64,000 nucleotides of DNA from assembly GCA_964016885.1 (NCBI GenBank), contig OZ024749.1:11718001-11782000 (forward strand), written 5' to 3'. The position numbers were made by a program, and so were the translations under genes. The notes beneath the pieces were generated by a model. That model saw only the letters and a list, made by a program, of their open reading frames with translations, did not search any database and was not told the origin of the DNA. Origin of the DNA: Eledone cirrhosa. Lineage: Eukaryota. This document shows, piece by piece, positions 1-64,000 of this stretch (position 1 is the first letter of the stretch; each line of letters opens with the position of its first letter).

Positions 1-840
1 GTATCAGGGTGGTCTGTAGAAGGGGTGACTGGGTGGTATGGTGGTCTGTAGAATGGGTGGTCTGGTGATCTGTAGAAGGGGTGGCTGGGTGGTCTGGTGG
101 TCTGTAGAATTGGTGGCTGAGTGGTCTGGTGGTCTGTAGAAGGGGTGGTCTGGTGGTCTGTAGAAGGGGTGGTCTGGTGGTCTGTAGAAGGGGTGGCTGA
201 GTGGTCTGGTGGTCTGTAGAAGGGGTGGTCTGGTGGTCTGTAGAAGGGGTGGTCTGGTGGTCTGTAGAAGGGGTGGCTTAGTGGTCTGGTGGTCTGGTGG
301 TCTGTAGAAGGGGTGGCTGAGTGGTCCGGTGGTCTGTAGAAGGGGTGGTCTGGTGGTCTGTAGAAGGGGTGGCTGGGTGGTCTGGTGGTCTGTTGAAGGG
401 GTGGCTGGGTGGTCTGTAGAAGGAGTGACTGGGTGGTCTGTAGAAGGGGTGGCTGAGTGGTCCGGTGGTCTGTAGAAGAGGTGGCTGGGTGGTCTGGTGG
501 TCTGTAGAAGGGGTGGTCTGGTGGTCTGTAGAAGGGGTGGTCTGGTGGTCTGTAGAAGGGGTGGCTTGGTGGTCTGTAGAAGGGTGGTCTGGTGGTCTGT
601 AGAAGGGGTGGCTTGGTGGTCTGTAGAAGGGGTGGTCTGGTGGTCTGTAGAAGGGGTGGCTTGGTGGTCTGTAGAAGGGGTGGCTGAGTGGTCTGGTGGT
701 CTGTAGAAGGGGTGGCTTGGTGGTCTGTAGAAGGGGTGGCTGAGTGGTCTGGTGGTCTGGTGGTCTGGTGGTCTGTAGAAGGGGTGGCTTGGTGGTCTGT
801 AGAAGGGATGGCTGAGTGGTCTGGTGGTCTGGTGGTCTGT
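1..840. repeat. G-rich minisatellite of ggtggtct(g) 9-mers and ggtggtctgtagaagggg(tggct) units, truncated by window start
   Basis: Directly visible tandem units; ORF 4..891 is only their translation. Confidence 0.95.
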
Positions 841-921
841 TTTGACAGATATTAGAAATGGCAATAAATTAAAAAAAAATTTAGAACTCATATTTTAAGA
901 AAGAAAACTGTTTAACTTTTC

Positions 922-1570
922 ATGACCATCTAATGACCATCTTATGACCATACTTCTAATGACCATCCAATGACCATCTAATGACCATCTTATGACTATC
1001 TAATGACCATACTTCTAATGATCATCTAATGACCCTCTAAGGGCCATACTGCTAATGGCCATCTAATGACCATATTTCTTATAACCAACTAATGGCCATC
1101 TAATGACTATTTAATGATCATAGTTCTAATGACCATTTAATGATCATATTTCTAATGACCATCTTATGATGATGTAATGACCACCTAATGACCACCTAAT
1201 GATCATCTTATGACCATACATCTAATGACCACCTAATAACCATCCAATGACCAACTAATGACCATCCAATGACCATCCAATGACCATCCAATGACCATCC
1301 AATGACTATCTAATGACCATCTAATGACCATCTAATGACCATCAAATGACCATCTAATGGCCATCTAATGGCCATCTAATGGCCATCTAATGACCATACT
1401 TCTAATAACCATCTAATGACCATCTAATGGCCATCTAATGACCATACATCTAATGACCATCAAATGACCATCTAATGGCCATCTAATGGCCATCTAATGG
1501 CCATCTAATGACCATCTAATGGCCATCTAATGGCCATCTAATGACCATACTTCTAATAACCATCTAATGA
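922..1570. repeat. Degenerate 11-bp minisatellite (aatgaccatct)n
   Basis: Directly visible tandem units. Confidence 0.95.
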
Positions 1571-2231
1571 CATACACTGTATTTTACTTAATTAATGAAG
1601 AATCTTGAGAGATTTCCTCTAATTCTTAATAGTTTTGGCTTGATTGCTACGAAAAGGGTTAATTGAAACTGAGGGTGACCAATATAGAAATTTGTAGAAC
1701 CAAGAACAGTTTCAGGGGTTTGGTATTAAAGGTGTTAAATAATTTGAATGCAGTTTATTTTATTAAAAATAAAGTCTTGAAAGGGAGAAGAGAAAAAGAA
1801 GTTTATCATTGATGAGTATATTGATAATAGAATATAAAATCAATAGATTTGCTAACAGCTGCCAGTTTATTGATATCCTGAATGTTACAGGGTAGAGTAT
1901 TAAGTAATAATGAAACAAATGTATTGATTCAGAAACATAGGGTGGCCACAGCAGGGCTGTATGGGTAACATGTTTGTTTTGTTCTTATAAGGTGCTGTGT
2001 TCAATCCCATCTGGATCATGTTTTGTTTACCATAGCATTGGGTCAACCCATACCTTGTCAGGAAAATTGGGCAGACAGAAACTGTTTTGAAGCCCAGCAG
2101 ATGAACTGTAGTAACTGTAAATGAAAGAGCTCACATTTGTCACACATACTGAATCTCCCTGAGAATTACTTTAAGGGTACACATGTCTACAGAATGCTTA
2201 GTCACATTTTGATACAAGATAGGCTATATGA

Positions 2232-2356
2232 AGGCACGTGGCTGATGGCTGAGTGGTTAGAGAATTGGATTTACAATTGTGAGGTTGTGAGTTCAATTCC
2301 CGGATTGGGCGATGCGTTATATCCTTGAGCAAGACACTTCATTTCACATTGCTCCT
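2232..2356 (+). mobile_element. tRNA-derived SINE 5' fragment
   Basis: A-box-like tggctgagtggttag and B-box-like gagttcaattccc, then tccttgagcaagacacttcatttcacattgctcc, which matches the minus-strand SINE heads at ~21670-21790 and ~28290-28415. Confidence 0.75.
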
Positions 2357-2744
2357 TCTACCTGGAGTTGCGACCGATAGATCATATTAGCAATTGGAAA
2401 GACCAATGGAAACACTGTTTCCTCAGTCCTATTTGACAAAAAAGTTGATTGACTGTCGATAGACTATATCTACAGTTCAAAGGTCCAACTTTGTGATGCT
2501 GAATCTCCCTGAGATTTACATTAAGATTATATGTGTTGCAGAATGCTTACCCACTTACACTATATTACATCTGTAATTCAAAAGGCCAGCCTTATCACAC
2601 ACTGTGCAATGCTTACTGAATCTCCCTGAGAATTACATTTACGGGGACATGTATGTGTGTGGGTTTCAGCATGTTCACCCACTATAAGATGGACTGCTTT
2701 TTAAATATCCTCTGTTTCTCTGCTATTTTTCACTTTTTTTACAG

Positions 2745-2975
2745 AACCAATACTGGAATGTGCCAATGTTATATGTTGTCATGTTTCAAAAGCAATGACA
2801 TTATTGAATGTTGTACCAGAAGCCATAACAAGTGGACTTGAACTAATTTTAACATGGGATCCATTTGACAAAATGACGTTTGTAAAACCTTCACAAATTG
2901 AATATTTACAACAGGAAGAAAATCTTGTTTTGCGACAGGATGTTGGCTTAACATCTGAATGTCAATATACCTCTG
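2745..2975 (+). CDS. SHOC1: SHOC1-like gene, visible exon 1 ([45 protein letters not shown]...QYTS)
   Basis: Polypyrimidine tttttttacag acceptor, G|gtacta donor, 231 nt open frame, phase 1-1 joins next exon; membership rests on phase continuity, not a recognised motif. Confidence 0.7.
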
Positions 2976-3587
2976 GTACTATATTATTTTCCTTTTCAAT
3001 ATTTATGTCATCATCATCATTATCATCAACATCATTTTACATCTACTTTTCTATGGGTTAGATGGGCCTTTTCCAGCCCAGCTTCCCTCCACTCACAGAG
3101 TTCCTTTGTTATCTCCTTGATGAACTTCAGTGTTTTCAAATCAGCTCTAACCACCTCTGCCCAGGCCTTTCTATATAAATAAACTAAATGTATTCAGTTT
3201 AGAATAGGTACACTATCCCTGTGTGTCATAATAGGCAACTTAAAGGGTTGTCATTAGGAAGGGCATCCAACAATAAACCATTACCTCAAAAAGGGCCCCA
3301 TGATAGGTATGAAACTTGTCATGGGGTCTGCAAAGCTGGCCCCTGCATAAACAAGTACAAATGACCTTAAAATGCCTTGTTATTCATGCCAGTACAGACT
3401 GCATACACCTTACTTTTCCACTCCTCAGGTCACTTGTATTATTTTAATTTGGCAGGGTTCACCATTTTTTGGAAGCCAGGTACAATATGAAAGGAAAGCA
3501 ATATTAGTTTACATCATAGCTTTCAAAATAGTATATTATTTTTTGTTTAAACAGAGGTGCCAAATTAAAATCAGCACCTTGTGTGAT

Positions 3588-3618
<31 letters not shown>

Positions 3619-3799
3619 ATAAATATATATATAAAAATATATATATGTATGTATGTATGTATATATATCGCACTCACTGACTGTTTTTCATGCTATTTTT
3701 AACTTATTTATGTTTTCTGAATTCTACGGCATAGTGAATTCGATAGTTGAATTCCACTATTATAGGCTTTCTGATGATGTGTAATAAATAATTAAGTAT

Positions 3800-4932
3800 T
3801 GCATATGATTGAACAATATATATTGTAGTCAGCATATGTAGACACTGTATAATAGACACAGAAACATATGATTGAACAATATATATTGTAGTCAGCGTAT
3901 GTAGACACTGTATAATAGACACAGAAACATATGATTGAACAATATATGTTGTAGTCAGCATATGTAGACACTGTATAATAGACACAGAAACATGATTGAA
4001 CAATATATGTTGTAGTCAGCATATGTAGACACTGTATAATAGACACAGAAACATATGATTGAACAATATATATTGTAGTCAGCGTATGTAGACACTGTAT
4101 AATAGACACAGAAACATATGATTGAACAATATATATTGTAGTCAGCGTATGTAGACACTGTATAATAGACACAGAAACATATGATTGAACAATATATGTT
4201 GTAGTCAGCATATCTAGACACTGTATAATAGACACAGAAACATATGATTGAACAATATATGTTGTAGTCAGCATATGTAGACACTGTATAATAGACACAG
4301 AAACATATGATTGAACAATATATGTTGTAGTCAGCATATGTAGACACTGTATAATAGACACAGAAACATATGATTGAACAATATATGTTGTAGTCAGCAT
4401 ATGTAGACACTGTATAATAGACACAGAAACATATGATTGAACAATATATGTTGTAGTCAGCATATGTAGACACTGTATAATAGACACAGAAACATATGAT
4501 TGAACAATATATGTTGTAGTCAGCATATGTAGACACTGTATAATAGACACAGAAACATATGATTGAACAATATATGTTGTAGTCAGCATATGTAGACACT
4601 GTATAATAGACACAGAAACATATGATTGAACAATATATGTTGTAGTCAGCGTATGTAGACACTGTATAATAGACAGAAACATATGATTGAACAATATATA
4701 TTGTAGTCAGCGTATGTAGACACTGTATAATAGACAGAAACATATGATTGAACAATATATATTGTAGTCAGCGTATGTAGACACTGTATAATAGACACAG
4801 AAACATATGATTGAACAATATATATTGTAGTCAGCATATGTAGACACTGTATAATAGACACAGAAACATATGATTGAACAATATATATTGTAGTCAGCAT
4901 ATGTAGACACTGTATAATAGACACAGAAACAT
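3800..4932. repeat. 63-bp minisatellite, about 18 copies
   Basis: Unit catatgattgaacaatatatgttgtagtcagcatatgtagacactgtataatagacacagaaa; 21-aa periodicity in ORF track. Confidence 0.97.
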
Positions 4933-5579
4933 GTCAAAGCAAATAAATTCATAATCTCTTCACGCCGACATTTTATTTTTCTTGGTGCAATACTGGCTTA
5001 TATTAATATATATATATAAGGAATTGGTAGTTTACTTGAAGCATTGTATATGGTATAATGTATTTGAAGTTTGAAAGCCATGACAATATAGGTTTGGATG
5101 GCAAATAATTAAATTGTAAGAAACAAGGGTTGTTTTTTTACCTTAATTTATCATATGTCCTGATATTTTGAGATTAATATCTCTTCTTCCGAGGAATATA
5201 AAGGAACTATTCCAAAATTCAATGTGGCTTGCTATACCATGCTGGGCAAAAGTGGTTTTATTATTATTATTTTTTTTTTTTCCTAATCTCTTTTGTTTTT
5301 AAATTAAGGTCTGGACAGGTCAGCGGGGCACAGAGTTGTTTCCCTTTAAATCTGCTTAGACGTATATATATTAACATGCGGTGCCACACACGTGCATGCA
5401 TACATGTGTGTGTGTAAGCACGCATGCAAATACCCAAACACACATGGGTAGTATCATGTAAACACATGAATGGATATACACGATTTCTGCCGCATGGATA
5501 ATGTGCTTGTAAGCGAGCCTGTGAGTGCCTTTATTTGTAGAGTCCAGTAGCTTTCTAAGCTCGGTGTTGTGTGCCTACT

Positions 5580-6160
5580 TCTATGTTAGGTATTGTGTCC
5601 TTAGTTCTAGTCTATTATTGATTTGCGGGTGTGTTCTGGCTATGATTAATGCTTCCTTAATTCTGAGATTGCCGAAGTTTCTTTCTTTTGTTTCAACCTT
5701 AACTGTTATTTTTTGGGTGGTGATTTTGCCTTTTTCTAAGTGTTTCTTGAATGAGGAAGTGTTAGTGTTAATGTCTTCCTTAATACTGGTGTGTAGGTGT
5801 CTGGTGGTGCTACCTGTATAGAAGTTGTCGCATTATCGATGGGCCAGTTGGCCAGTATGCAGCGTCTATTGAGTTCTGTAGGTCATCTAGATAGATGTCC
5901 ACGTAGTGAGGGCCCTGAGTGAGCTAGTTGTAAGTCTAATCCATCTCTTTGGATGGCTCTGTGAATGGCTGTTGTGTCATCGCTGAAATGTAGGAGCTTC
6001 AGGAAGCAGGTTGTTTGTGGAGTTCATGCTTCAAATGCAGTGTTTCCTATTTCTAACGCAGTTCACGGTGGATGTCGGGTAACCATTTAGCTTAAGCACT
6101 TCCAAGAAGCGTGTTGTGTGCATGTCTCGGTCTCCTGTGGCGCTGCATTTATTCTGAATA
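5580..6160 (-). mobile_element. Penelope-like element 3' fragment (RT thumb, linker, GIY-YIG endonuclease), degraded
   Basis: Minus-strand translation gives LKLNGYP, CDNFYTGSTTRHLHTSIKE and NLRIKEALIIARTHPQINNRLE, typical PLE thumb and GIY-YIG motifs. Confidence 0.85.
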
Positions 6161-6163
6161 TGT

Positions 6164-6290
6164 ATAAGGTTCAGCATGGAACACCCTGTTGACACTGGAT
6201 CCCTCTTCCTGTTACACTTTCAACTCAGGGTAACGGAAGAAGGTGGCATCCACACCAGCTTTTACAGAAAAGCCACCAGCAGGAACTGGG
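6164..6290 (+). mobile_element. Inverted Penelope-like RT C-terminal fragment
   Basis: + translation IRFSMEHPVDTGSLFLLHFQLRVTEEGGIHTSFYRKATSRN resembles the PLE FTxE..L.FLD...YRKPT motif. Confidence 0.75.
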
Positions 6291-6835
6291 TCACCATTTT
6301 ATAGATAGGATGAGGGGTTAAATATTATCTATATCCTTTTACAATTGCATGTTATCAGTCTTCGAAGGATCTTATTTATAAGCGATATTATTGAAATACC
6401 TTAATCGAAGAGTTGGTAGCTTCTCATTGGTAGTAAACGTTTCTTACTTCTAGGATATAGATATATAGCTATTTAACACTCAGTCCTCTATAAATATAAT
6501 TTTATTTGTCGAAAAGGAATATAGGAGTCATTTTACAATAAATCTTCGCACGTCCGTATCATCTCCTGGTCAGGTCGGTCTGGCTGGTCTCTCAAGTGCT
6601 GTCTGAGGTTTTTTACCAGAGAGCGAGAGTAAGATTGACCATGTATTCATACGCAACTTCCCATTGGTCAGTTTGACCTAATTGTGTATGAAAATGTTGC
6701 TATTGCGAAGTGCGATGTAGTTCCACTACAGTTTAAATGTTTACTTTTAAGCATATATTTAATAAGTAACTCCTGTAAATATGTATTTCATTTTTATCTT
6801 TGTCTACACTTGTTTAATGAAATCATTCAAATCAG

Positions 6836-6934
6836 GAACAAATGAAACAGATTTTATATTGGAAGCCTCAGAACTTCACAGACAAAAGTATTTACCTCCA
6901 AACTATTTGAAAAAAATTCAAGAACAACCTAAAG
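6836..6934 (+). CDS. SHOC1: SHOC1-like visible exon 2 ([33 protein letters not shown])
   Basis: atcag acceptor, AAG|gtaatc donor, 99 nt, phase 1-1, open. Confidence 0.75.
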
Positions 6935-7080
6935 GTAATCTTATTATTATCATGTTATGCCTGTTTTTCTATGATTCTAAGCTCAATAAATTGTCTTTTT
7001 TCACATTTGTTATTTTTTAATTTTATCTATATTCTTCTTCTGTTTTTGTTTTCTATTGAAAAATATATTTTTACTTTCAG

Positions 7081-7170
7081 TTAATGCACATATCAGAGAC
7101 AGGTTTGGAACAAATCCTTTGGAAAACTTCCTTCTGATGAGATATAACTGTAAAAATGTCCAAGAGGAAA
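7081..7170 (+). CDS. SHOC1: SHOC1-like visible exon 3 ([30 protein letters not shown])
   Basis: tttttactttcag acceptor, gttagt donor, 90 nt, phase 1-1; PLENFLLMR resembles the LxNFxxLR motif I recall in SHOC1. Confidence 0.8.
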
Positions 7171-7370
7171 GTTAGTTGAATATATACTGCTTAACTGCTT
7201 TGAAATTAAACTGTCTGAAACTATTCCTGTTTCTACCATACAAAATTGGTTTATTATAAAATGTTTATGTTTATCTAAAACTCTTCCATTCTAATTTTAT
7301 GTAATAACTTTTGTTAAATTATCTTCTAAGCACCAAGCTAATAAGAGAGAGAAAGTTAGTTCAATATTTA

Positions 7371-10300
7371 CTGTCCCCCAGTTTATACCCTGTCCTACAG
7401 ATCTATTGATACTCTCCCCCAGTTTATACCCTGTCCTACAGATCTATTGATACTGTCCCCCAGTTTATACCCTGTCCTACAGCTCTATTGATACTGTACC
7501 CCAGTTTATACCCTGTCCTACAGATCTATTGATGCTGTCCCCCAGTTTATAACCTGTGCTACAGATCTATTGATACTGTACCCCAGTTTATACCCTGTCC
7601 TACAGATCTATTGATACTGTCCCCCAGTTTATACCCTGTCCTACAGATCTATTGATACTGTCCCCCAGTTTATACCCTGTCCTACAGATCTATTGATACT
7701 GTCCCCCAGTTTATACCCTGTCCTACAGATCTATTGATACTGTCCCCCAGTTTATACCCTGTCCTACAGATCTATTGATACTGTCCCCCAGTTTATACCC
7801 TGTCCTACAGATCTATTGATGTTGTCCCTCAGTTTATACCCCTGTCCTACAGATCTATTGATACTGTCCCCCAGTTTATACCCTGTGCTACAGATCTATT
7901 GATACTGTCCCCCAGTTTATACCCTGTCCTACAGATCTATTGATACTGTCCCCCAGTTTATACCCTGTCCTACAGATCTATTGATACTGTCCCCCAGTTT
8001 ATACCCTATCCTTCAGATCTATTGATACTGTCCCCCAGTTTATACCCTGTCCTACAGATCTATTGATGTTGTCCCTCAGTTTATACCCCTGTCCTACAGA
8101 TCTATTGATACTGTCCCCCAGTTTATACCCTGTGCTACAGATCTATTGATACTGTCCCCCAGTTTATACCCTGTCCTACAGATCTATTGATACTGTCCCC
8201 CAGTTTATACCCTGTCCTTCAGATCTATTGATACTGTCCCCCAGTTTATACCCTGTCCTACAGATCTATTGATGCTGTCCCCCAGTTTATACCCTGTCCT
8301 ACAGATCTATTGATACTGTCCCCCAGATTATACCCTGTGTTACAGATCTATTGATACTGTCCCCCAGTTTATACCCTGTCCTACAGATCTATTGATACTG
8401 TCCCCCAGTTTATACCCTGTCCTTCAGATCTATTGATACTGTCCCCCAGTTTATACCCTGTCCTACATATCTATTGATACTGTCCCCCAGTTTATACCCT
8501 GTCCTACAGATTTATTGATACTGTCCCCCAGATTATACCCTGTGCTACAGATCTATTGATACTGTCCCCCAGTTTATACCCTGTCCTACAGATCTATTGA
8601 TACTGTCCCCCAGTTTATACCCTATCCTTCAGATCTATTGATACTGTCCCCCAGTTTATACCCTGTCCTACAGATCTATTGATGTTGTCCCTCAGTTTAT
8701 ACCCCTGTCCTACAGATCTATTGATACTGTCCCCCAGTTTATACCCTGTGCTACAGATCTATTGATACTGTCCCCCAGTTTATACCCTGTCCTACAGATC
8801 TATTGATACTGTCCCCCAGTTTATACCCTGTCCTTCAGATCTATTGATACTGTCCCCCAGTTTATACCCTGTCCTACAGATCTATTGATACTGTCCCCCA
8901 GTTTATACCCTGTCCTACAGATCTATTGATACTGTCCCCCAGTTTATACCCTGTTCTACAGATCTATTGATGCTGTCCCCCAGTTTATACCCTGTGCTAC
9001 AGATCTATTGATACTGTCCCCAAGTTTATACCCTGTCCTACAGATCTATTGATACTGTCCCCCAGTTTATACCCTGTCCTACAGATCTATTGATACTGTC
9101 CCCCAGTTTATACCCTGTCCTACAGATCTATTGATGTTGTCCCTCAGTTTATACCCCTGTCCTACAGATCTATTGATACTGTCCCCCAGTTTATACCCTG
9201 TGCTACAGATCTATTGATACTGTCCCCCAGTTTATACCCTGTCCTACAGATCTATTGATACTGTCCCCCAGTTTATACCCTGTCCTACAGATCTATTGAT
9301 ACTGTCCCCCAGTTTATACCCTATCCTTCAGATCTATTGATACTGTCCCCCAGTTTATACCCTGTCCTTCAGATCTATTGATACTGTCCCCCAGTTTATA
9401 CCCTGTCCTACAGATCTATTGATGCTGTCCCCCAGTTTATACCCTGTCCTACAGATCTATTGATACTGTCCCCCAGATTATACCCTGTGTTACAGATCTA
9501 TTGATACTGTCCCCCAGTTTATACCCTGTCCTACAGATCTATTGATACTGTCCCCCAGTTTATACCCTGTCCTTCAGATCTATTGATACTGTCCCCCAGT
9601 TTATACCCTGTCCTACAGATCTATTGATACTGTCCCCCAGTTTATACCCTGTCCTACAGATTTATTGATACTGTCCCCCAGATTATACCCTGTGCTACAG
9701 ATCTATTGATACTGTCCCCCAGTTTATACCCTGTCCTACAGATCTATTGATACTGTCCCCCAGTTTATACCCTATCCTTCAGATCTATTGATACTGTCCC
9801 CCAGTTTATACCCTGTCCTACAGATCTATTGATGTTGTCCCTCAGTTTATACCCCTGTCCTACAGATCTATTGATACTGTCCCCCAGTTTATACCCTGTG
9901 CTACAGATCTATTGATACTGTCCCCCAGTTTATACCCTGTCCTACAGATCTATTGATACTGTCCCCCAGTTTATACCCTGTCCTTCAGATCTATTGATAC
10001 TGTCCCCCAGTTTATACCCTGTCCTACAGATCTATTGATACTGTCCCCCAGTTTATACCCTGTCCTACAGATCTATTGATACTGTCCCCCAGTTTATACC
10101 CTGTTCTACAGATCTATTGATGCTGTCCCCCAGTTTATACCCTGTGCTACAGATCTATTGATGCTGTCCCCCAGTTTATACCCTGTCCTTCAGATCTATT
10201 GATACTGTCCCCCAGTTTATACCCTGTCCTACAGATCTATTGATGCTGTCCCCCAGTTTATACCCTGTCCTTCAGATCTATTGATACTGTCGCCCAGATT

Positions 10301-13300
10301 ATACCCTGTCCTACAGATCTATTGATGCTGTCCCCCAGTTTATACCCTGTCCTACACATCTATTGATGCTGTCCCCCAGTTTATACCCCTGTCCTACAGA
10401 TCTATTGATGTTGTCCCTCAGTTTATACCCCTGTCCTACAGATCTATTGATACTGTCCCCCAGTTTATACCCTGTCCTACAGATCTATTGATGCTGTCCC
10501 CCAGATTATACCCTGTTCTTCAGATCTATTGATACTGTCCCCCAGTTTATACCCTGTCCTACAGCTCTATTGATACTGTCCCCCAGATTATACCCTGTTC
10601 TTCAGATCTATTGATGCTGTCCCCCAGTTTATACCCGGTGCTACAGATCTATTGATGCTGTCCCCCAGTTTATACCCTGTCCTTCAGATCTATTGATACT
10701 GTCCCCCAGTTTATACCCTGTCCTACAGATCTATTGATGCTGTCCCCCAGTTTATACCCTGTCCTTCAGATCTATTGATACTGACTGTCGCCCAGATTAT
10801 ACCCTGTCCTACAGATCTATTGATGCTGTCCCCCAGTTTATACCCTGTCCTACACATCTATTGATGCTGTCCCCCAGTTTATACCCCTGTCCTACAGATC
10901 TATTGATGTTGTCCCTCAGTTTATACCCCTGTCCTACAGATCTATTGATACTGTCCCCCAGTTTATACCCTGTCCTACAGATCTATTGATACTGTCCCCC
11001 AGTTTATACCCTGTCCTACAGATCTATTGATACTGTCCCCCAGTTTATACCCTGTTCTACAGATCTATTGATGCTGTCCCCCAGTTTATACCCTGTGCTA
11101 CAGATCTATTGATACTGTCCCCAAGTTTATACCCTGTCCTACAGATCTATTGATACTGTCCCCCAGTTTATACCCTGTCCTACAGATCTATTGATACTGT
11201 CCCCCAGTTTATACCCTGTCCTACAGATCTATTGATGTTGTCCCTCAGTTTATACCCCTGTCCTACAGATCTATTGATACTGTCCCCCAGTTTATACCCT
11301 GTGCTACAGATCTATTGATACTGTCCCCCAGTTTATACCCTGTCCTACAGATCTATTGATACTGTCCCCCAGTTTATACCCTGTCCTACAGATCTATTGA
11401 TACTGTCCCCCAGTTTATACCCTATCCTTCAGATCTATTGATACTGTCCCCCAGTTTATACCCTGTCCTTCAGATCTATTGATACTGTCCCCCAGTTTAT
11501 ACCCTGTCCTACAGATCTATTGATGCTGTCCCCCAGTTTATACCCTGTCCTACAGATCTATTGATACTGTCCCCCAGATTATACCCTGTGTTACAGATCT
11601 ATTGATACTGTCCCCCAGTTTATACCCTGTCCTACAGATCTATTGATACTGTCCCCCAGTTTATACCCTGTCCTTCAGATCTATTGATACTGTCCCCCAG
11701 TTTATACCCTGTCCTACAGATCTATTGATACTGTCCCCCAGTTTATACCCTGTCCTACAGATTTATTGATACTGTCCCCCAGATTATACCCTGTGCTACA
11801 GATCTATTGATACTGTCCCCCAGTTTATACCCTGTCCTACAGATCTATTGATACTGTCCCCCAGTTTATACCCTATCCTTCAGATCTATTGATACTGTCC
11901 CCCAGTTTATACCCTGTCCTACAGATCTATTGATGTTGTCCCTCAGTTTATACCCCTGTCCTACAGATCTATTGATACTGTCCCCCAGTTTATACCCTGT
12001 GCTACAGATCTATTGATACTGTCCCCCAGTTTATACCCTGTCCTACAGATCTATTGATACTGTCCCCCAGTTTATACCCTGTCCTTCAGATCTATTGATA
12101 CTGTCCCCCAGTTTATACCCTGTCCTACAGATCTATTGATACTGTCCCCCAGTTTATACCCTGTCCTACAGATCTATTGATACTGTCCCCCAGTTTATAC
12201 CCTGTTCTACAGATCTATTGATGCTGTCCCCCAGTTTATACCCTGTGCTACAGATCTATTGATGCTGTCCCCCAGTTTATACCCTGTCCTTCAGATCTAT
12301 TGATACTGTCCCCCAGTTTATACCCTGTCCTACAGATCTATTGATGCTGTCCCCCAGTTTATACCCTGTCCTTCAGATCTATTGATACTGTCGCCCAGAT
12401 TATACCCTGTCCTACAGATCTATTGATGCTGTCCCCCAGTTTATACCCTGTCCTACACATCTATTGATGCTGTCCCCCAGTTTATACCCCTGTCCTACAG
12501 ATCTATTGATGTTGTCCCTCAGTTTATACCCCTGTCCTACAGATCTATTGATACTGTCCCCCAGTTTATACCCTGTCCTACAGATCTATTGATGCTGTCC
12601 CCCAGATTATACCCTGTTCTTCAGATCTATTGATACTGTCCCCCAGTTTATACCCTGTCCTACAGCTCTATTGATACTGTCCCCCAGATTATACCCTGTT
12701 CTTCAGATCTATTGATGCTGTCCCCCAGTTTATACCCGGTGCTACAGATCTATTGATGCTGTCCCCCAGTTTATACCCTGTCCTTCAGATCTATTGATAC
12801 TGTCCCCCAGTTTATACCCTGTCCTACAGATCTATTGATGCTGTCCCCCAGTTTATACCCTGTCCTTCAGATCTATTGATACTGACTGTCGCCCAGATTA
12901 TACCCTGTCCTACAGATCTATTGATGCTGTCCCCCAGTTTATACCCTGTCCTACACATCTATTGATGCTGTCCCCCAGTTTATACCCCTGTCCTACAGAT
13001 CTATTGATGTTGTCCCTCAGTTTATACCCCTGTCCTACAGATCTATTGATACTGTCCCCCAGTTTATACCCTGTCCTACAGATCTATTGATGCTGTCCCC
13101 CAGATTATACCCTGTTCTTCAGATCTATTGATACTGTCCCCCAGTTTATACCCTGTCCTACAGCTCTATTGATACTGTCCCCCAGATTATACCCTGTTCT
13201 TCAGATCTATTGATGATGTCCCCCAGTTTATACCCTGTCCTACAGATCTATTGATACTGTCCCCCAGTTTATACCCCTGTCCTACAGATCTATTGATGTT

Positions 13301-13641
13301 GTCCCTCAGTTTATACCCCTGTCCTACAGATATATTGATACTGTCCCCCAGTTTATACCCTGTCCTACAGATCTATTGATGCTGTCCCCCAGTTTATACC
13401 CTGTCCTACAGATCTATTGATGTTGTCCCTCAGTTTATACCCCTGTCCTACACATCTATTGATACTGTCCCCCAGTTTATACCCTGTCCTACAGATCTAT
13501 TGATGCTGTCCCCCAGATTATACCCTGTCCTTCAGATCTATTGTACTGTCCCCCAGTTTATACCCTGTCCTACACATCTATTGATACTGTCCCCCAGTTT
13601 ATACCCTGTCCTACAGATCTATTGATACTGTCCCCCAGTTT
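7371..13641. repeat. 41-bp satellite, about 150 copies, with internal ~2.1 kb higher-order duplication
   Basis: Unit ctgtcccccagtttataccctgtcctacagatctattgata; rare variants recur at 2101-bp spacing. Confidence 0.98.
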
Positions 13642-13752
13642 AAATAAGAGGTTTTGCAATATTTACTGCTATCAAAATACTCTAAAATATACATTGACTC
13701 AGATATTTTAGCTGATATTATTCAAAAACACCAATCAATAAAGAAAATATTG

Positions 13753-14531
13753 CCTTTCTATTGGAATAGTATACCTCTTGATATATCAACTCCATTCTAT
13801 TGGAATAGTGTACCTCTTGATATATCAACTCCTTTCTATTGGAATAGTATACCTCTTGATATATCAACTCCTTTCTATTGGAATAGTATACCTCTTGATA
13901 TATCAACTCCATTCTATTGGAATAGTATACCTCTTGATATATCAACTCCTTTCTATTGGAATAGTATACCTCTTGATATATCAATTCCTTTCTATTGGAA
14001 TAGTATACCTCTTGATATATCAACTCCTTTCTATTGGAATAGTATACCTCTTGATATATCAATTCCTTTCTATTGGAATAGTATACCTGTTGATATATCA
14101 ACTCCTTTCTATTGGAATAGTATACCTCTTGATATATCAACTCCTTTCTATTGGAATAGTATACCTCTTGATATATCAACTCCTTTCTATTGGAATAGTA
14201 TACCTCTTGATATATCAACTCCTTTCTATTGGAATAGTATACCTCTTGATATATCAACTTCTTTCTATTGGAATAGTATACCTCTTGATATATCAACTCC
14301 TTTCTATTGGAATAGTGTACCTCTTGATATATCAATTCCTTTCTATTGGAATAGTATACCTCTTGATATATCAACTCCATTCTATTGGAATAGTATACCT
14401 CTTGATATATCAACTCCTTTCTATTGGAATAGTATACCTCTTGATATATCAACTCCTTTCTATTGGAATAGTATACCTCTTGATATATCAACTTCTTTCT
14501 ATTGGAATAGTATACCTCTTGATATATCAAC
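13753..14531. repeat. 39-bp minisatellite, about 20 copies
   Basis: Unit cctttctattggaatagtatacctcttgatatatcaact. Confidence 0.97.
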
Positions 14532-14537
14532 TTATAT

Positions 14538-14700
14538 CATCATCATCATAGTCATCATTTAACGTCCATTTTCCACACTAGCATAGGTTAGAGGGGTCAT
14601 CCCATTTGAGGTAAGTTGGGTCAGGTGACCATGTCTTACTCATGTAGGACTGTTTCTGGCTAGATTTCTACAGATGGATGCCATTCCTAAGACCAACCAC
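14538..14700 (-). mobile_element. SINE 3' part with RTE-like (atg)n tail, running into the 48-bp array
   Basis: catcatcat...tttaacgtccattttcc and gatttctacagatggatgccattcctaa match the SINEs at 21452 and 28030. Confidence 0.75.
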
Positions 14701-15790
14701 TTTACAGTGTGGGCTGGGTGCCTTTTGTTGTGACACCTACACAACCACTTTACAGTGTGGGCTGGGTGCCTTTTATTGTGACACCTACACGACCACTTTA
14801 CAGTGTGGGCTGGGTGCCTTTTGTTGTGACACCTACACGACAGTGTGGGCTGGGTGCCTTTTGTTGTGACCCCTACACGACCACTTTACAGTGTGGGCTG
14901 GGTGCCTTTTGTTGTGACACCTACACAACCACTTTACAGTGTGGGCTGGGTGCCTTTTATTGTGACACCTACACGACCACTTTACAGTGTGGGCTGGGTG
15001 CCTTTTGTTGTGACACCTACACGACCACTTTACAGTGTGGGCTGGGTGCCTTTTGTTGTGACACCTACACGACCACTTTACAGTGTGGGCTGGGTGCCTT
15101 TTGTTGTGACCCCTACACGACCACTTTACAGTGTGGGCTGGGTGCCTTTTGTTGTGACACCTACACAACCACTTTACAGTGTGGGCTGGGTGCCTTTTAT
15201 TGTGACACCTACACGACCACTTTACAGTGTGGGCTGGGTGCCTTTTGTTGTGACACCTACACGACCACTTTACAGTGTGGGCTGGGTGCCTTTTGTTGTG
15301 ACCCCTACACGACCACTTTACAGTGTGGGCTGGGTGCCTTTTGTTGTGACACCTACACAACCACTTTACAGTGTGAGTTGGGTGCCTTTTGTTGTGACAC
15401 CTACACAACCACTTTACAGTATGGGCTGAGTGCCTTTTATTGTGACACCTACACGACCACTTTACAGTATGGGCTGGGTGCCTTTTATTGTGACACCTAC
15501 ATGATCACTTTACAGTGTGAACTGGGTGCTTTTTGTTATGACACCTACACAACCACTTTACCGTATGGGCTGGGTGCCTTTTGTTGTGACATCTACATGA
15601 CCACTTTACAGTGTGGGCTGGGTGCCGTTTGCTGTGACACCTACATGACCACTTTACAGTGTGGGCTGGGTGCTTTTTGCTGTGACAACTACACAACCAC
15701 TTTACACTGTGGGCTGGGTGCCTTTTGTCGTGACACCTACATGTCACTTTACAGTGTGGGCTGGGTGCCTTTTGTTGTGACACCTACACA
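14696..15790. repeat. 48-bp minisatellite derived from SINE interior, about 23 copies
   Basis: Unit accactttacagtgtgggctgggtgccttttgttgtgacacctacacg, present once or twice in unexpanded SINE copies. Confidence 0.95.
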
Positions 15791-15985
15791 AACACTCATA
15801 TTGGAATACCATATCATTTTATATATAAACTCCTTATATCGTTTCCTCAATATTAATATCTGAACTCTTTGGAACTCTTAAATGAATAGAAAATACTGTT
15901 AATATTATTGAGTCATCACATTTCATATAACAGTTTATTGAACATGATCAATCTGTCTATCTCTAATATCATATTGAGAAATATA

Positions 15986-16535
15986 TACATTCCCAGTTCT
16001 GTCTACTGGTACCATGTGGTAATACATTCCCAGTTCTGTCCACTGGTACCATGTGGTAATACATTCCCAGTTCTGTCTACTGGTACTATGTGGTAATACA
16101 TTCCCAGTTCTGTCTACTGGCACCATGTGGTAATACATTCACAGTTATGACCACTGGTATCATGTGGTAATACATTCACAGTTCTGTCTACTGGCACCAT
16201 GTGGTAGTACATTCTCAGTTCTGTCCACTGGTACCATGTGGTAATACATTGCCAGTTTTGTCTACTGTGACCATGTGGTAATATATTCCCAGTTCTGTCT
16301 ACTCTAACCATGTGGTAATACATTCACAGTTCTGTCTACTGGCACCATGTGGTAATACATTCACAGTTCTGTCAACTGGTATCATGTGGTAATACATTCC
16401 CAGTTCTGTCCACTGGCACCATGTGGTAATACATTCACAGTTCTCTCTACTCTAACCATGTGGTAATACATTCACAGTTCTCTCTACTGTAACCATGTGG
16501 TAATACATTCACAGTTCTGTCTACTGGTACCATGT
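15986..16535. repeat. 37-bp minisatellite, about 15 copies
   Basis: Unit tacattcccagttctgtctactggtaccatgtggtaa. Confidence 0.95.
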
Positions 16536-16949
16536 ATCTAAGGTTTTGTGACAGACATAAAAGGATGTGATATAGAATTTGAAGCCAAAGAACCAGTATG
16601 GCCCCATCACTTCTGGTGGAGCTGCAAGGCTGCCATAATGACATATCTTCCTGTACTATAGCAATTGCTCCAACAGGCTCTCAACATATGATTGCACTCT
16701 CTATTAAGTATATTTTATCATGGCCCCCAAAACTAGGGAAGTTGTCATGTCTTTGACACATTCGAAACATCCTCCTCATCCTTTGTTGGCAGGTTTTCTA
16801 TGTCTGGAAGCCCTTCCTTTCACCAACCACTTTACTGTGTACTGGATCATGTAGGCCACCAACACTAGGGAGATTGTCATGTCTTTCACTCAACTAAAAG
16901 ATTCGCCATTATGATACTTTTTTAAATTCACAATTTCTTATTTTCATAG

Positions 16950-17060
16950 GAAAAGACGAATCTTATTTTAAGAAAGAGACAATTGGTAAAACTGAATTAA
17001 ACCAACATACAGCTAAACATCACAAACTTAAAGAAGCTATTCTATTTGTTCCATTAACTG
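16950..17060 (+). CDS. SHOC1: SHOC1-like visible exon 4 (RKDESYFKKETIGKTELNQHTAKHHKLKEAILFVPLT)
   Basis: tttcttattttcatag acceptor, G|gtaaag donor, 111 nt, phase 1-1, open. Confidence 0.8.
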
Positions 17061-18009
17061 GTAAAGATATACTTTTTTTTAAAAATATAAATTCAGTATT
17101 TATAAGTACAGAATTTGAACTATATATTGCTATAGCAGAAAAATAATATTATGCCGTGTTGGCCTAATATTAATACAACAAAGGAATTAAAGTTATTATT
17201 GTTGTTTTGTTGATAGCACACGAGGAGTTGTCCAGCTAATTATTATAGCGAGAAATGTAACGTAACAGTTGAAAGTAAAATGTATGTTTGAATTAAAGAG
17301 GAATCTAAGAAGTTGTAGTTTAGTTGTAGGTTTTGCAGCCACGAAAGAAGTACATCTGTTGCTGTAGTGATAAAAACTCTGGAAAGGATTTTTCCATATC
17401 ACATTTAAAGGCTATGGCTATGGTAAAAATATTACAAGACCTTATAATATTTTACAAGTTTTATTTACAACCGATTCCAAAAGTTAAGCTGGGTTGACAT
17501 GTTAAACAAAAGAACAAACAAAATTAAGAGTTTTAAACAGAGGAAGGCACGGACTCTGGCCGAGGTGCTAGCCAGGCCGAAGCTGAGTTGTTGTCGTTAC
17601 ATAATGGCAAGTGGTCGAACATCAAGGATAAAAATGGTGTTTACCTTTTCATGATTAAAGCAGCAACTGATTTGTTCAGGCAGAAATTGAAATATATATT
17701 CGTACGTGGCTTACAATTGGTCTAACTTAGCCAAAGCACGCACGGATATATTATTGATACACGTCAAGCAAGCAGCTTTGCTACATTGCCATTAAGTTAT
17801 GAGATGGAATATCTTTGTTGAAATTGTTTAGAATTTGTTAATTATAAATAGATGATGATGATGATTCCCTAGCTTATGGATGGGCTCCATTTCAGTTAAA
17901 TGGTTGTAATTTGATATGGACAAAACGTGAAGATCTATACGTATGACCAAGAGTGAGGGGGGGGATTATTTTATATGAATTACTCATATTTTTATGTACT
18001 ACATAAATA

Positions 18010-18395
18010 ATTGTTTCTGCTTTTGGCACAAAGCCAGCAATTACCCTAGGGTATTACTGGTACTTTATTTTATCGACCCCATAAGGATGAAAGGCAAAGT
18101 TAACCTCGGCGGGATTTGAACTCAGATCATAAAGGAACTCAGATCAAAGCATGGCGTCCGAATCTCTACCGATACTTGTTAATTATAAATATATGATGAT
18201 GATGATGATTCCCTAGCTTATGGATGGGCCCCATTTCAGTTAAATGGTTGTAATTTGATATGGACATAATACATAAATAATTGCCTCTACTTTAGGCACA
18301 AGGCCAGCAATTACCCAGTACATTACTGGTACTTTATTTTATCGACCCCCGTAAGGATGAAAGGCAAAGTCAACCTTGGTGGGATTTGAACTCCG
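18010..18395 (-). mobile_element. Two tRNA-derived SINE fragments (gcctttcatcc...gtcgataaaataaagtaccag family)
   Basis: Reverse complement of the core seen in the copies at 25670-26260, 32325 and 40565. Confidence 0.8.
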
Positions 18396-18507
18396 AGGTT
18401 GACTTTGCCTTTCATCACATAATACATAAATAATACTCATTTGTTGTGTTCATAGTTTTTGGCATTAATATATACTGGTTGGATGCCTTTCTTAACACCA
18501 CCACCAC

Positions 18508-19290
18508 TTTACAGCATGGACTGGGTGCTTTTATTCGTGCCACCAACACTAGAGAGGTTGTCTTACTGGACTCAGGGGCCCTATCCACCCCTCCATTTTA
18601 CAGCATGGACTGGGTGCTTTTATTCGTGCCACCAACAGTAGAGAGGTTGTCTTACTGGACTCAGGGGCCCTATCCACCCCTCCATTTTACAGCATGGACT
18701 GGGTGCTTTTATTCGTGCCACCAACAGTAGAGAGGTTGTCTTACTGGACTCAGGGGCCCTATCCACCCCTCCATTTTACAGCATGGACTGGGTGCTTTTA
18801 TTCGTGCCACCAACAGTAGAGAGGTTGTCTTACTGGACTCAGGGGCCCTATCCACCCCTCCATTTTACAGCATGGACTGGGTGCTTTTATTCGTGCCACC
18901 AACAGTAGAGAGGTTGTCTTACTGGACTCAGGGGCCCTATCCACCCCTCCATTTTACAGCATGGACTGGGTGCTTTTATTCGTGCCACCAACAGTAGAGA
19001 GGTTGTCTTACTGGACTCAGGGGCCCTATCCACCCCTCCATTTTACAGCATGGACTGGGTGCTTTTATTCATGCCACCAACAGTAGAGAGGTTGTCTTAC
19101 TGGACTCAGGGGCCCTATCCACCCCTCCATTTTACAGCATGGACTGGGTGCTTTTTTTCGTGCCACCAACACTAGGGAGGTTGTCTTACTGGACTCAGGG
19201 GCCCTATCCGCCCCTCCATTTTACAGCATGGACTGGGTGCTTTTTTTCGTGCCACCAGCACTAGGGAGGTTGTCTTACTGTACTCAGGGG
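18508..19290. repeat. 89-bp minisatellite derived from SINE interior, about 9 copies
   Basis: Period 89 (acagcatgga at 18511, 18600, 18689); preceded by SINE-like ggatgcctttcttaacacc. Confidence 0.93.
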
Positions 19291-19867
19291 ATTCTCTACC
19301 CCGCACCAATTTATTTGGAGTGGTAGCTCTCCTAGACGGGTTGCCTACACTATGGCTTACGGAGCCTCCGTCTGCCCTGTGTCTGTGCTGAGCAGAACTT
19401 GGTTTAACGTGCTATGTGCACAAGTGTTTAGCGTACAGCGCCAGGCATACATACTGGAAGGTGATAGATATAGGGAGGGTGGGTGGGATGGAAATGGCGA
19501 CTTCCTAGCCTCTGTTATTTTAAACACGGCTATTCTATATGAGCAATTTTTCCGTTACGAATAAATGCACATACACAACACACATATATATTAACAGCTA
19601 TATAAGTACAAACAGACATTAGTACTAGTACATATATCTATATATATATATATATAAATAAACATCGAAAGAAGGAAATTGACAATTTTTCAACTTATCT
19701 TATCTTCTCTACATCAAATAATCAGTCTAATGTAAAATTTTAAAGATTTCGCATGTTTGTTTTGAGTTGCTAGGAAATGGTGATTTCCTAGCCTCTGTTA
19801 TTTTAAACACGGCTATTCTATATGAGCAATTTTTTCGTTACTAATATATGCACATACACAACACACA

Positions 19868-21125
19868 TTAGAGAAGGATAAGCCACTATACTTAGCTTTT
19901 GTTGACCAAGAGAAGGCCTTTGATAGGGTACCCCGATCTGTCATCTGGTGGTCCTTAAGGAAACTAGGTGTAGAGGAATGGCTTGTGAGGACAGTGCAAG
20001 CTATGTACAGGGGTGCTGTCAATAAAGTGAGAGTAGGAATGGAGTTCAGTGAGGAATTCCAGATACAAGTAGGAGTACATCAGGGTTCAGTCCTCAGCCC
20101 GCTCTTGTTCATTATAGTCCTCCAAGCCATAACAGGAGTTTAAGACTGGATGACCATGGGAACTTCTCTATACTGACGATTTGGTTCTTATAGCAGAATC
20201 AGTAGAGGAGCTAGAGAATAAATTCTGGCTATGGAAACAGCAGTTGGAAGCAAGAGGACAGAGTAAATATAGCTAAGACAAAAGTGTTGATGAGTAGAAA
20301 AGAGGACAAAACTCTGATTCCGTCAGGGAAATGGCCATGTTCAATATGCAGAAAAGGAACTGGCATAAACTCTATAAAATGTACACAATGCAGATCTTGG
20401 GTACACAAGAGATGTAGTGGGATAGCAGGCAAACTAACAGGTAGGGAAAACTATGTATGCAGTAGATGTACAGAGAAATTAGACAGTAGTAATCACAGTG
20501 AGAGACACATTTTTCAAATGCAGGTGGCTTCTATAGAAGTGGTTGATAGCTTCCGGAACCTAGGGGATCAGATTAGCATGGGAAGGGGTGTCCAAAGGCC
20601 ATAGTATCTAGAATAAGGACAGGTTGGAAGAAGTTTAGGGAGCTGCTTCCTCTGTTGACAAAGAAGGGATGCCTGTGTGAGATATGCGATGCTGCATAGT
20701 AGTGAGACTTGGGTAGCAACTGCGGAGGATATGTGATGGCTGGAGAGAAATGAGGCAAGCATGCTCTGTTGGATGTGCAATGTCAATGTGCATGAATGAC
20801 CAAGCATAGATGAGTTGAGAGAGAAACTGTATAAGAGGGATAAGTTGTGGTGTGTGGGAGAGAAGACATGATATGGACATGTGATGCGCATGGAGGATGA
20901 CCACTGGGTAAAGAAGTGCCAAGAAATCCCAGTAGAAGGAAGACGCAGTAGAGGAAAACCATGAAAAACATGGGCAGAGGTGGGAGGTGGTGAGAGCAGA
21001 CCTCAGATTGCTGAAGCTCACGGTGGAGATGATAAAGGACCATGACAAGTGGAGAGATGCTGTGCTGAATAGGACCTGTCTCACCCTTGCAAACAGGGGA
21101 AAGTGGACGTAAAATGATGATGATA
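19868..21125 (+). mobile_element. 5'-truncated RTE-clade LINE (degraded RT with internal Cys/His knuckle, (atg)n tail)
   Basis: LYLAFVDQEKAFDRVPR, GVHQGSVLSPLLFIIV, LLYTDDLVLIAES; stops and frameshifts; tail ggacgtaaaatgatgatgat. Confidence 0.9.
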
Positions 21126-21451
21126 AATAATACATTCTATTTCATCTTTTATTCTGCTTTATTATACATATTTCTCTCTATATATATGTTTGGAGGTAGG
21201 AATATTTGAATATAACTGGTGAAGCACAACAAATGGCAAGAGAAAATGTGTGTAAAAATATAAATGTTGTATTTGTGAGTGGTCATAAGTCACATTTGTT
21301 GTATCATGAGAAGTGCCTGTACTATGTGTCATGCAAATGGTTCATGATCATGGCAGACAGAATTAGGAACATATTACCTGGGAAGATGATAAGGGAGATA
21401 TGCTAAAAGAACCAGTATTTTAGGGGCTTGTTCTTGTGGATGGCTACATTT

Positions 21452-21790
21452 CATCATCATCATTTCATTTTATGTCCACTTTTCCCTGCTTGCAAGGGTG
21501 GGACGGGAACTGATTCTGGCTTGATTTCTACAGCTGGATGCCCTTCCTAACACCAACCTCATTTACAGTGAGTGCTGGGTGCTTTTTTGCCGTGGCACCT
21601 CCACGACCACTTTGCAGTGGATTGATAGGGACCCCAGTCCCTATCATCTCATTTCTACAGCTGAGTAAACTGGAGCAATGTGAAATAAAGTGCCTTGCTC
21701 AAGGAAACAACACATCACCCGGTCTGAGAATTAAACTCATAACCTTTCGATTGCAAGGCCAATGCTCTAACCACTAAGCCATGTGCCTCC
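21452..21790 (-). mobile_element. Apparently complete SINE: tRNA-like head, central domain, RTE-derived 3' tail
   Basis: Head ggaggcacatggcttagtggttagagc...; tail matches LINE end at 21082-21125; near-identical copy at 28030-28415. Confidence 0.85.
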
Positions 21791-22098
21791 ATCCTAATTG
21801 AAATGAGTCAGGGAATTAGGATGCCAGGTGTTTTTTCACTATGGGTTTCTCAAGAAGCCTATCAGAAAGTAGCAGGTACTGTGATTTTCAGCTTGTTGGA
21901 CAGTAAAGCCTAGGTCTGACATCAAGTGTTACTGCAGATCACATCTCATATTAAGAATTTACCACCTCTGGGGGTGGGGTGGGGGCATATGCGATGCCAT
22001 CTAACTTTTGATTTCCCTTCAGTCTAACCCTGCTAGCTCTAGCTGTGATGGAAAACCAGCTACATGTTCTAAATGAAACTTGAGAATATTATATACAT

Positions 22099-22315
22099 AA
22101 ATTAGAAATAGAAGCTTTCGCCATATTTGTTTTACTAAAGAAATTTTAGCCAGATAGTAGGGTTTAAAACCCTCTAAGAAATGGAAAAAGATGAGTATTG
22201 GCGTACATGTACATAAATACTCATCTCTTTCCATTTCTTACAGGGTTCTAAACCCCACTATCAGGCTAAAATTTCTTTAGGAAAAAAATACAGCAAAAAT
22301 TTCTATTTCTAATTT
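22099..22315. mobile_element. Fold-back or MITE-like imperfect palindrome, arms about 105 bp
   Basis: aaattagaaatagaa...aaagaaattttagcc...aagaaatggaaa mirrored by tttccatttctt...ggctaaaatttcttt...ttctatttctaattt, centred on gtacatgtac. Confidence 0.75.
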
Positions 22316-22561
22316 CCAACTTGCTCGCTGTTTCAAAACATATTTACTTATTATATATATATGTTAGAGAACAAGGATAATGGAGAAAACTATGTTCTGG
22401 ATGTTTCCTTTCCTTAGTTGTAGCTATTTCACTTTACCAGTATCGCTAATCCTTATCATCATTATTCTCTTCCATGTAACATTGCACTTTGTAAGCATTG
22501 TACAGCTAACTTTTCATTTATTATACACAATTTCGTAACTCTCCAATTCTTTATGAACAAG

Positions 22562-22729
22562 ACGAATTTGAACAATTGATTAAAGAACTGGCAACTGCTG
22601 CAAAACCATTTATAACAGTATTAAATACCTCAGGAGATATCTGTTTTGAAAAATCATTTGAAGAACTCCAGCTAGATATGATTGCATTTTCCCTGAAACA
22701 GAAACAGTTTGAAAACAAGATGGCAAAAG
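22562..22729 (+). CDS. SHOC1: SHOC1-like visible exon 5 ([56 protein letters not shown])
   Basis: 168 nt, phase 1-1, AAG|gtacaa donor, weak aag acceptor; resembles recalled SHOC1 segment AAASPIL...FDQTRFLLKEQEK. Confidence 0.8.
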
Positions 22730-23643
22730 GTACAAAGAAATTTTAATTTTTTAGAAGTTGTTTAATATCATACATGTGTGAATGTTAATATTTGTATTAG
22801 TGTATTTTGTATCGTTAGAAGTCACCAGTGAAGCAGTTAAAGGCAAAGTTGTGGTAAATAACATAAGACTTTGAAATGTTTTTACATATAATTTATTAAC
22901 AAAGATTGCGAGACGAGCCACATTAGCTGGGCTGGCATGCCATTAAAATGAACAAACAAAATTAAGGTTTGAGAAGGTACGGTCAACTGGCTGAGGCATT
23001 AGCCAGGCCCACAGTGATGTTTTGTCGTTACATATTGTTTATGCTCGAGGAACAAAATCAAGAGATGTTTACCTTAACGGTGTCGAGCTGCAAGAGAGAG
23101 AGTTTTTCGAAAGAAGCGGGAATTTCTCCATTTGGGTGGAAGTTGAGATACATTTCCCTACGCTGGTAGCGATTGGCTTAGCTCAGCCAAATAACGTACG
23201 GAAAAGGGTATCAATGCGCCAAAGGAAAGTAGCTTGCTACAATTTCTTTAACAAAAAACATTAACTATTTTGTTCCCCTATAGATAGGCACTGCCTATAA
23301 TTGTTCAACAGTAAAGCCAGCATGGAGAATTAATATGTAAGTGGTTCATTATTCCATAGACATGTGCACCATTAATTTAATTCTCAGGGAGGTCTAGCAT
23401 GACACAGTGGGCAAAAAGGCTGGCATTTTAGATTAGAGTACATTCCATCCAATGGTCTTCCAAGCAGTTTCTGTTTACACAGTTTCACTGACAAGGCTTG
23501 AATCAACCTGAAGCTATTGTAAATTGCCCGTACCAAAGATGCCACACAGTAGGAGGAAAGCAATGACCTAATGATGTTCAAACAATCTTCATAACTATTT
23601 GACCATACTGTGTTCACTTAATTCAATTATATATAATTATAAG

Positions 23644-24084
23644 CCACTGTAAAGTGGTTGTGTAGGTGTCACGACAAAATGTACCCAGTACACTGTAAAG
23701 TCGTTGTGTAGGTGTCACGATAAAAAGTACCCAGTACACACTGTAAAGTGGTTGTGTAGGTGTCACGATAAAAAGTACCCAGTACACACTGTAATGTGGT
23801 TGTGTAGGTGTCACAACAAAAAGTACCCAGTACTCACTGTAAAGTCGTTTTGTAGGTGTCACGACAAAAAGTACCCAGTACTCACTGTAAAGTGGTTGTG
23901 TAGGTGTCACGACAAAAAGTACCCAGTACTCACTGTAAAGTGGTTGTGTAGGTGTCACGACAAAAAGTACCCAGTACTCACTGTAAAGTCGTTTTGTAGG
24001 TGTCACGACAAAAAGTACCCAGTACTCACTGTAAAGTGGTCATGTAGGTGTCACGACAAAAAAAGCACCCAGCCCACACTGTAA
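23644..24084. repeat. 48-bp minisatellite, same SINE-derived unit as 14696-15790 in opposite orientation, about 9 copies
   Basis: Unit cactgtaaagtggttgtgtaggtgtcacgacaaaaagtacccagtact; followed by SINE 3' part and gatgatgat tail to ~24247. Confidence 0.93.
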
Positions 24085-24398
24085 ATGAGGTTGGTGTTAG
24101 GAAGGGCATCCAGTTGTAGAAATCAAGCCAAAATCAGTTCTGTATGGCAAGACATGGTCACCTGATCTGGCATTGCCTACAACAGGACAATATGTCTAAT
24201 CCACGCGAGCATGGAAGAATGAACGTAAAATGGTGATGATGATGATAACATTTAACACATCAGTTTTATGTCAGATATCAGCTGTGTCCTCACCTGGAGA
24301 ATGTATGTGCTCTGCCAGCTTTAAAATGGCCAAGAAACACTGATATTATGGCGCTTTCACAGCTCTACCATCAGCTACAAAGAGAACAGATATATTAG

Positions 24399-24973
24399 TT
24401 AACTCTTTAATGTTCAAACCGGCAAAAACCGGCCAGAATTCTCTACCGTTTTCTGTTGAAACTGGCTGTAACTTGTCACTCAAACTGATGTTAAGGTATT
24501 GTTCTCAAAATAAATACTTTTAAAATCTCATAGATTCGATATTATGTGAGATAAAGCCTTTACCATGAAAATATAATAGTATATATAGAGTAATGTGAAT
24601 GTTATGTGAGGTAAAGCCTTTATCATGAAAATATAATAGTATATGTAGAGTAATGTGAATGTTATGTGAGGTAAAGCCTTTACCATGGAAATATAATAGT
24701 ATATATAGAGTAATGTGAATGTTATGTGAGGTAAAGCCTTTACCATGGAAATATAATAGTATATATAGAGTAATGTGAATGTTATGTGAGGTAAAGCCTT
24801 TACCATGAAAATATAATAGTATATATAGAGTAATGTGAATGTTATGTGAGGTAAAGCCTTTACCATGAAAATATAATAGTATATGTAGAGTAATGTAAAT
24901 GTTATGTGAGGTAAAGCCTTTACCATGAAAATATAATAGTATATGTAGAGTAATGTGAATGCTAAAGGGTTAA
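24399..24973. mobile_element. TTAA-flanked piggyBac-type MITE-like element containing a 60-bp x7 internal array (24541-24960)
   Basis: Ends TTAActctttaatgttc and gaatgctaaagggTTAA are imperfect inverted repeats; 60-bp array directly visible. Confidence 0.6.
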
Positions 24974-24994
24974 TTTGAATTTCTCCAAACTTGA

Positions 24995-25548
<554 letters not shown>

Positions 25549-25669
25549 CTGCTTGTGATTTTCAAATAATTTTGAAAACAATCAAGAATTTGGAGGGATT
25601 TAGAAATATAATTTCCGGAGAGTCAGACAATGGCTCTAAAATGCTGTGTTGTTTCATTATATATGGATT

Positions 25670-26260
25670 GGTAGATTGGCAGTATCAGTAGAGTGTTTCA
25701 CGCCATGCTTTGTAGTGTAGAGTTACGCCCCTTTATGGTCTGAGTTCAAATCCTGCCAAGGTTAACTTTGCCTTTCATCCTTACAGGGTCGATAAAATAA
25801 AGCACCAGTAATGTACTGGGGTAATTGCTGGCCTTGTGCCAAACGTAGAAACAATTATATATGGATTGGTACAATTGTTAGTGTTGGACTAAATGTTGTG
25901 CAGTATTTAGCTATGGCCCTTTACACCGTGAGTTCAAATCCTACCAACGTCGACTTTGCCTTTCACCTTTTGAAGGTCAATAAATTTAAGTACCAGTCTT
26001 TATTTTATATTATTTTACTGGGGAATCGATTTTCCACTCTAAATTGTTGACCTTGTGCCTAAATCAGAAACAATTATATACTGACAACATGCTTCATGAC
26101 ATAAAGTTACGTCCCTTTACGCTCGGAGTTCAAATCTCACCGAGGTTAGCTTTGTTTTTAATTCTTACGGGGTCTATAAAATAGAGTAACAGTAATGCAC
26201 AGGGGGTTGATGTAATCGGCTGTCCCTTCCCCCAAATATACAGACCTTGTAGAAACAATT
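25670..26260 (+). mobile_element. Three tandem tRNA-derived SINE copies
   Basis: Repeated gagttcaaatcc...actttgcctttca...aaaataaagcaccag...gtagaaacaattat. Confidence 0.8.
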
Positions 26261-26305
26261 ATATATGATTTATTCTTGTTCTTTCTTCCAATCTTTCTAC
26301 AAAAG

Positions 26306-26442
26306 GATCTTTGGAGAATCTCAGAAGTAAACTGTTTAAAGTTAAAAAGGATTTCCTGCAACATAATATAACCCATCCTAAAATAACAACAATATGTAAA
26401 GAGATTGAAAAATGTCTGATTCAGCATTTTATAGATGGCAAG
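26306..26442 (+). CDS. SHOC1: SHOC1-like visible exon 7 ([46 protein letters not shown])
   Basis: Pyrimidine tract plus aaaag acceptor, AAG|gtgaga donor, phase 1-0; HPK motif followed by ILIII in the next exon (helicase-C-like). Confidence 0.85.
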
Positions 26443-26624
26443 GTGAGATGCTTCTTTACATTTTGGTGTCATCGTCGTCATCATCATCATCATTGTCATT
26501 GTTGTCATCATCATTGTCATCATTGTTGTCATCATCATCTTCGCCATCATCGCCATCATCATTACCACCACCACACACCACTGTCATCCCATCAGGTGTG
26601 TGTGTGTATATATATACACACACA

Positions 26625-27540
26625 CCTGATGGGATGACAGAGTTCTTTGAGATATTGGCTAGATAGCTCCAGAGAGAAACATTGGCTCCCTACCTTTTTA
26701 TCATTGCAGTGGACTATTGTATATGCCTTGTGTTGGAGAAACACCAAGACTCTGGCTCAGAGCAGGAGAGTTAAGGCGAAAAAGATATCAGATGCTGAAT
26801 TTGCTGATGACATAGTTCCGGTGAAAAAAACAGTGAAGGAAGCAGAGGATGTAGGAGGTGGAGACTGTCAATGAGTTTAGGGCTGAGAAAGAATGAGATT
26901 AAGACGAAGTGTCTGGTAGAGAACATTAAAAAGCCAGAGAAGATTATGAATGTAGGCGGGAAGCCGCTAGAGTTGGTTGAGGACTTCCTGTATCTGGGAG
27001 CAAAGATTGGGACACAGAGAATGATGTGGTTGAGAGGAAGAGCAAAGCCTGGGCAGTGTGTCACAGTTTGAGATCAGTGTGGAAGTCGGACCTTTGTAAA
27101 GACCTGAAGATCTGTCTCTTCGTTGCTACAGTGGAGTCTGTGCTGCTGTGACGGATCTGAGACTTGGACACTGATCAAGAAACTCACTCAGATGGTGGAT
27201 GGGAGCTACATGAGAATGCTGAGGATGACTCTGAACATTAATCAGTATACACTGAGGAAGAAGAACTCAGAGCTGTATGGAAGCCTCCCAAAAGTGACAC
27301 CGAGGAGACTGAGGTTAGTTGGACATGCTCACCGACATTCATAGTTGACACTGCACTCAGTGCTCCTGTGGGAGGCCCTGCATGGAAACACTATAAGAGG
27401 GAGACTGAGGTTGACATATGTTGATGGCCTAAGGACAGACACAGGTCTCTGGGAGACGCAGGACATAGTGGCGATGATGAAGGACACAGACTGCTGGAGA
27501 GAACTTGTCCATGGATCTTGGGAATTTTTCCCACCCTAGA
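26625..27540 (+). mobile_element. Degraded RTE-like LINE RT 3' fragment
   Basis: EFADDI, LELVEDFLYLGAKI, GSETWTLIKKLTQMVDGSYMRMLRMTLNI, RRLRLVGHAHRH; frameshifted. Confidence 0.85.
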
Positions 27541-28029
27541 TAGATAAACACACACGCAAACATACTTACACACACTCACAAAGGCAAGTACACACACACA
27601 CACACACACATATACTTAACCGGAATTTCACGAAGTTTAGATTTTACCTTTACTTCATTACTTTTCCTTATCAATATTTTCTTATAAATTTTGTGAATGG
27701 AATTATGGCGGATACATTGATGTTTTATTATCAGTTTTTATATTAATTCATTTATTTTGTTCAAGATATTTTTACCTGGATGGAAACAGCGACAGAAAGA
27801 AAGAGAGACAGAGAAAAAGCTGTGAGAGAAGGAGCTGGCAAAAAGAGAGAGAAAGAAGAGACTGTGTAAAAGGAGAAGAGAGAAAGAAAGAGAGAGTGTG
27901 AGATATAAAATGAAGGGGAGTGAGTCGAGAATTATGTTGTGATTAAATGGAAGAAAACCAGATGACACAATATGAAATATTAAACACAATATTAGAAAAA
28001 TATTTTTGTAAATAAGATTTATATACAGA

Positions 28030-28415
28030 CATCATCATCATCATCATTTTAATTCCGCTTTTCCCTGCTTGCAAGGGTGGGATGGGAACTGATTATGGCT
28101 TGATTTCTACAGCTGGATGCCCTTCCTAACACCAACCTCATTTACAGTGAGTGCTGGGTGCTTTTTTCAGTGGCGCCTACACATCCACTTTACAGAGTGC
28201 TGGGTGCTTTTTTGCCGTGACACCTCCACGACCCCTTTGCAGTGGAATGATAGGGACCCCAGTCCCTATCATCTCATTTCTACAGCTGAGTAAACTGGAG
28301 CAATGTGAAATAAAGTGTCTTGCTCAAGGAAACAACACATCACCTGGTCTGAGAATTGAACTCACAACCTTTCGATTGCAAGGCCAATGCTCTAACCACT
28401 ATGCCATGTGCCTCC
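28030..28415 (-). mobile_element. SINE, near-identical to 21452-21790, with one extra internal unit of about 46-48 bp
   Basis: Direct sequence similarity over about 340 bp. Confidence 0.85.
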
Positions 28416-28929
28416 ATATATATATATATATACATATGTTTACAGGTATATTCATATATAGACACACACACACATGTAACTATCGTCTGCCAATCAACAC
28501 AAATACTTTAACCGGAATTTCACAAAGTTTAGGTTTTAATCTTACCTTTACTTCGTTATTTTTCTTTATCAATGTTTTATTATAAAGATGTTGCAGCTTT
28601 TATTTACATTATTTTATATATAAATTAACGATTTTATTTATTATATATTATTTACACTTTGTGTGTGGGCAGGTCTTTCTGGAAATAGGTTTGGGGGTCT
28701 GAAGGTCTTAAATTGCCGTGACGTGGGTGGTGACCCAAAACACTTGAGAACCTCTGATATATGCAATCATCCTATTACAATCATCTGTTTAGATATTAAC
28801 ATAAACCTTATTATTCTAATTCTATTTTCTCTACCCTCTGTGGATGCAGTGTTGCCAGAGGCGTAACTAGGGTATGGCAAGTATCCAAAGATACTAAAAA
28901 GATTTATATTTATTTTCATCTTTTTCTAG

Positions 28930-29054
28930 ATACTGATCATTATTGAGAAAGATATTTCTGGCTTGATATTAACAATTTTAGACCAAATTATATATGGTAC
29001 AAACATGAAGGCTGAAATTCTACATTCTTCCTCTAAAGACAATAATTATTATAC
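28930..29054 (+). CDS. SHOC1: SHOC1-like visible exon 8 ([42 protein letters not shown])
   Basis: tttttctag acceptor, gtaagt donor, phase 0-2. Confidence 0.85.
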
Positions 29055-29141
29055 GTAAGTATTATTACTAACTAAATAATAATAATAATAATGATGCTTT
29101 CTTTATTAACCACAAGGGTTGACACAAAGTATAACATTAAG

Positions 29142-29290
29142 GACAACACAGGACAATACAGGACGGTACAGGATGGTACAGGACGGTACAGGACAATACA
29201 GGACGGTACAGGACAATACAGGACAGTACAGGACAATACAGGACGGTACAGGACAATACAGGACGGTACAGGACGGTACAGGACGGTACA
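29142..29290. repeat. 10-bp repeat (ggacaataca / ggacggtaca)
   Basis: Directly visible. Confidence 0.92.
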
Positions 29291-31680
29291 AATGGGCATT
29301 TCTGCGTGTAAAAAAACAAAAACGGAAGGTGTAACAAAAAAAGAAACAATGAAAAATTCCCCAATAGGGGGGAGACTTCCGAGGGACATTCGTGGAGAAA
29401 GCCCATTAAAAAAGCCACGGTGACCCTGACCACCAGGGCAAGTGCCCTCTCCCAGTTTTCGACCTTCAATTTACAGACGCATACTCAGAGTAGGCCCATT
29501 CACTTGGGCCATGCTTGCATCTCTCACCATTTTTTCAACAAAATGCTGGGAAGAGAGCCACAAGGGCTAACATGAAGAAAAACATTCCAGACGGCACAGA
29601 ATGGTGCAGGATGATACAAAGTGGGTTTTGGCCATGTAAAAAAAGGTTATAAACAAAAAGATGGAAATATCAAAAAAAAATTCAAACAACAAAAATTCCC
29701 CAATAGAGGGGAAACTTCCGAGGGTCACTCGTGGCGAAAACCACACAAAAGACCACAGCCACCCTGACCACCAGAGCAAGCACCCTCTCTCAGTTTTCCT
29801 ACTCCTCAGTCTACAGGTACATACTCAGAGCGGACCATACTCACTCGGACCAGACTCGCTACTTTCACCCACCTTTCAATAAACTTACTAGAAGACAGCA
29901 CTTGCCTCTCCACCCTGATTTTCCTCTTCAAGTGAAATTTGAAAAAGTTAATCAGGGATTGGCTGGAGAGGAAAGTGTCCATCTTCAACCCTTTCAATGT
30001 ACTTTTCCCCAGCTCATCTCCTTGATGGATCTGCAGTCCTGGATCAGGAAAAGACCGAAGGATAGCGCTTGGAAGCTGGACTGTCTCCAAGCGCTCAGTG
30101 CCCTCTACCAGCTAGGCACTAGTATCGGTGGAACATCCACCTCTGCGTTCTATAGAGGGCTAGTGGAGGGGAAGAGTGGGAGACCCTGGGCATCGAAGAC
30201 GATCAGCTGTTCGCTCTCCTTGAGAGAACTTTCAGCACGGGGCTATGTCGAACAGTTGCTGTCGCATGTAGAACGGATCCGGTTATCAACTGAGTGCACC
30301 ACAATCTCTTTTGCCATGGCCACCAGGCAGATGAAAACTGCCTGCCCTTCCTCCTCTTTAAAGGAGGATGGCGGGGCTATCTGCACAATGGACTCAGTTG
30401 ATAACCGGATCCGTTCTACATGCGACAGCAACTGTTCGACATAGCCCCGTGCTGAAAGTTCTCTCAAGGAGAGCGAACAGCTGATCGTCTTCGATGCCCA
30501 GGGTCTCCCACTCTTCCCCTCCACTAGCCCTCTATAGAACGCAGAGGTGGATGTTCCACCGATACTAGTGCCTAGCTGGTAGAGGGCACTGAGCGCTTGG
30601 AGACAGTCCAGCTTCCAAGCGCTATCCTTCGGTCTTTTCCTGATCCAGGACTGCAGATCCATCAAGGAGATGAGCTGGGGAAAAGTACATCTGGCAAACG
30701 GTGACCACATCTGTTCACTGTTGAGGAAGCACCAGAGATGTCACAGCTTCAGCGCATGTTTGCGCATCATCAGCCACGGCATGCCTAGACCTCCTTGCAA
30801 TGGGTGCTGACAGCAGATGGATTGTCTGACCAAGGGAGCATGTCCCCGAACCAGACCCCTAGCAATTTAACCAGTCCTTCCATCCAGCACCCCACGACGC
30901 TGTCAGACGGCATGGCTTGCCTCTCCAGGTACCGAGCTGCAAGCCCACTGACTTTTCTTGGTTTAACTTTACTCCTGTCACTGCTTCATATTCCTTGAGA
31001 GCGGTGCCGAGCATCTGGACATCTCCGGTGCTTGACACCACCACGGTGACGTCGTCGGCATAAGTCGATACGGATCTCCCACATCCCAGTTCATGTGGGA
31101 TGCCTCTCATCACCACCAATTTGTGCAGTAACGGCTTGAGGGCCAATATGTTTAAGAGCGACGAGAGGGGACAACCCTGGCTGACCGAGCGCATGATGCT
31201 GAATGACTGTGACAGATGACCGTTCACCCTCACAACTGAGCAGATGTCCCTATGCATTGCAGTGATCCAACCCCTGAAAATGGGCCCAAAACCAGCTGCC
31301 TCGAGGATCGCCGCCAAGTATCGATGGTCAACCCTATCAAATGCCTTAGATTGATCCAAGTTGATCAGGGCCCCGCCCGTACCAGATTCTTTAACCACCC
31401 TCTCATCAGCCATGACATTCCCAGCCCTCCACATAGCGGGTGTTGACAGCAAATCGACTGCGTGACCATCGGAACGCGTCCCTTCCACAAAAAGCAAAAG
31501 ACCAAATGCTCCAACGCAGTCAGGCGAGGCTTAGGACAAGGCATGGCGGTCAGGTGATAGTAGATGATGGACGCGATGTACACGATCACCACCTCCGCTC
31601 GACCTTTCAGGGATAGCGTTCACTCTTACCACAGAGCAGATGTTATGGCAGTGATCCAGCCTCTTAAGACGGGCCCACAA
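29290..31680 (-). mobile_element. Rearranged L1/Tx1-clade LINE fragments (at least two diverged copies) with internal inverted duplication
   Basis: ORF 30859..31497 has LINLDQSKAFDRVDH, VSQGCPLSSLL, YADDVTV, YEAVTGVKLNQEKS; FCFLWKGR and GGLGM thumb motifs; duplicated 3' ends. Confidence 0.85.
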
Positions 31681-31689
31681 CAACAAACA

Positions 31690-31900
31690 AGAAAGATCAG
31701 AGCCTTGGTGGAAGAAACGACTGAATGGCCAAATCAAGGAAATGAGAAAAGACATTGGAAAACTTGTGTCTTTGCTGAATGGGACATTACAAAACATAGA
31801 CACTAAAGATAGATTGAAAATAAAATATAAAACTAAGGGAAAAGCACTGTGTTATCATAGAGGAACTGAAGCAACGCATTGTAGCAAAAGGTGCAAGCTA
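31690..31900 (+). mobile_element. Short R4/R2-like non-LTR retrotransposon N-terminal fragment
   Basis: PWWKKRLNGQIKEMRKDIGKL and, after a frameshift, IEELKQRIVAKGA. Confidence 0.55.
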
Positions 31901-33010
31901 GCTGATAAACAGCGTGATTTTTGCCCCGGATGCAGCGCAACGATGCAAATATTCACACTGCGGCAGGTCTTTGAGAAATTGTGGGAATGTTGCCAAGTAG
32001 CATATTCTTGTTTTGTTGACCTTGAAAAGGCATATGACTGCAGATATGAAATGTTATGCAGGAGTATGGGATCAATGGTCAGCTTCTTGTTGCCCTGATG
32101 TCTATACGAATGTCCAAGTATTTGTGTTTAGATAAATGGTGCTAAATCGAAACCATTCAATGTGGGAGTTAGACTCCACCAAGTGTTCACATTGTCATCT
32201 CTCCTGTTCATTATTTTCATGAACAGGATTGACATGTGCAACCAGGTTGCAAATGGTATCATCACTGATGAGTGTAAAATCAATTGACTGGAATTTGCAG
32301 AAAATATAGTATTACTTAACTCAGTTCAAATCCCGCCGAGGTTAACTTTGCCTTTCATCTTTACGGGGGTCGATAAAATAAAGTACCAGTAATGCAATGG
32401 GTAATTGCTGCCCTTGCGCCAAATGTAGAAACAATTACTTAACTCAGCAGAAGATGATCTTCGACTTGCACTTGATAGGTTTGATGTTGAGTGTTGCATG
32501 GCTGGAATGAAGATCAATGCTGTGAAAACTCAGACACTCGTCCTCTCAAGGAAACCTGCGCAGTGCACTCTACATGTGAATGGAGTTCCACTGAAGCGAG
32601 TGATGGAAGGCAAGAGGCTGAATTAAGTACAAGAATTTCAGGAGTTGGTGCAGTAATGCTTCAACATTCAATAATCAGATGAAGGGAGGTAGGCTTGGAT
32701 GTCAAACTCGATATCTTCAATTCGGTATTTGTGCCAACCCTTATTTTGGGTAATGACTGAAAGAATACGATTGCAAATACAAGCAGCCGAAATGGGGTCC
32801 CTTCAAAGGGTCTTTGGAGTAATATTACTGCACAGAGTGTGTAGCTCAGATATCAGGGTGTCACTTCAGATAGAGCTGCTACTTCTCTGGATTGAGAGAG
32901 CAGAGCTCCGATACTACGGGCATGTGGTTAGAATGTCTCAGGAAAGAATTGTTGGACAGATTCTACAGACAAAACCAACTGACAGGAGACCCAGTGGGAA
33001 AAGAAGAATG
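31900..33010 (+). mobile_element. Degraded RTE/BovB-like LINE RT fragment interrupted by a SINE
   Basis: QIFTLRQVFEKLWE...CFVDLEKAYD; RLQIQAAEMG...LRYYGHVVRMSQERI. Confidence 0.85.
32325..32433 (+). mobile_element. 5'-truncated SINE with 14-bp target-site duplication
   Basis: TSD attacttaactcag at 32311-32324 and 32434-32447. Confidence 0.85.
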
Positions 33011-33382
33011 GTTTTAGATAAATATAAACACTTTAAAACAAATAGTTTTGTATCATAGATTCAGGGCTGGTTCAGGGGGATTGATATAAAAAAGAGGGTT
33101 TAGACAATAATGAAAAGAAGTTGGGAGTGGAGGAGGAAGGTTAAGAATTTTTCTGAAATATGGTTTTAACAGATCTTCTACGATATTCATAGCTGATGTT
33201 TGGAATATAACTTAGCGAGATTCTTACATAAAATTATGATGGAATATAAATTTAAAAACAAGCAGTTTTGTATGATAGAATGAGGGTGGTTTCAGGTAGT
33301 TTGGTATCAAAAGGGTTATATCAATATTGAAAGAGAAACAAGGAGACAATACAATGTGACACTTAATTTTATTTCATTTTAG

Positions 33383-33582
33383 ATTGCGAAATACAAACAG
33401 TGATATCATCATTATAGAACAACATTTGATATCACAGGAATTCCCATGGCATATCTTTTCTTTAACAATTCAATATGAATACAACAGAAGTTCCAATGAT
33501 TTCTTCAAAATATGTCAACTACACAATATTACCTTTTTTGCTCTCCAAATAACTCAGGAGAGGGAATTAAAGAAGACCAATG
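33383..33582 (+). CDS. SHOC1: SHOC1-like visible exon 9 ([66 protein letters not shown])
   Basis: tttcattttag acceptor, TG|gtaagt donor, phase 2-1; FPW..FS..I.Y resembles recalled SHOC1 DFPWSNFSFVVEY. Confidence 0.9.
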
Positions 33583-33768
33583 GTAAGTTAAGACAATGGT
33601 AAGTTAGGGCAGTGGTAGGTTAAGACAATGGTAAGTTAGGGCAATGGTAAGTTAAGGTAGTCATAAAGTAAGACAATGGTAGGTTAAGACAGTGGTAAGT
33701 TAAGACAATGGTAAGTTAAGATAATGGTAGCTTAAAACTGGTAAGTTAAGACAGTGGTAAGTTAAGAT
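33575..33768 (+). repeat. 16-bp tandem repeat of the exon 9 splice donor (aagacaatg|gtaagtt), about 11-12 copies
   Basis: GT at 33583, 33599, 33615, 33631, 33647, 33679, 33695, 33711 and further. Confidence 0.9.
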
Positions 33769-33802
33769 AAATTGTGAATAAATTAACATATGTATAGTTA
33801 AC

Positions 33803-33951
33803 AAACATACCATGAACATCACTATAGGACACCAAACATACCATGAACATCACTATAGGACACCAAACATACCATCAACATCACTATAGGACACCAAACA
33901 TACCATCAACATCACTATAAGACACCAAACATACCATCAACCGCACTATAG
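33803..33951. repeat. 31-bp minisatellite, about 5 copies
   Basis: Unit aaacataccatgaacatcactataggacacc. Confidence 0.9.
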
Positions 33952-34305
33952 GAGACAAGGGCTAACTCTTAACATCCTCTACAACATTATTAAGATAGTA
34001 TTTCGAACAACTTCGAAATACTAACAGGTTTTGTGGCACTAGCACTACCATTTTACAGAATACCCTCTGTAAGGTGGTCGTACTGGTACCATGATGAAGG
34101 GTACCAAGTAAACCCTATCAGGTGGTAATGTTGTAGTTACAATAAATTTCTCAGAGTACACACTGTAAAGTGGTTGGTGTTAGGAAGACCATTCAGCTAC
34201 ATAAACCAGATATATAAGCAAGATATGATCCCCTAGCTAGTCATACCTCAGTATGTGACAAACCATCTAACACATGCAAGCATGGAAAATAAATGTTAAA
34301 TAGTG

Positions 34306-34750
34306 ATCATCATCATCATCATCATTTTACGTCTGCTTTTCCCTGCTTGCAAGGGTTGGATGGGTCCTATTCAGCGCAGCATCTCTCCACTTGTCACGGT
34401 CCTTTGTCATCTCCGTGAGTTTCAGCGATCTGAGGTCTGCTCTCACCACCTCCGCCCATGTTTTTCGTGGTCTACCTCTACTGCGTCTTCCCTCTACTGG
34501 GACTTCCTGGCACTTCTTCACCCATAAGTCATCCTCCATGCGCATCACATGTCCATACCATCTCAGCCTTCTCTCCTGTACACCACAGCTTATCCCTCTT
34601 ATACCCAGTTTCTTTCTCAACTCGTCTATGTTTGGTCGTTCACGCACATTGACATTGCACATCCAACGGAGCATACTTGCTTCATTTATCTCCAGCCGTC
34701 GCATATCTTCTGCAGTTGCTGCCCATGTCTCACTACCATGCAGCATCGCA
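34306..34750 (-). mobile_element. 3' fragment of the same RTE family as 19868-21125
   Basis: ORF 34327..34746 MLHGSETWA...RRLRWYGHVMRM...RGRPRKTW; (atg)n tail. Confidence 0.9.
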
Positions 34751-34819
34751 TGATGATGATGATAAATAGTTTAAAATAAAGAGGAGCAGTTTCAGGAAGT
34801 GTAGTACAAAAAGGGTCAA

Positions 34820-35095
34820 TGGTTTAGTAAGGAAGAGAAGTTCCACCCTTCCATCTGTGATGGTTTCGTAAGGAAGAGAAGTTCCTCCCTTCCATCTGTG
34901 ATGGTTTATTAAGGAAGAGAAGTTCCACCCTTCCACCTGTGATGGTTTAGTAAGGAAGAGAAGTTCCACCCTTCCATCTGTAATGGTTTAATAAGGAAGA
35001 GAAGTTCCACCCTTCCACCTGTGATGGTTTAGTAAGGAAGAGAAGTTCCACCCTTCCATCTGTGATGGTTTATTAAGGAAGGGAAGTTTCACCCG
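34820..35095. repeat. 41-bp minisatellite, about 7 copies
   Basis: Unit tggtttagtaaggaagagaagttccacccttccatctgtga. Confidence 0.92.
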
Positions 35096-35139
35096 TGACT
35101 GGTGGAAAATTAATATTATTAACTTCTATTTATCCCCAG

Positions 35140-35251
35140 CCTTGCCTGCGTTCTCTGAGAAGAATCCTGGCTTGAGCAATATAACCATCAAAATCATTAT
35201 TTCTGAAAGTCTTACAGTTAACAAACAACTATTGCAGTTATTGGAAACAAG
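35140..35251 (+). CDS. SHOC1: SHOC1-like visible exon 10 ([38 protein letters not shown])
   Basis: tatccccag acceptor, AG|gtaagt donor, phase 1-2; resembles recalled SHOC1 ASEGLLNTPDILQLLESNYNI. Confidence 0.88.
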
Positions 35252-35316
35252 GTAAGTAGTTAGCAATATAAACAGTAATAAATGTGGGAATTGTTAAAAT
35301 GTTGCATAGAATGCTT

Positions 35317-35480
35317 TGTGGTATTCCAGTTCTCTATGGTATTCCAGTTCTCTGTGGTATTCCAGTTCACTGTGGTATTCCAGTTCTCTATGGTATTCCA
35401 GTTCTCTGTGGTATTCCAGTTCTCTATGGTATTCCAGTTCTCTATGGTATTCCAGTTCTCTATGGTATTCCAGTTCTCTG
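35317..35480. repeat. 18-bp minisatellite, about 9 copies
   Basis: Unit tggtattccagttctc(t/c)(a/g). Confidence 0.92.
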
Positions 35481-36230
35481 TGTTTTCTGAATTCAAAACC
35501 CACTGAAGTCAACTTTGCCATTCATTCTTTCAAGATCAATAAAAAACAAATTACCAGTCACTTATGATTGCAGAGCAAACTTCTTAACAATTTAACTATG
35601 TTGTGTCCACCTGATCATGTTAATATGTGTAATGCATGTAAGAATTATCAACACATTGGAGTGGGTGCTTTGTGGTATCTATTTCATGTCTATGCATTGT
35701 GAATTCAAATTCCACTTCCTGTTATTGTGGAAAAAGTTGCTCCAACCAGGAGTTGTGATCAACAGATAGTATCAACAATAGAAAGATGAATTTCTTTGGT
35801 CTGAGCTCAGGATTGGCTTCTTTCCTTTTTTTTAATATGTTATATTGTAAATGTGGTTGGTGTTGAGAAGGGCATCCGGCCATAGAAACCAAGCCAGAAG
35901 TAGTTCTGTATGAGCAAGACATGGTCACCTGATCTGACTTGTCTTACAGGGGAACAACTCATCTGACCTATGTTAGTGTGGAGAAATGGACATTAAACAA
36001 TGATGATGATGACTAAATGTTCTTTTTGAGGCGATGTTTTAAGACTGGATATCCTTCCTGGTACCAAACCTTTTAGTTACCTTTTACAACATGAAAGGAT
36101 ATGGTGTATCTATTCTAAACCTGATACACATACTATACTGTTGTGTGTTGTATTTTCTATAAATATAAATAATATTTTTTTCTTATAATAATCCATACTT
36201 TTTTGTTATTGATTTTTTTTTTATAACCAG

Positions 36231-36458
36231 ATATAATATTGTAACCATTGGCGTGATGTTTGAACAGATTTTACCATCTAAAATATTTCAATTTGTTGAT
36301 ATTATTGTTGATGAAAAGAATTCAATTGTATTTTGTACTACATCTCATCTGGAAGAGAAAGCTTTATTAGTCTTAGTATTTCGACTGATGGGTATCAGTT
36401 TGAAATATTCCACATGTTATGTACTTATCACAATTTCACCTGATTCTACAGAAAGTTT
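36231..36458 (+). CDS. SHOC1: SHOC1-like visible exon 11, XPF/ERCC4-like domain ([12 protein letters not shown]...[12 protein letters not shown]...[16 protein letters not shown]...ESL)
   Basis: Long T tract plus ccag acceptor, gtaagt donor, phase 2-2; IIVDE and LSLKYSxCxVI are SHOC1-like. Confidence 0.9.
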
Positions 36459-36544
36459 GTAAGTGTTAACATTCAATGTCTTTTTTCTTTCTTTCATATT
36501 TTTGGTTGTTTGTGTTTATCTTTTTCAATATAGGGTGCTGTATT

Positions 36545-36965
36545 GGGATAATTGGTAGAGTTTCAGATAAAATTCCATTGCAGTATTTCGGCTCTTTAAT
36601 TCGGAATTCAAATTCTGCCATGGTTAACTTTGCCTTTCATCCTTCTAGGATTGATAAAATAATGTACCAGTCATGTACTGGGGTTGATTTACTCAACTTT
36701 GCTCTTCCCACCAAATATGCTGGCCTGGTGCCTTAATTAGAAATCAATATAGCTAGTGAATTGAAATTTGCCTTTCATCTATATTCGATCAATAAAGTTG
36801 AGGGACAGTGGATTGACGGAATTGTTAAACAGGACATCCCCTAGTATCTAATCTGGCTCTTTATATTCTGAGTTCAAATCCCACTGAGATCAACTTTGCC
36901 TTTCATCTTTCCAAGGTCAATAAAATAAAGTACTGGCATTGATTTAATCAACTTTGCCCTTCCTC
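36545..36965 (+). mobile_element. Two degraded SINE copies
   Basis: ttcaaat...aactttgcctttcatc...aaaataa core occurs twice. Confidence 0.7.
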
Positions 36966-37030
36966 CAAATTTATATATATAAACTTTATATATGTGGAAA
37001 CTTTAACTTTATTTTCCTCAAATGTTTTAG

Positions 37031-37109
37031 GAATTCTGCTATCAAGAACATTTCTAAATTGCTGGCTTCTCTGACCAATTTCAACATCAATGGAGAATGT
37101 ATGTTTAAG
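37031..37109 (+). CDS. SHOC1: SHOC1-like visible exon 12 ([26 protein letters not shown])
   Basis: ttttag acceptor, AAG|gtaaga donor, phase 2-0. Confidence 0.85.
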
Positions 37110-37204
37110 GTAAGAGTTTATATAAATAAATAAACAAAATTTGTTTTCAGTCTAACATGGTGGAAACCTAAATGTATTCGTGAGTGAATAATAATATTAT
37201 AATA

Positions 37205-37570
37205 ATTGTTTCTAGTTTTGGCACAAGGCCAGCCATTACCCCAATGCATTACTGGTACTTTATTTTATCAACCCTGTAAGGATGAAAGGCAAAGTTAACC
37301 TCAGCGGGATTTGAACTCAGAGCATAAAGGGCCGTAACTCTATGCTGCAAAGCATGGTGTCCGACTCTCTACCGATACTGCCAATCCACCGCCTATAATA
37401 ATTGTTTCTACTTTTGGCACAAGGCCAGCAATTACTCAGTACATATTTTATTGACCCCGTAAGGATGAAAGGCAAACTTAACCTCGACGGGATTTGAACT
37501 CGGAATGGAAAGGGCCGTAACTATACGTCAAAGTATGGCATCCGACACTCTACCGATTCTGCCAATCTAT
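37205..37570 (-). mobile_element. Two tandem SINE copies
   Basis: Reverse complement of the family at 25670 and 40565. Confidence 0.8.
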
Positions 37571-37599
37571 CAATATTGTTTTTTTTTGCAAGCAAACAG

Positions 37600-40440
37600 C
37601 CTCATAAACAGGATGTGTCAGGTGACCAACATCATCCTTTTGTTCCAGCAGTAGCTGGAGAAAACAATCTACAATTGTTTCGGTGTTTTGCTCAAATGTT
37701 TACATTGATCATCTTTGCCAGGGTTTTCGTGAGGGGCCACATTTCTGCTCCATAGAGGAGAAGGGAGAGGACCAATGCTTTGTAAATATGGAGTTTCATC
37801 TTTTGGGAGATTGAGCAATGGCACCAAAGGGGCTTCCATAGGGAGTGCATGACCCCAGTGGCCAGGCCACATCTGCAGTTGAGGTTTGGGGTCAGATCTC
37901 CATTGCTTGGTGACAGTTGAGCCTAGGTAAATGAAGGAACTGACAAACTCTATGATGTCAAGGCCAATATGAAGCGAAGGTGGACCTGGGCCATTGCTGA
38001 CATCAGCTTTGTCTTCACCCAGCTCACCTGAAGACCAAGCTTTGATGATTCCTCCCAGTGTATGGTCTGTACATCTCTGAGCTGATTGATGGAGTTGCTG
38101 AATGGGGAGGGGTGGAGGTGGGGTGTCATCTGCGTACTCCAGGTTAGTAAAGTGGTAATTCGTGAAGGTAATGCCAGAAACTCACTCACAGACATTGGTC
38201 ATCAAATAGTCAATAGCCACGCAGCCCTGTCTGATAGGGAACCAGTTGGTGTCCTTCACATTCACCTGCACGCAGCTCTCAGCACTGCTATAGAGCCATT
38301 GGAACAAGGTGGTGATCTTGGGTGGCCTTGAGGTTGATGAAGGTGACATAAAGGCAGCGATCTCTACAGAACTCTTGAGATTTTTCTGATAATGAGGCGA
38401 AGGGCAGAAATGTGTCAGCGTTGGATCAATTAGGCATGAATCCAGCTTGTTGTGGGCGACATCCACTTCTGATGGCTGGAAGCACTGTTGAGTAGGATCT
38501 TGGTGAAGATCTTGCTTGGGATGGAAAGAAGAGTGATACGCCTGGGGTTGCTGCAGATGAGTTTGTCACCCTTCCATTTCTAGAAGGGGAGTATAATGCT
38601 TCGGGTCCAGTCATTTGAAAGCTGCTCTGACACCCATACATGGTTGATGATAGGAGTGAGCCACTGGATCATGTTATCTCCACCCGCCTTCAACATCTCC
38701 ATGGTGATAGTGCAGATTCCAGGTAATTTGTGATTTTTTAGCTTCTTCAGGATGGCTCTGACTTCATCAGGAGCGACTGGATTGAATCTTCAGGAGTTGG
38801 CTACAACCATGTCTGAGGTTGGGATTAGGCAGGGATCAATTGGAACGGATGGGTGATGTAGAAGAAGGCTGAAGTGATCTTTCCAGTGTTCAAGGCAGGT
38901 GGTCTCAATGGTGATGACGTTGCCATTGGTATCCTTCACCGGGCACTGGTACGGGCTCTGCAGAGTATGTTGAATACCTGGCTGAGGTTGTTGTTCCTTG
39001 CCACTGTCTCCAGGTGCTCAGCTTCTTTCGCCCAAAACTTCTTCCAGTCATCCGTGATAGCCTTGTTGCGTATCCAGTTGAGCCAGTGGTATTCATTTAT
39101 GTCACCGTGCTGGTGAGCCTTGTGGCAACAGTTAGTTATCTCCAGCATCTGTGGTGAAATCCTGGGTCATTTGCGAAGAGGTCTTGAGTTTACCAGGATG
39201 TTGCGCACAGGCTGGTTGATACTTGGTTTAAAGACCTTCCCAGTTGTTGGTATCATCCTCAGTCAGGACGCTGAAACAATTGGTGAAAGAGAATACAAAT
39301 GTAGGGGTGATGTTGGGATCGTGGAGACAAGATGAATCAGGGCTGGGCTGATACTTAGTGTCAGGATCCACTTGCAATTTCAGCCTCAGTGTCACAACCA
39401 GCAACCAATGATCAGTATTGCCTAGTTAAGCTCCCTTGTAGACCTGTTGGTGATAAATTACCTTTAGTGGCAGAGGAGATGATGATGTAGTTGATTGCCT
39501 TCTGGGTATAACTGTACCAAGTCCAGTGATAGATGAGTTTACAGGGGAACCAGGTGTCGGCGATACAGAAGTTGTTGTAATGGCAGAGGAGCAGCAGGTG
39601 GTTACCTTTGTCATTGGTGGAGGGGTTGGCGAAGGTTGTGCTAAAGAGCTGAGTCTACAATGGGTCGGTTGGAGGGAACCTTGCGGAAGAAGAGATGATA
39701 GATGATCATGATATGATGTCATGGGGTGGGATTTGTTCTAAAACCTGTTGAAAGTGATCATAGTTGTCATCCTTGACAGTGTCTTCTGTGATGTCTGTAG
39801 GGGCATAGGCAATGACGATAGATATCTTGCCGTGTCAGTGGAGAGAACAGGCGGACAGCACATGGTCACTCTCCGAGTTCTAGCTGACTAGGGACTTGCA
39901 GACATACTTGGGCATGGCCAGTGCCATGTCGCAGAGACCCGTCCTATCCTCAGGGTCACTCCAGATGAGGCAGTGGTCTCCCGCGAAGAATTCCCCATGG
40001 CCAGGCCAGTGTGTCTTGCAAAGTCTTGACAATGTGATGTTGCAGTGGGATAGCTCTTGGGACAGAAGGGTAGCTTCTCCGGGGTGAAGTAGAGACAGGA
40101 TATTCCATGTAGCAACACAAATTTTATGGCACAAATCAATTTCTTATTGGTGAAGGGCAGGCAGGGGTCAGTTCTGATGTTGGGCAGTCTGGTTTCTTTT
40201 GGTTGTTTCATAACATTGGTGTTCTCTTCTGGACGGGTTGTTGGCCCTCTGCAGAATAATGATGGGGCTGCCATCTTGGTGGCAAGTGAACACGGCGCAG
40301 GTCACTGTTGGTTTGGAACCTCCCCGGGTCACCGACTTACCTAGGGTGGCCCTACCAGTAGCAAAGCTCCAGATAGTAACATACAGATTTACGGAACACA
40401 CAAGCCCCCTCCTTCCTCACCACGGCAAGGCCAGACACAT
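37600..40440 (-). mobile_element. Long degraded RTE-clade LINE (5' UTR, APE endonuclease, RT)
   Basis: ICVATWNILSL...ELSHCNITL...THWPGHG (APE N-terminus); RT pieces such as KLGLQVSWVKTKLM and FIYLGS; many stops and frameshifts. Confidence 0.85.
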
Positions 40441-40454
40441 TGCAAAGTATTATT

Positions 40455-40795
40455 AATTGCCTTTCATCCTTACGGGGTTGATAAAATAAAGTACCAGTAA
40501 TGTACTGGGTAATTGCTGTCCTTGTGCCTAAAGTAGAAACAATTATTAGAAATCATCCACCGCCTTTGGCGGTGAATTGGCAGTGTCAGTGGAGGTCGGA
40601 CGCCATGCTTTCCAGCATAGTTAAGTCCCTTTATGATCTGAGTTCAAATCCCGCCGAGGTTGACTTTGCCTTTCATCCTTACGGGGTTGATAAAATAGAG
40701 TACAAGTAATGTACTGAGTACCAACACTTGGATCGATTTAATTGACTTTCCCCTCCTCCAAAGTATTTGGTCTTGTGCCTAATTCAGAAACCATT
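40455..40795 (+). mobile_element. SINE fragment plus SINE copy
   Basis: ggcggtgaattggcag...gagttcaaatcccgccgaggttgactttgcctttcatccttacgggg. Confidence 0.8.
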
Positions 40796-40823
40796 ATTAT
40801 GTTTTTTTTTATTGTTATTATAG

Positions 40824-40958
40824 GTTTTAATTTCTAATGGTATAGAAGAAACAGCAGTACTTATACGTAAAGTCTGTGAACTTTGTCTGATGAGATCAAT
40901 GACTGATACCCAGAAGGAATGGCTTGATCGTGATTGGTTGAAGGAAGATATTTCACAG
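40824..40958 (+). CDS. SHOC1: SHOC1-like visible exon 13 ([45 protein letters not shown])
   Basis: T-rich tag acceptor, CAG|gtatat donor, phase 0-0; closely resembles recalled SHOC1 LIIAPGVEATALIIRQIAD...EWLDKSWL; gene continues beyond the window. Confidence 0.92.
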
Positions 40959-43900
40959 GTATATAACATTGATTGTAGGAAGATGTTTCACAGGTATATA
41001 ACATTGATTGTAGGAAGATATTTCACAGGTATATAACATTGATTGTAGGAAGATATTTCACAGGTGTATAACATTGATTATAGGAAGATATTTCACAGGT
41101 ATATAACATTGATTGTAGGAAGATATTTCACAGGTATATAACATTGATTGTAGGAAGATATTTCACAGGTATATAACATTGATTGTAGGAAGATATTTCA
41201 CAGGTGTATAACATTGATTGTAGGAAGATATTTCACAGGTATATAACATTGATTGTAGGAAGATATTTCACAGGTGTATAACATTCATTGATTGTAGGAA
41301 GATATTTCACAGGTATATAACATTGATTGTAGGAAGATATTTCACAGGTATATAGCATTCATATATAGCATTCATTGATTGTAGGAAGATATTTCACAGG
41401 TATATAACATTGATTGTAGGAAGATATTTCACAGGTATATAACATTGATTGTAGGAAGATATTTCACAGGTGTATAACATTCATTGATTGTAGGAAGATA
41501 TTTCACAGGTATATAACATTGATTGATTGTAGGAAGATATTTCACAGGTATATAACATTCATTGATTGTAGGAAGATATTTCACAGGTATATAACATTGA
41601 TTGATTGTAGGAAGATATTTCACAGGTATATAACATTGATTGTAGGAAGATATTTCACAGGTATATAACATTGATTGTAGGAAGATATTTCACAGGTATA
41701 TAACATTGATTGTAGGAAGATATTTCACAGGTGTATAACATTCATTGATTGTAGGAAGATATTTCACAGGTATATAACATTGATTGTAGGAAGATATTTC
41801 ACAGGTATATAACATTGATTGTAGGAAGATATTTCACAGGTATATAACATTGATTGTAGGAAGATATTTCACAGGTGTATAACATTCATTGATTGTAGGA
41901 AGATATTTCACAGGTATATAACATTGATTGTAGGAAGATATTTCACAGGTATATAACATTGATTGTAGGAAGATATTTCACAGGTATATAACATTGATTG
42001 TAGGAAGATATTTCACAGGTATATAACATTGATTGTAGGAAGATATTTCACAGGTATATAACATTGATTGTAGGAAGATATTTCACAGGTATATAACAAT
42101 GATTGTAGGAAGATATTTCACAGGTATATAACATTGATTGTAGGAAGATATTTCACAGGTGTATAGCATTCATTGATTGTAGGAAGATATTTCACAGGTA
42201 TATAACATTGATTGTAGGAAGATATTTCACAGGTATATAACATTGATTGTAGGAAGATATTTCACAGGTGTATAGCATTCATTGATTGTAGGAAGATATT
42301 TCACAGGTATATAACATTGATTGTAGGAAGATATTTCACAGGTATATAACATTGATTGTAGGAAGATATTTCACAGGTATATAACATTGATTGTAGGAAG
42401 ATATTTCACAGGTGTATAACATTCATTGATTGTAGGAAGATATTTCACAGGTATATAACATTGATTGTAGGAAGATATTTCACAGGTATATAACATTGAT
42501 TGTAGGAAGATATTTCACAGGTGTATAACATTGATTGTAGGAAGATATTTCACAGGTATATAACATTGATTGTAGGAAGATATTTCACAGGTATATAACA
42601 TTGATTGTAGGAAGATATTTCACAGGTATATAACATTGATTGTAGGAAGATATTTCACAGGTATATAACATTGATTGTAGGAAGATATTTCACAGGTGTA
42701 TATCATTCATTGATTGTAGGAAGATATTTCACAGGTATATAACATTGATTGTAGGAAGATATTTCACAGGTATATAACATTGATTGTAGGAAGATATTTC
42801 ACAGGTGTATAACATTGATTGTAGGAAGATATTTCACAGGTATATAACATTGATTGTAGGAAGATATTTCACAGGTGTATAACATTGATTGTAGGAAGAT
42901 ATTTCACAGGTGTATAACATTCATTGATTGTAGGAAGATATTTCACAGGTATATAACATTGATTGTAGGAAGATATTTCACAGGTGTATAGCATTCATTG
43001 ATTGTAGGAAGATATTTCACAGGTATATAACATTGATTGTAGGAAGATATTTCACAGGTATATAACATTGATTGTAGGAAGATATTTCACAGGTATATAA
43101 CATTGATTGTAGGAAGATATTACACAGGTGTATAGCATTCATTGATTGTAGGAAGATATTTCACAGGTATATAACATTGATTGTAGGAAGATATTTCACA
43201 GGTATATAACATTGATTGATTGTAGGAAGATATTTCAAAGGTGTATAACATTCATTGATTGTAGGAAGATATTTCACAGGTATATAACATTGATTGTAGG
43301 AAGATATTTCACAGGTATATAACATTGATTGATTGTAGGAAGATATTTCACAGGTATATAACATTGATTGTAGGAAGATATTTCACAGGTATATAACATT
43401 GATTGTAGGAAGATATTTCACAGGTATATAACATTGATTGATTGTAGGAAGATATTTCACAGGTATATAACATTGATTGTAGGAAGATATTTCACAGGTG
43501 TATAACATTGATTGTAGGAAGATATTTCACAGGTGTATAACATTGATTGTAGGAAGATATTTCACAGGTGTATAACATTGATTGTAGGAAGATATTTCAC
43601 AGGTATATAACATTGATTGTAGGAAGATATTTCACAGGTGTATAACATTGATTGTAGGAAGATATTTCACAGGTGTATAACATTGATTGTAGGAAGATAT
43701 TTCACAGGTATATAACATTGATTGTAGGAAGATATTTCACAGGTGTATAACATTGATTGTAGGAAGATATTTCACAGGTATATAACATTGATTGTAGGAA
43801 GATATTTCACAGGTATATAACATTGATTGATTGTAGGAAGATATTTCACAGGTGTATAACATTCATTGATTGTAGGAAGATATTTCCCAGGTATATAACA

Positions 43901-46900
43901 TTGATTGTAGGAAGATATTTCACAGGTATATAACATTGATTGATTGTAGGAAGATATTTCACAGGTGTATAACATTCATTGATTGTAGGAAGATATTTCA
44001 CAGGTATATAACGTTGATTGTAGGAAGATATTTCACAGGTATATAACATTGATTGATTGTAGGAAGATATTTCACAGGTATATAACATTCATTGATTATA
44101 GGAAGATATTTCACAGGTATATAACATTGATTGTAGGAAGATATTTCACAGGTGTATAACATTCATTGATTGTAGGAAGATATTTCACAGGTATATAACA
44201 TTGATTGTAGGAAGATATTTCACAGGTGTATAACATTGATTGTAGGAAGATATTTCACAGGTATATAACATTGATTGATTGTAGGAAGATATTTCACAGG
44301 TATATAACATTGATTGTAGGAAGATATTTCACAGGTGTATAACATTGATTGTAGGAAGATATTTCACAGGTATATAACATTGATTGTAGGAAGATATTTC
44401 ACAGGTATATAACATTGATTGTAGGAAGATATTTCACAGGTGTATAACATTGATTGTAGGAAGATATTTCACAGGTATATAACATTGATTGTAGGAAGAT
44501 ATTTCACAGGTGTATAACATTCATTGATTGTAGGAAGATATTTCACAGGTATATAACATTGATTGTAGGAAGATATTTCACAGGTATATAACATTGATTG
44601 ATTGTAGGAAGATATTTCACAGGTATATAACATTGATTGTAGGAAGATATTTCACAGATGTATAACATTCATTGATTGTAGGAAGATATTTCACAGGTAT
44701 ATAACATTGATTGTAGGAAGATATTTCACAGGTATATAACATTGATTGTAGGAAGATATTTCACAGGTATATAACATTGATTGTAGGAAGATATTTCACA
44801 GGTGTATAACATTCATTGATTGTAGGAAGATATTTCACAGGTGTATAACATTGATTGTAGGAAGATATTTCACAGGTGTATAACATTGATTGTAGGAAGA
44901 TATTTCACAGGTATATAACATTGATTGATTGTAGGAAGATATTTCACAGGTATATAACATTGATTGTAGGAAGATATTTCACAGGTATATAACATTGATT
45001 GTAGGAAGATATTTCACAGGTATATAACATTGATTGATTGTAGGAAGATATTTCACAGGTATATAACATTGATTGTAGGAAGATATTTCACAGGTGTATA
45101 ACATTGATTGTAGGAAGATATTTCACAGGTGTATAACATTGATTGTAGGAAGATATTTCACAGGTGTATAACATTGATTGTAGGAAGATATTTCACAGGT
45201 ATATAACATTGATTGTAGGAATATATTTCACAGGTATATAACATTGATTGTAGGAAGATATTTCACAGGTATATAACATTGATTGATTGTAGGAAGATAT
45301 TTCACAGGTATATAACATTGATTGTAGGAAGATATTTCACAGGTATATAACATTGATTGTAGGAAGATATTTCACAGGTGTATAACATTGATTGTAGGAA
45401 GATATTTCACAGGTATATAACATTGATTGTAGGAAGATATTTCACAGGTATATAACATTGATTGATTGTAGGAAGATATTTCACAGGTGTATAACATTCA
45501 TTGATTGTAGGAAGATATTTCACAGGTATATAACATTGATTGTAGGAAGATATTTCACAGGTATATAACATTGATTGATTGTAGGAAGATATTTCACAGG
45601 TATATAACATTCATTGATTGTAGGAAGATATTTCACAGGTATATAACATTGATTGTAGGAAGATATTTCACAGGTGTATAACATTGATTGTAGGAAGATA
45701 TTTCACAGGTATATAACATTCATTGATTGTAGGAAGATATTTCACAGGTATATAACATTGATTGATTGTAGGAAGATATTTCACAGGTATATAACATTGA
45801 TTGATTGTAGGAAGATATTTCACAGGTATATAACATTGATTGTAGGAAGATATTTCACAGGTATATAACATTGATTGTAGGAAGATATTTCACAGGTGTA
45901 TAACATTCATTGATTGTAGGAAGATATTTCACAGGTATATAACATTGATTGTAGGAAGATATTTCACAGCTGTATAACATTCATTGATTGTGGGAAGATA
46001 TTTCACAGGTATATAACATTGATTGTAGGAAGATATTTCACAGGTGTATAACATTCATTGATTGTAGGAAGATATTTCACAGGTATATAACATTGATTGT
46101 AGGAAGATATTTCACAGGTGTATAACATTGATTGTAGGAAGATATTTCACAGGTGTATAACATTGATTGTAGGAAGATATTTCACAGGTATATAACATTG
46201 ATTGTAGGAAGATATTTCACAGGTGTATAACATTGATTGTAGGAAGATATTTCACAGGTATATAACATTGATTGTAGGAAGATATTTCACAGGTATATAA
46301 CATTGATTGATTGTAGGAAGATATTTCACAGGTATATAGCATTCATATATAGCATTTATTGATTGTAGGAAGATATTTCACAGGTATATAACATTGATTG
46401 TAGGAAGATATTTCACAGGTATATAACATTCATTGATTGTAGGAAGATATTTCACAGGTATATAACATTCATTGATTGTAGGAAGATATTTCACAGGTGT
46501 ATAACATTCATTGATTGTAGGAAGATATTTCAAAGGTGTATAACATTCATTGATTGTAGGAAGATATTTCACAGGTGTATAACATTGATTGTAGGAAGAT
46601 ATTTCACAGGTGTATAACATTGATTGATTGTAGGAAGATATTTCACAGGTATATAACATTGATTGTAGGAAGATATTTCACAGGTATATAACATTGATTG
46701 TAGGAAGATATTTCATAGGTGTATAACATTGATTGTAGGAAGATATTTCACAGGTGTATAACATTCATTGATTGTAGGAAGATATTTCACAGGTATATAA
46801 CATTGATTGTAGGAAGATATTTCACAGGTATATAACATTCATTAATTGTAGGAAGATATTTCACAGGTGTATAACATTGATTGTAGGAAGATATTTCACA

Positions 46901-49900
46901 GGTATATAACATTGATTGTAGGAAGATATTTCACAGGTGTATAACATTCATTGATTGTAGGAAGATATTTCACAGGTGTATAACATTCATTGATTGTAGG
47001 AAGATATTTCACAGGTGTATAACATTCATTGATTGTAGGAAGATATTTCACAGGTGTATAACATTCATTGATTGTAGGAAGATATTTCACAGGTATATAA
47101 CATTGATTGTAGGAAGATATTTCACAGGTATATAACATTCATTGATTGTAGGAAGATATTTCACAGGTATATAACATTGATTGATTGTAGGAAGATATTT
47201 CACAGGTATATAACATTGATTGTAGGAAGATATTTCACAGGTGTATAACATTCATTGATTGTAGGAAGATATTTCACAGGTATATAACATTGATTGTAGG
47301 AAGATATTTCACAGGTGTATAGCATTCATTGATTGTAGGAAGATATTTCACAGGTATATAACATTGATTGTAGGAAGATATTTCACAGGTATATAACATT
47401 GATTGTAGGAAGATATTTCACAGGTATATAACATTGATTGTAGGAAGATATTACACAGGTGTATAGCATTCATTGATTGTAGGAAGATATTTCACAGGTA
47501 TATAACATTGATTGTAGGAAGATATTTCACAGGTATATAACATTGATTGATTGTAGGAAGATATTTCAAAGGTGTATAACATTCATTGATTGTAGGAAGA
47601 TATTTCACAGGTATATAACATTGATTGTAGGAAGATATTTCACAGGTATATAACATTGATTGTAGGAAGATATTTCACAGGTATATAACATTGATTGTAG
47701 GAAGATATTTCACAGGTATATAACATTGATTGTAGGAAGATATTTCACAGGTATATAACATTGATTGTAGGAAGATATTTCACAGGTATATAACATTGAT
47801 TGTAGGAAGATATTTCACAGGTATATAACATTGATTGTAGGAAGATATTTCACAGGTGTATAACATTGATTGTAGGAAGATATTTCAAAGGTGTATAACA
47901 TTGATTGTAGTAAGATATTTCACAGGTGTATAACATTCATTGATTGTAGGAAGATATTTCACAGGTGTATAACATTGATTGTAGGAAGATATTTCACAGG
48001 TGTATAACATTGATTGTAGGAAGATATTTCACAGGTATATAACATTGATTGATTGTAGGAAGATATTTCACAGGTATATAACATTGATTGTAGGAAGATA
48101 TTTCACAGGTATATAACATTGATTGTAGGAAGATATTTCACAGGTATATAACATTGATTGATTGTAGGAAGATATTTCACAGGTATATAACATTGATTGT
48201 AGGAAGATATTTCACAGGTGTATAACATTGATTGTAGGAAGATATTTCACAGGTGTATAACATTGATTGTAGGAAGATATTTCACAGGTGTATAACATTG
48301 ATTGTAGGAAGATATTTCACAGGTATATAACATTGATTGTAGGAAGATATTTCACAGGTGTATAACATTGATTGTAGGAAGATATTTCACAGGTGTATAA
48401 CATTGATTGTAGGAAGATATTTCACAGGTATATAACATTGATTGTAGGAAGATATTTCACAGGTGTATAACATTGATTGTAGGAAGATATTTCACAGGTA
48501 TATAACATTGATTGTAGGAAGATATTTCACAGGTATATAACATTGATTGATTGTAGGAAGATATTTCACAGGTGTATAACATTCATTGATTGTAGGAAGA
48601 TATTTCACAGGTATATAACATTGATTGTAGGAAGATATTTCACAGGTATATAACATTGATTGTAGGAAGATATTTCACAGGTATATAACATTCATTGATT
48701 ATAGGAAGATATTTCACAGGTATATAACATTGATTGTAGGAAGATATTTCACAGGTGTATAACATTCATTGATTGTAGGAAGATATTTCACAGGTATATA
48801 ACATTGATTGTAGGAAGATATTTCACAGGTGTATAACATTGATTGTAGGAAGATATTTCACAGGTATATAACATTCATTGATTGTAGGAAGATATTTCAC
48901 AGGTATATAACATTGATTGTAGGAAGATATTTCACAGGTATATAACATTGATTGTAGGAAGATATTTCACAGGTATATAACATTGATTGTAGGAAGATAT
49001 TTCACAGGTATATAACATTGATTGTAGGAAGATATTTCACAGGTATATAACATTGATTGTAGGAAGATATTTCACAGGTATATAACATTTATTGTAGGAA
49101 GATATTTCACAGGTATATAACATTGATTGTAGGAAGATATTTCACAGGTATATAACATTGATTGTAGGAAGATATTTCACAGGTATATAACAATGATTGT
49201 AGGAAGATATTTCACAGGTATATAACATTGATTGTAGGAAGATATTTCACAGGTGTATAGCATTCATTGATTGTAGGAAGATATTTCACAGGTATATAAC
49301 ATTGATTGTAGGAAGATATTTCACAGGTATATAACATTGATTGTAGGAAGATATTTCACAGGTGTATAGCATTCATTGATTGTAGGAAGATATTTCACAG
49401 GTATATAACATTGATTGTAGGAAGATATTTCACAGGTATATAACATTGATTGTAGGAAGATATTTCACAGGTATATAACATTGATTGTAGGAAGATATTT
49501 CACAGGTGTATAACATTCATTGATTGTAGGAAGATATTTCACAGGTATATAACATTGATTGTAGGAAGATATTTCACAGGTATATAACATTGATTGTAGG
49601 AAGATATTTCACAGGTGTATAACATTGATTGTAGGAAGATATTTCACAGGTATATAACATTGATTGTAGGAAGATATTTCACAGGTATATAACATTGATT
49701 GTAGGAAGATATTTCACAGGTATATAACATTGATTGTAGGAAGATATTTCACAGGTATATAACATTGATTGTAGGAAGATATTTCACAGGTGTATATCAT
49801 TCATTGATTGTAGGAAGATATTTCACAGGTATATAACATTGATTGTAGGAAGATATTTCACAGGTATATAACATTGATTGTAGGAAGATATTTCACAGGT

Positions 49901-52900
49901 GTATAACATTGATTGTAGGAAGATATTTCACAGGTATATAACATTGATTGTAGGAAGATATTTCACAGGTGTATAACATTGATTGTAGGAAGATATTTCA
50001 CAGGTGTATAACATTCATTGATTGTAGGAAGATATTTCACAGGTATATAACATTGATTGTAGGAAGATATTTCACAGGTGTATAGCATTCATTGATTGTA
50101 GGAAGATATTTCACAGGTATATAACATTGATTGTAGGAAGATATTTCACAGGTATATAACATTGATTGTAGGAAGATATTTCACAGGTATATAACATTGA
50201 TTGTAGGAAGATATTACACAGGTGTATAGCATTCATTGATTGTAGGAAGATATTTCACAGGTATATAACATTGATTGTAGGAAGATATTTCACAGGTATA
50301 TAACATTGATTGATTGTAGGAAGATATTTCAAAGGTGTATAACATTCATTGATTGTAGGAAGATATTTCACAGGTATATAACATTGATTGTAGGAAGATA
50401 TTTCACAGGTATATAACATTGATTGATTGTAGGAAGATATTTCACAGGTATATAACATTGATTGTAGGAAGATATTTCACAGGTATATAACATTGATTGT
50501 AGGAAGATATTTCACAGGTATATAACATTGATTGATTGTAGGAAGATATTTCACAGGTATATAACATTGATTGTAGGAAGATATTTCACAGGTGTATAAC
50601 ATTGATTGTAGGAAGATATTTCACAGGTGTATAACATTGATTGTAGGAAGATATTTCACAGGTGTATAACATTGATTGTAGGAAGATATTTCACAGGTAT
50701 ATAACATTGATTGTAGGAAGATATTTCACAGGTATATAACATTGATTGATTGTAGGAAGATATTTCACAGGTATATAACATTGATTGTAGGAAGATATTT
50801 CACAGGTATATAACATTGATTGTAGGAAGATATTTCACAGGTATATAACATTGATTGATTGTAGGAAGATATTTCACAGGTGTATAACATTCATTGATTG
50901 TAGGAAGATATTTCACAGGTATATAACATTGATTGTAGGAAGATATTTCACAGGTATATAACATTGATTGATTGTAGGAAGATATTTCACAGGTATATAA
51001 CATTGATTGTAGGAAGATATTTCACAGGTGTATAACATTGATTGTAGGAAGATATTTCACAGGTATATAACATTCATTGATTGTAGGAAGATATTTCACA
51101 GGTATATAACATTGATTGTAGGAAGATATTTCACAGGTGTATAACATTGATTGTAGGAAGATATTTCACAGGTATATAACATTGATTGTAGGAAGATATT
51201 TCACAGGTATATAACATTGATTGTAGGAAGATATTTCACAGGTGTATAACATTGATTGTAGGAAGATATTTCACAGGTATATAACATTGATTGTAGGAAG
51301 ATATTTCACAGGTGTATAACATTCATTGATTGTAGGAAGATATTTCACAGGTATATAACATTGATTGTAGGAAGATATTTCACAGGTATATAACATTGAT
51401 TGATTGTAGGAAGATATTTCACAGGTATATAACATTGATTGTAGGAAGATATTTCACAGGTGTATAACATTCATTGATTGTAGGAAGATATTTCACAGGT
51501 ATATACCATTGATTGTAGGAAGATATTTCACAGGTATATAACATTGATTGTAGGAAGATATTTCACAGGTATATAACATTGATTGTAGGAAGATATTTCA
51601 CAGGTGTATAACATTCATTGATTGTAGGAAGATATTTCACAGGTGTATAACATTGATTGTAGGAAGATATTTCACAGGTGTATAACATTGATTGTAGGAA
51701 GATATTTCACAGGTATATAACATTGATTGATTGTAGGAAGATATTTCACAGGTATATAACATTGATTGTAGGAAGATATTTCACAGGTATATAACATTGA
51801 TTGTAGGAAGATATTTCACAGGTATATAACATTGATTGATTGTAGGAAGATATTTCACAGGTATATAACATTGATTGTAGGAAGATATTTCACAGGTGTA
51901 TAACATTGATTGTAGGAAGATATTTCACAGGTGTATAACATTGATTGTAGGAAGATATTTCACAGGTATATAACATTGATTGTAGGAAGATATTTCACAG
52001 GTATATAACATTGATTGTAGGAATATATTTCACAGGTATATAACATTGATTGTAGGAAGATATTTCACAGGTATATAACATTGATTGATTGTAGGAAGAT
52101 ATTTCACAGGTATATAACATTGATTGTAGGAAGATATTTCACAGGTATATAACATTGATTGTAGGAAGATATTTCACAGGTGTATAACATTGATTGTAGG
52201 AAGATATTTCACAGGTATATAACATTGATTGTAGGAAGATATTTCACAGGTATATAACATTGATTGATTGTAGGAAGATATTTCACAGGTGTATAACATT
52301 CATTGATTGTAGGAAGATATTTCACAGGTATATAACATTGATTGTAGGAAGATATTTCACAGGTATATAACATTGATTGATTGTAGGAAGATATTTCACA
52401 GGTATATAACATTCATTGATTGTAGGAAGATATTTCACAGGTATATAACATTGATTGTAGGAAGATATTTCACAGGTGTATAACATTGATTGTAGGAAGA
52501 TATTTCACAGGTATATAACATTCATTGATTGTAGGAAGATATTTCACAGGTATATAACATTGATTGATTGTAGGAAGATATTTCACAGGTATATAACATT
52601 GATTGATTGTAGGAAGATATTTCACAGGTATATAACATTGATTGTAGGAAGATATTTCACAGGTATATAACATTGATTGTAGGAAGATATTTCACAGGTG
52701 TATAACATTCATTGATTGTAGGAAGATATTTCACAGGTATATAACATTGATTGTAGGAAGATATTTCACAGCTGTATAACATTCATTGATTGTGGGAAGA
52801 TATTTCACAGGTATATAACATTGATTGTAGGAAGATATTTCACAGGTGTATAACATTCATTGATTGTAGGAAGATATTTCACAGGTATATAACATTGATT

Positions 52901-55900
52901 GTAGGAAGATATTTCACAGGTGTATAACATTGATTGTAGGAAGATATTTCACAGGTGTATAACATTGATTGTAGGAAGATATTTCACAGGTATATAACAT
53001 TGATTGTAGGAAGATATTTCACAGGTGTATAACATTGATTGTAGGAAGATATTTCACAGGTATATAACATTGATTGTAGGAAGATATTTCACAGGTGTAT
53101 AACATTGATTGTAGGAAGATATTTCACAGGTATATAACATTGATTGTAGGAAGATATTTCACAGGTATATAACATTGATTGTAGGAAGATATTTCACAGG
53201 TGTATAACATTGATTGTAGGAAGATATTTCACAGGTATATAACATTGATTGTAGGAAGATATTTCACAGGTGTATAACATTCATTGATTGTAGGAAGATA
53301 TTTCACAGGTATATAACATTGATTGTAGGAAGATATTTCACAGGTATATAACATTGATTGATTGTAGGAAGATATTTCACAGGTATATAACATTGATTGT
53401 AGGAAGATATTTCACAGGTGTATAACATTCATTGATTGTAGGAAGATATTTCACAGGTATATAACATTGATTGTAGGAAGATATTTCACAGGTATATAAC
53501 ATTGATTGTAGGAAGATATTTCACAGGTATATAACATTGATTGTAGGAAGATATTTCACAGGTGTATAACATTCATTGATTGTAGGAAGATATTTCACAG
53601 GTGTATAACATTGATTGTAGGAAGATATTTCACAGGTGTATAACATTGATTGTAGGAAGATATTTCACAGGTATATAACATTGATTGATTGTAGGAAGAT
53701 ATTTCACAGGTATATAACATTGATTGTAGGAAGATATTTCACAGGTATATAACATTGATTGTAGGAAGATATTTCACAGGTATATAACATTGATTGATTG
53801 TAGGAAGATATTTCACAGGTATATAACATTGATTGTAGGAAGATATTTCACAGGTGTATAACATTGATTGTAGGAAGATATTTCACAGGTGTATAACATT
53901 GATTGTAGGAAGATATTTCACAGGTGTATAACATTGATTGTAGGAAGATATTTCACAGGTATATAACATTGATTGTAGGAATATATTTCACAGGTATATA
54001 ACATTGATTGTAGGAAGATATTTCACAGGTATATAACATTGATTGATTGTAGGAAGATATTTCACAGGTATATAACATTGATTGTAGGAAGATATTTCAC
54101 AGGTATATAACATTGATTGTAGGAAGATATTTCACAGGTGTATAACATTGATTGTAGGAAGATATTTCACAGGTATATAACATTGATTGTAGGAAGATAT
54201 TTCACAGGTATATAACATTGATTGATTGTAGGAAGATATTTCACAGGTGTATAACATTCATTGATTGTAGGAAGATATTTCACAGGTATATAACATTGAT
54301 TGTAGGAAGATATTTCACAGGTATATAACATTGATTGATTGTAGGAAGATATTTCACAGGTATATAACATTCATTGATTGTAGGAAGATATTTCACAGGT
54401 ATATAACATTGATTGTAGGAAGATATTTCACAGGTGTATAACATTGATTGTAGGAAGATATTTCACAGGTATATAACATTCATTGATTGTAGGAAGATAT
54501 TTCACAGGTATATAACATTGATTGATTGTAGGAAGATATTTCACAGGTATATAACATTGATTGATTGTAGGAAGATATTTCACAGGTATATAACATTGAT
54601 TGTAGGAAGATATTTCACAGGTATATAACATTGATTGTAGGAAGATATTTCACAGGTGTATAACATTCATTGATTGTAGGAAGATATTTCACAGGTATAT
54701 AACATTGATTGTAGGAAGATATTTCACAGCTGTATAACATTCATTGATTGTGGGAAGATATTTCACAGGTATATAACATTGATTGTAGGAAGATATTTCA
54801 CAGGTGTATAACATTCATTGATTGTAGGAAGATATTTCACAGGTATATAACATTGATTGTAGGAAGATATTTCACAGGTGTATAACATTGATTGTAGGAA
54901 GATATTTCACAGGTGTATAACATTGATTGTAGGAAGATATTTCACAGGTATATAACATTGATTGTAGGAAGATATTTCACAGGTGTATAACATTGATTGT
55001 AGGAAGATATTTCACAGGTATATAACATTGATTGTAGGAAGATATTTCACAGGTATATAACATTGATTGATTGTAGGAAGATATTTCACAGGTATATAGC
55101 ATTCATATATAGCATTTATTGATTGTAGGAAGATATTTCACAGGTATATAACATTGATTGTAGGAAGATATTTCACAGGTATATAACATTCATTGATTGT
55201 AGGAAGATATTTCACAGGTATATAACATTCATTGATTGTAGGAAGATATTTCACAGGTGTATAACATTCATTGATTGTAGGAAGATATTTCAAAGGTGTA
55301 TAACATTCATTGATTGTAGGAAGATATTTCACAGGTGTATAACATTGATTGTAGGAAGATATTTCACAGGTGTATAACATTGATTGATTGTAGGAAGATA
55401 TTTCACAGGTATATAACATTGATTGTAGGAAGATATTTCACAGGTATATAACATTGATTGTAGGAAGATATTTCATAGGTGTATAACATTGATTGTAGGA
55501 AGATATTTCACAGGTGTATAACATTCATTGATTGTAGGAAGATATTTCACAGGTATATAACATTGATTGTAGGAAGATATTTCACAGGTATATAACATTC
55601 ATTAATTGTAGGAAGATATTTCACAGGTGTATAACATTGATTGTAGGAAGATATTTCACAGGTATATAACATTGATTGTAGGAAGATATTTCACAGGTGT
55701 ATAACATTCATTGATTGTAGGAAGATATTTCACAGGTGTATAACATTCATTGATTGTAGGAAGATATTTCACAGGTGTATAACATTCATTGATTGTAGGA
55801 AGATATTTCACAGGTGTATAACATTCATTGATTGTAGGAAGATATTTCACAGGTATATAACATTGATTGTAGGAAGATATTTCACAGGTATATAACATTC

Positions 55901-58900
55901 ATTGATTGTAGGAAGATATTTCACAGGTATATAACATTGATTGATTGTAGGAAGATATTTCACAGGTATATAACATTGATTGTAGGAAGATATTTCACAG
56001 GTGTATAACATTCATTGATTGTAGGAAGATATTTCACAGGTATATAACATTGATTGTAGGAAGATATTTCACAGGTGTATAGCATTCATTGATTGTAGGA
56101 AGATATTTCACAGGTATATAACATTGATTGTAGGAAGATATTTCACAGGTATATAACATTGATTGTAGGAAGATATTTCACAGGTATATAACATTGATTG
56201 TAGGAAGATATTACACAGGTGTATAGCATTCATTGATTGTAGGAAGATATTTCACAGGTATATAACATTGATTGTAGGAAGATATTTCACAGGTATATAA
56301 CATTGATTGATTGTAGGAAGATATTTCAAAGGTGTATAACATTCATTGATTGTAGGAAGATATTTCACAGGTATATAACATTGATTGTAGGAAGATATTT
56401 CACAGGTATATAACATTGATTGTAGGAAGATATTTCACAGGTATATAACATTGATTGTAGGAAGATATTTCACAGGTATATAACATTGATTGTAGGAAGA
56501 TATTTCACAGGTATATAACATTGATTGTAGGAAGATATTTCACAGGTATATAACATTGATTGTAGGAAGATATTTCACAGGTATATAACATTGATTGTAG
56601 GAAGATATTTCACAGGTGTATAACATTGATTGTAGGAAGATATTTCAAAGGTGTATAACATTGATTGTAGTAAGATATTTCACAGGTGTATAACATTCAT
56701 TGATTGTAGGAAGATATTTCACAGGTGTATAACATTGATTGTAGGAAGATATTTCACAGGTGTATAACATTGATTGTAGGAAGATATTTCACAGGTATAT
56801 AACATTGATTGATTGTAGGAAGATATTTCACAGGTATATAACATTGATTGTAGGAAGATATTTCACAGGTATATAACATTGATTGTAGGAAGATATTTCA
56901 CAGGTATATAACATTGATTGATTGTAGGAAGATATTTCACAGGAATATAACATTGATTGTAGGAAGATATTTCACAGGTGTATAACATTGATTGTAGGAA
57001 GATATTTCACAGGTGTATAACATTGATTGTAGGAAGATATTTCACAGGTGTATAACATTGATTGTAGGAAGATATTTCACAGGTATATAACATTGATTGT
57101 AGGAAGATATTTCACAGGTGTATAACATTGATTGTAGGAAGATATTTCACAGGTGTATAACATTGATTGTAGGAAGATATTTCACAGGTATATAACATTG
57201 ATTGTAGGAAGATATTTCACAGGTGTATAACATTGATTGTAGGAAGATATTTCACAGGTATATAACATTGATTGTAGGAAGATATTTCACAGGTATATAA
57301 CATTGATTGATTGTAGGAAGATATTTCACAGGTGTATAACATTCATTGATTGTAGGAAGATATTTCACAGGTATATAACATTGATTGTAGGAAGATATTT
57401 CACAGGTATATAACATTGATTGTAGGAAGATATTTCACAGGTATATAACATTCATTGATTATAGGAAGATATTTCACAGGTATATAACATTGATTGTAGG
57501 AAGATATTTCACAGGTGTATAACATTCATTGATTGTAGGAAGATATTTCACAGGTATATAACATTGATTGTAGGAAGATATTTCACAGGTGTATAACATT
57601 GATTGTAGGAAGATATTTCACAGGTATATAACATTGATTGTAGGAAGATATTTCACAGGTATATAACATTGATTGTAGGAAGATATTTCACAGGTGTATA
57701 ACATTGATTGTAGGAAGATATTTCACAGGTATATAACATTGATTGTAGGAAGATATTTCACAGGTGTATAACATTCATTGATTGTAGGAAGATATTTCAC
57801 AGGTATATAACATTGATTGTAGGAAGATATTTCACAGGTATATAACATTGATTGATTGTAGGAAGATATTTCACAGGTATATAACATTGATTGTAGGAAG
57901 ATATTTCACAGGTGTATAACATTCATTGATTGTAGGAAGATATTTCACAGGTATATAACATTGATTGTAGGAAGATATTTCACAGGTATATAACATTGAT
58001 TGTAGGAAGATATTTCACAGGTGTATAACATTGATTGTAGGAAGATATTTCACAGGTGTATAACATTGATTGTAGGAAGATATTTCACAGGTGTATAACA
58101 TTGATTGTAGGAAGATATTTCACAGGTATATAACATTGATTGTAGGAATATATTTCACAGGTATATAACATTGATTGTAGGAAGATATTTCACAGGTATA
58201 TAACATTGATTGTAGGAAGATATTTCACAGGTATATAACATTGATTGATTGTAGGAAGATATTTCACAGGTATATAACATTGATTGTAGGAAGATATTTC
58301 ACAGGTATATAACATTGATTGTAGGAAGATATTTCACAGGTGTATAACATTGATTGTAGGAAGATATTTCACAGGTATATAACATTGATTGTAGGAAGAT
58401 ATTTCACAGGTATATAACATTGATTGATTGTAGGAAGATATTTCACAGGTGTATAACATTCATTGATTGTAGGAAGATATTTCACAGGTATATAACATTG
58501 ATTGTAGGAAGATATTTCACAGGTATATAACATTGATTGATTGTAGGAAGATATTTCACAGGTATATAACATTCATTGATTGTAGGAAGATATTTCACAG
58601 GTATATAACATTGATTGTAGGAAGATATTTCACAGGTGTATAACATTGATTGTAGGAAGATATTTCACAGGTATATAACATTCATTGATTGTAGGAAGAT
58701 ATTTCACAGGTATATAACATTGATTGATTGTAGGAAGATATTTCACAGGTATATAACATTGATTGATTGTAGGAAGATATTTCACAGGTATATAACATTG
58801 ATTGTAGGAAGATATTTCACAGGTATATAACATTGATTGATTGTAGGAAGATATTTCACAGGTGTATAACATTCATTGATTGTAGGAAGATATTTCACAG

Positions 58901-61900
58901 GTATATAACATTGATTGTAGGAAGATATTTCACAGCTGTATAACATTCATTGATTGTAGGAAGATATTTCACAGGTATATAACATTGATTGTAGGAAGAT
59001 ATTTCACAGGTGTATAACATTCATTGATTGTAGGAAGATATTTCACAGGTATATAACATTGATTGTAGGAAGATATTTCACAGGTGTATAACATTGATTG
59101 TAGGAAGATATTTCACAGGTGTATAACATTGATTGTAGGAAGATATTTCACAGGTATATAACATTGATTGTAGGAAGATATTTCACAGGTGTATAACATT
59201 GATTGTAGGAAGATATTTCACAGGTATATAACATTGATTGTAGGAAGATATTTCACAGGTATATAACATTGATTGATTGTAGGACGATATTTCACAGGTA
59301 TATAGCATTCATATATAGCATTTATTGATTGTAGGAAGATATTTCACAGGTATATAACATTGATTGTAGGAAGATATTTCACAGGTATATAACATTCATT
59401 GATTGTAGGAAGATATTTCACAGGTATATAACAATCATTGATTGTAGGAAGATATTTCACAGGTGTATAACATTCATTGATTGTAGGAAGATATTTCAAA
59501 GGTGTATAACATTCATTGATTGTAGGAAGATATTTCACAGGTGTATAACATTGATTGTAGGAAGATATTTCACAGGTGTATAACATTGATTGATTGTAGG
59601 AAGATATTTCACAGGTATATAACATTGATTGTAGGAAGATATTTCACAGGTATATAACATTGATTGTAGGAAGATATTTCATAGGTGTATAACATTGATT
59701 GTAGGAAGATATTTCACAGGTGTATAACATTCATTGATTGTAGGAAGATATTTCACAGGTATATAACATTGATTGTAGGAAGATATTTCACAGGTATATA
59801 ACATTCATTAATTGTAGGAAGATATTTCACAGGTGTATAACATTGATTGTAGGAAGATATTTCACAGGTATATAACATTGATTGTAGGAAGATATTTCAC
59901 AGGTGTATAACATTCATTGATTGTAGGAAGATATTTCACAGGTGTATAACATTCATTGATTGTAGGAAGATATTTCACAGGTGTATAACATTCATTGATT
60001 GTAGGAAGATATTTCACAGGTGTATAACATTCATTGATTGTAGGAAGATATTTCACAGGTATATAACATTGATTGTAGGAAGATATTTCACAGGTATGTA
60101 ACATTCATTGATTGTAGGAAGATATTTCACAGGTATATAACATTGATTGATTGTAGGAAGATATTTCACAGGTATATAACATTGATTGTAGGAAGATATT
60201 TCACAGGTGTATAACATTCATTGATTGTAGGAAGATATTTCACAGGTATATAACATTGATTGTAGGAAGATATTTCACAGGTGTATAGCATTCATTGATT
60301 GTAGGAAGATATTTCACAGGTATATAACATTGATTGTAGGAAGATATTTCACAGGTATATAACATTGATTGTAGGAAGATATTTCACAGGTATATAACAT
60401 TGATTGTAGGAAGATATTACACAGGTGTATAGCATTCATTGATTGTAGGAAGATATTTCACAGGTATATAACATTGATTGTAGGAAGATATTTCACAGGT
60501 ATATAACATTGATTGATTGTAGGAAGATATTTCAAAGGTGTATAACATTCATTGATTGTAGGAAGATATTTCACAGGTATATAACATTGATTGTAGGAAG
60601 ATATTTCACAGGTATATAACATTGATTGTAGGAAGATATTTCACAGGTATATAACATTGATTGTAGGAAGATATTTCACAGGTATATAACATTGATTGTA
60701 GGAAGATATTTCACAGGTATATAACATTGATTGTAGGAAGATATTTCACAGGTATATAACATTGATTGTAGGAAGATATTTCACAGGTCTATAACATTGA
60801 TTGTAGGAAGATATTTCACAGGTGTATAACATTGATTGTAGGAAGATATTTCAAAGGTGTATAACATTGATTGTAGTAAGATATTTCACAGGTGTATAAC
60901 ATTCATTGATTGTAGGAAGATATTTCACAGGTGTATAACATTGAATGTAGGAAGATATTTCACAGGTGTATAACATTGATTGTAGGAAGATATTTCACAG
61001 GTATATAACATTGATTGATTGTAGGAAGATATTTCACAGGTATATAACATTGATTGTAGGAAGATATTTCACAGGTATATAACATTGATTGTAGGAATAT
61101 ATTTCACAGGTATATAACATTGATTGTAGGAAGATATTTCACAGGTATATAACATTGATTGTAGGAAGATATTTCACAGGTATATAACATTGATTGATTG
61201 TAGGAAGATATTTCACAGGTATATAACATTGATTGTAGGAAGATATTTCACAGGTATATAACATTGATTGTAGGAAGATATTTCACAGGTGTATAACATT
61301 GATTGTAGGAAGATATTTCACAGGTATATAACATTGATTGTAGGAAGATATTTCACAGGTATATAACATTGATTGATTGTAGGAAGATATTTCACAGGTA
61401 TATAACATTCATTGATTGTAGGAAGATATTTCACAGGTATATAACATTGATTGTAGGAAGATATTTCACAGGTGTATAACATTGATTGTAGGAAGATATT
61501 TCACAGGTATATAACATTCATTGATTGTAGGAAGATATTTCACAGGTATATAACATTGATTGATTGTAGGAAGATATTTCACAGGTATATAACATTGATT
61601 GATTGTAGGAAGATATTTCACAGGTATATAACATTGATTGTAGGAAGATATTTCACAGGTATATAACATTGATTGTAGGAAGATATTTCACAGGTGTATA
61701 ACATTCATTGATTGTAGGAAGATATTTCACAGGTATATAACATTGATTGTAGGAAGATATTTCACAGCTGTATAACATTCATTGATTGTAGGAAGATATT
61801 TCACAGGTATATAACATTGATTGTAGGAAGATATTTCACAGGTGTATAACATTCATTGATTGTAGGAAGATATTTCACAGGTATATAACATTGATTGTAG

Positions 61901-64000
61901 GAAGATATTTCACAGGTGTATAACATTGATTGTAGGAAGATATTTCACAGGTGTATAACATTGATTGTAGGAAGATATTTCACAGGTATATAACATTGAT
62001 TGTAGGAAGATATTTCACAGGTGTATAACATTGATTGTAGGAAGATATTTCACAGGTATATAACATTGATTGTAGGAAGATATTTCACAGGTATATAACA
62101 TTGATTGATTGTAGGAAGATATTTCACAGGTATATAGCATTCATATATAGCATTTATTGATTGTAGGAAGATATTTCACAGGTATATAACATTGATTGTA
62201 GGAAGATATTTCACAGGTATATAACATTCATTGATTGTAGGAAGATATTTCACAGGTATATAACAATCATTGATTGTAGGAAGATATTTCACAGGTGTAT
62301 AACATTCATTGATTGTAGGAAGATATTTCAAAGGTGTATAACATTCATTGATTGTAGGAAGATATTTCACAGGTGTATAACATTGATTGTAGGAAGATAT
62401 TTCACAGGTGTATAACATTGATTGATTGTAGGAAGATATTTCACAGGTATATAACATTGATTGTAGGAAGATATTTCACAGGTATATAACATTGATTGTA
62501 GGAAGATATTTCATAGGTGTATAACATTGATTGTAGGAAGATATTTCACAGGTGTATAACATTCATTGATTGTAGGAAGATATTTCACAGGTATATAACA
62601 TTGATTGTAGGAAGATATTTCACAGGTATATAACATTCATTAATTGTAGGAAGATATTTCACAGGTGTATAACATTGATTGTAGGAAGATATTTCACAGG
62701 TATATAACATTGATTGTAGGAAGATATTTCACAGGTGTATAACATTCATTGATTGTAGGAAGATATTTCACAGGTGTATAACATTCATTGATTGTAGGAA
62801 GATATTTCACAGGTGTATAACATTCATTGATTGTAGGAAGATATTTCACAGGTGTATAACATTCATTGATTGTAGGAAGATATTTCACAGGTATATAACA
62901 TTGATTGTAGGAAGATATTTCACAGGTATATAACATTCATTGATTGTAGGAAGATATTTCACAGGTATATAACATTGATTGATTGTAGGAAGATATTTCA
63001 CAGGTATATAACATTGATTGTAGGAAGATATTTCACAGGTGTATAACATTCATTGATTGTAGGAAGATATTTCACAGGTATATAACATTGATTGTAGGAA
63101 GATATTTCACAGGTGTATAGCATTCATTGATTGTAGGAAGATATTTCACAGGTATATAACATTGATTGTAGGAAGATATTTCACAGGTATATAACATTGA
63201 TTGTAGGAAGATATTTCACAGGTATATAACATTGATTGTAGGAAGATATTACACAGGTGTATAGCATTCATTGATTGTAGGAAGATATTTCACAGGTATA
63301 TAACATTGATTGTAGGAAGATATTTCACAGGTATATAACATTGATTGATTGTAGGAAGATATTTCAAAGGTGTATAACATTCATTGATTGTAGGAAGATA
63401 TTTCACAGGTATATAACATTGATTGTAGGAAGATATTTCACAGGTATATAACATTGATTGTAGGAAGATATTTCACAGGTATATAACATTGATTGTAGGA
63501 AGATATTTCACAGGTATATAACATTGATTGTAGGAAGATATTTCACAGGTATATAACATTGATTGTAGGAAGATATTTCACAGGTATATAACATTGATTG
63601 TAGGAAGATATTTCACAGGTATATAACATTGATTGTAGGAAGATATTTCACAGGTGTATAACATTGATTGTAGGAAGATATTTCAAAGGTGTATAACATT
63701 GATTGTAGTAAGATATTTCACAGGTGTATAACATTCATTGATTGTAGGAAGATATTTCACAGGTGTATAACATTGATTGTAGGAAGATATTTCACAGGTG
63801 TATAACATTGATTGTAGGAAGATATTTCACAGGTATATAACATTGATTGATTGTAGGAAGATATTTCACAGGTATATAACATTGATTGTAGGAAGATATT
63901 TCACAGGTATATAACATTGATTGTAGGAAGATATTTCACAGGTATATAACATTGATTGATTGTAGGAAGATATTTCACAGGTATATAACATTGATTGTAG
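40931..64000 (+). repeat. Intronic 35/39-bp satellite, at least 23 kb, about 640 copies; monomer = exon 13 3' end plus splice donor
   Basis: Unit aggaagatatttcacag|gtatataacattgattgt with +4 nt variants; runs to window end; kb-scale higher-order repeats. Confidence 0.98.

Follow-up and report, generated by a model that had tools for sequence, protein, structure and literature searches.

The donor of the ninth exon of a SHOC1-like gene in Eledone cirrhosa lies within the first unit of a minisatellite, which extends into the intron and repeats the exon-intron junction there eleven times. The array is a real donor-spanning minisatellite, a structure already known from several human genes. Its origin was probably neutral, and it is probably tolerated through a preference for the most upstream donor, with nonsense-mediated decay (NMD) as a backup. 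The array adds an invertebrate example to a handful of human genes. It also provides a natural test, outside mammals and at a spacing of 16 nt, of the rule that the most upstream donor wins, in which every wrong choice would truncate the protein. All coordinates refer to the window, i.e. the whole stretch of 64,000 nucleotides that was analysed.

The array at the exon 9 junction

Tandem Repeats Finder delimits the array to 33573-33767, with a period of 16, 12.2 copies, 77% matches and the consensus AAGACAATGGTAAGTT. Its identity to itself at lag 16 is 0.70, whereas 5000 shuffles, compared over lags 10-40, reached 0.50 at best. Segmentation resolves twelve head-to-tail units, namely unit 1, which has the sequence AAGACCAATG|GTAAGTT, and eleven intronic decoys.

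33573-33589, plus strand: unit 1, 17 nt, consisting of the last 10 exon bases and the first 7 intron bases, with the authentic donor inside
33590-33763, plus strand: units 2-12, eleven decoy copies in the intron, each one C short of the exon copy
33600-33602, plus strand: TAA in the reading frame of the exon, which stays in the mRNA with any decoy from unit 3 on
33764-33780, plus strand: 3' flank of the array, which starts with AAGA like unit 1 and weakly resembles the unit
33802-33953, plus strand: separate 31-bp minisatellite with 4.9 copies and 95% matches, starting about 35 nt past the donor array

The length is 16 nt for units 2-10 and 12, and 14 nt for unit 11. Unit 12 is followed by a partial unit of 4 nt, AAGA, at 33764-33767. 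The in-register GT is kept in ten of the eleven decoys (it is lost in unit 6), and TG|GTAAGT in seven (units 2, 4, 5, 8, 9, 11 and 12). Four decoys, with exon ends at 33598, 33630, 33646 and 33710, do not differ from the true donor between -3 and +8. These four also tie with it, at a score of 10.2, on a matrix derived from the window's 12 other donors. An earlier reading of the window, made from the sequence alone, had described about 11 copies of the junction with a 16-bp period, many of them with the consensus TG|GTAAGT, and both statements agree with the segmentation and the count of decoys. The 3' flank is either the short repeat that seeded the array or a decayed 13th unit. The 16-nt unit has no further match with up to 3 mismatches in the window. 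The predicted RNA fold of the array is not special (z 0.28, 124 of 200 shuffles as stable), and a search of 32500-36000 against Rfam, with E up to 1, gave no match.

The host gene

The array lies in a gene whose part in the window reads as follows.

2745-40958, plus strand: host gene span, 13 exons in the window, 616 codons, stop-free
2745-2975, 6836-6934, 7081-7170, 16950-17060 and 22562-22729, plus strand: exons 1-5
25026-25160, 26306-26442 and 28930-29054, plus strand: exons 6-8
33383-33582, plus strand: coding exon 9 (window count), 200 nt, phase 2 to 1, with an open frame and fitting phases
35140-35251, plus strand: exon 10, the acceptor partner, 112 nt, after an intron of 1557 nt
36231-36458, 37031-37109 and 40824-40958, plus strand: exons 11-13

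All 13 exons match the ortholog P0001 in tblastn searches, and the model is 77-78% identical to the Octopus bimaculoides protein XP_014775618.1 and 68% identical to an Argonauta hians protein, values that point to an octopod as the most likely source of the window. The 13 donors counted in the sequence-only reading are thus confirmed for the window by the exon model and the ortholog match. A provisional acceptor of exon 5 at 22442 was dropped in favour of 22562; the seed test described below gives the same results with either. The match to the ortholog begins at residue 84, and tblastn placed none of its first 83 residues in the window. Therefore, upstream exons must lie outside the window, and the number of exon 9 is a window-relative one. 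In this respect the earlier reading has to be qualified: the exon exists and has its donor at 33582, but its number holds for the window only.

Exon 9 itself matches the Pfam family PF17825 (DUF5587) with an E-value of 3.2e-6, and residues 449-516 of P0001 in tblastn. Three of nine exons tested match PF17825, in the order of the profile, and the orthologs P0001 and P0002 match it at E 1e-38 and 3.5e-32. An exhaustive protein search with exon 9 gave four matches, of which the two long ones are the O. bimaculoides and Argonauta hians proteins mentioned above. A word-index homolog search with exon 9 alone had 3 candidates, none of them with an E-value up to 0.001. In the Atlas, 95% of the members of one cluster carry DUF5587, and this cluster bears the name 'protein shortage in chiasmata 1 ortholog' (score 0.85), which we treat as a lead to the identity of the host gene. 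The likeness to SHOC1 is based on DUF5587 in the exons and on this cluster name, for a gene that is known here only in part. We therefore call the gene SHOC1-like and regard its meiotic function as predicted. SHOC1 (SHOC1/Zip2) is described as a meiotic XPF-like crossover factor. ERCC4 look-alikes in the Atlas (scores 0.77-0.79) are leads only. The only matches of a PDB sequence search, to RecU at E 0.35-0.44, were taken as noise, and a literature search for DUF5587 found no paper.

Choice of the donor

The authentic donor is the GT at 33583-33584, so that the exon ends at 33582. With this donor, the junction aligns without gaps to ELKKTS-AFPVFSSKNPGL of the O. bimaculoides ortholog, and only the first donor gives a gap-free alignment. 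This suggests that the 17-nt copy in the exon is the ancestral form, from which the 16-nt unit derives. The Argonauta model is shorter by 6 residues at the junction, and the predicted Octopus vulgaris protein P0005 lacks exon 9 and the next exon and is thus uninformative, so that one of three orthologs speaks for the junction. Exon 9 and the next exon (33383-35251) together measure 312 nt and as a pair preserve the frame, and the residues missing from P0005 correspond exactly to this pair. Their absence could be due to a model error or to real skipping.

Use of the first decoy, at 33598, adds 16 nt, shifts the frame and leads to a stop in exon 10. The ten later sites that were tested all retain the TAA at 33600-33602, including in-frame ones such as 33630. 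A full-length protein from any decoy is therefore excluded by the predicted reading frames, with a premature stop for all 11 sites tested. The first donor is thus presumably the one in use. Transcript reads could mislead at this junction, as the diagnostic C is preceded by only 5 bases and aligners are reported to produce false splices between repeats (PMC10632439). The frameshift by copy 2 and the TAA had both been pointed out before and are correct. The suggestion that downstream decoy donors are tolerated gains indirect support from the frame of 616 codons, from the ortholog match with the first donor only and from human precedents.

Comparison with human genes

Human minisatellites with a first unit across an exon-intron boundary are described for F7, CBS, 6-16, LMNB2 and PDGF (PMC1557585). 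According to this source, the pseudo-sites of the 37-bp VNTR in F7 intron 7 are identical and functional, yet unused, and the most upstream donor is chosen. In LMNB2 and PDGF (intron 4), the authentic donor is used alone, and in CBS intron 13 and intron 2 of the interferon-inducible gene 6-16, two pseudo-sites are also used. The list given there contains no gene with two donor-spanning arrays.

The array in the octopod gene has the features of the F7 IVS7 type, namely a minisatellite-sized head-to-tail array, a first unit that spans the junction and a donor that is repeated downstream. As in F7, the most upstream site keeps the frame. However, the F7 unit comprises 4 exon and 33 intron nt and occurs in 5-9 near-identical copies, whereas the first unit here comprises 10 exon and 7 intron nt, the spacing is 16 nt, the 12 units are more decayed, and the example comes from an invertebrate and is known as sequence only. 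CBS, 6-16, LMNB2 and PDGF resemble it in having the donor repeated 10-25 times downstream of the true one (PMC1557585). CBS and 6-16 differ in that two pseudo-sites are used, which here would end in a premature stop. Our literature search, which mostly covered sources other than subscription papers and supplements, found neither a donor-spanning repeat in cephalopods nor a genome-wide test for enrichment at donors.

Origin and decay of the array

The array may have arisen by slippage or unequal-exchange duplication between two AAGA copies, one at the exon end and one at positions +8 to +11 of the intron, which would have copied the junction. One C would also have been lost at this step. Further slippage or conversion would then have multiplied the 16-nt unit and mixed its copies, which decayed afterwards. 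At the sequence level, the coding exon and the first donor were left untouched by these events, and any decoy would bring a premature stop. By analogy with F7, the spliceosome would mainly pick the most upstream donor, and leakage to the decoys would be cleared by NMD. The presence of two donor arrays in one gene (the second is the 35-bp satellite described below) is probably explained by a very high local rate of minisatellite seeding, together with the survival of duplications on the donor side.

In the Haber-Louis model, minisatellites originate between flanking short repeats of 5-10 bp (PMC6947457). Here, AAGA stands at both ends of the amplified motif. The exact match of 4 nt falls short of the 5-10 bp, which counts somewhat against the neutral reading, and the unit that was amplified has 1 nt less than the seed. 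Among 5150 AT-rich intron positions, 0.8% have a match to the 4-nt prefix AAGA, and 1.4% reach an alignment score between flank and unit as high as the one observed; a decayed terminal unit would look alike. A further point against neutral tolerance is that a downstream, intron-proximal donor can win in other contexts (PMC5585400), and that CBS and 6-16 use two pseudo-sites each (PMC1557585).

Variants are shared between non-adjacent units (A7G in units 3, 6, 8 and 12, A13G in units 3, 7 and 10), the pattern to be expected if conversion or unequal exchange had been at work. There is no higher-order periodicity in the array, with a mean unit distance of 3.2-4.0 at lags 1-6. Since changes are spread evenly over the donor core (-1 to +6, 8 of 77 cells) and the other positions (14 of 99, Fisher p 0.50), selection on the decoys is not visible. 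Exon-derived and intron-derived positions do not differ either (p 0.26). Selection for or against decoy donors thus remains undetected in these unit-variant counts, which make for a small test. Among the 15 arrays in the gene span, the 16-nt one is the most degenerate, with 77% matches compared to 85-98% in the others. Such a value would suit an array that is older or has stalled. The sequence-only reading had suggested that it could be a small early stage of the same process that formed the satellite, and this is not supported. In both donor arrays, the unit reaches 7-11 nt into the intron and ends close to the U1 footprint. We consider this uninformative, as a 16-nt unit can hardly end elsewhere.

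Seeding of repeats at donors

The sequence-only reading had also raised a mutational bias at exon-intron boundaries. In the form considered here, tandem duplications would be seeded preferentially at or just past the exon ends of a germline-transcribed gene, for example through R-loops, pausing of the polymerase or repair where exon and intron meet, and the donor arrays would be the extreme cases. We asked how often random placement would do the same. Each of 15 arrays was collapsed to one unit and placed at random, leaving the coding sequence intact. Microsatellites with a period below 10, matches of about 2-3 copies and the two arrays upstream of the first exon were left out. The masks were hand-drawn around LINE-like blocks, GC-rich blocks and self-repeats, and are partly a matter of judgement; one of six stretches scanned matched a reverse-transcriptase profile, with 29 bits against a cut-off of 29.6.

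Without masking, 0.25 donor-spanning seeds are expected, and the probability of two or more among 15 is 0.024. This speaks against a purely neutral placement. With repeats masked, the probability rises to 0.062-0.082. When acceptors are counted as well, it is 0.087 unmasked and 0.21-0.26 masked. Two donors against no acceptor would be seen with a probability of about 0.25 if the odds were equal. A mutational bias at donors is thus not established. The earlier reading had named a lack of enrichment over the minisatellite background as the counter-argument. The masked values (P 0.06-0.08) roughly amount to such a lack in this gene, although a single gene gives the comparison little power.

The seeds do cluster near exons. 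In collapsed coordinates, eight of the 15 (those of the arrays at 24542, 25228, 29148, 33573, 33802, 34819, 35319 and 40933) lie within 100 nt of an exon, six of them on the donor side. The expectation is 1.9 without masks (P 0.0002) and 3.2 with LINE-like blocks masked (P 0.007); with all recognised repeats masked, 8 of 12 compare to 4.2 expected (P about 0.025, up to 0.026). The mean log distance downstream of a donor is also small against the masked nulls (P 0.007-0.022, the two donor arrays included), which again is not what neutral placement would favour. However, the threshold of 100 nt was picked post hoc and for one gene, and the masked probabilities are 0.15-0.27 at 50 nt and 0.19-0.43 at 400 nt. 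When the two donor arrays and the nearby array at 33802 are removed, P is 0.013 unmasked and 0.10-0.19 masked, and single-copy insertions that escaped recognition would weaken the signal further. Given the clustering near exons, two donor-spanning seeds have a probability of 0.16-0.17 and are unremarkable.

Transcription-coupled asymmetry has a signature, A>G above T>C on the sense strand. Over 12 arrays (3802-35479), A>G variant types indeed exceed T>C types on the sense strand (12 of 153 versus 4 of 162, p 0.039); the 35-bp satellite was left out of this count, and the arrays at 25228 and 29148 are not part of it. The excess, of which the 16-nt donor array itself supplies 4 of the 12 types, possibly reflects asymmetry of germline transcription. 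Both the exon clustering and the A>G excess are leads only. On balance, we regard a mutational bias as the explanation in this gene as rather unlikely, and the general form of the idea, that new tandem repeats in octopod genomes are seeded preferentially at or just behind the donors of germline-transcribed genes, as unlikely too. If it were true, minisatellites and even multi-kilobase satellites would repeatedly be born at exon ends, and the spliceosome would have to pass over ten to hundreds of near-identical donors. A genome-wide bias on the donor side, if confirmed, would link the origin of satellite DNA to splicing or transcription, for which one gene is insufficient.

Alternatively, the decoys could be regulatory. 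Leakage into unproductive, NMD-bound isoforms, or extra U1 binding, would tune the level of SHOC1, with the copy number as the dial. The four decoys that equal the true donor, and the unproductive products predicted for every decoy, would suit this role, as would the use of pseudo-sites in CBS and 6-16 (PMC1557585) and the description of splicing-associated tandem repeats as common in humans (PMC10078293). However, conservation of the donor core does not exceed that of the other unit positions, no array in the gene has decayed further, and the pseudo-sites of F7 are silent (PMC1557585). A regulatory role thus appears quite improbable.

It is very improbable that the array is a precursor of intron gain or recursive splicing, with the junction copies offering new donor-acceptor pairs. 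Recursive splice sites and intron-gain duplications have an AG|GT junction after a polypyrimidine tract. GT and AG dinucleotides are found in each unit, and unit 6 contains one AG|GT (33656/33657), but the repeated junction is TG|GT, the array is 68% purine and lacks a polypyrimidine tract, and all extensions run into a stop. Finally, although the window is very repeat-rich, an assembly artefact can practically be dismissed, because 22 of 176 unit cells are changed in interspersed patterns not expected from read-stacking, the array has unique flanks, and gene and ortholog are collinear.

Other repeats in the window

The second donor array in the gene is the 35-bp satellite.

40933-64000, plus strand: 35-bp satellite, seeded on the donor of the last exon, with 26-27 exon nt and 8-9 intron nt

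The donor GT is kept in 617 of the 624 units counted (CAG|GTATAT in 407, CAG|GTGTAT in 190). Its junction, TTTCACAG|GT, has the AG|GT form that is also the form of recursive splice sites, unlike the junction of the 16-bp array. Kinship of the 16-bp and 35-bp units was considered and rejected, with 1415 of 2000 shuffles scoring as well, in agreement with the earlier view of unrelated units and independent amplification.

The 15 arrays in the gene span have unrelated units, and in BLAST searches two of 16 array seeds matched a dispersed repeat. Since the arrays differ in unit and so few seeds match such a repeat, seeding is not sequence-specific. Two 48-bp arrays on opposite strands (14696-15796 and 23645-24093) match a dispersed SINE-like element, which has copies near 21560, 28140 and 34160. 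By eye, an 89-bp array at 18496 appears related, but it gave no BLAST match. Decayed LINE-like fragments at 19850-21125, 26630-27530, 29300-33000 and 37600-40450 are free of minisatellite arrays; among them, only 19913-20140 matched RVT_1 (E 1.1e-6). A long self-matching block at 29997-30690, within a GC-rich LINE-like insertion, looks by eye like an inverted duplication centred near 30390-30400. Two further degenerate arrays, 1-839 and 922-1571, lie in the intron upstream of the first exon in the window.

Follow-up and report, generated by a model that had tools for sequence, protein, structure and literature searches.

When the 5′ splice site of a coding exon is followed by well over a thousand close copies of itself, two questions arise: where the copies came from, and which of the many donors the gene uses. 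This is the situation in the 64,000-nucleotide stretch of Eledone cirrhosa DNA analysed here (the window), in which a minisatellite starts inside an exon of a predicted meiotic gene and runs on beyond the window's end. Positions are those of the window, continued past 64,000 where needed (extended coordinates), and all features lie on the forward strand.

The host gene and its minisatellite

Sequence homology identifies the host gene as octopod SHOC1 (DUF5587). Its product is homologous to annotated orthologs of SHOC1/Zip2 (C9orf84), and two of its exons, at 40824-40958 and 36231-36458, match PF17825, which we take to be the SHOC1 family. The nearest proteins come from Octopus bimaculoides and O. 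vulgaris (79%), and also from Argonauta; NCBI gives one member of the O. bimaculoides protein cluster the name ‘protein shortage in chiasmata 1 ortholog’. Nineteen exons could be placed by tblastn and splice signals, giving an open frame of 1,257 codons with a single terminal stop, in a model that covers the 5′ end of the gene only partly. This product is 66% identical to the O. bimaculoides protein and holds no insertion at the array junction, the frame being intact across the array intron.

Within the window, tblastn hits, exon boundaries and the open frame define eight exons at 2745-2975, 6836-6934, 7081-7170, 16950-17060, 22562-22729, 25026-25160, 26306-26442, and 28930-29054. These are followed, on the same evidence, by the exons at 33383-33582, which bears a smaller donor array of its own, at 35140-35251, and at 37031-37109, directly upstream of the array exon; between the last two lies the PF17825 exon at 36231-36458, with 79% identity to Octopus homologs. 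The exon whose 3′ end seeded the array lies at 40824-40958 (135 nt, phase 0/0, PF17825 E=5e-7), and is 80, 84, and 67% identical to three octopod homologs. A preliminary description of this DNA had called it exon 13, which holds for the window but not for the gene, where at least three further exons lie upstream and it is at least the 16th. The next exon is found at 112062-112105 in extended coordinates.

In mouse, SHOC1 is an ERCC4-(HhH)2-like protein expressed mainly in adult testis, and a hypomorphic Shoc1 allele leads to meiotic arrest, as reported in PMC5962103. The mammalian ortholog is required for meiosis, and germ-line expression of the gene is presumed in Eledone cirrhosa as well. 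ERCC4/XPF-like features in the octopod protein scored under 0.9 and are taken as a lead only; a sequence search of the PDB with a homolog as the query returned three matches, none of them under E 0.35.

The minisatellite spans positions 40933-109518 (contig positions 11758933-11827518), as delimited by TRF and by a donor-type pattern. It extends over 68.6 kb without any N, a length taken from the assembly of a 3.0 Gb genome, and occupies most of a host intron of 71.1 kb (40959-112061). The part inside the window (40933-64000) was counted as 636 copies with a 35-bp period by TRF and as 623 donor-type sites by the pattern, hence ~630, and the whole array as 1,885 copies and 1,847 donor-type 9-mers, respectively, hence ~1,850 units. 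The preliminary description, which reported at least 23 kb of donor copies and about 640 of them, was therefore accurate for the window, but its copy number falls well short of the array total.

The authentic donor, CAG|GTATAT, is predicted from frame and homology at 40956-40964, with the cut at 40958|40959; the CAG|GT proposed there, after an exon end encoding DWLKEDISQ, is present at exactly that position. Including this first donor, the array holds 1,181 CAG|GTATAT, 625 CAG|GTGTAT, and 41 other donor-type 9-mers. Cutting it at these sites yields 1,846 intervals of 91 kinds, of which 1,173 measure 35 bp and 627 measure 39 bp. The 39-bp variant singled out earlier, of which the window contains 68 copies and the entire array 201, does differ from the last 28 nucleotides of the exon at only two positions, as had been stated. 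The units follow a changing higher-order arrangement, with blocks as long as 93 units (3.4 kb) reappearing unchanged 75-594 units further on, and the 3′ end of the array passes cleanly into unique sequence.

Origin of the array

The likely founder unit lies at 40933-40967. It comprises 26 nt of exon and 9 nt of intron, is flanked by a 3-nt ATT microhomology, and is identical to the commonest monomer at 33 of its 35 positions, the only two differences being G>A at 40937 and A>T at 40941. A satellite family dispersed in the genome or residing at centromeres would place the same monomer at many loci, which is not what is found. An exact genome-wide search for a 25-nt monomer core, of the kind that the preliminary description had called for, returned 1,707 forward and 0 reverse matches, and the array itself holds 1,707, so that it is confined to a single locus at exact identity, with no copy at an unrelated one. 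The reversed control pattern gave 0 matches in the genome against these 1,707, which excludes a chance origin of the matches, and looser copies of the monomer were not found in 112 other loci.

The direction of the change can be read from the protein. The tryptophan at the exon end, whose codon is altered in the monomer, is shared by 49 of the 51 homologs that cover the site (54 tested), which means that the exon state is ancestral and the monomer changes are derived. Across the whole array, no monomer retains the exon-type sequence at either of the two changed positions. The proposal that the array was seeded from the gene's own junction is thus strengthened both by its restriction to one locus and by the conservation of this residue.

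Taken together, the array likely began as one 35-bp tandem duplication across the SHOC1 exon-intron boundary. This initial duplication could have been produced by slippage or repair at the ATT microhomology, after which the two substitutions would have been fixed in the founder copy before its expansion, and the growth to ~1,850 copies would have proceeded by slippage and unequal exchange. The 4-nt variants suggest slippage, through which the 39-mers would have arisen from the 35-mer, while the identical blocks of up to 3.4 kb suggest unequal exchange and recent turnover. For this large tandem array the starting event, one 35-bp duplication, is clearly traceable, and the ancestral copy survives in the exon.

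Donor choice in a junction-spanning array

By its sequence, the SHOC1 array belongs to the known class of junction-spanning minisatellites. Its first unit crosses the boundary (40933-40967, with the exon ending at 40958), the donor is copied exactly in later units (1,180 more CAG|GTATAT, next to the 625 CAG|GTGTAT), and the repeat is locus-specific and derived from its host gene. A well-described member of the class is found in intron 7 of human F7, where a 37-bp VNTR of 5-9 copies has a unit that spans the junction (Borensztajn et al. 2006, PMC1557585). According to that study, the 4-8 identical pseudo-donors of F7 can function, but splicing leaves them aside and takes only the most upstream donor; when this donor is mutated, the next one takes over. 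Only a pseudo-site with perfect consensus competes and shifts splicing, and distance from the exon favours skipping. That paper also describes arrays of 10-25 copies in 6-16 (IFI6) intron 2 and CBS intron 13, where two extra pseudo-sites are used besides the authentic donor, and in LMNB2 and PDGF, where only the first donor is used (PMC1557585).

All of these share their architecture with the SHOC1 array, and in F7, as here, unit 1 spans the exon-intron boundary with a nearly equal period (37 bp, compared to 35-39 bp). Despite these similarities, F7 has 5-9 copies instead of ~1,850 and 4 exon nucleotides per unit instead of 26, and its donor use was tested, whereas that of SHOC1 is predicted from sequence alone. 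The SHOC1 array has ~70 times more units than the largest junction case listed in PMC1557585. What is new here is this scale, together with the setting in a cephalopod meiotic gene, the class itself having been known since 2006 or earlier. No cephalopod case and no array of this size appeared among the matches listed from a largely open-access literature; other human donor VNTRs were looked for with 0 matches, and PMC10078293 offered nothing further on junction arrays. The choice among hundreds of donors that the preliminary description saw this gene as facing is better regarded not as a new problem but as part of an arrangement that has already been described (PMC1557585).

A looser resemblance exists to the Drosophila Y fertility genes kl-3 and kl-5, whose gigantic introns are filled with satellites (PMC11207136; PMC6508621; PMC12965833). 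In both systems, a fertility-related gene holds an intron made up mostly of tandem repeats. However, the introns of kl-3 and kl-5 reach from hundreds of kilobases to megabases, a range well above the 71.1 kb of the SHOC1 intron, and, unlike their satellites, the SHOC1 array consists of the gene's own splice junction.

Several features point to the first donor as the one that is likely spliced. Joined to the exon at 112062-112105, donor 1 produces the open frame of 1,257 codons, and the glutamate at position +9, encoded by that exon and found in 50 of the 51 scored homologs, falls in register only with this donor. As had been noticed previously, donors 2 (+35) and 3 (+70) shift the frame, and every donor from the fourth (+105) onward includes the in-frame TAA at 41034-41036, the first stop met on reading through into the array. 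With donors 2, 3, and 4, premature stops fall 1,548-1,630 nt before the last junction, in agreement with the earlier view that, under simple extension, donor 1 alone is productive. A premature stop far upstream of the last junction triggers NMD, to which transcripts from donors 2-4 would be subject.

Donor 1 is not an especially strong site. On an approximate donor matrix it scores 2.9 bits, which places it above 10 of the 18 remaining donors of the gene; the CAG|GTGTAT type scores 2.1, and no decoy 9-mer exceeds donor 1. Neither AG|GTAAG nor AG|GTGAG occurs in any tenth of the array. Structural masking of the decoys was considered and rejected, as each of 200 shuffled versions of the junction region gave a better fold than the region itself (z +2.7). 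The observation that both founder substitutions make stops in the exon frame was likewise set aside as post hoc. Of 84 single changes, 8 would do so, and in the reading frame that really follows donor 1, A>T abolishes a TGA and makes no stop.

The single-locus array is probably a passenger and not a regulator, tolerated because splicing would start from the most upstream donor. Based on the mammalian work, donor 1 would be chosen by 5′-to-3′ scanning or by exon definition, and any leak would go to the nearest few copies, would not scale with the length of the array, and would be cleared by NMD. Since F7, CBS, and 6-16 use the first donor, with or without two nearby extras, decay that depends on array length appears unlikely by analogy, although this precedent covers arrays of 5-25 copies, ~70 times fewer than here. 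With the first-donor rule resting on mammalian arrays of that size, SHOC1 represents a natural test of it at ~1,850 copies and in a mollusc. If the rule holds here, it would explain how such arrays can grow free of cost; if it fails, repeat length would control a crossover gene.

Among the readings that would assign the array a function, one supposes that the decoys are actively silenced: through its A>T change, the founder copy lost the purine-rich exon end and gained a UAGG that lies ~15 nt ahead of every decoy donor, and only a unit muted in this way could expand. TAGG does occur 1,848 times in the array, the exon-type purine run is found in no monomer, and UAGG is described as an exonic silencer linked to hnRNP A1 in mammals (PMC1079783). 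However, changes in a founder copy reach all of its descendants even in the absence of selection, and in the published case silencing by UAGG also required a donor-proximal GGGG (PMC1079783), which the common monomers do not have. Moreover, position and not cis-elements accounts for the silent pseudo-donors of F7 (PMC1557585), and the 16-bp and 67-bp donor arrays of SHOC1 itself persist with UAGG missing from some of their units, so that active silencing seems improbable. A rheostat along the lines of the preliminary description, in which each decoy leaks a little and the array length sets the share of SHOC1 lost to NMD, and hence crossover capacity, is very improbable. The premature stops of donors 2-4, the TAA included by all later donors, and the 1,180 decoys that share the 9-mer of donor 1 would all fit it, but, given the limits on exon size, no copy beyond the first few should serve as a donor, and leakage should accordingly not rise with the length of the array. 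The arrest of the mouse hypomorph (PMC5962103) also speaks for this dial, while the leakage published so far speaks against it, being restricted to two extra pseudo-sites (in 6-16 the most proximal two) and falling with distance (PMC1557585). A broader proposal, that either array length or a UAGG-bearing variant sets the level of intact germ-line SHOC1 mRNA, whether by leaking decoys, by titrating U1, or by slowing splicing down, is a long shot. On this view the array would be a dial for crossover and fertility that evolves fast, and SHOC1 would be a hotspot for donor arrays.

The same units might instead form a ladder for recursive splicing, most of them reading CAG|GT and serving as acceptor and donor at once, so that the 71-kb intron is removed stepwise, but this is highly improbable. 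Recursive splice sites are AG|GT ratchet points, and CAG|GT is present in most units of the array: CAG stands immediately before 1,813 of the 1,847 donor-type sites and TAG before seven, and a junction rebuilt in this way would necessarily keep the frame. A recursive site also needs a strong acceptor, with a pyrimidine tract and a zone free of AG, and here the SHOC1 unit departs from the pattern. Its pyrimidine share is 0.41, as low as in just one of the 19 real SHOC1 acceptors, it holds two AGs within the 20 nt upstream, where none of the 19 has any, and it has four G, where none has three or more. Inflation of a short array by the assembler is scarcely credible, and as the whole story it is unlikely. 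Assemblers can indeed misjudge length where blocks as large as 93 units (3.4 kb) return unaltered several kilobases away, but the array contains no N, shows 91 distinct units in changing higher-order order, and ends cleanly in unique sequence. In three runs from one sample, the contig depth summed over the first monomers reaches 1,705-5,590, compared with 18-25 for a unique exon, a quantity that fits many copies in the raw data but does not represent a copy number, from a sample that is possibly the one assembled. These runs, of unrecorded kind, cover introns and show no exon-exon joint among the 15 of 1,155 joints displayed, and were therefore treated as DNA; a search with the 1.4-kb downstream exon of the gene listed no RNA sample containing it.

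Arrays elsewhere in the genome and in SHOC1

Multi-kilobase arrays are common in this genome. In 40 evenly spaced 6-kb stretches, 19% of the bases are minisatellite; arrays of at least 3 kb occur in 6 of the 40, and five stretches are nearly all array. Outside its main array, SHOC1 is ~30% minisatellite (28,648 of 94,671 bp), with two of these further arrays reaching 10.3 and 6.3 kb, and the control exon loci are 8% minisatellite.

A genome-wide preference of arrays for donors was evaluated on 108 control exon ends, corresponding to 58, 12, and 38 places from myosin, kinesin, and MutS searches. These controls omit four kinesin loci (L046-L049, near-whole-domain and apparently intronless) and 79 of the 191 listed matches, and each donor was chosen automatically as the best GT near the end of the profile match, so that some are wrong or paralogous. 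None of the 108 ends (0/68 and 0/40) carries a donor array, with ~1.3 expected from an intronic background in which 79 of 6,605 GTs (1.2%) fall in the first unit of an array, and such a preference is therefore rejected.

SHOC1 itself holds two more donor-spanning arrays. One of them, a small array of 16 bp x 12 detected by TRF at 33573-33767, starts inside the exon at 33383-33582 and spans its donor at 33582, and the other, of 67 bp x 3, is located just upstream of the window. Donor-spanning arrays are thus found at three of the 19 donors of the gene, or at two of 18 when the main array is left aside. The latter figure gives p=0.08 against the background of the gene's own introns (88/3,368) and p=0.02 against the control background, which places the donor arrays of SHOC1 somewhat above the expectation from neutral seeding.

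Further donor-spanning arrays and arrays beside SHOC1 exons

Besides the main 35/39-bp donor array, SHOC1 holds a second donor-spanning array of twelve 16-bp units (window 33573-33767), which begins in the end of exon 33383-33582. Its decoy donors are strong, of the G|GTAAGT type, and read-through into the array reaches a TAA after 6 codons. A third, of three 67-69-bp units, lies at the end of the exon adjoining the window upstream (-406 to -197 in window-extended numbering, where negative positions are upstream; stretch L012).

Other arrays lie near exons of this gene, and minisatellites make up 19% of the exon flanks of SHOC1 compared to 8% at the control loci. One, of 10.3 kb (63 bp x 168; -19126 to -8792, across the upstream stretches L012 and L013), stops ~30 nt short of a SHOC1 acceptor, which lies outside the array. 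Small arrays at 24542-24961, 25228-25548, 34819-35094, 35319-35479 and 29148-29290 have a start or end no more than 45-100 nt away from SHOC1 exons.

Downstream edge and acceptor of the main donor array

The sense strand of the main donor array contains neither AATAAA nor ATTAAA. Directly after its last unit, an AATAAA is followed by a T-rich tract ending in CAG (about 109520-109575, in the neighbouring stretch L008), which, judging from its sequence, looks like a strong cryptic acceptor. This stretch has a dispersed-repeat match in 2 of the 112 other loci. Further on, the acceptor after the array (L008, 112059-112070) carries extra AGs at +4 and +8, both weak candidate acceptors (AAG); by sequence, the frame would be restored if the +4 AG were paired with donor 3, and the +8 AG with donor 2.

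Dispersed repeats and genome-wide arrays

A 48-bp tandem family occurs at 14696-15796 and 23645-24093, as well as at several control loci. Present in many places and in both orientations, it is a dispersed minisatellite family, unlike the main donor array, which is single-locus. The SHOC1 introns also hold decayed reverse-transcriptase-like (LINE-type) fragments (19800-21150, 29800-31900, 32000-32950, 34330-34770 and 37700-40300) and short interspersed repeats of very high copy, with a depth of >1 million at 37178-37503 and 40438-40763.

The Eledone cirrhosa genome seems to be rich in large and varied arrays: among 40 stretches of 6 kb sampled at even intervals (L088-L127), 5 consist almost entirely of tandem repeats, and no two of these share a period (26, 27, 45, 84 and 468 bp).
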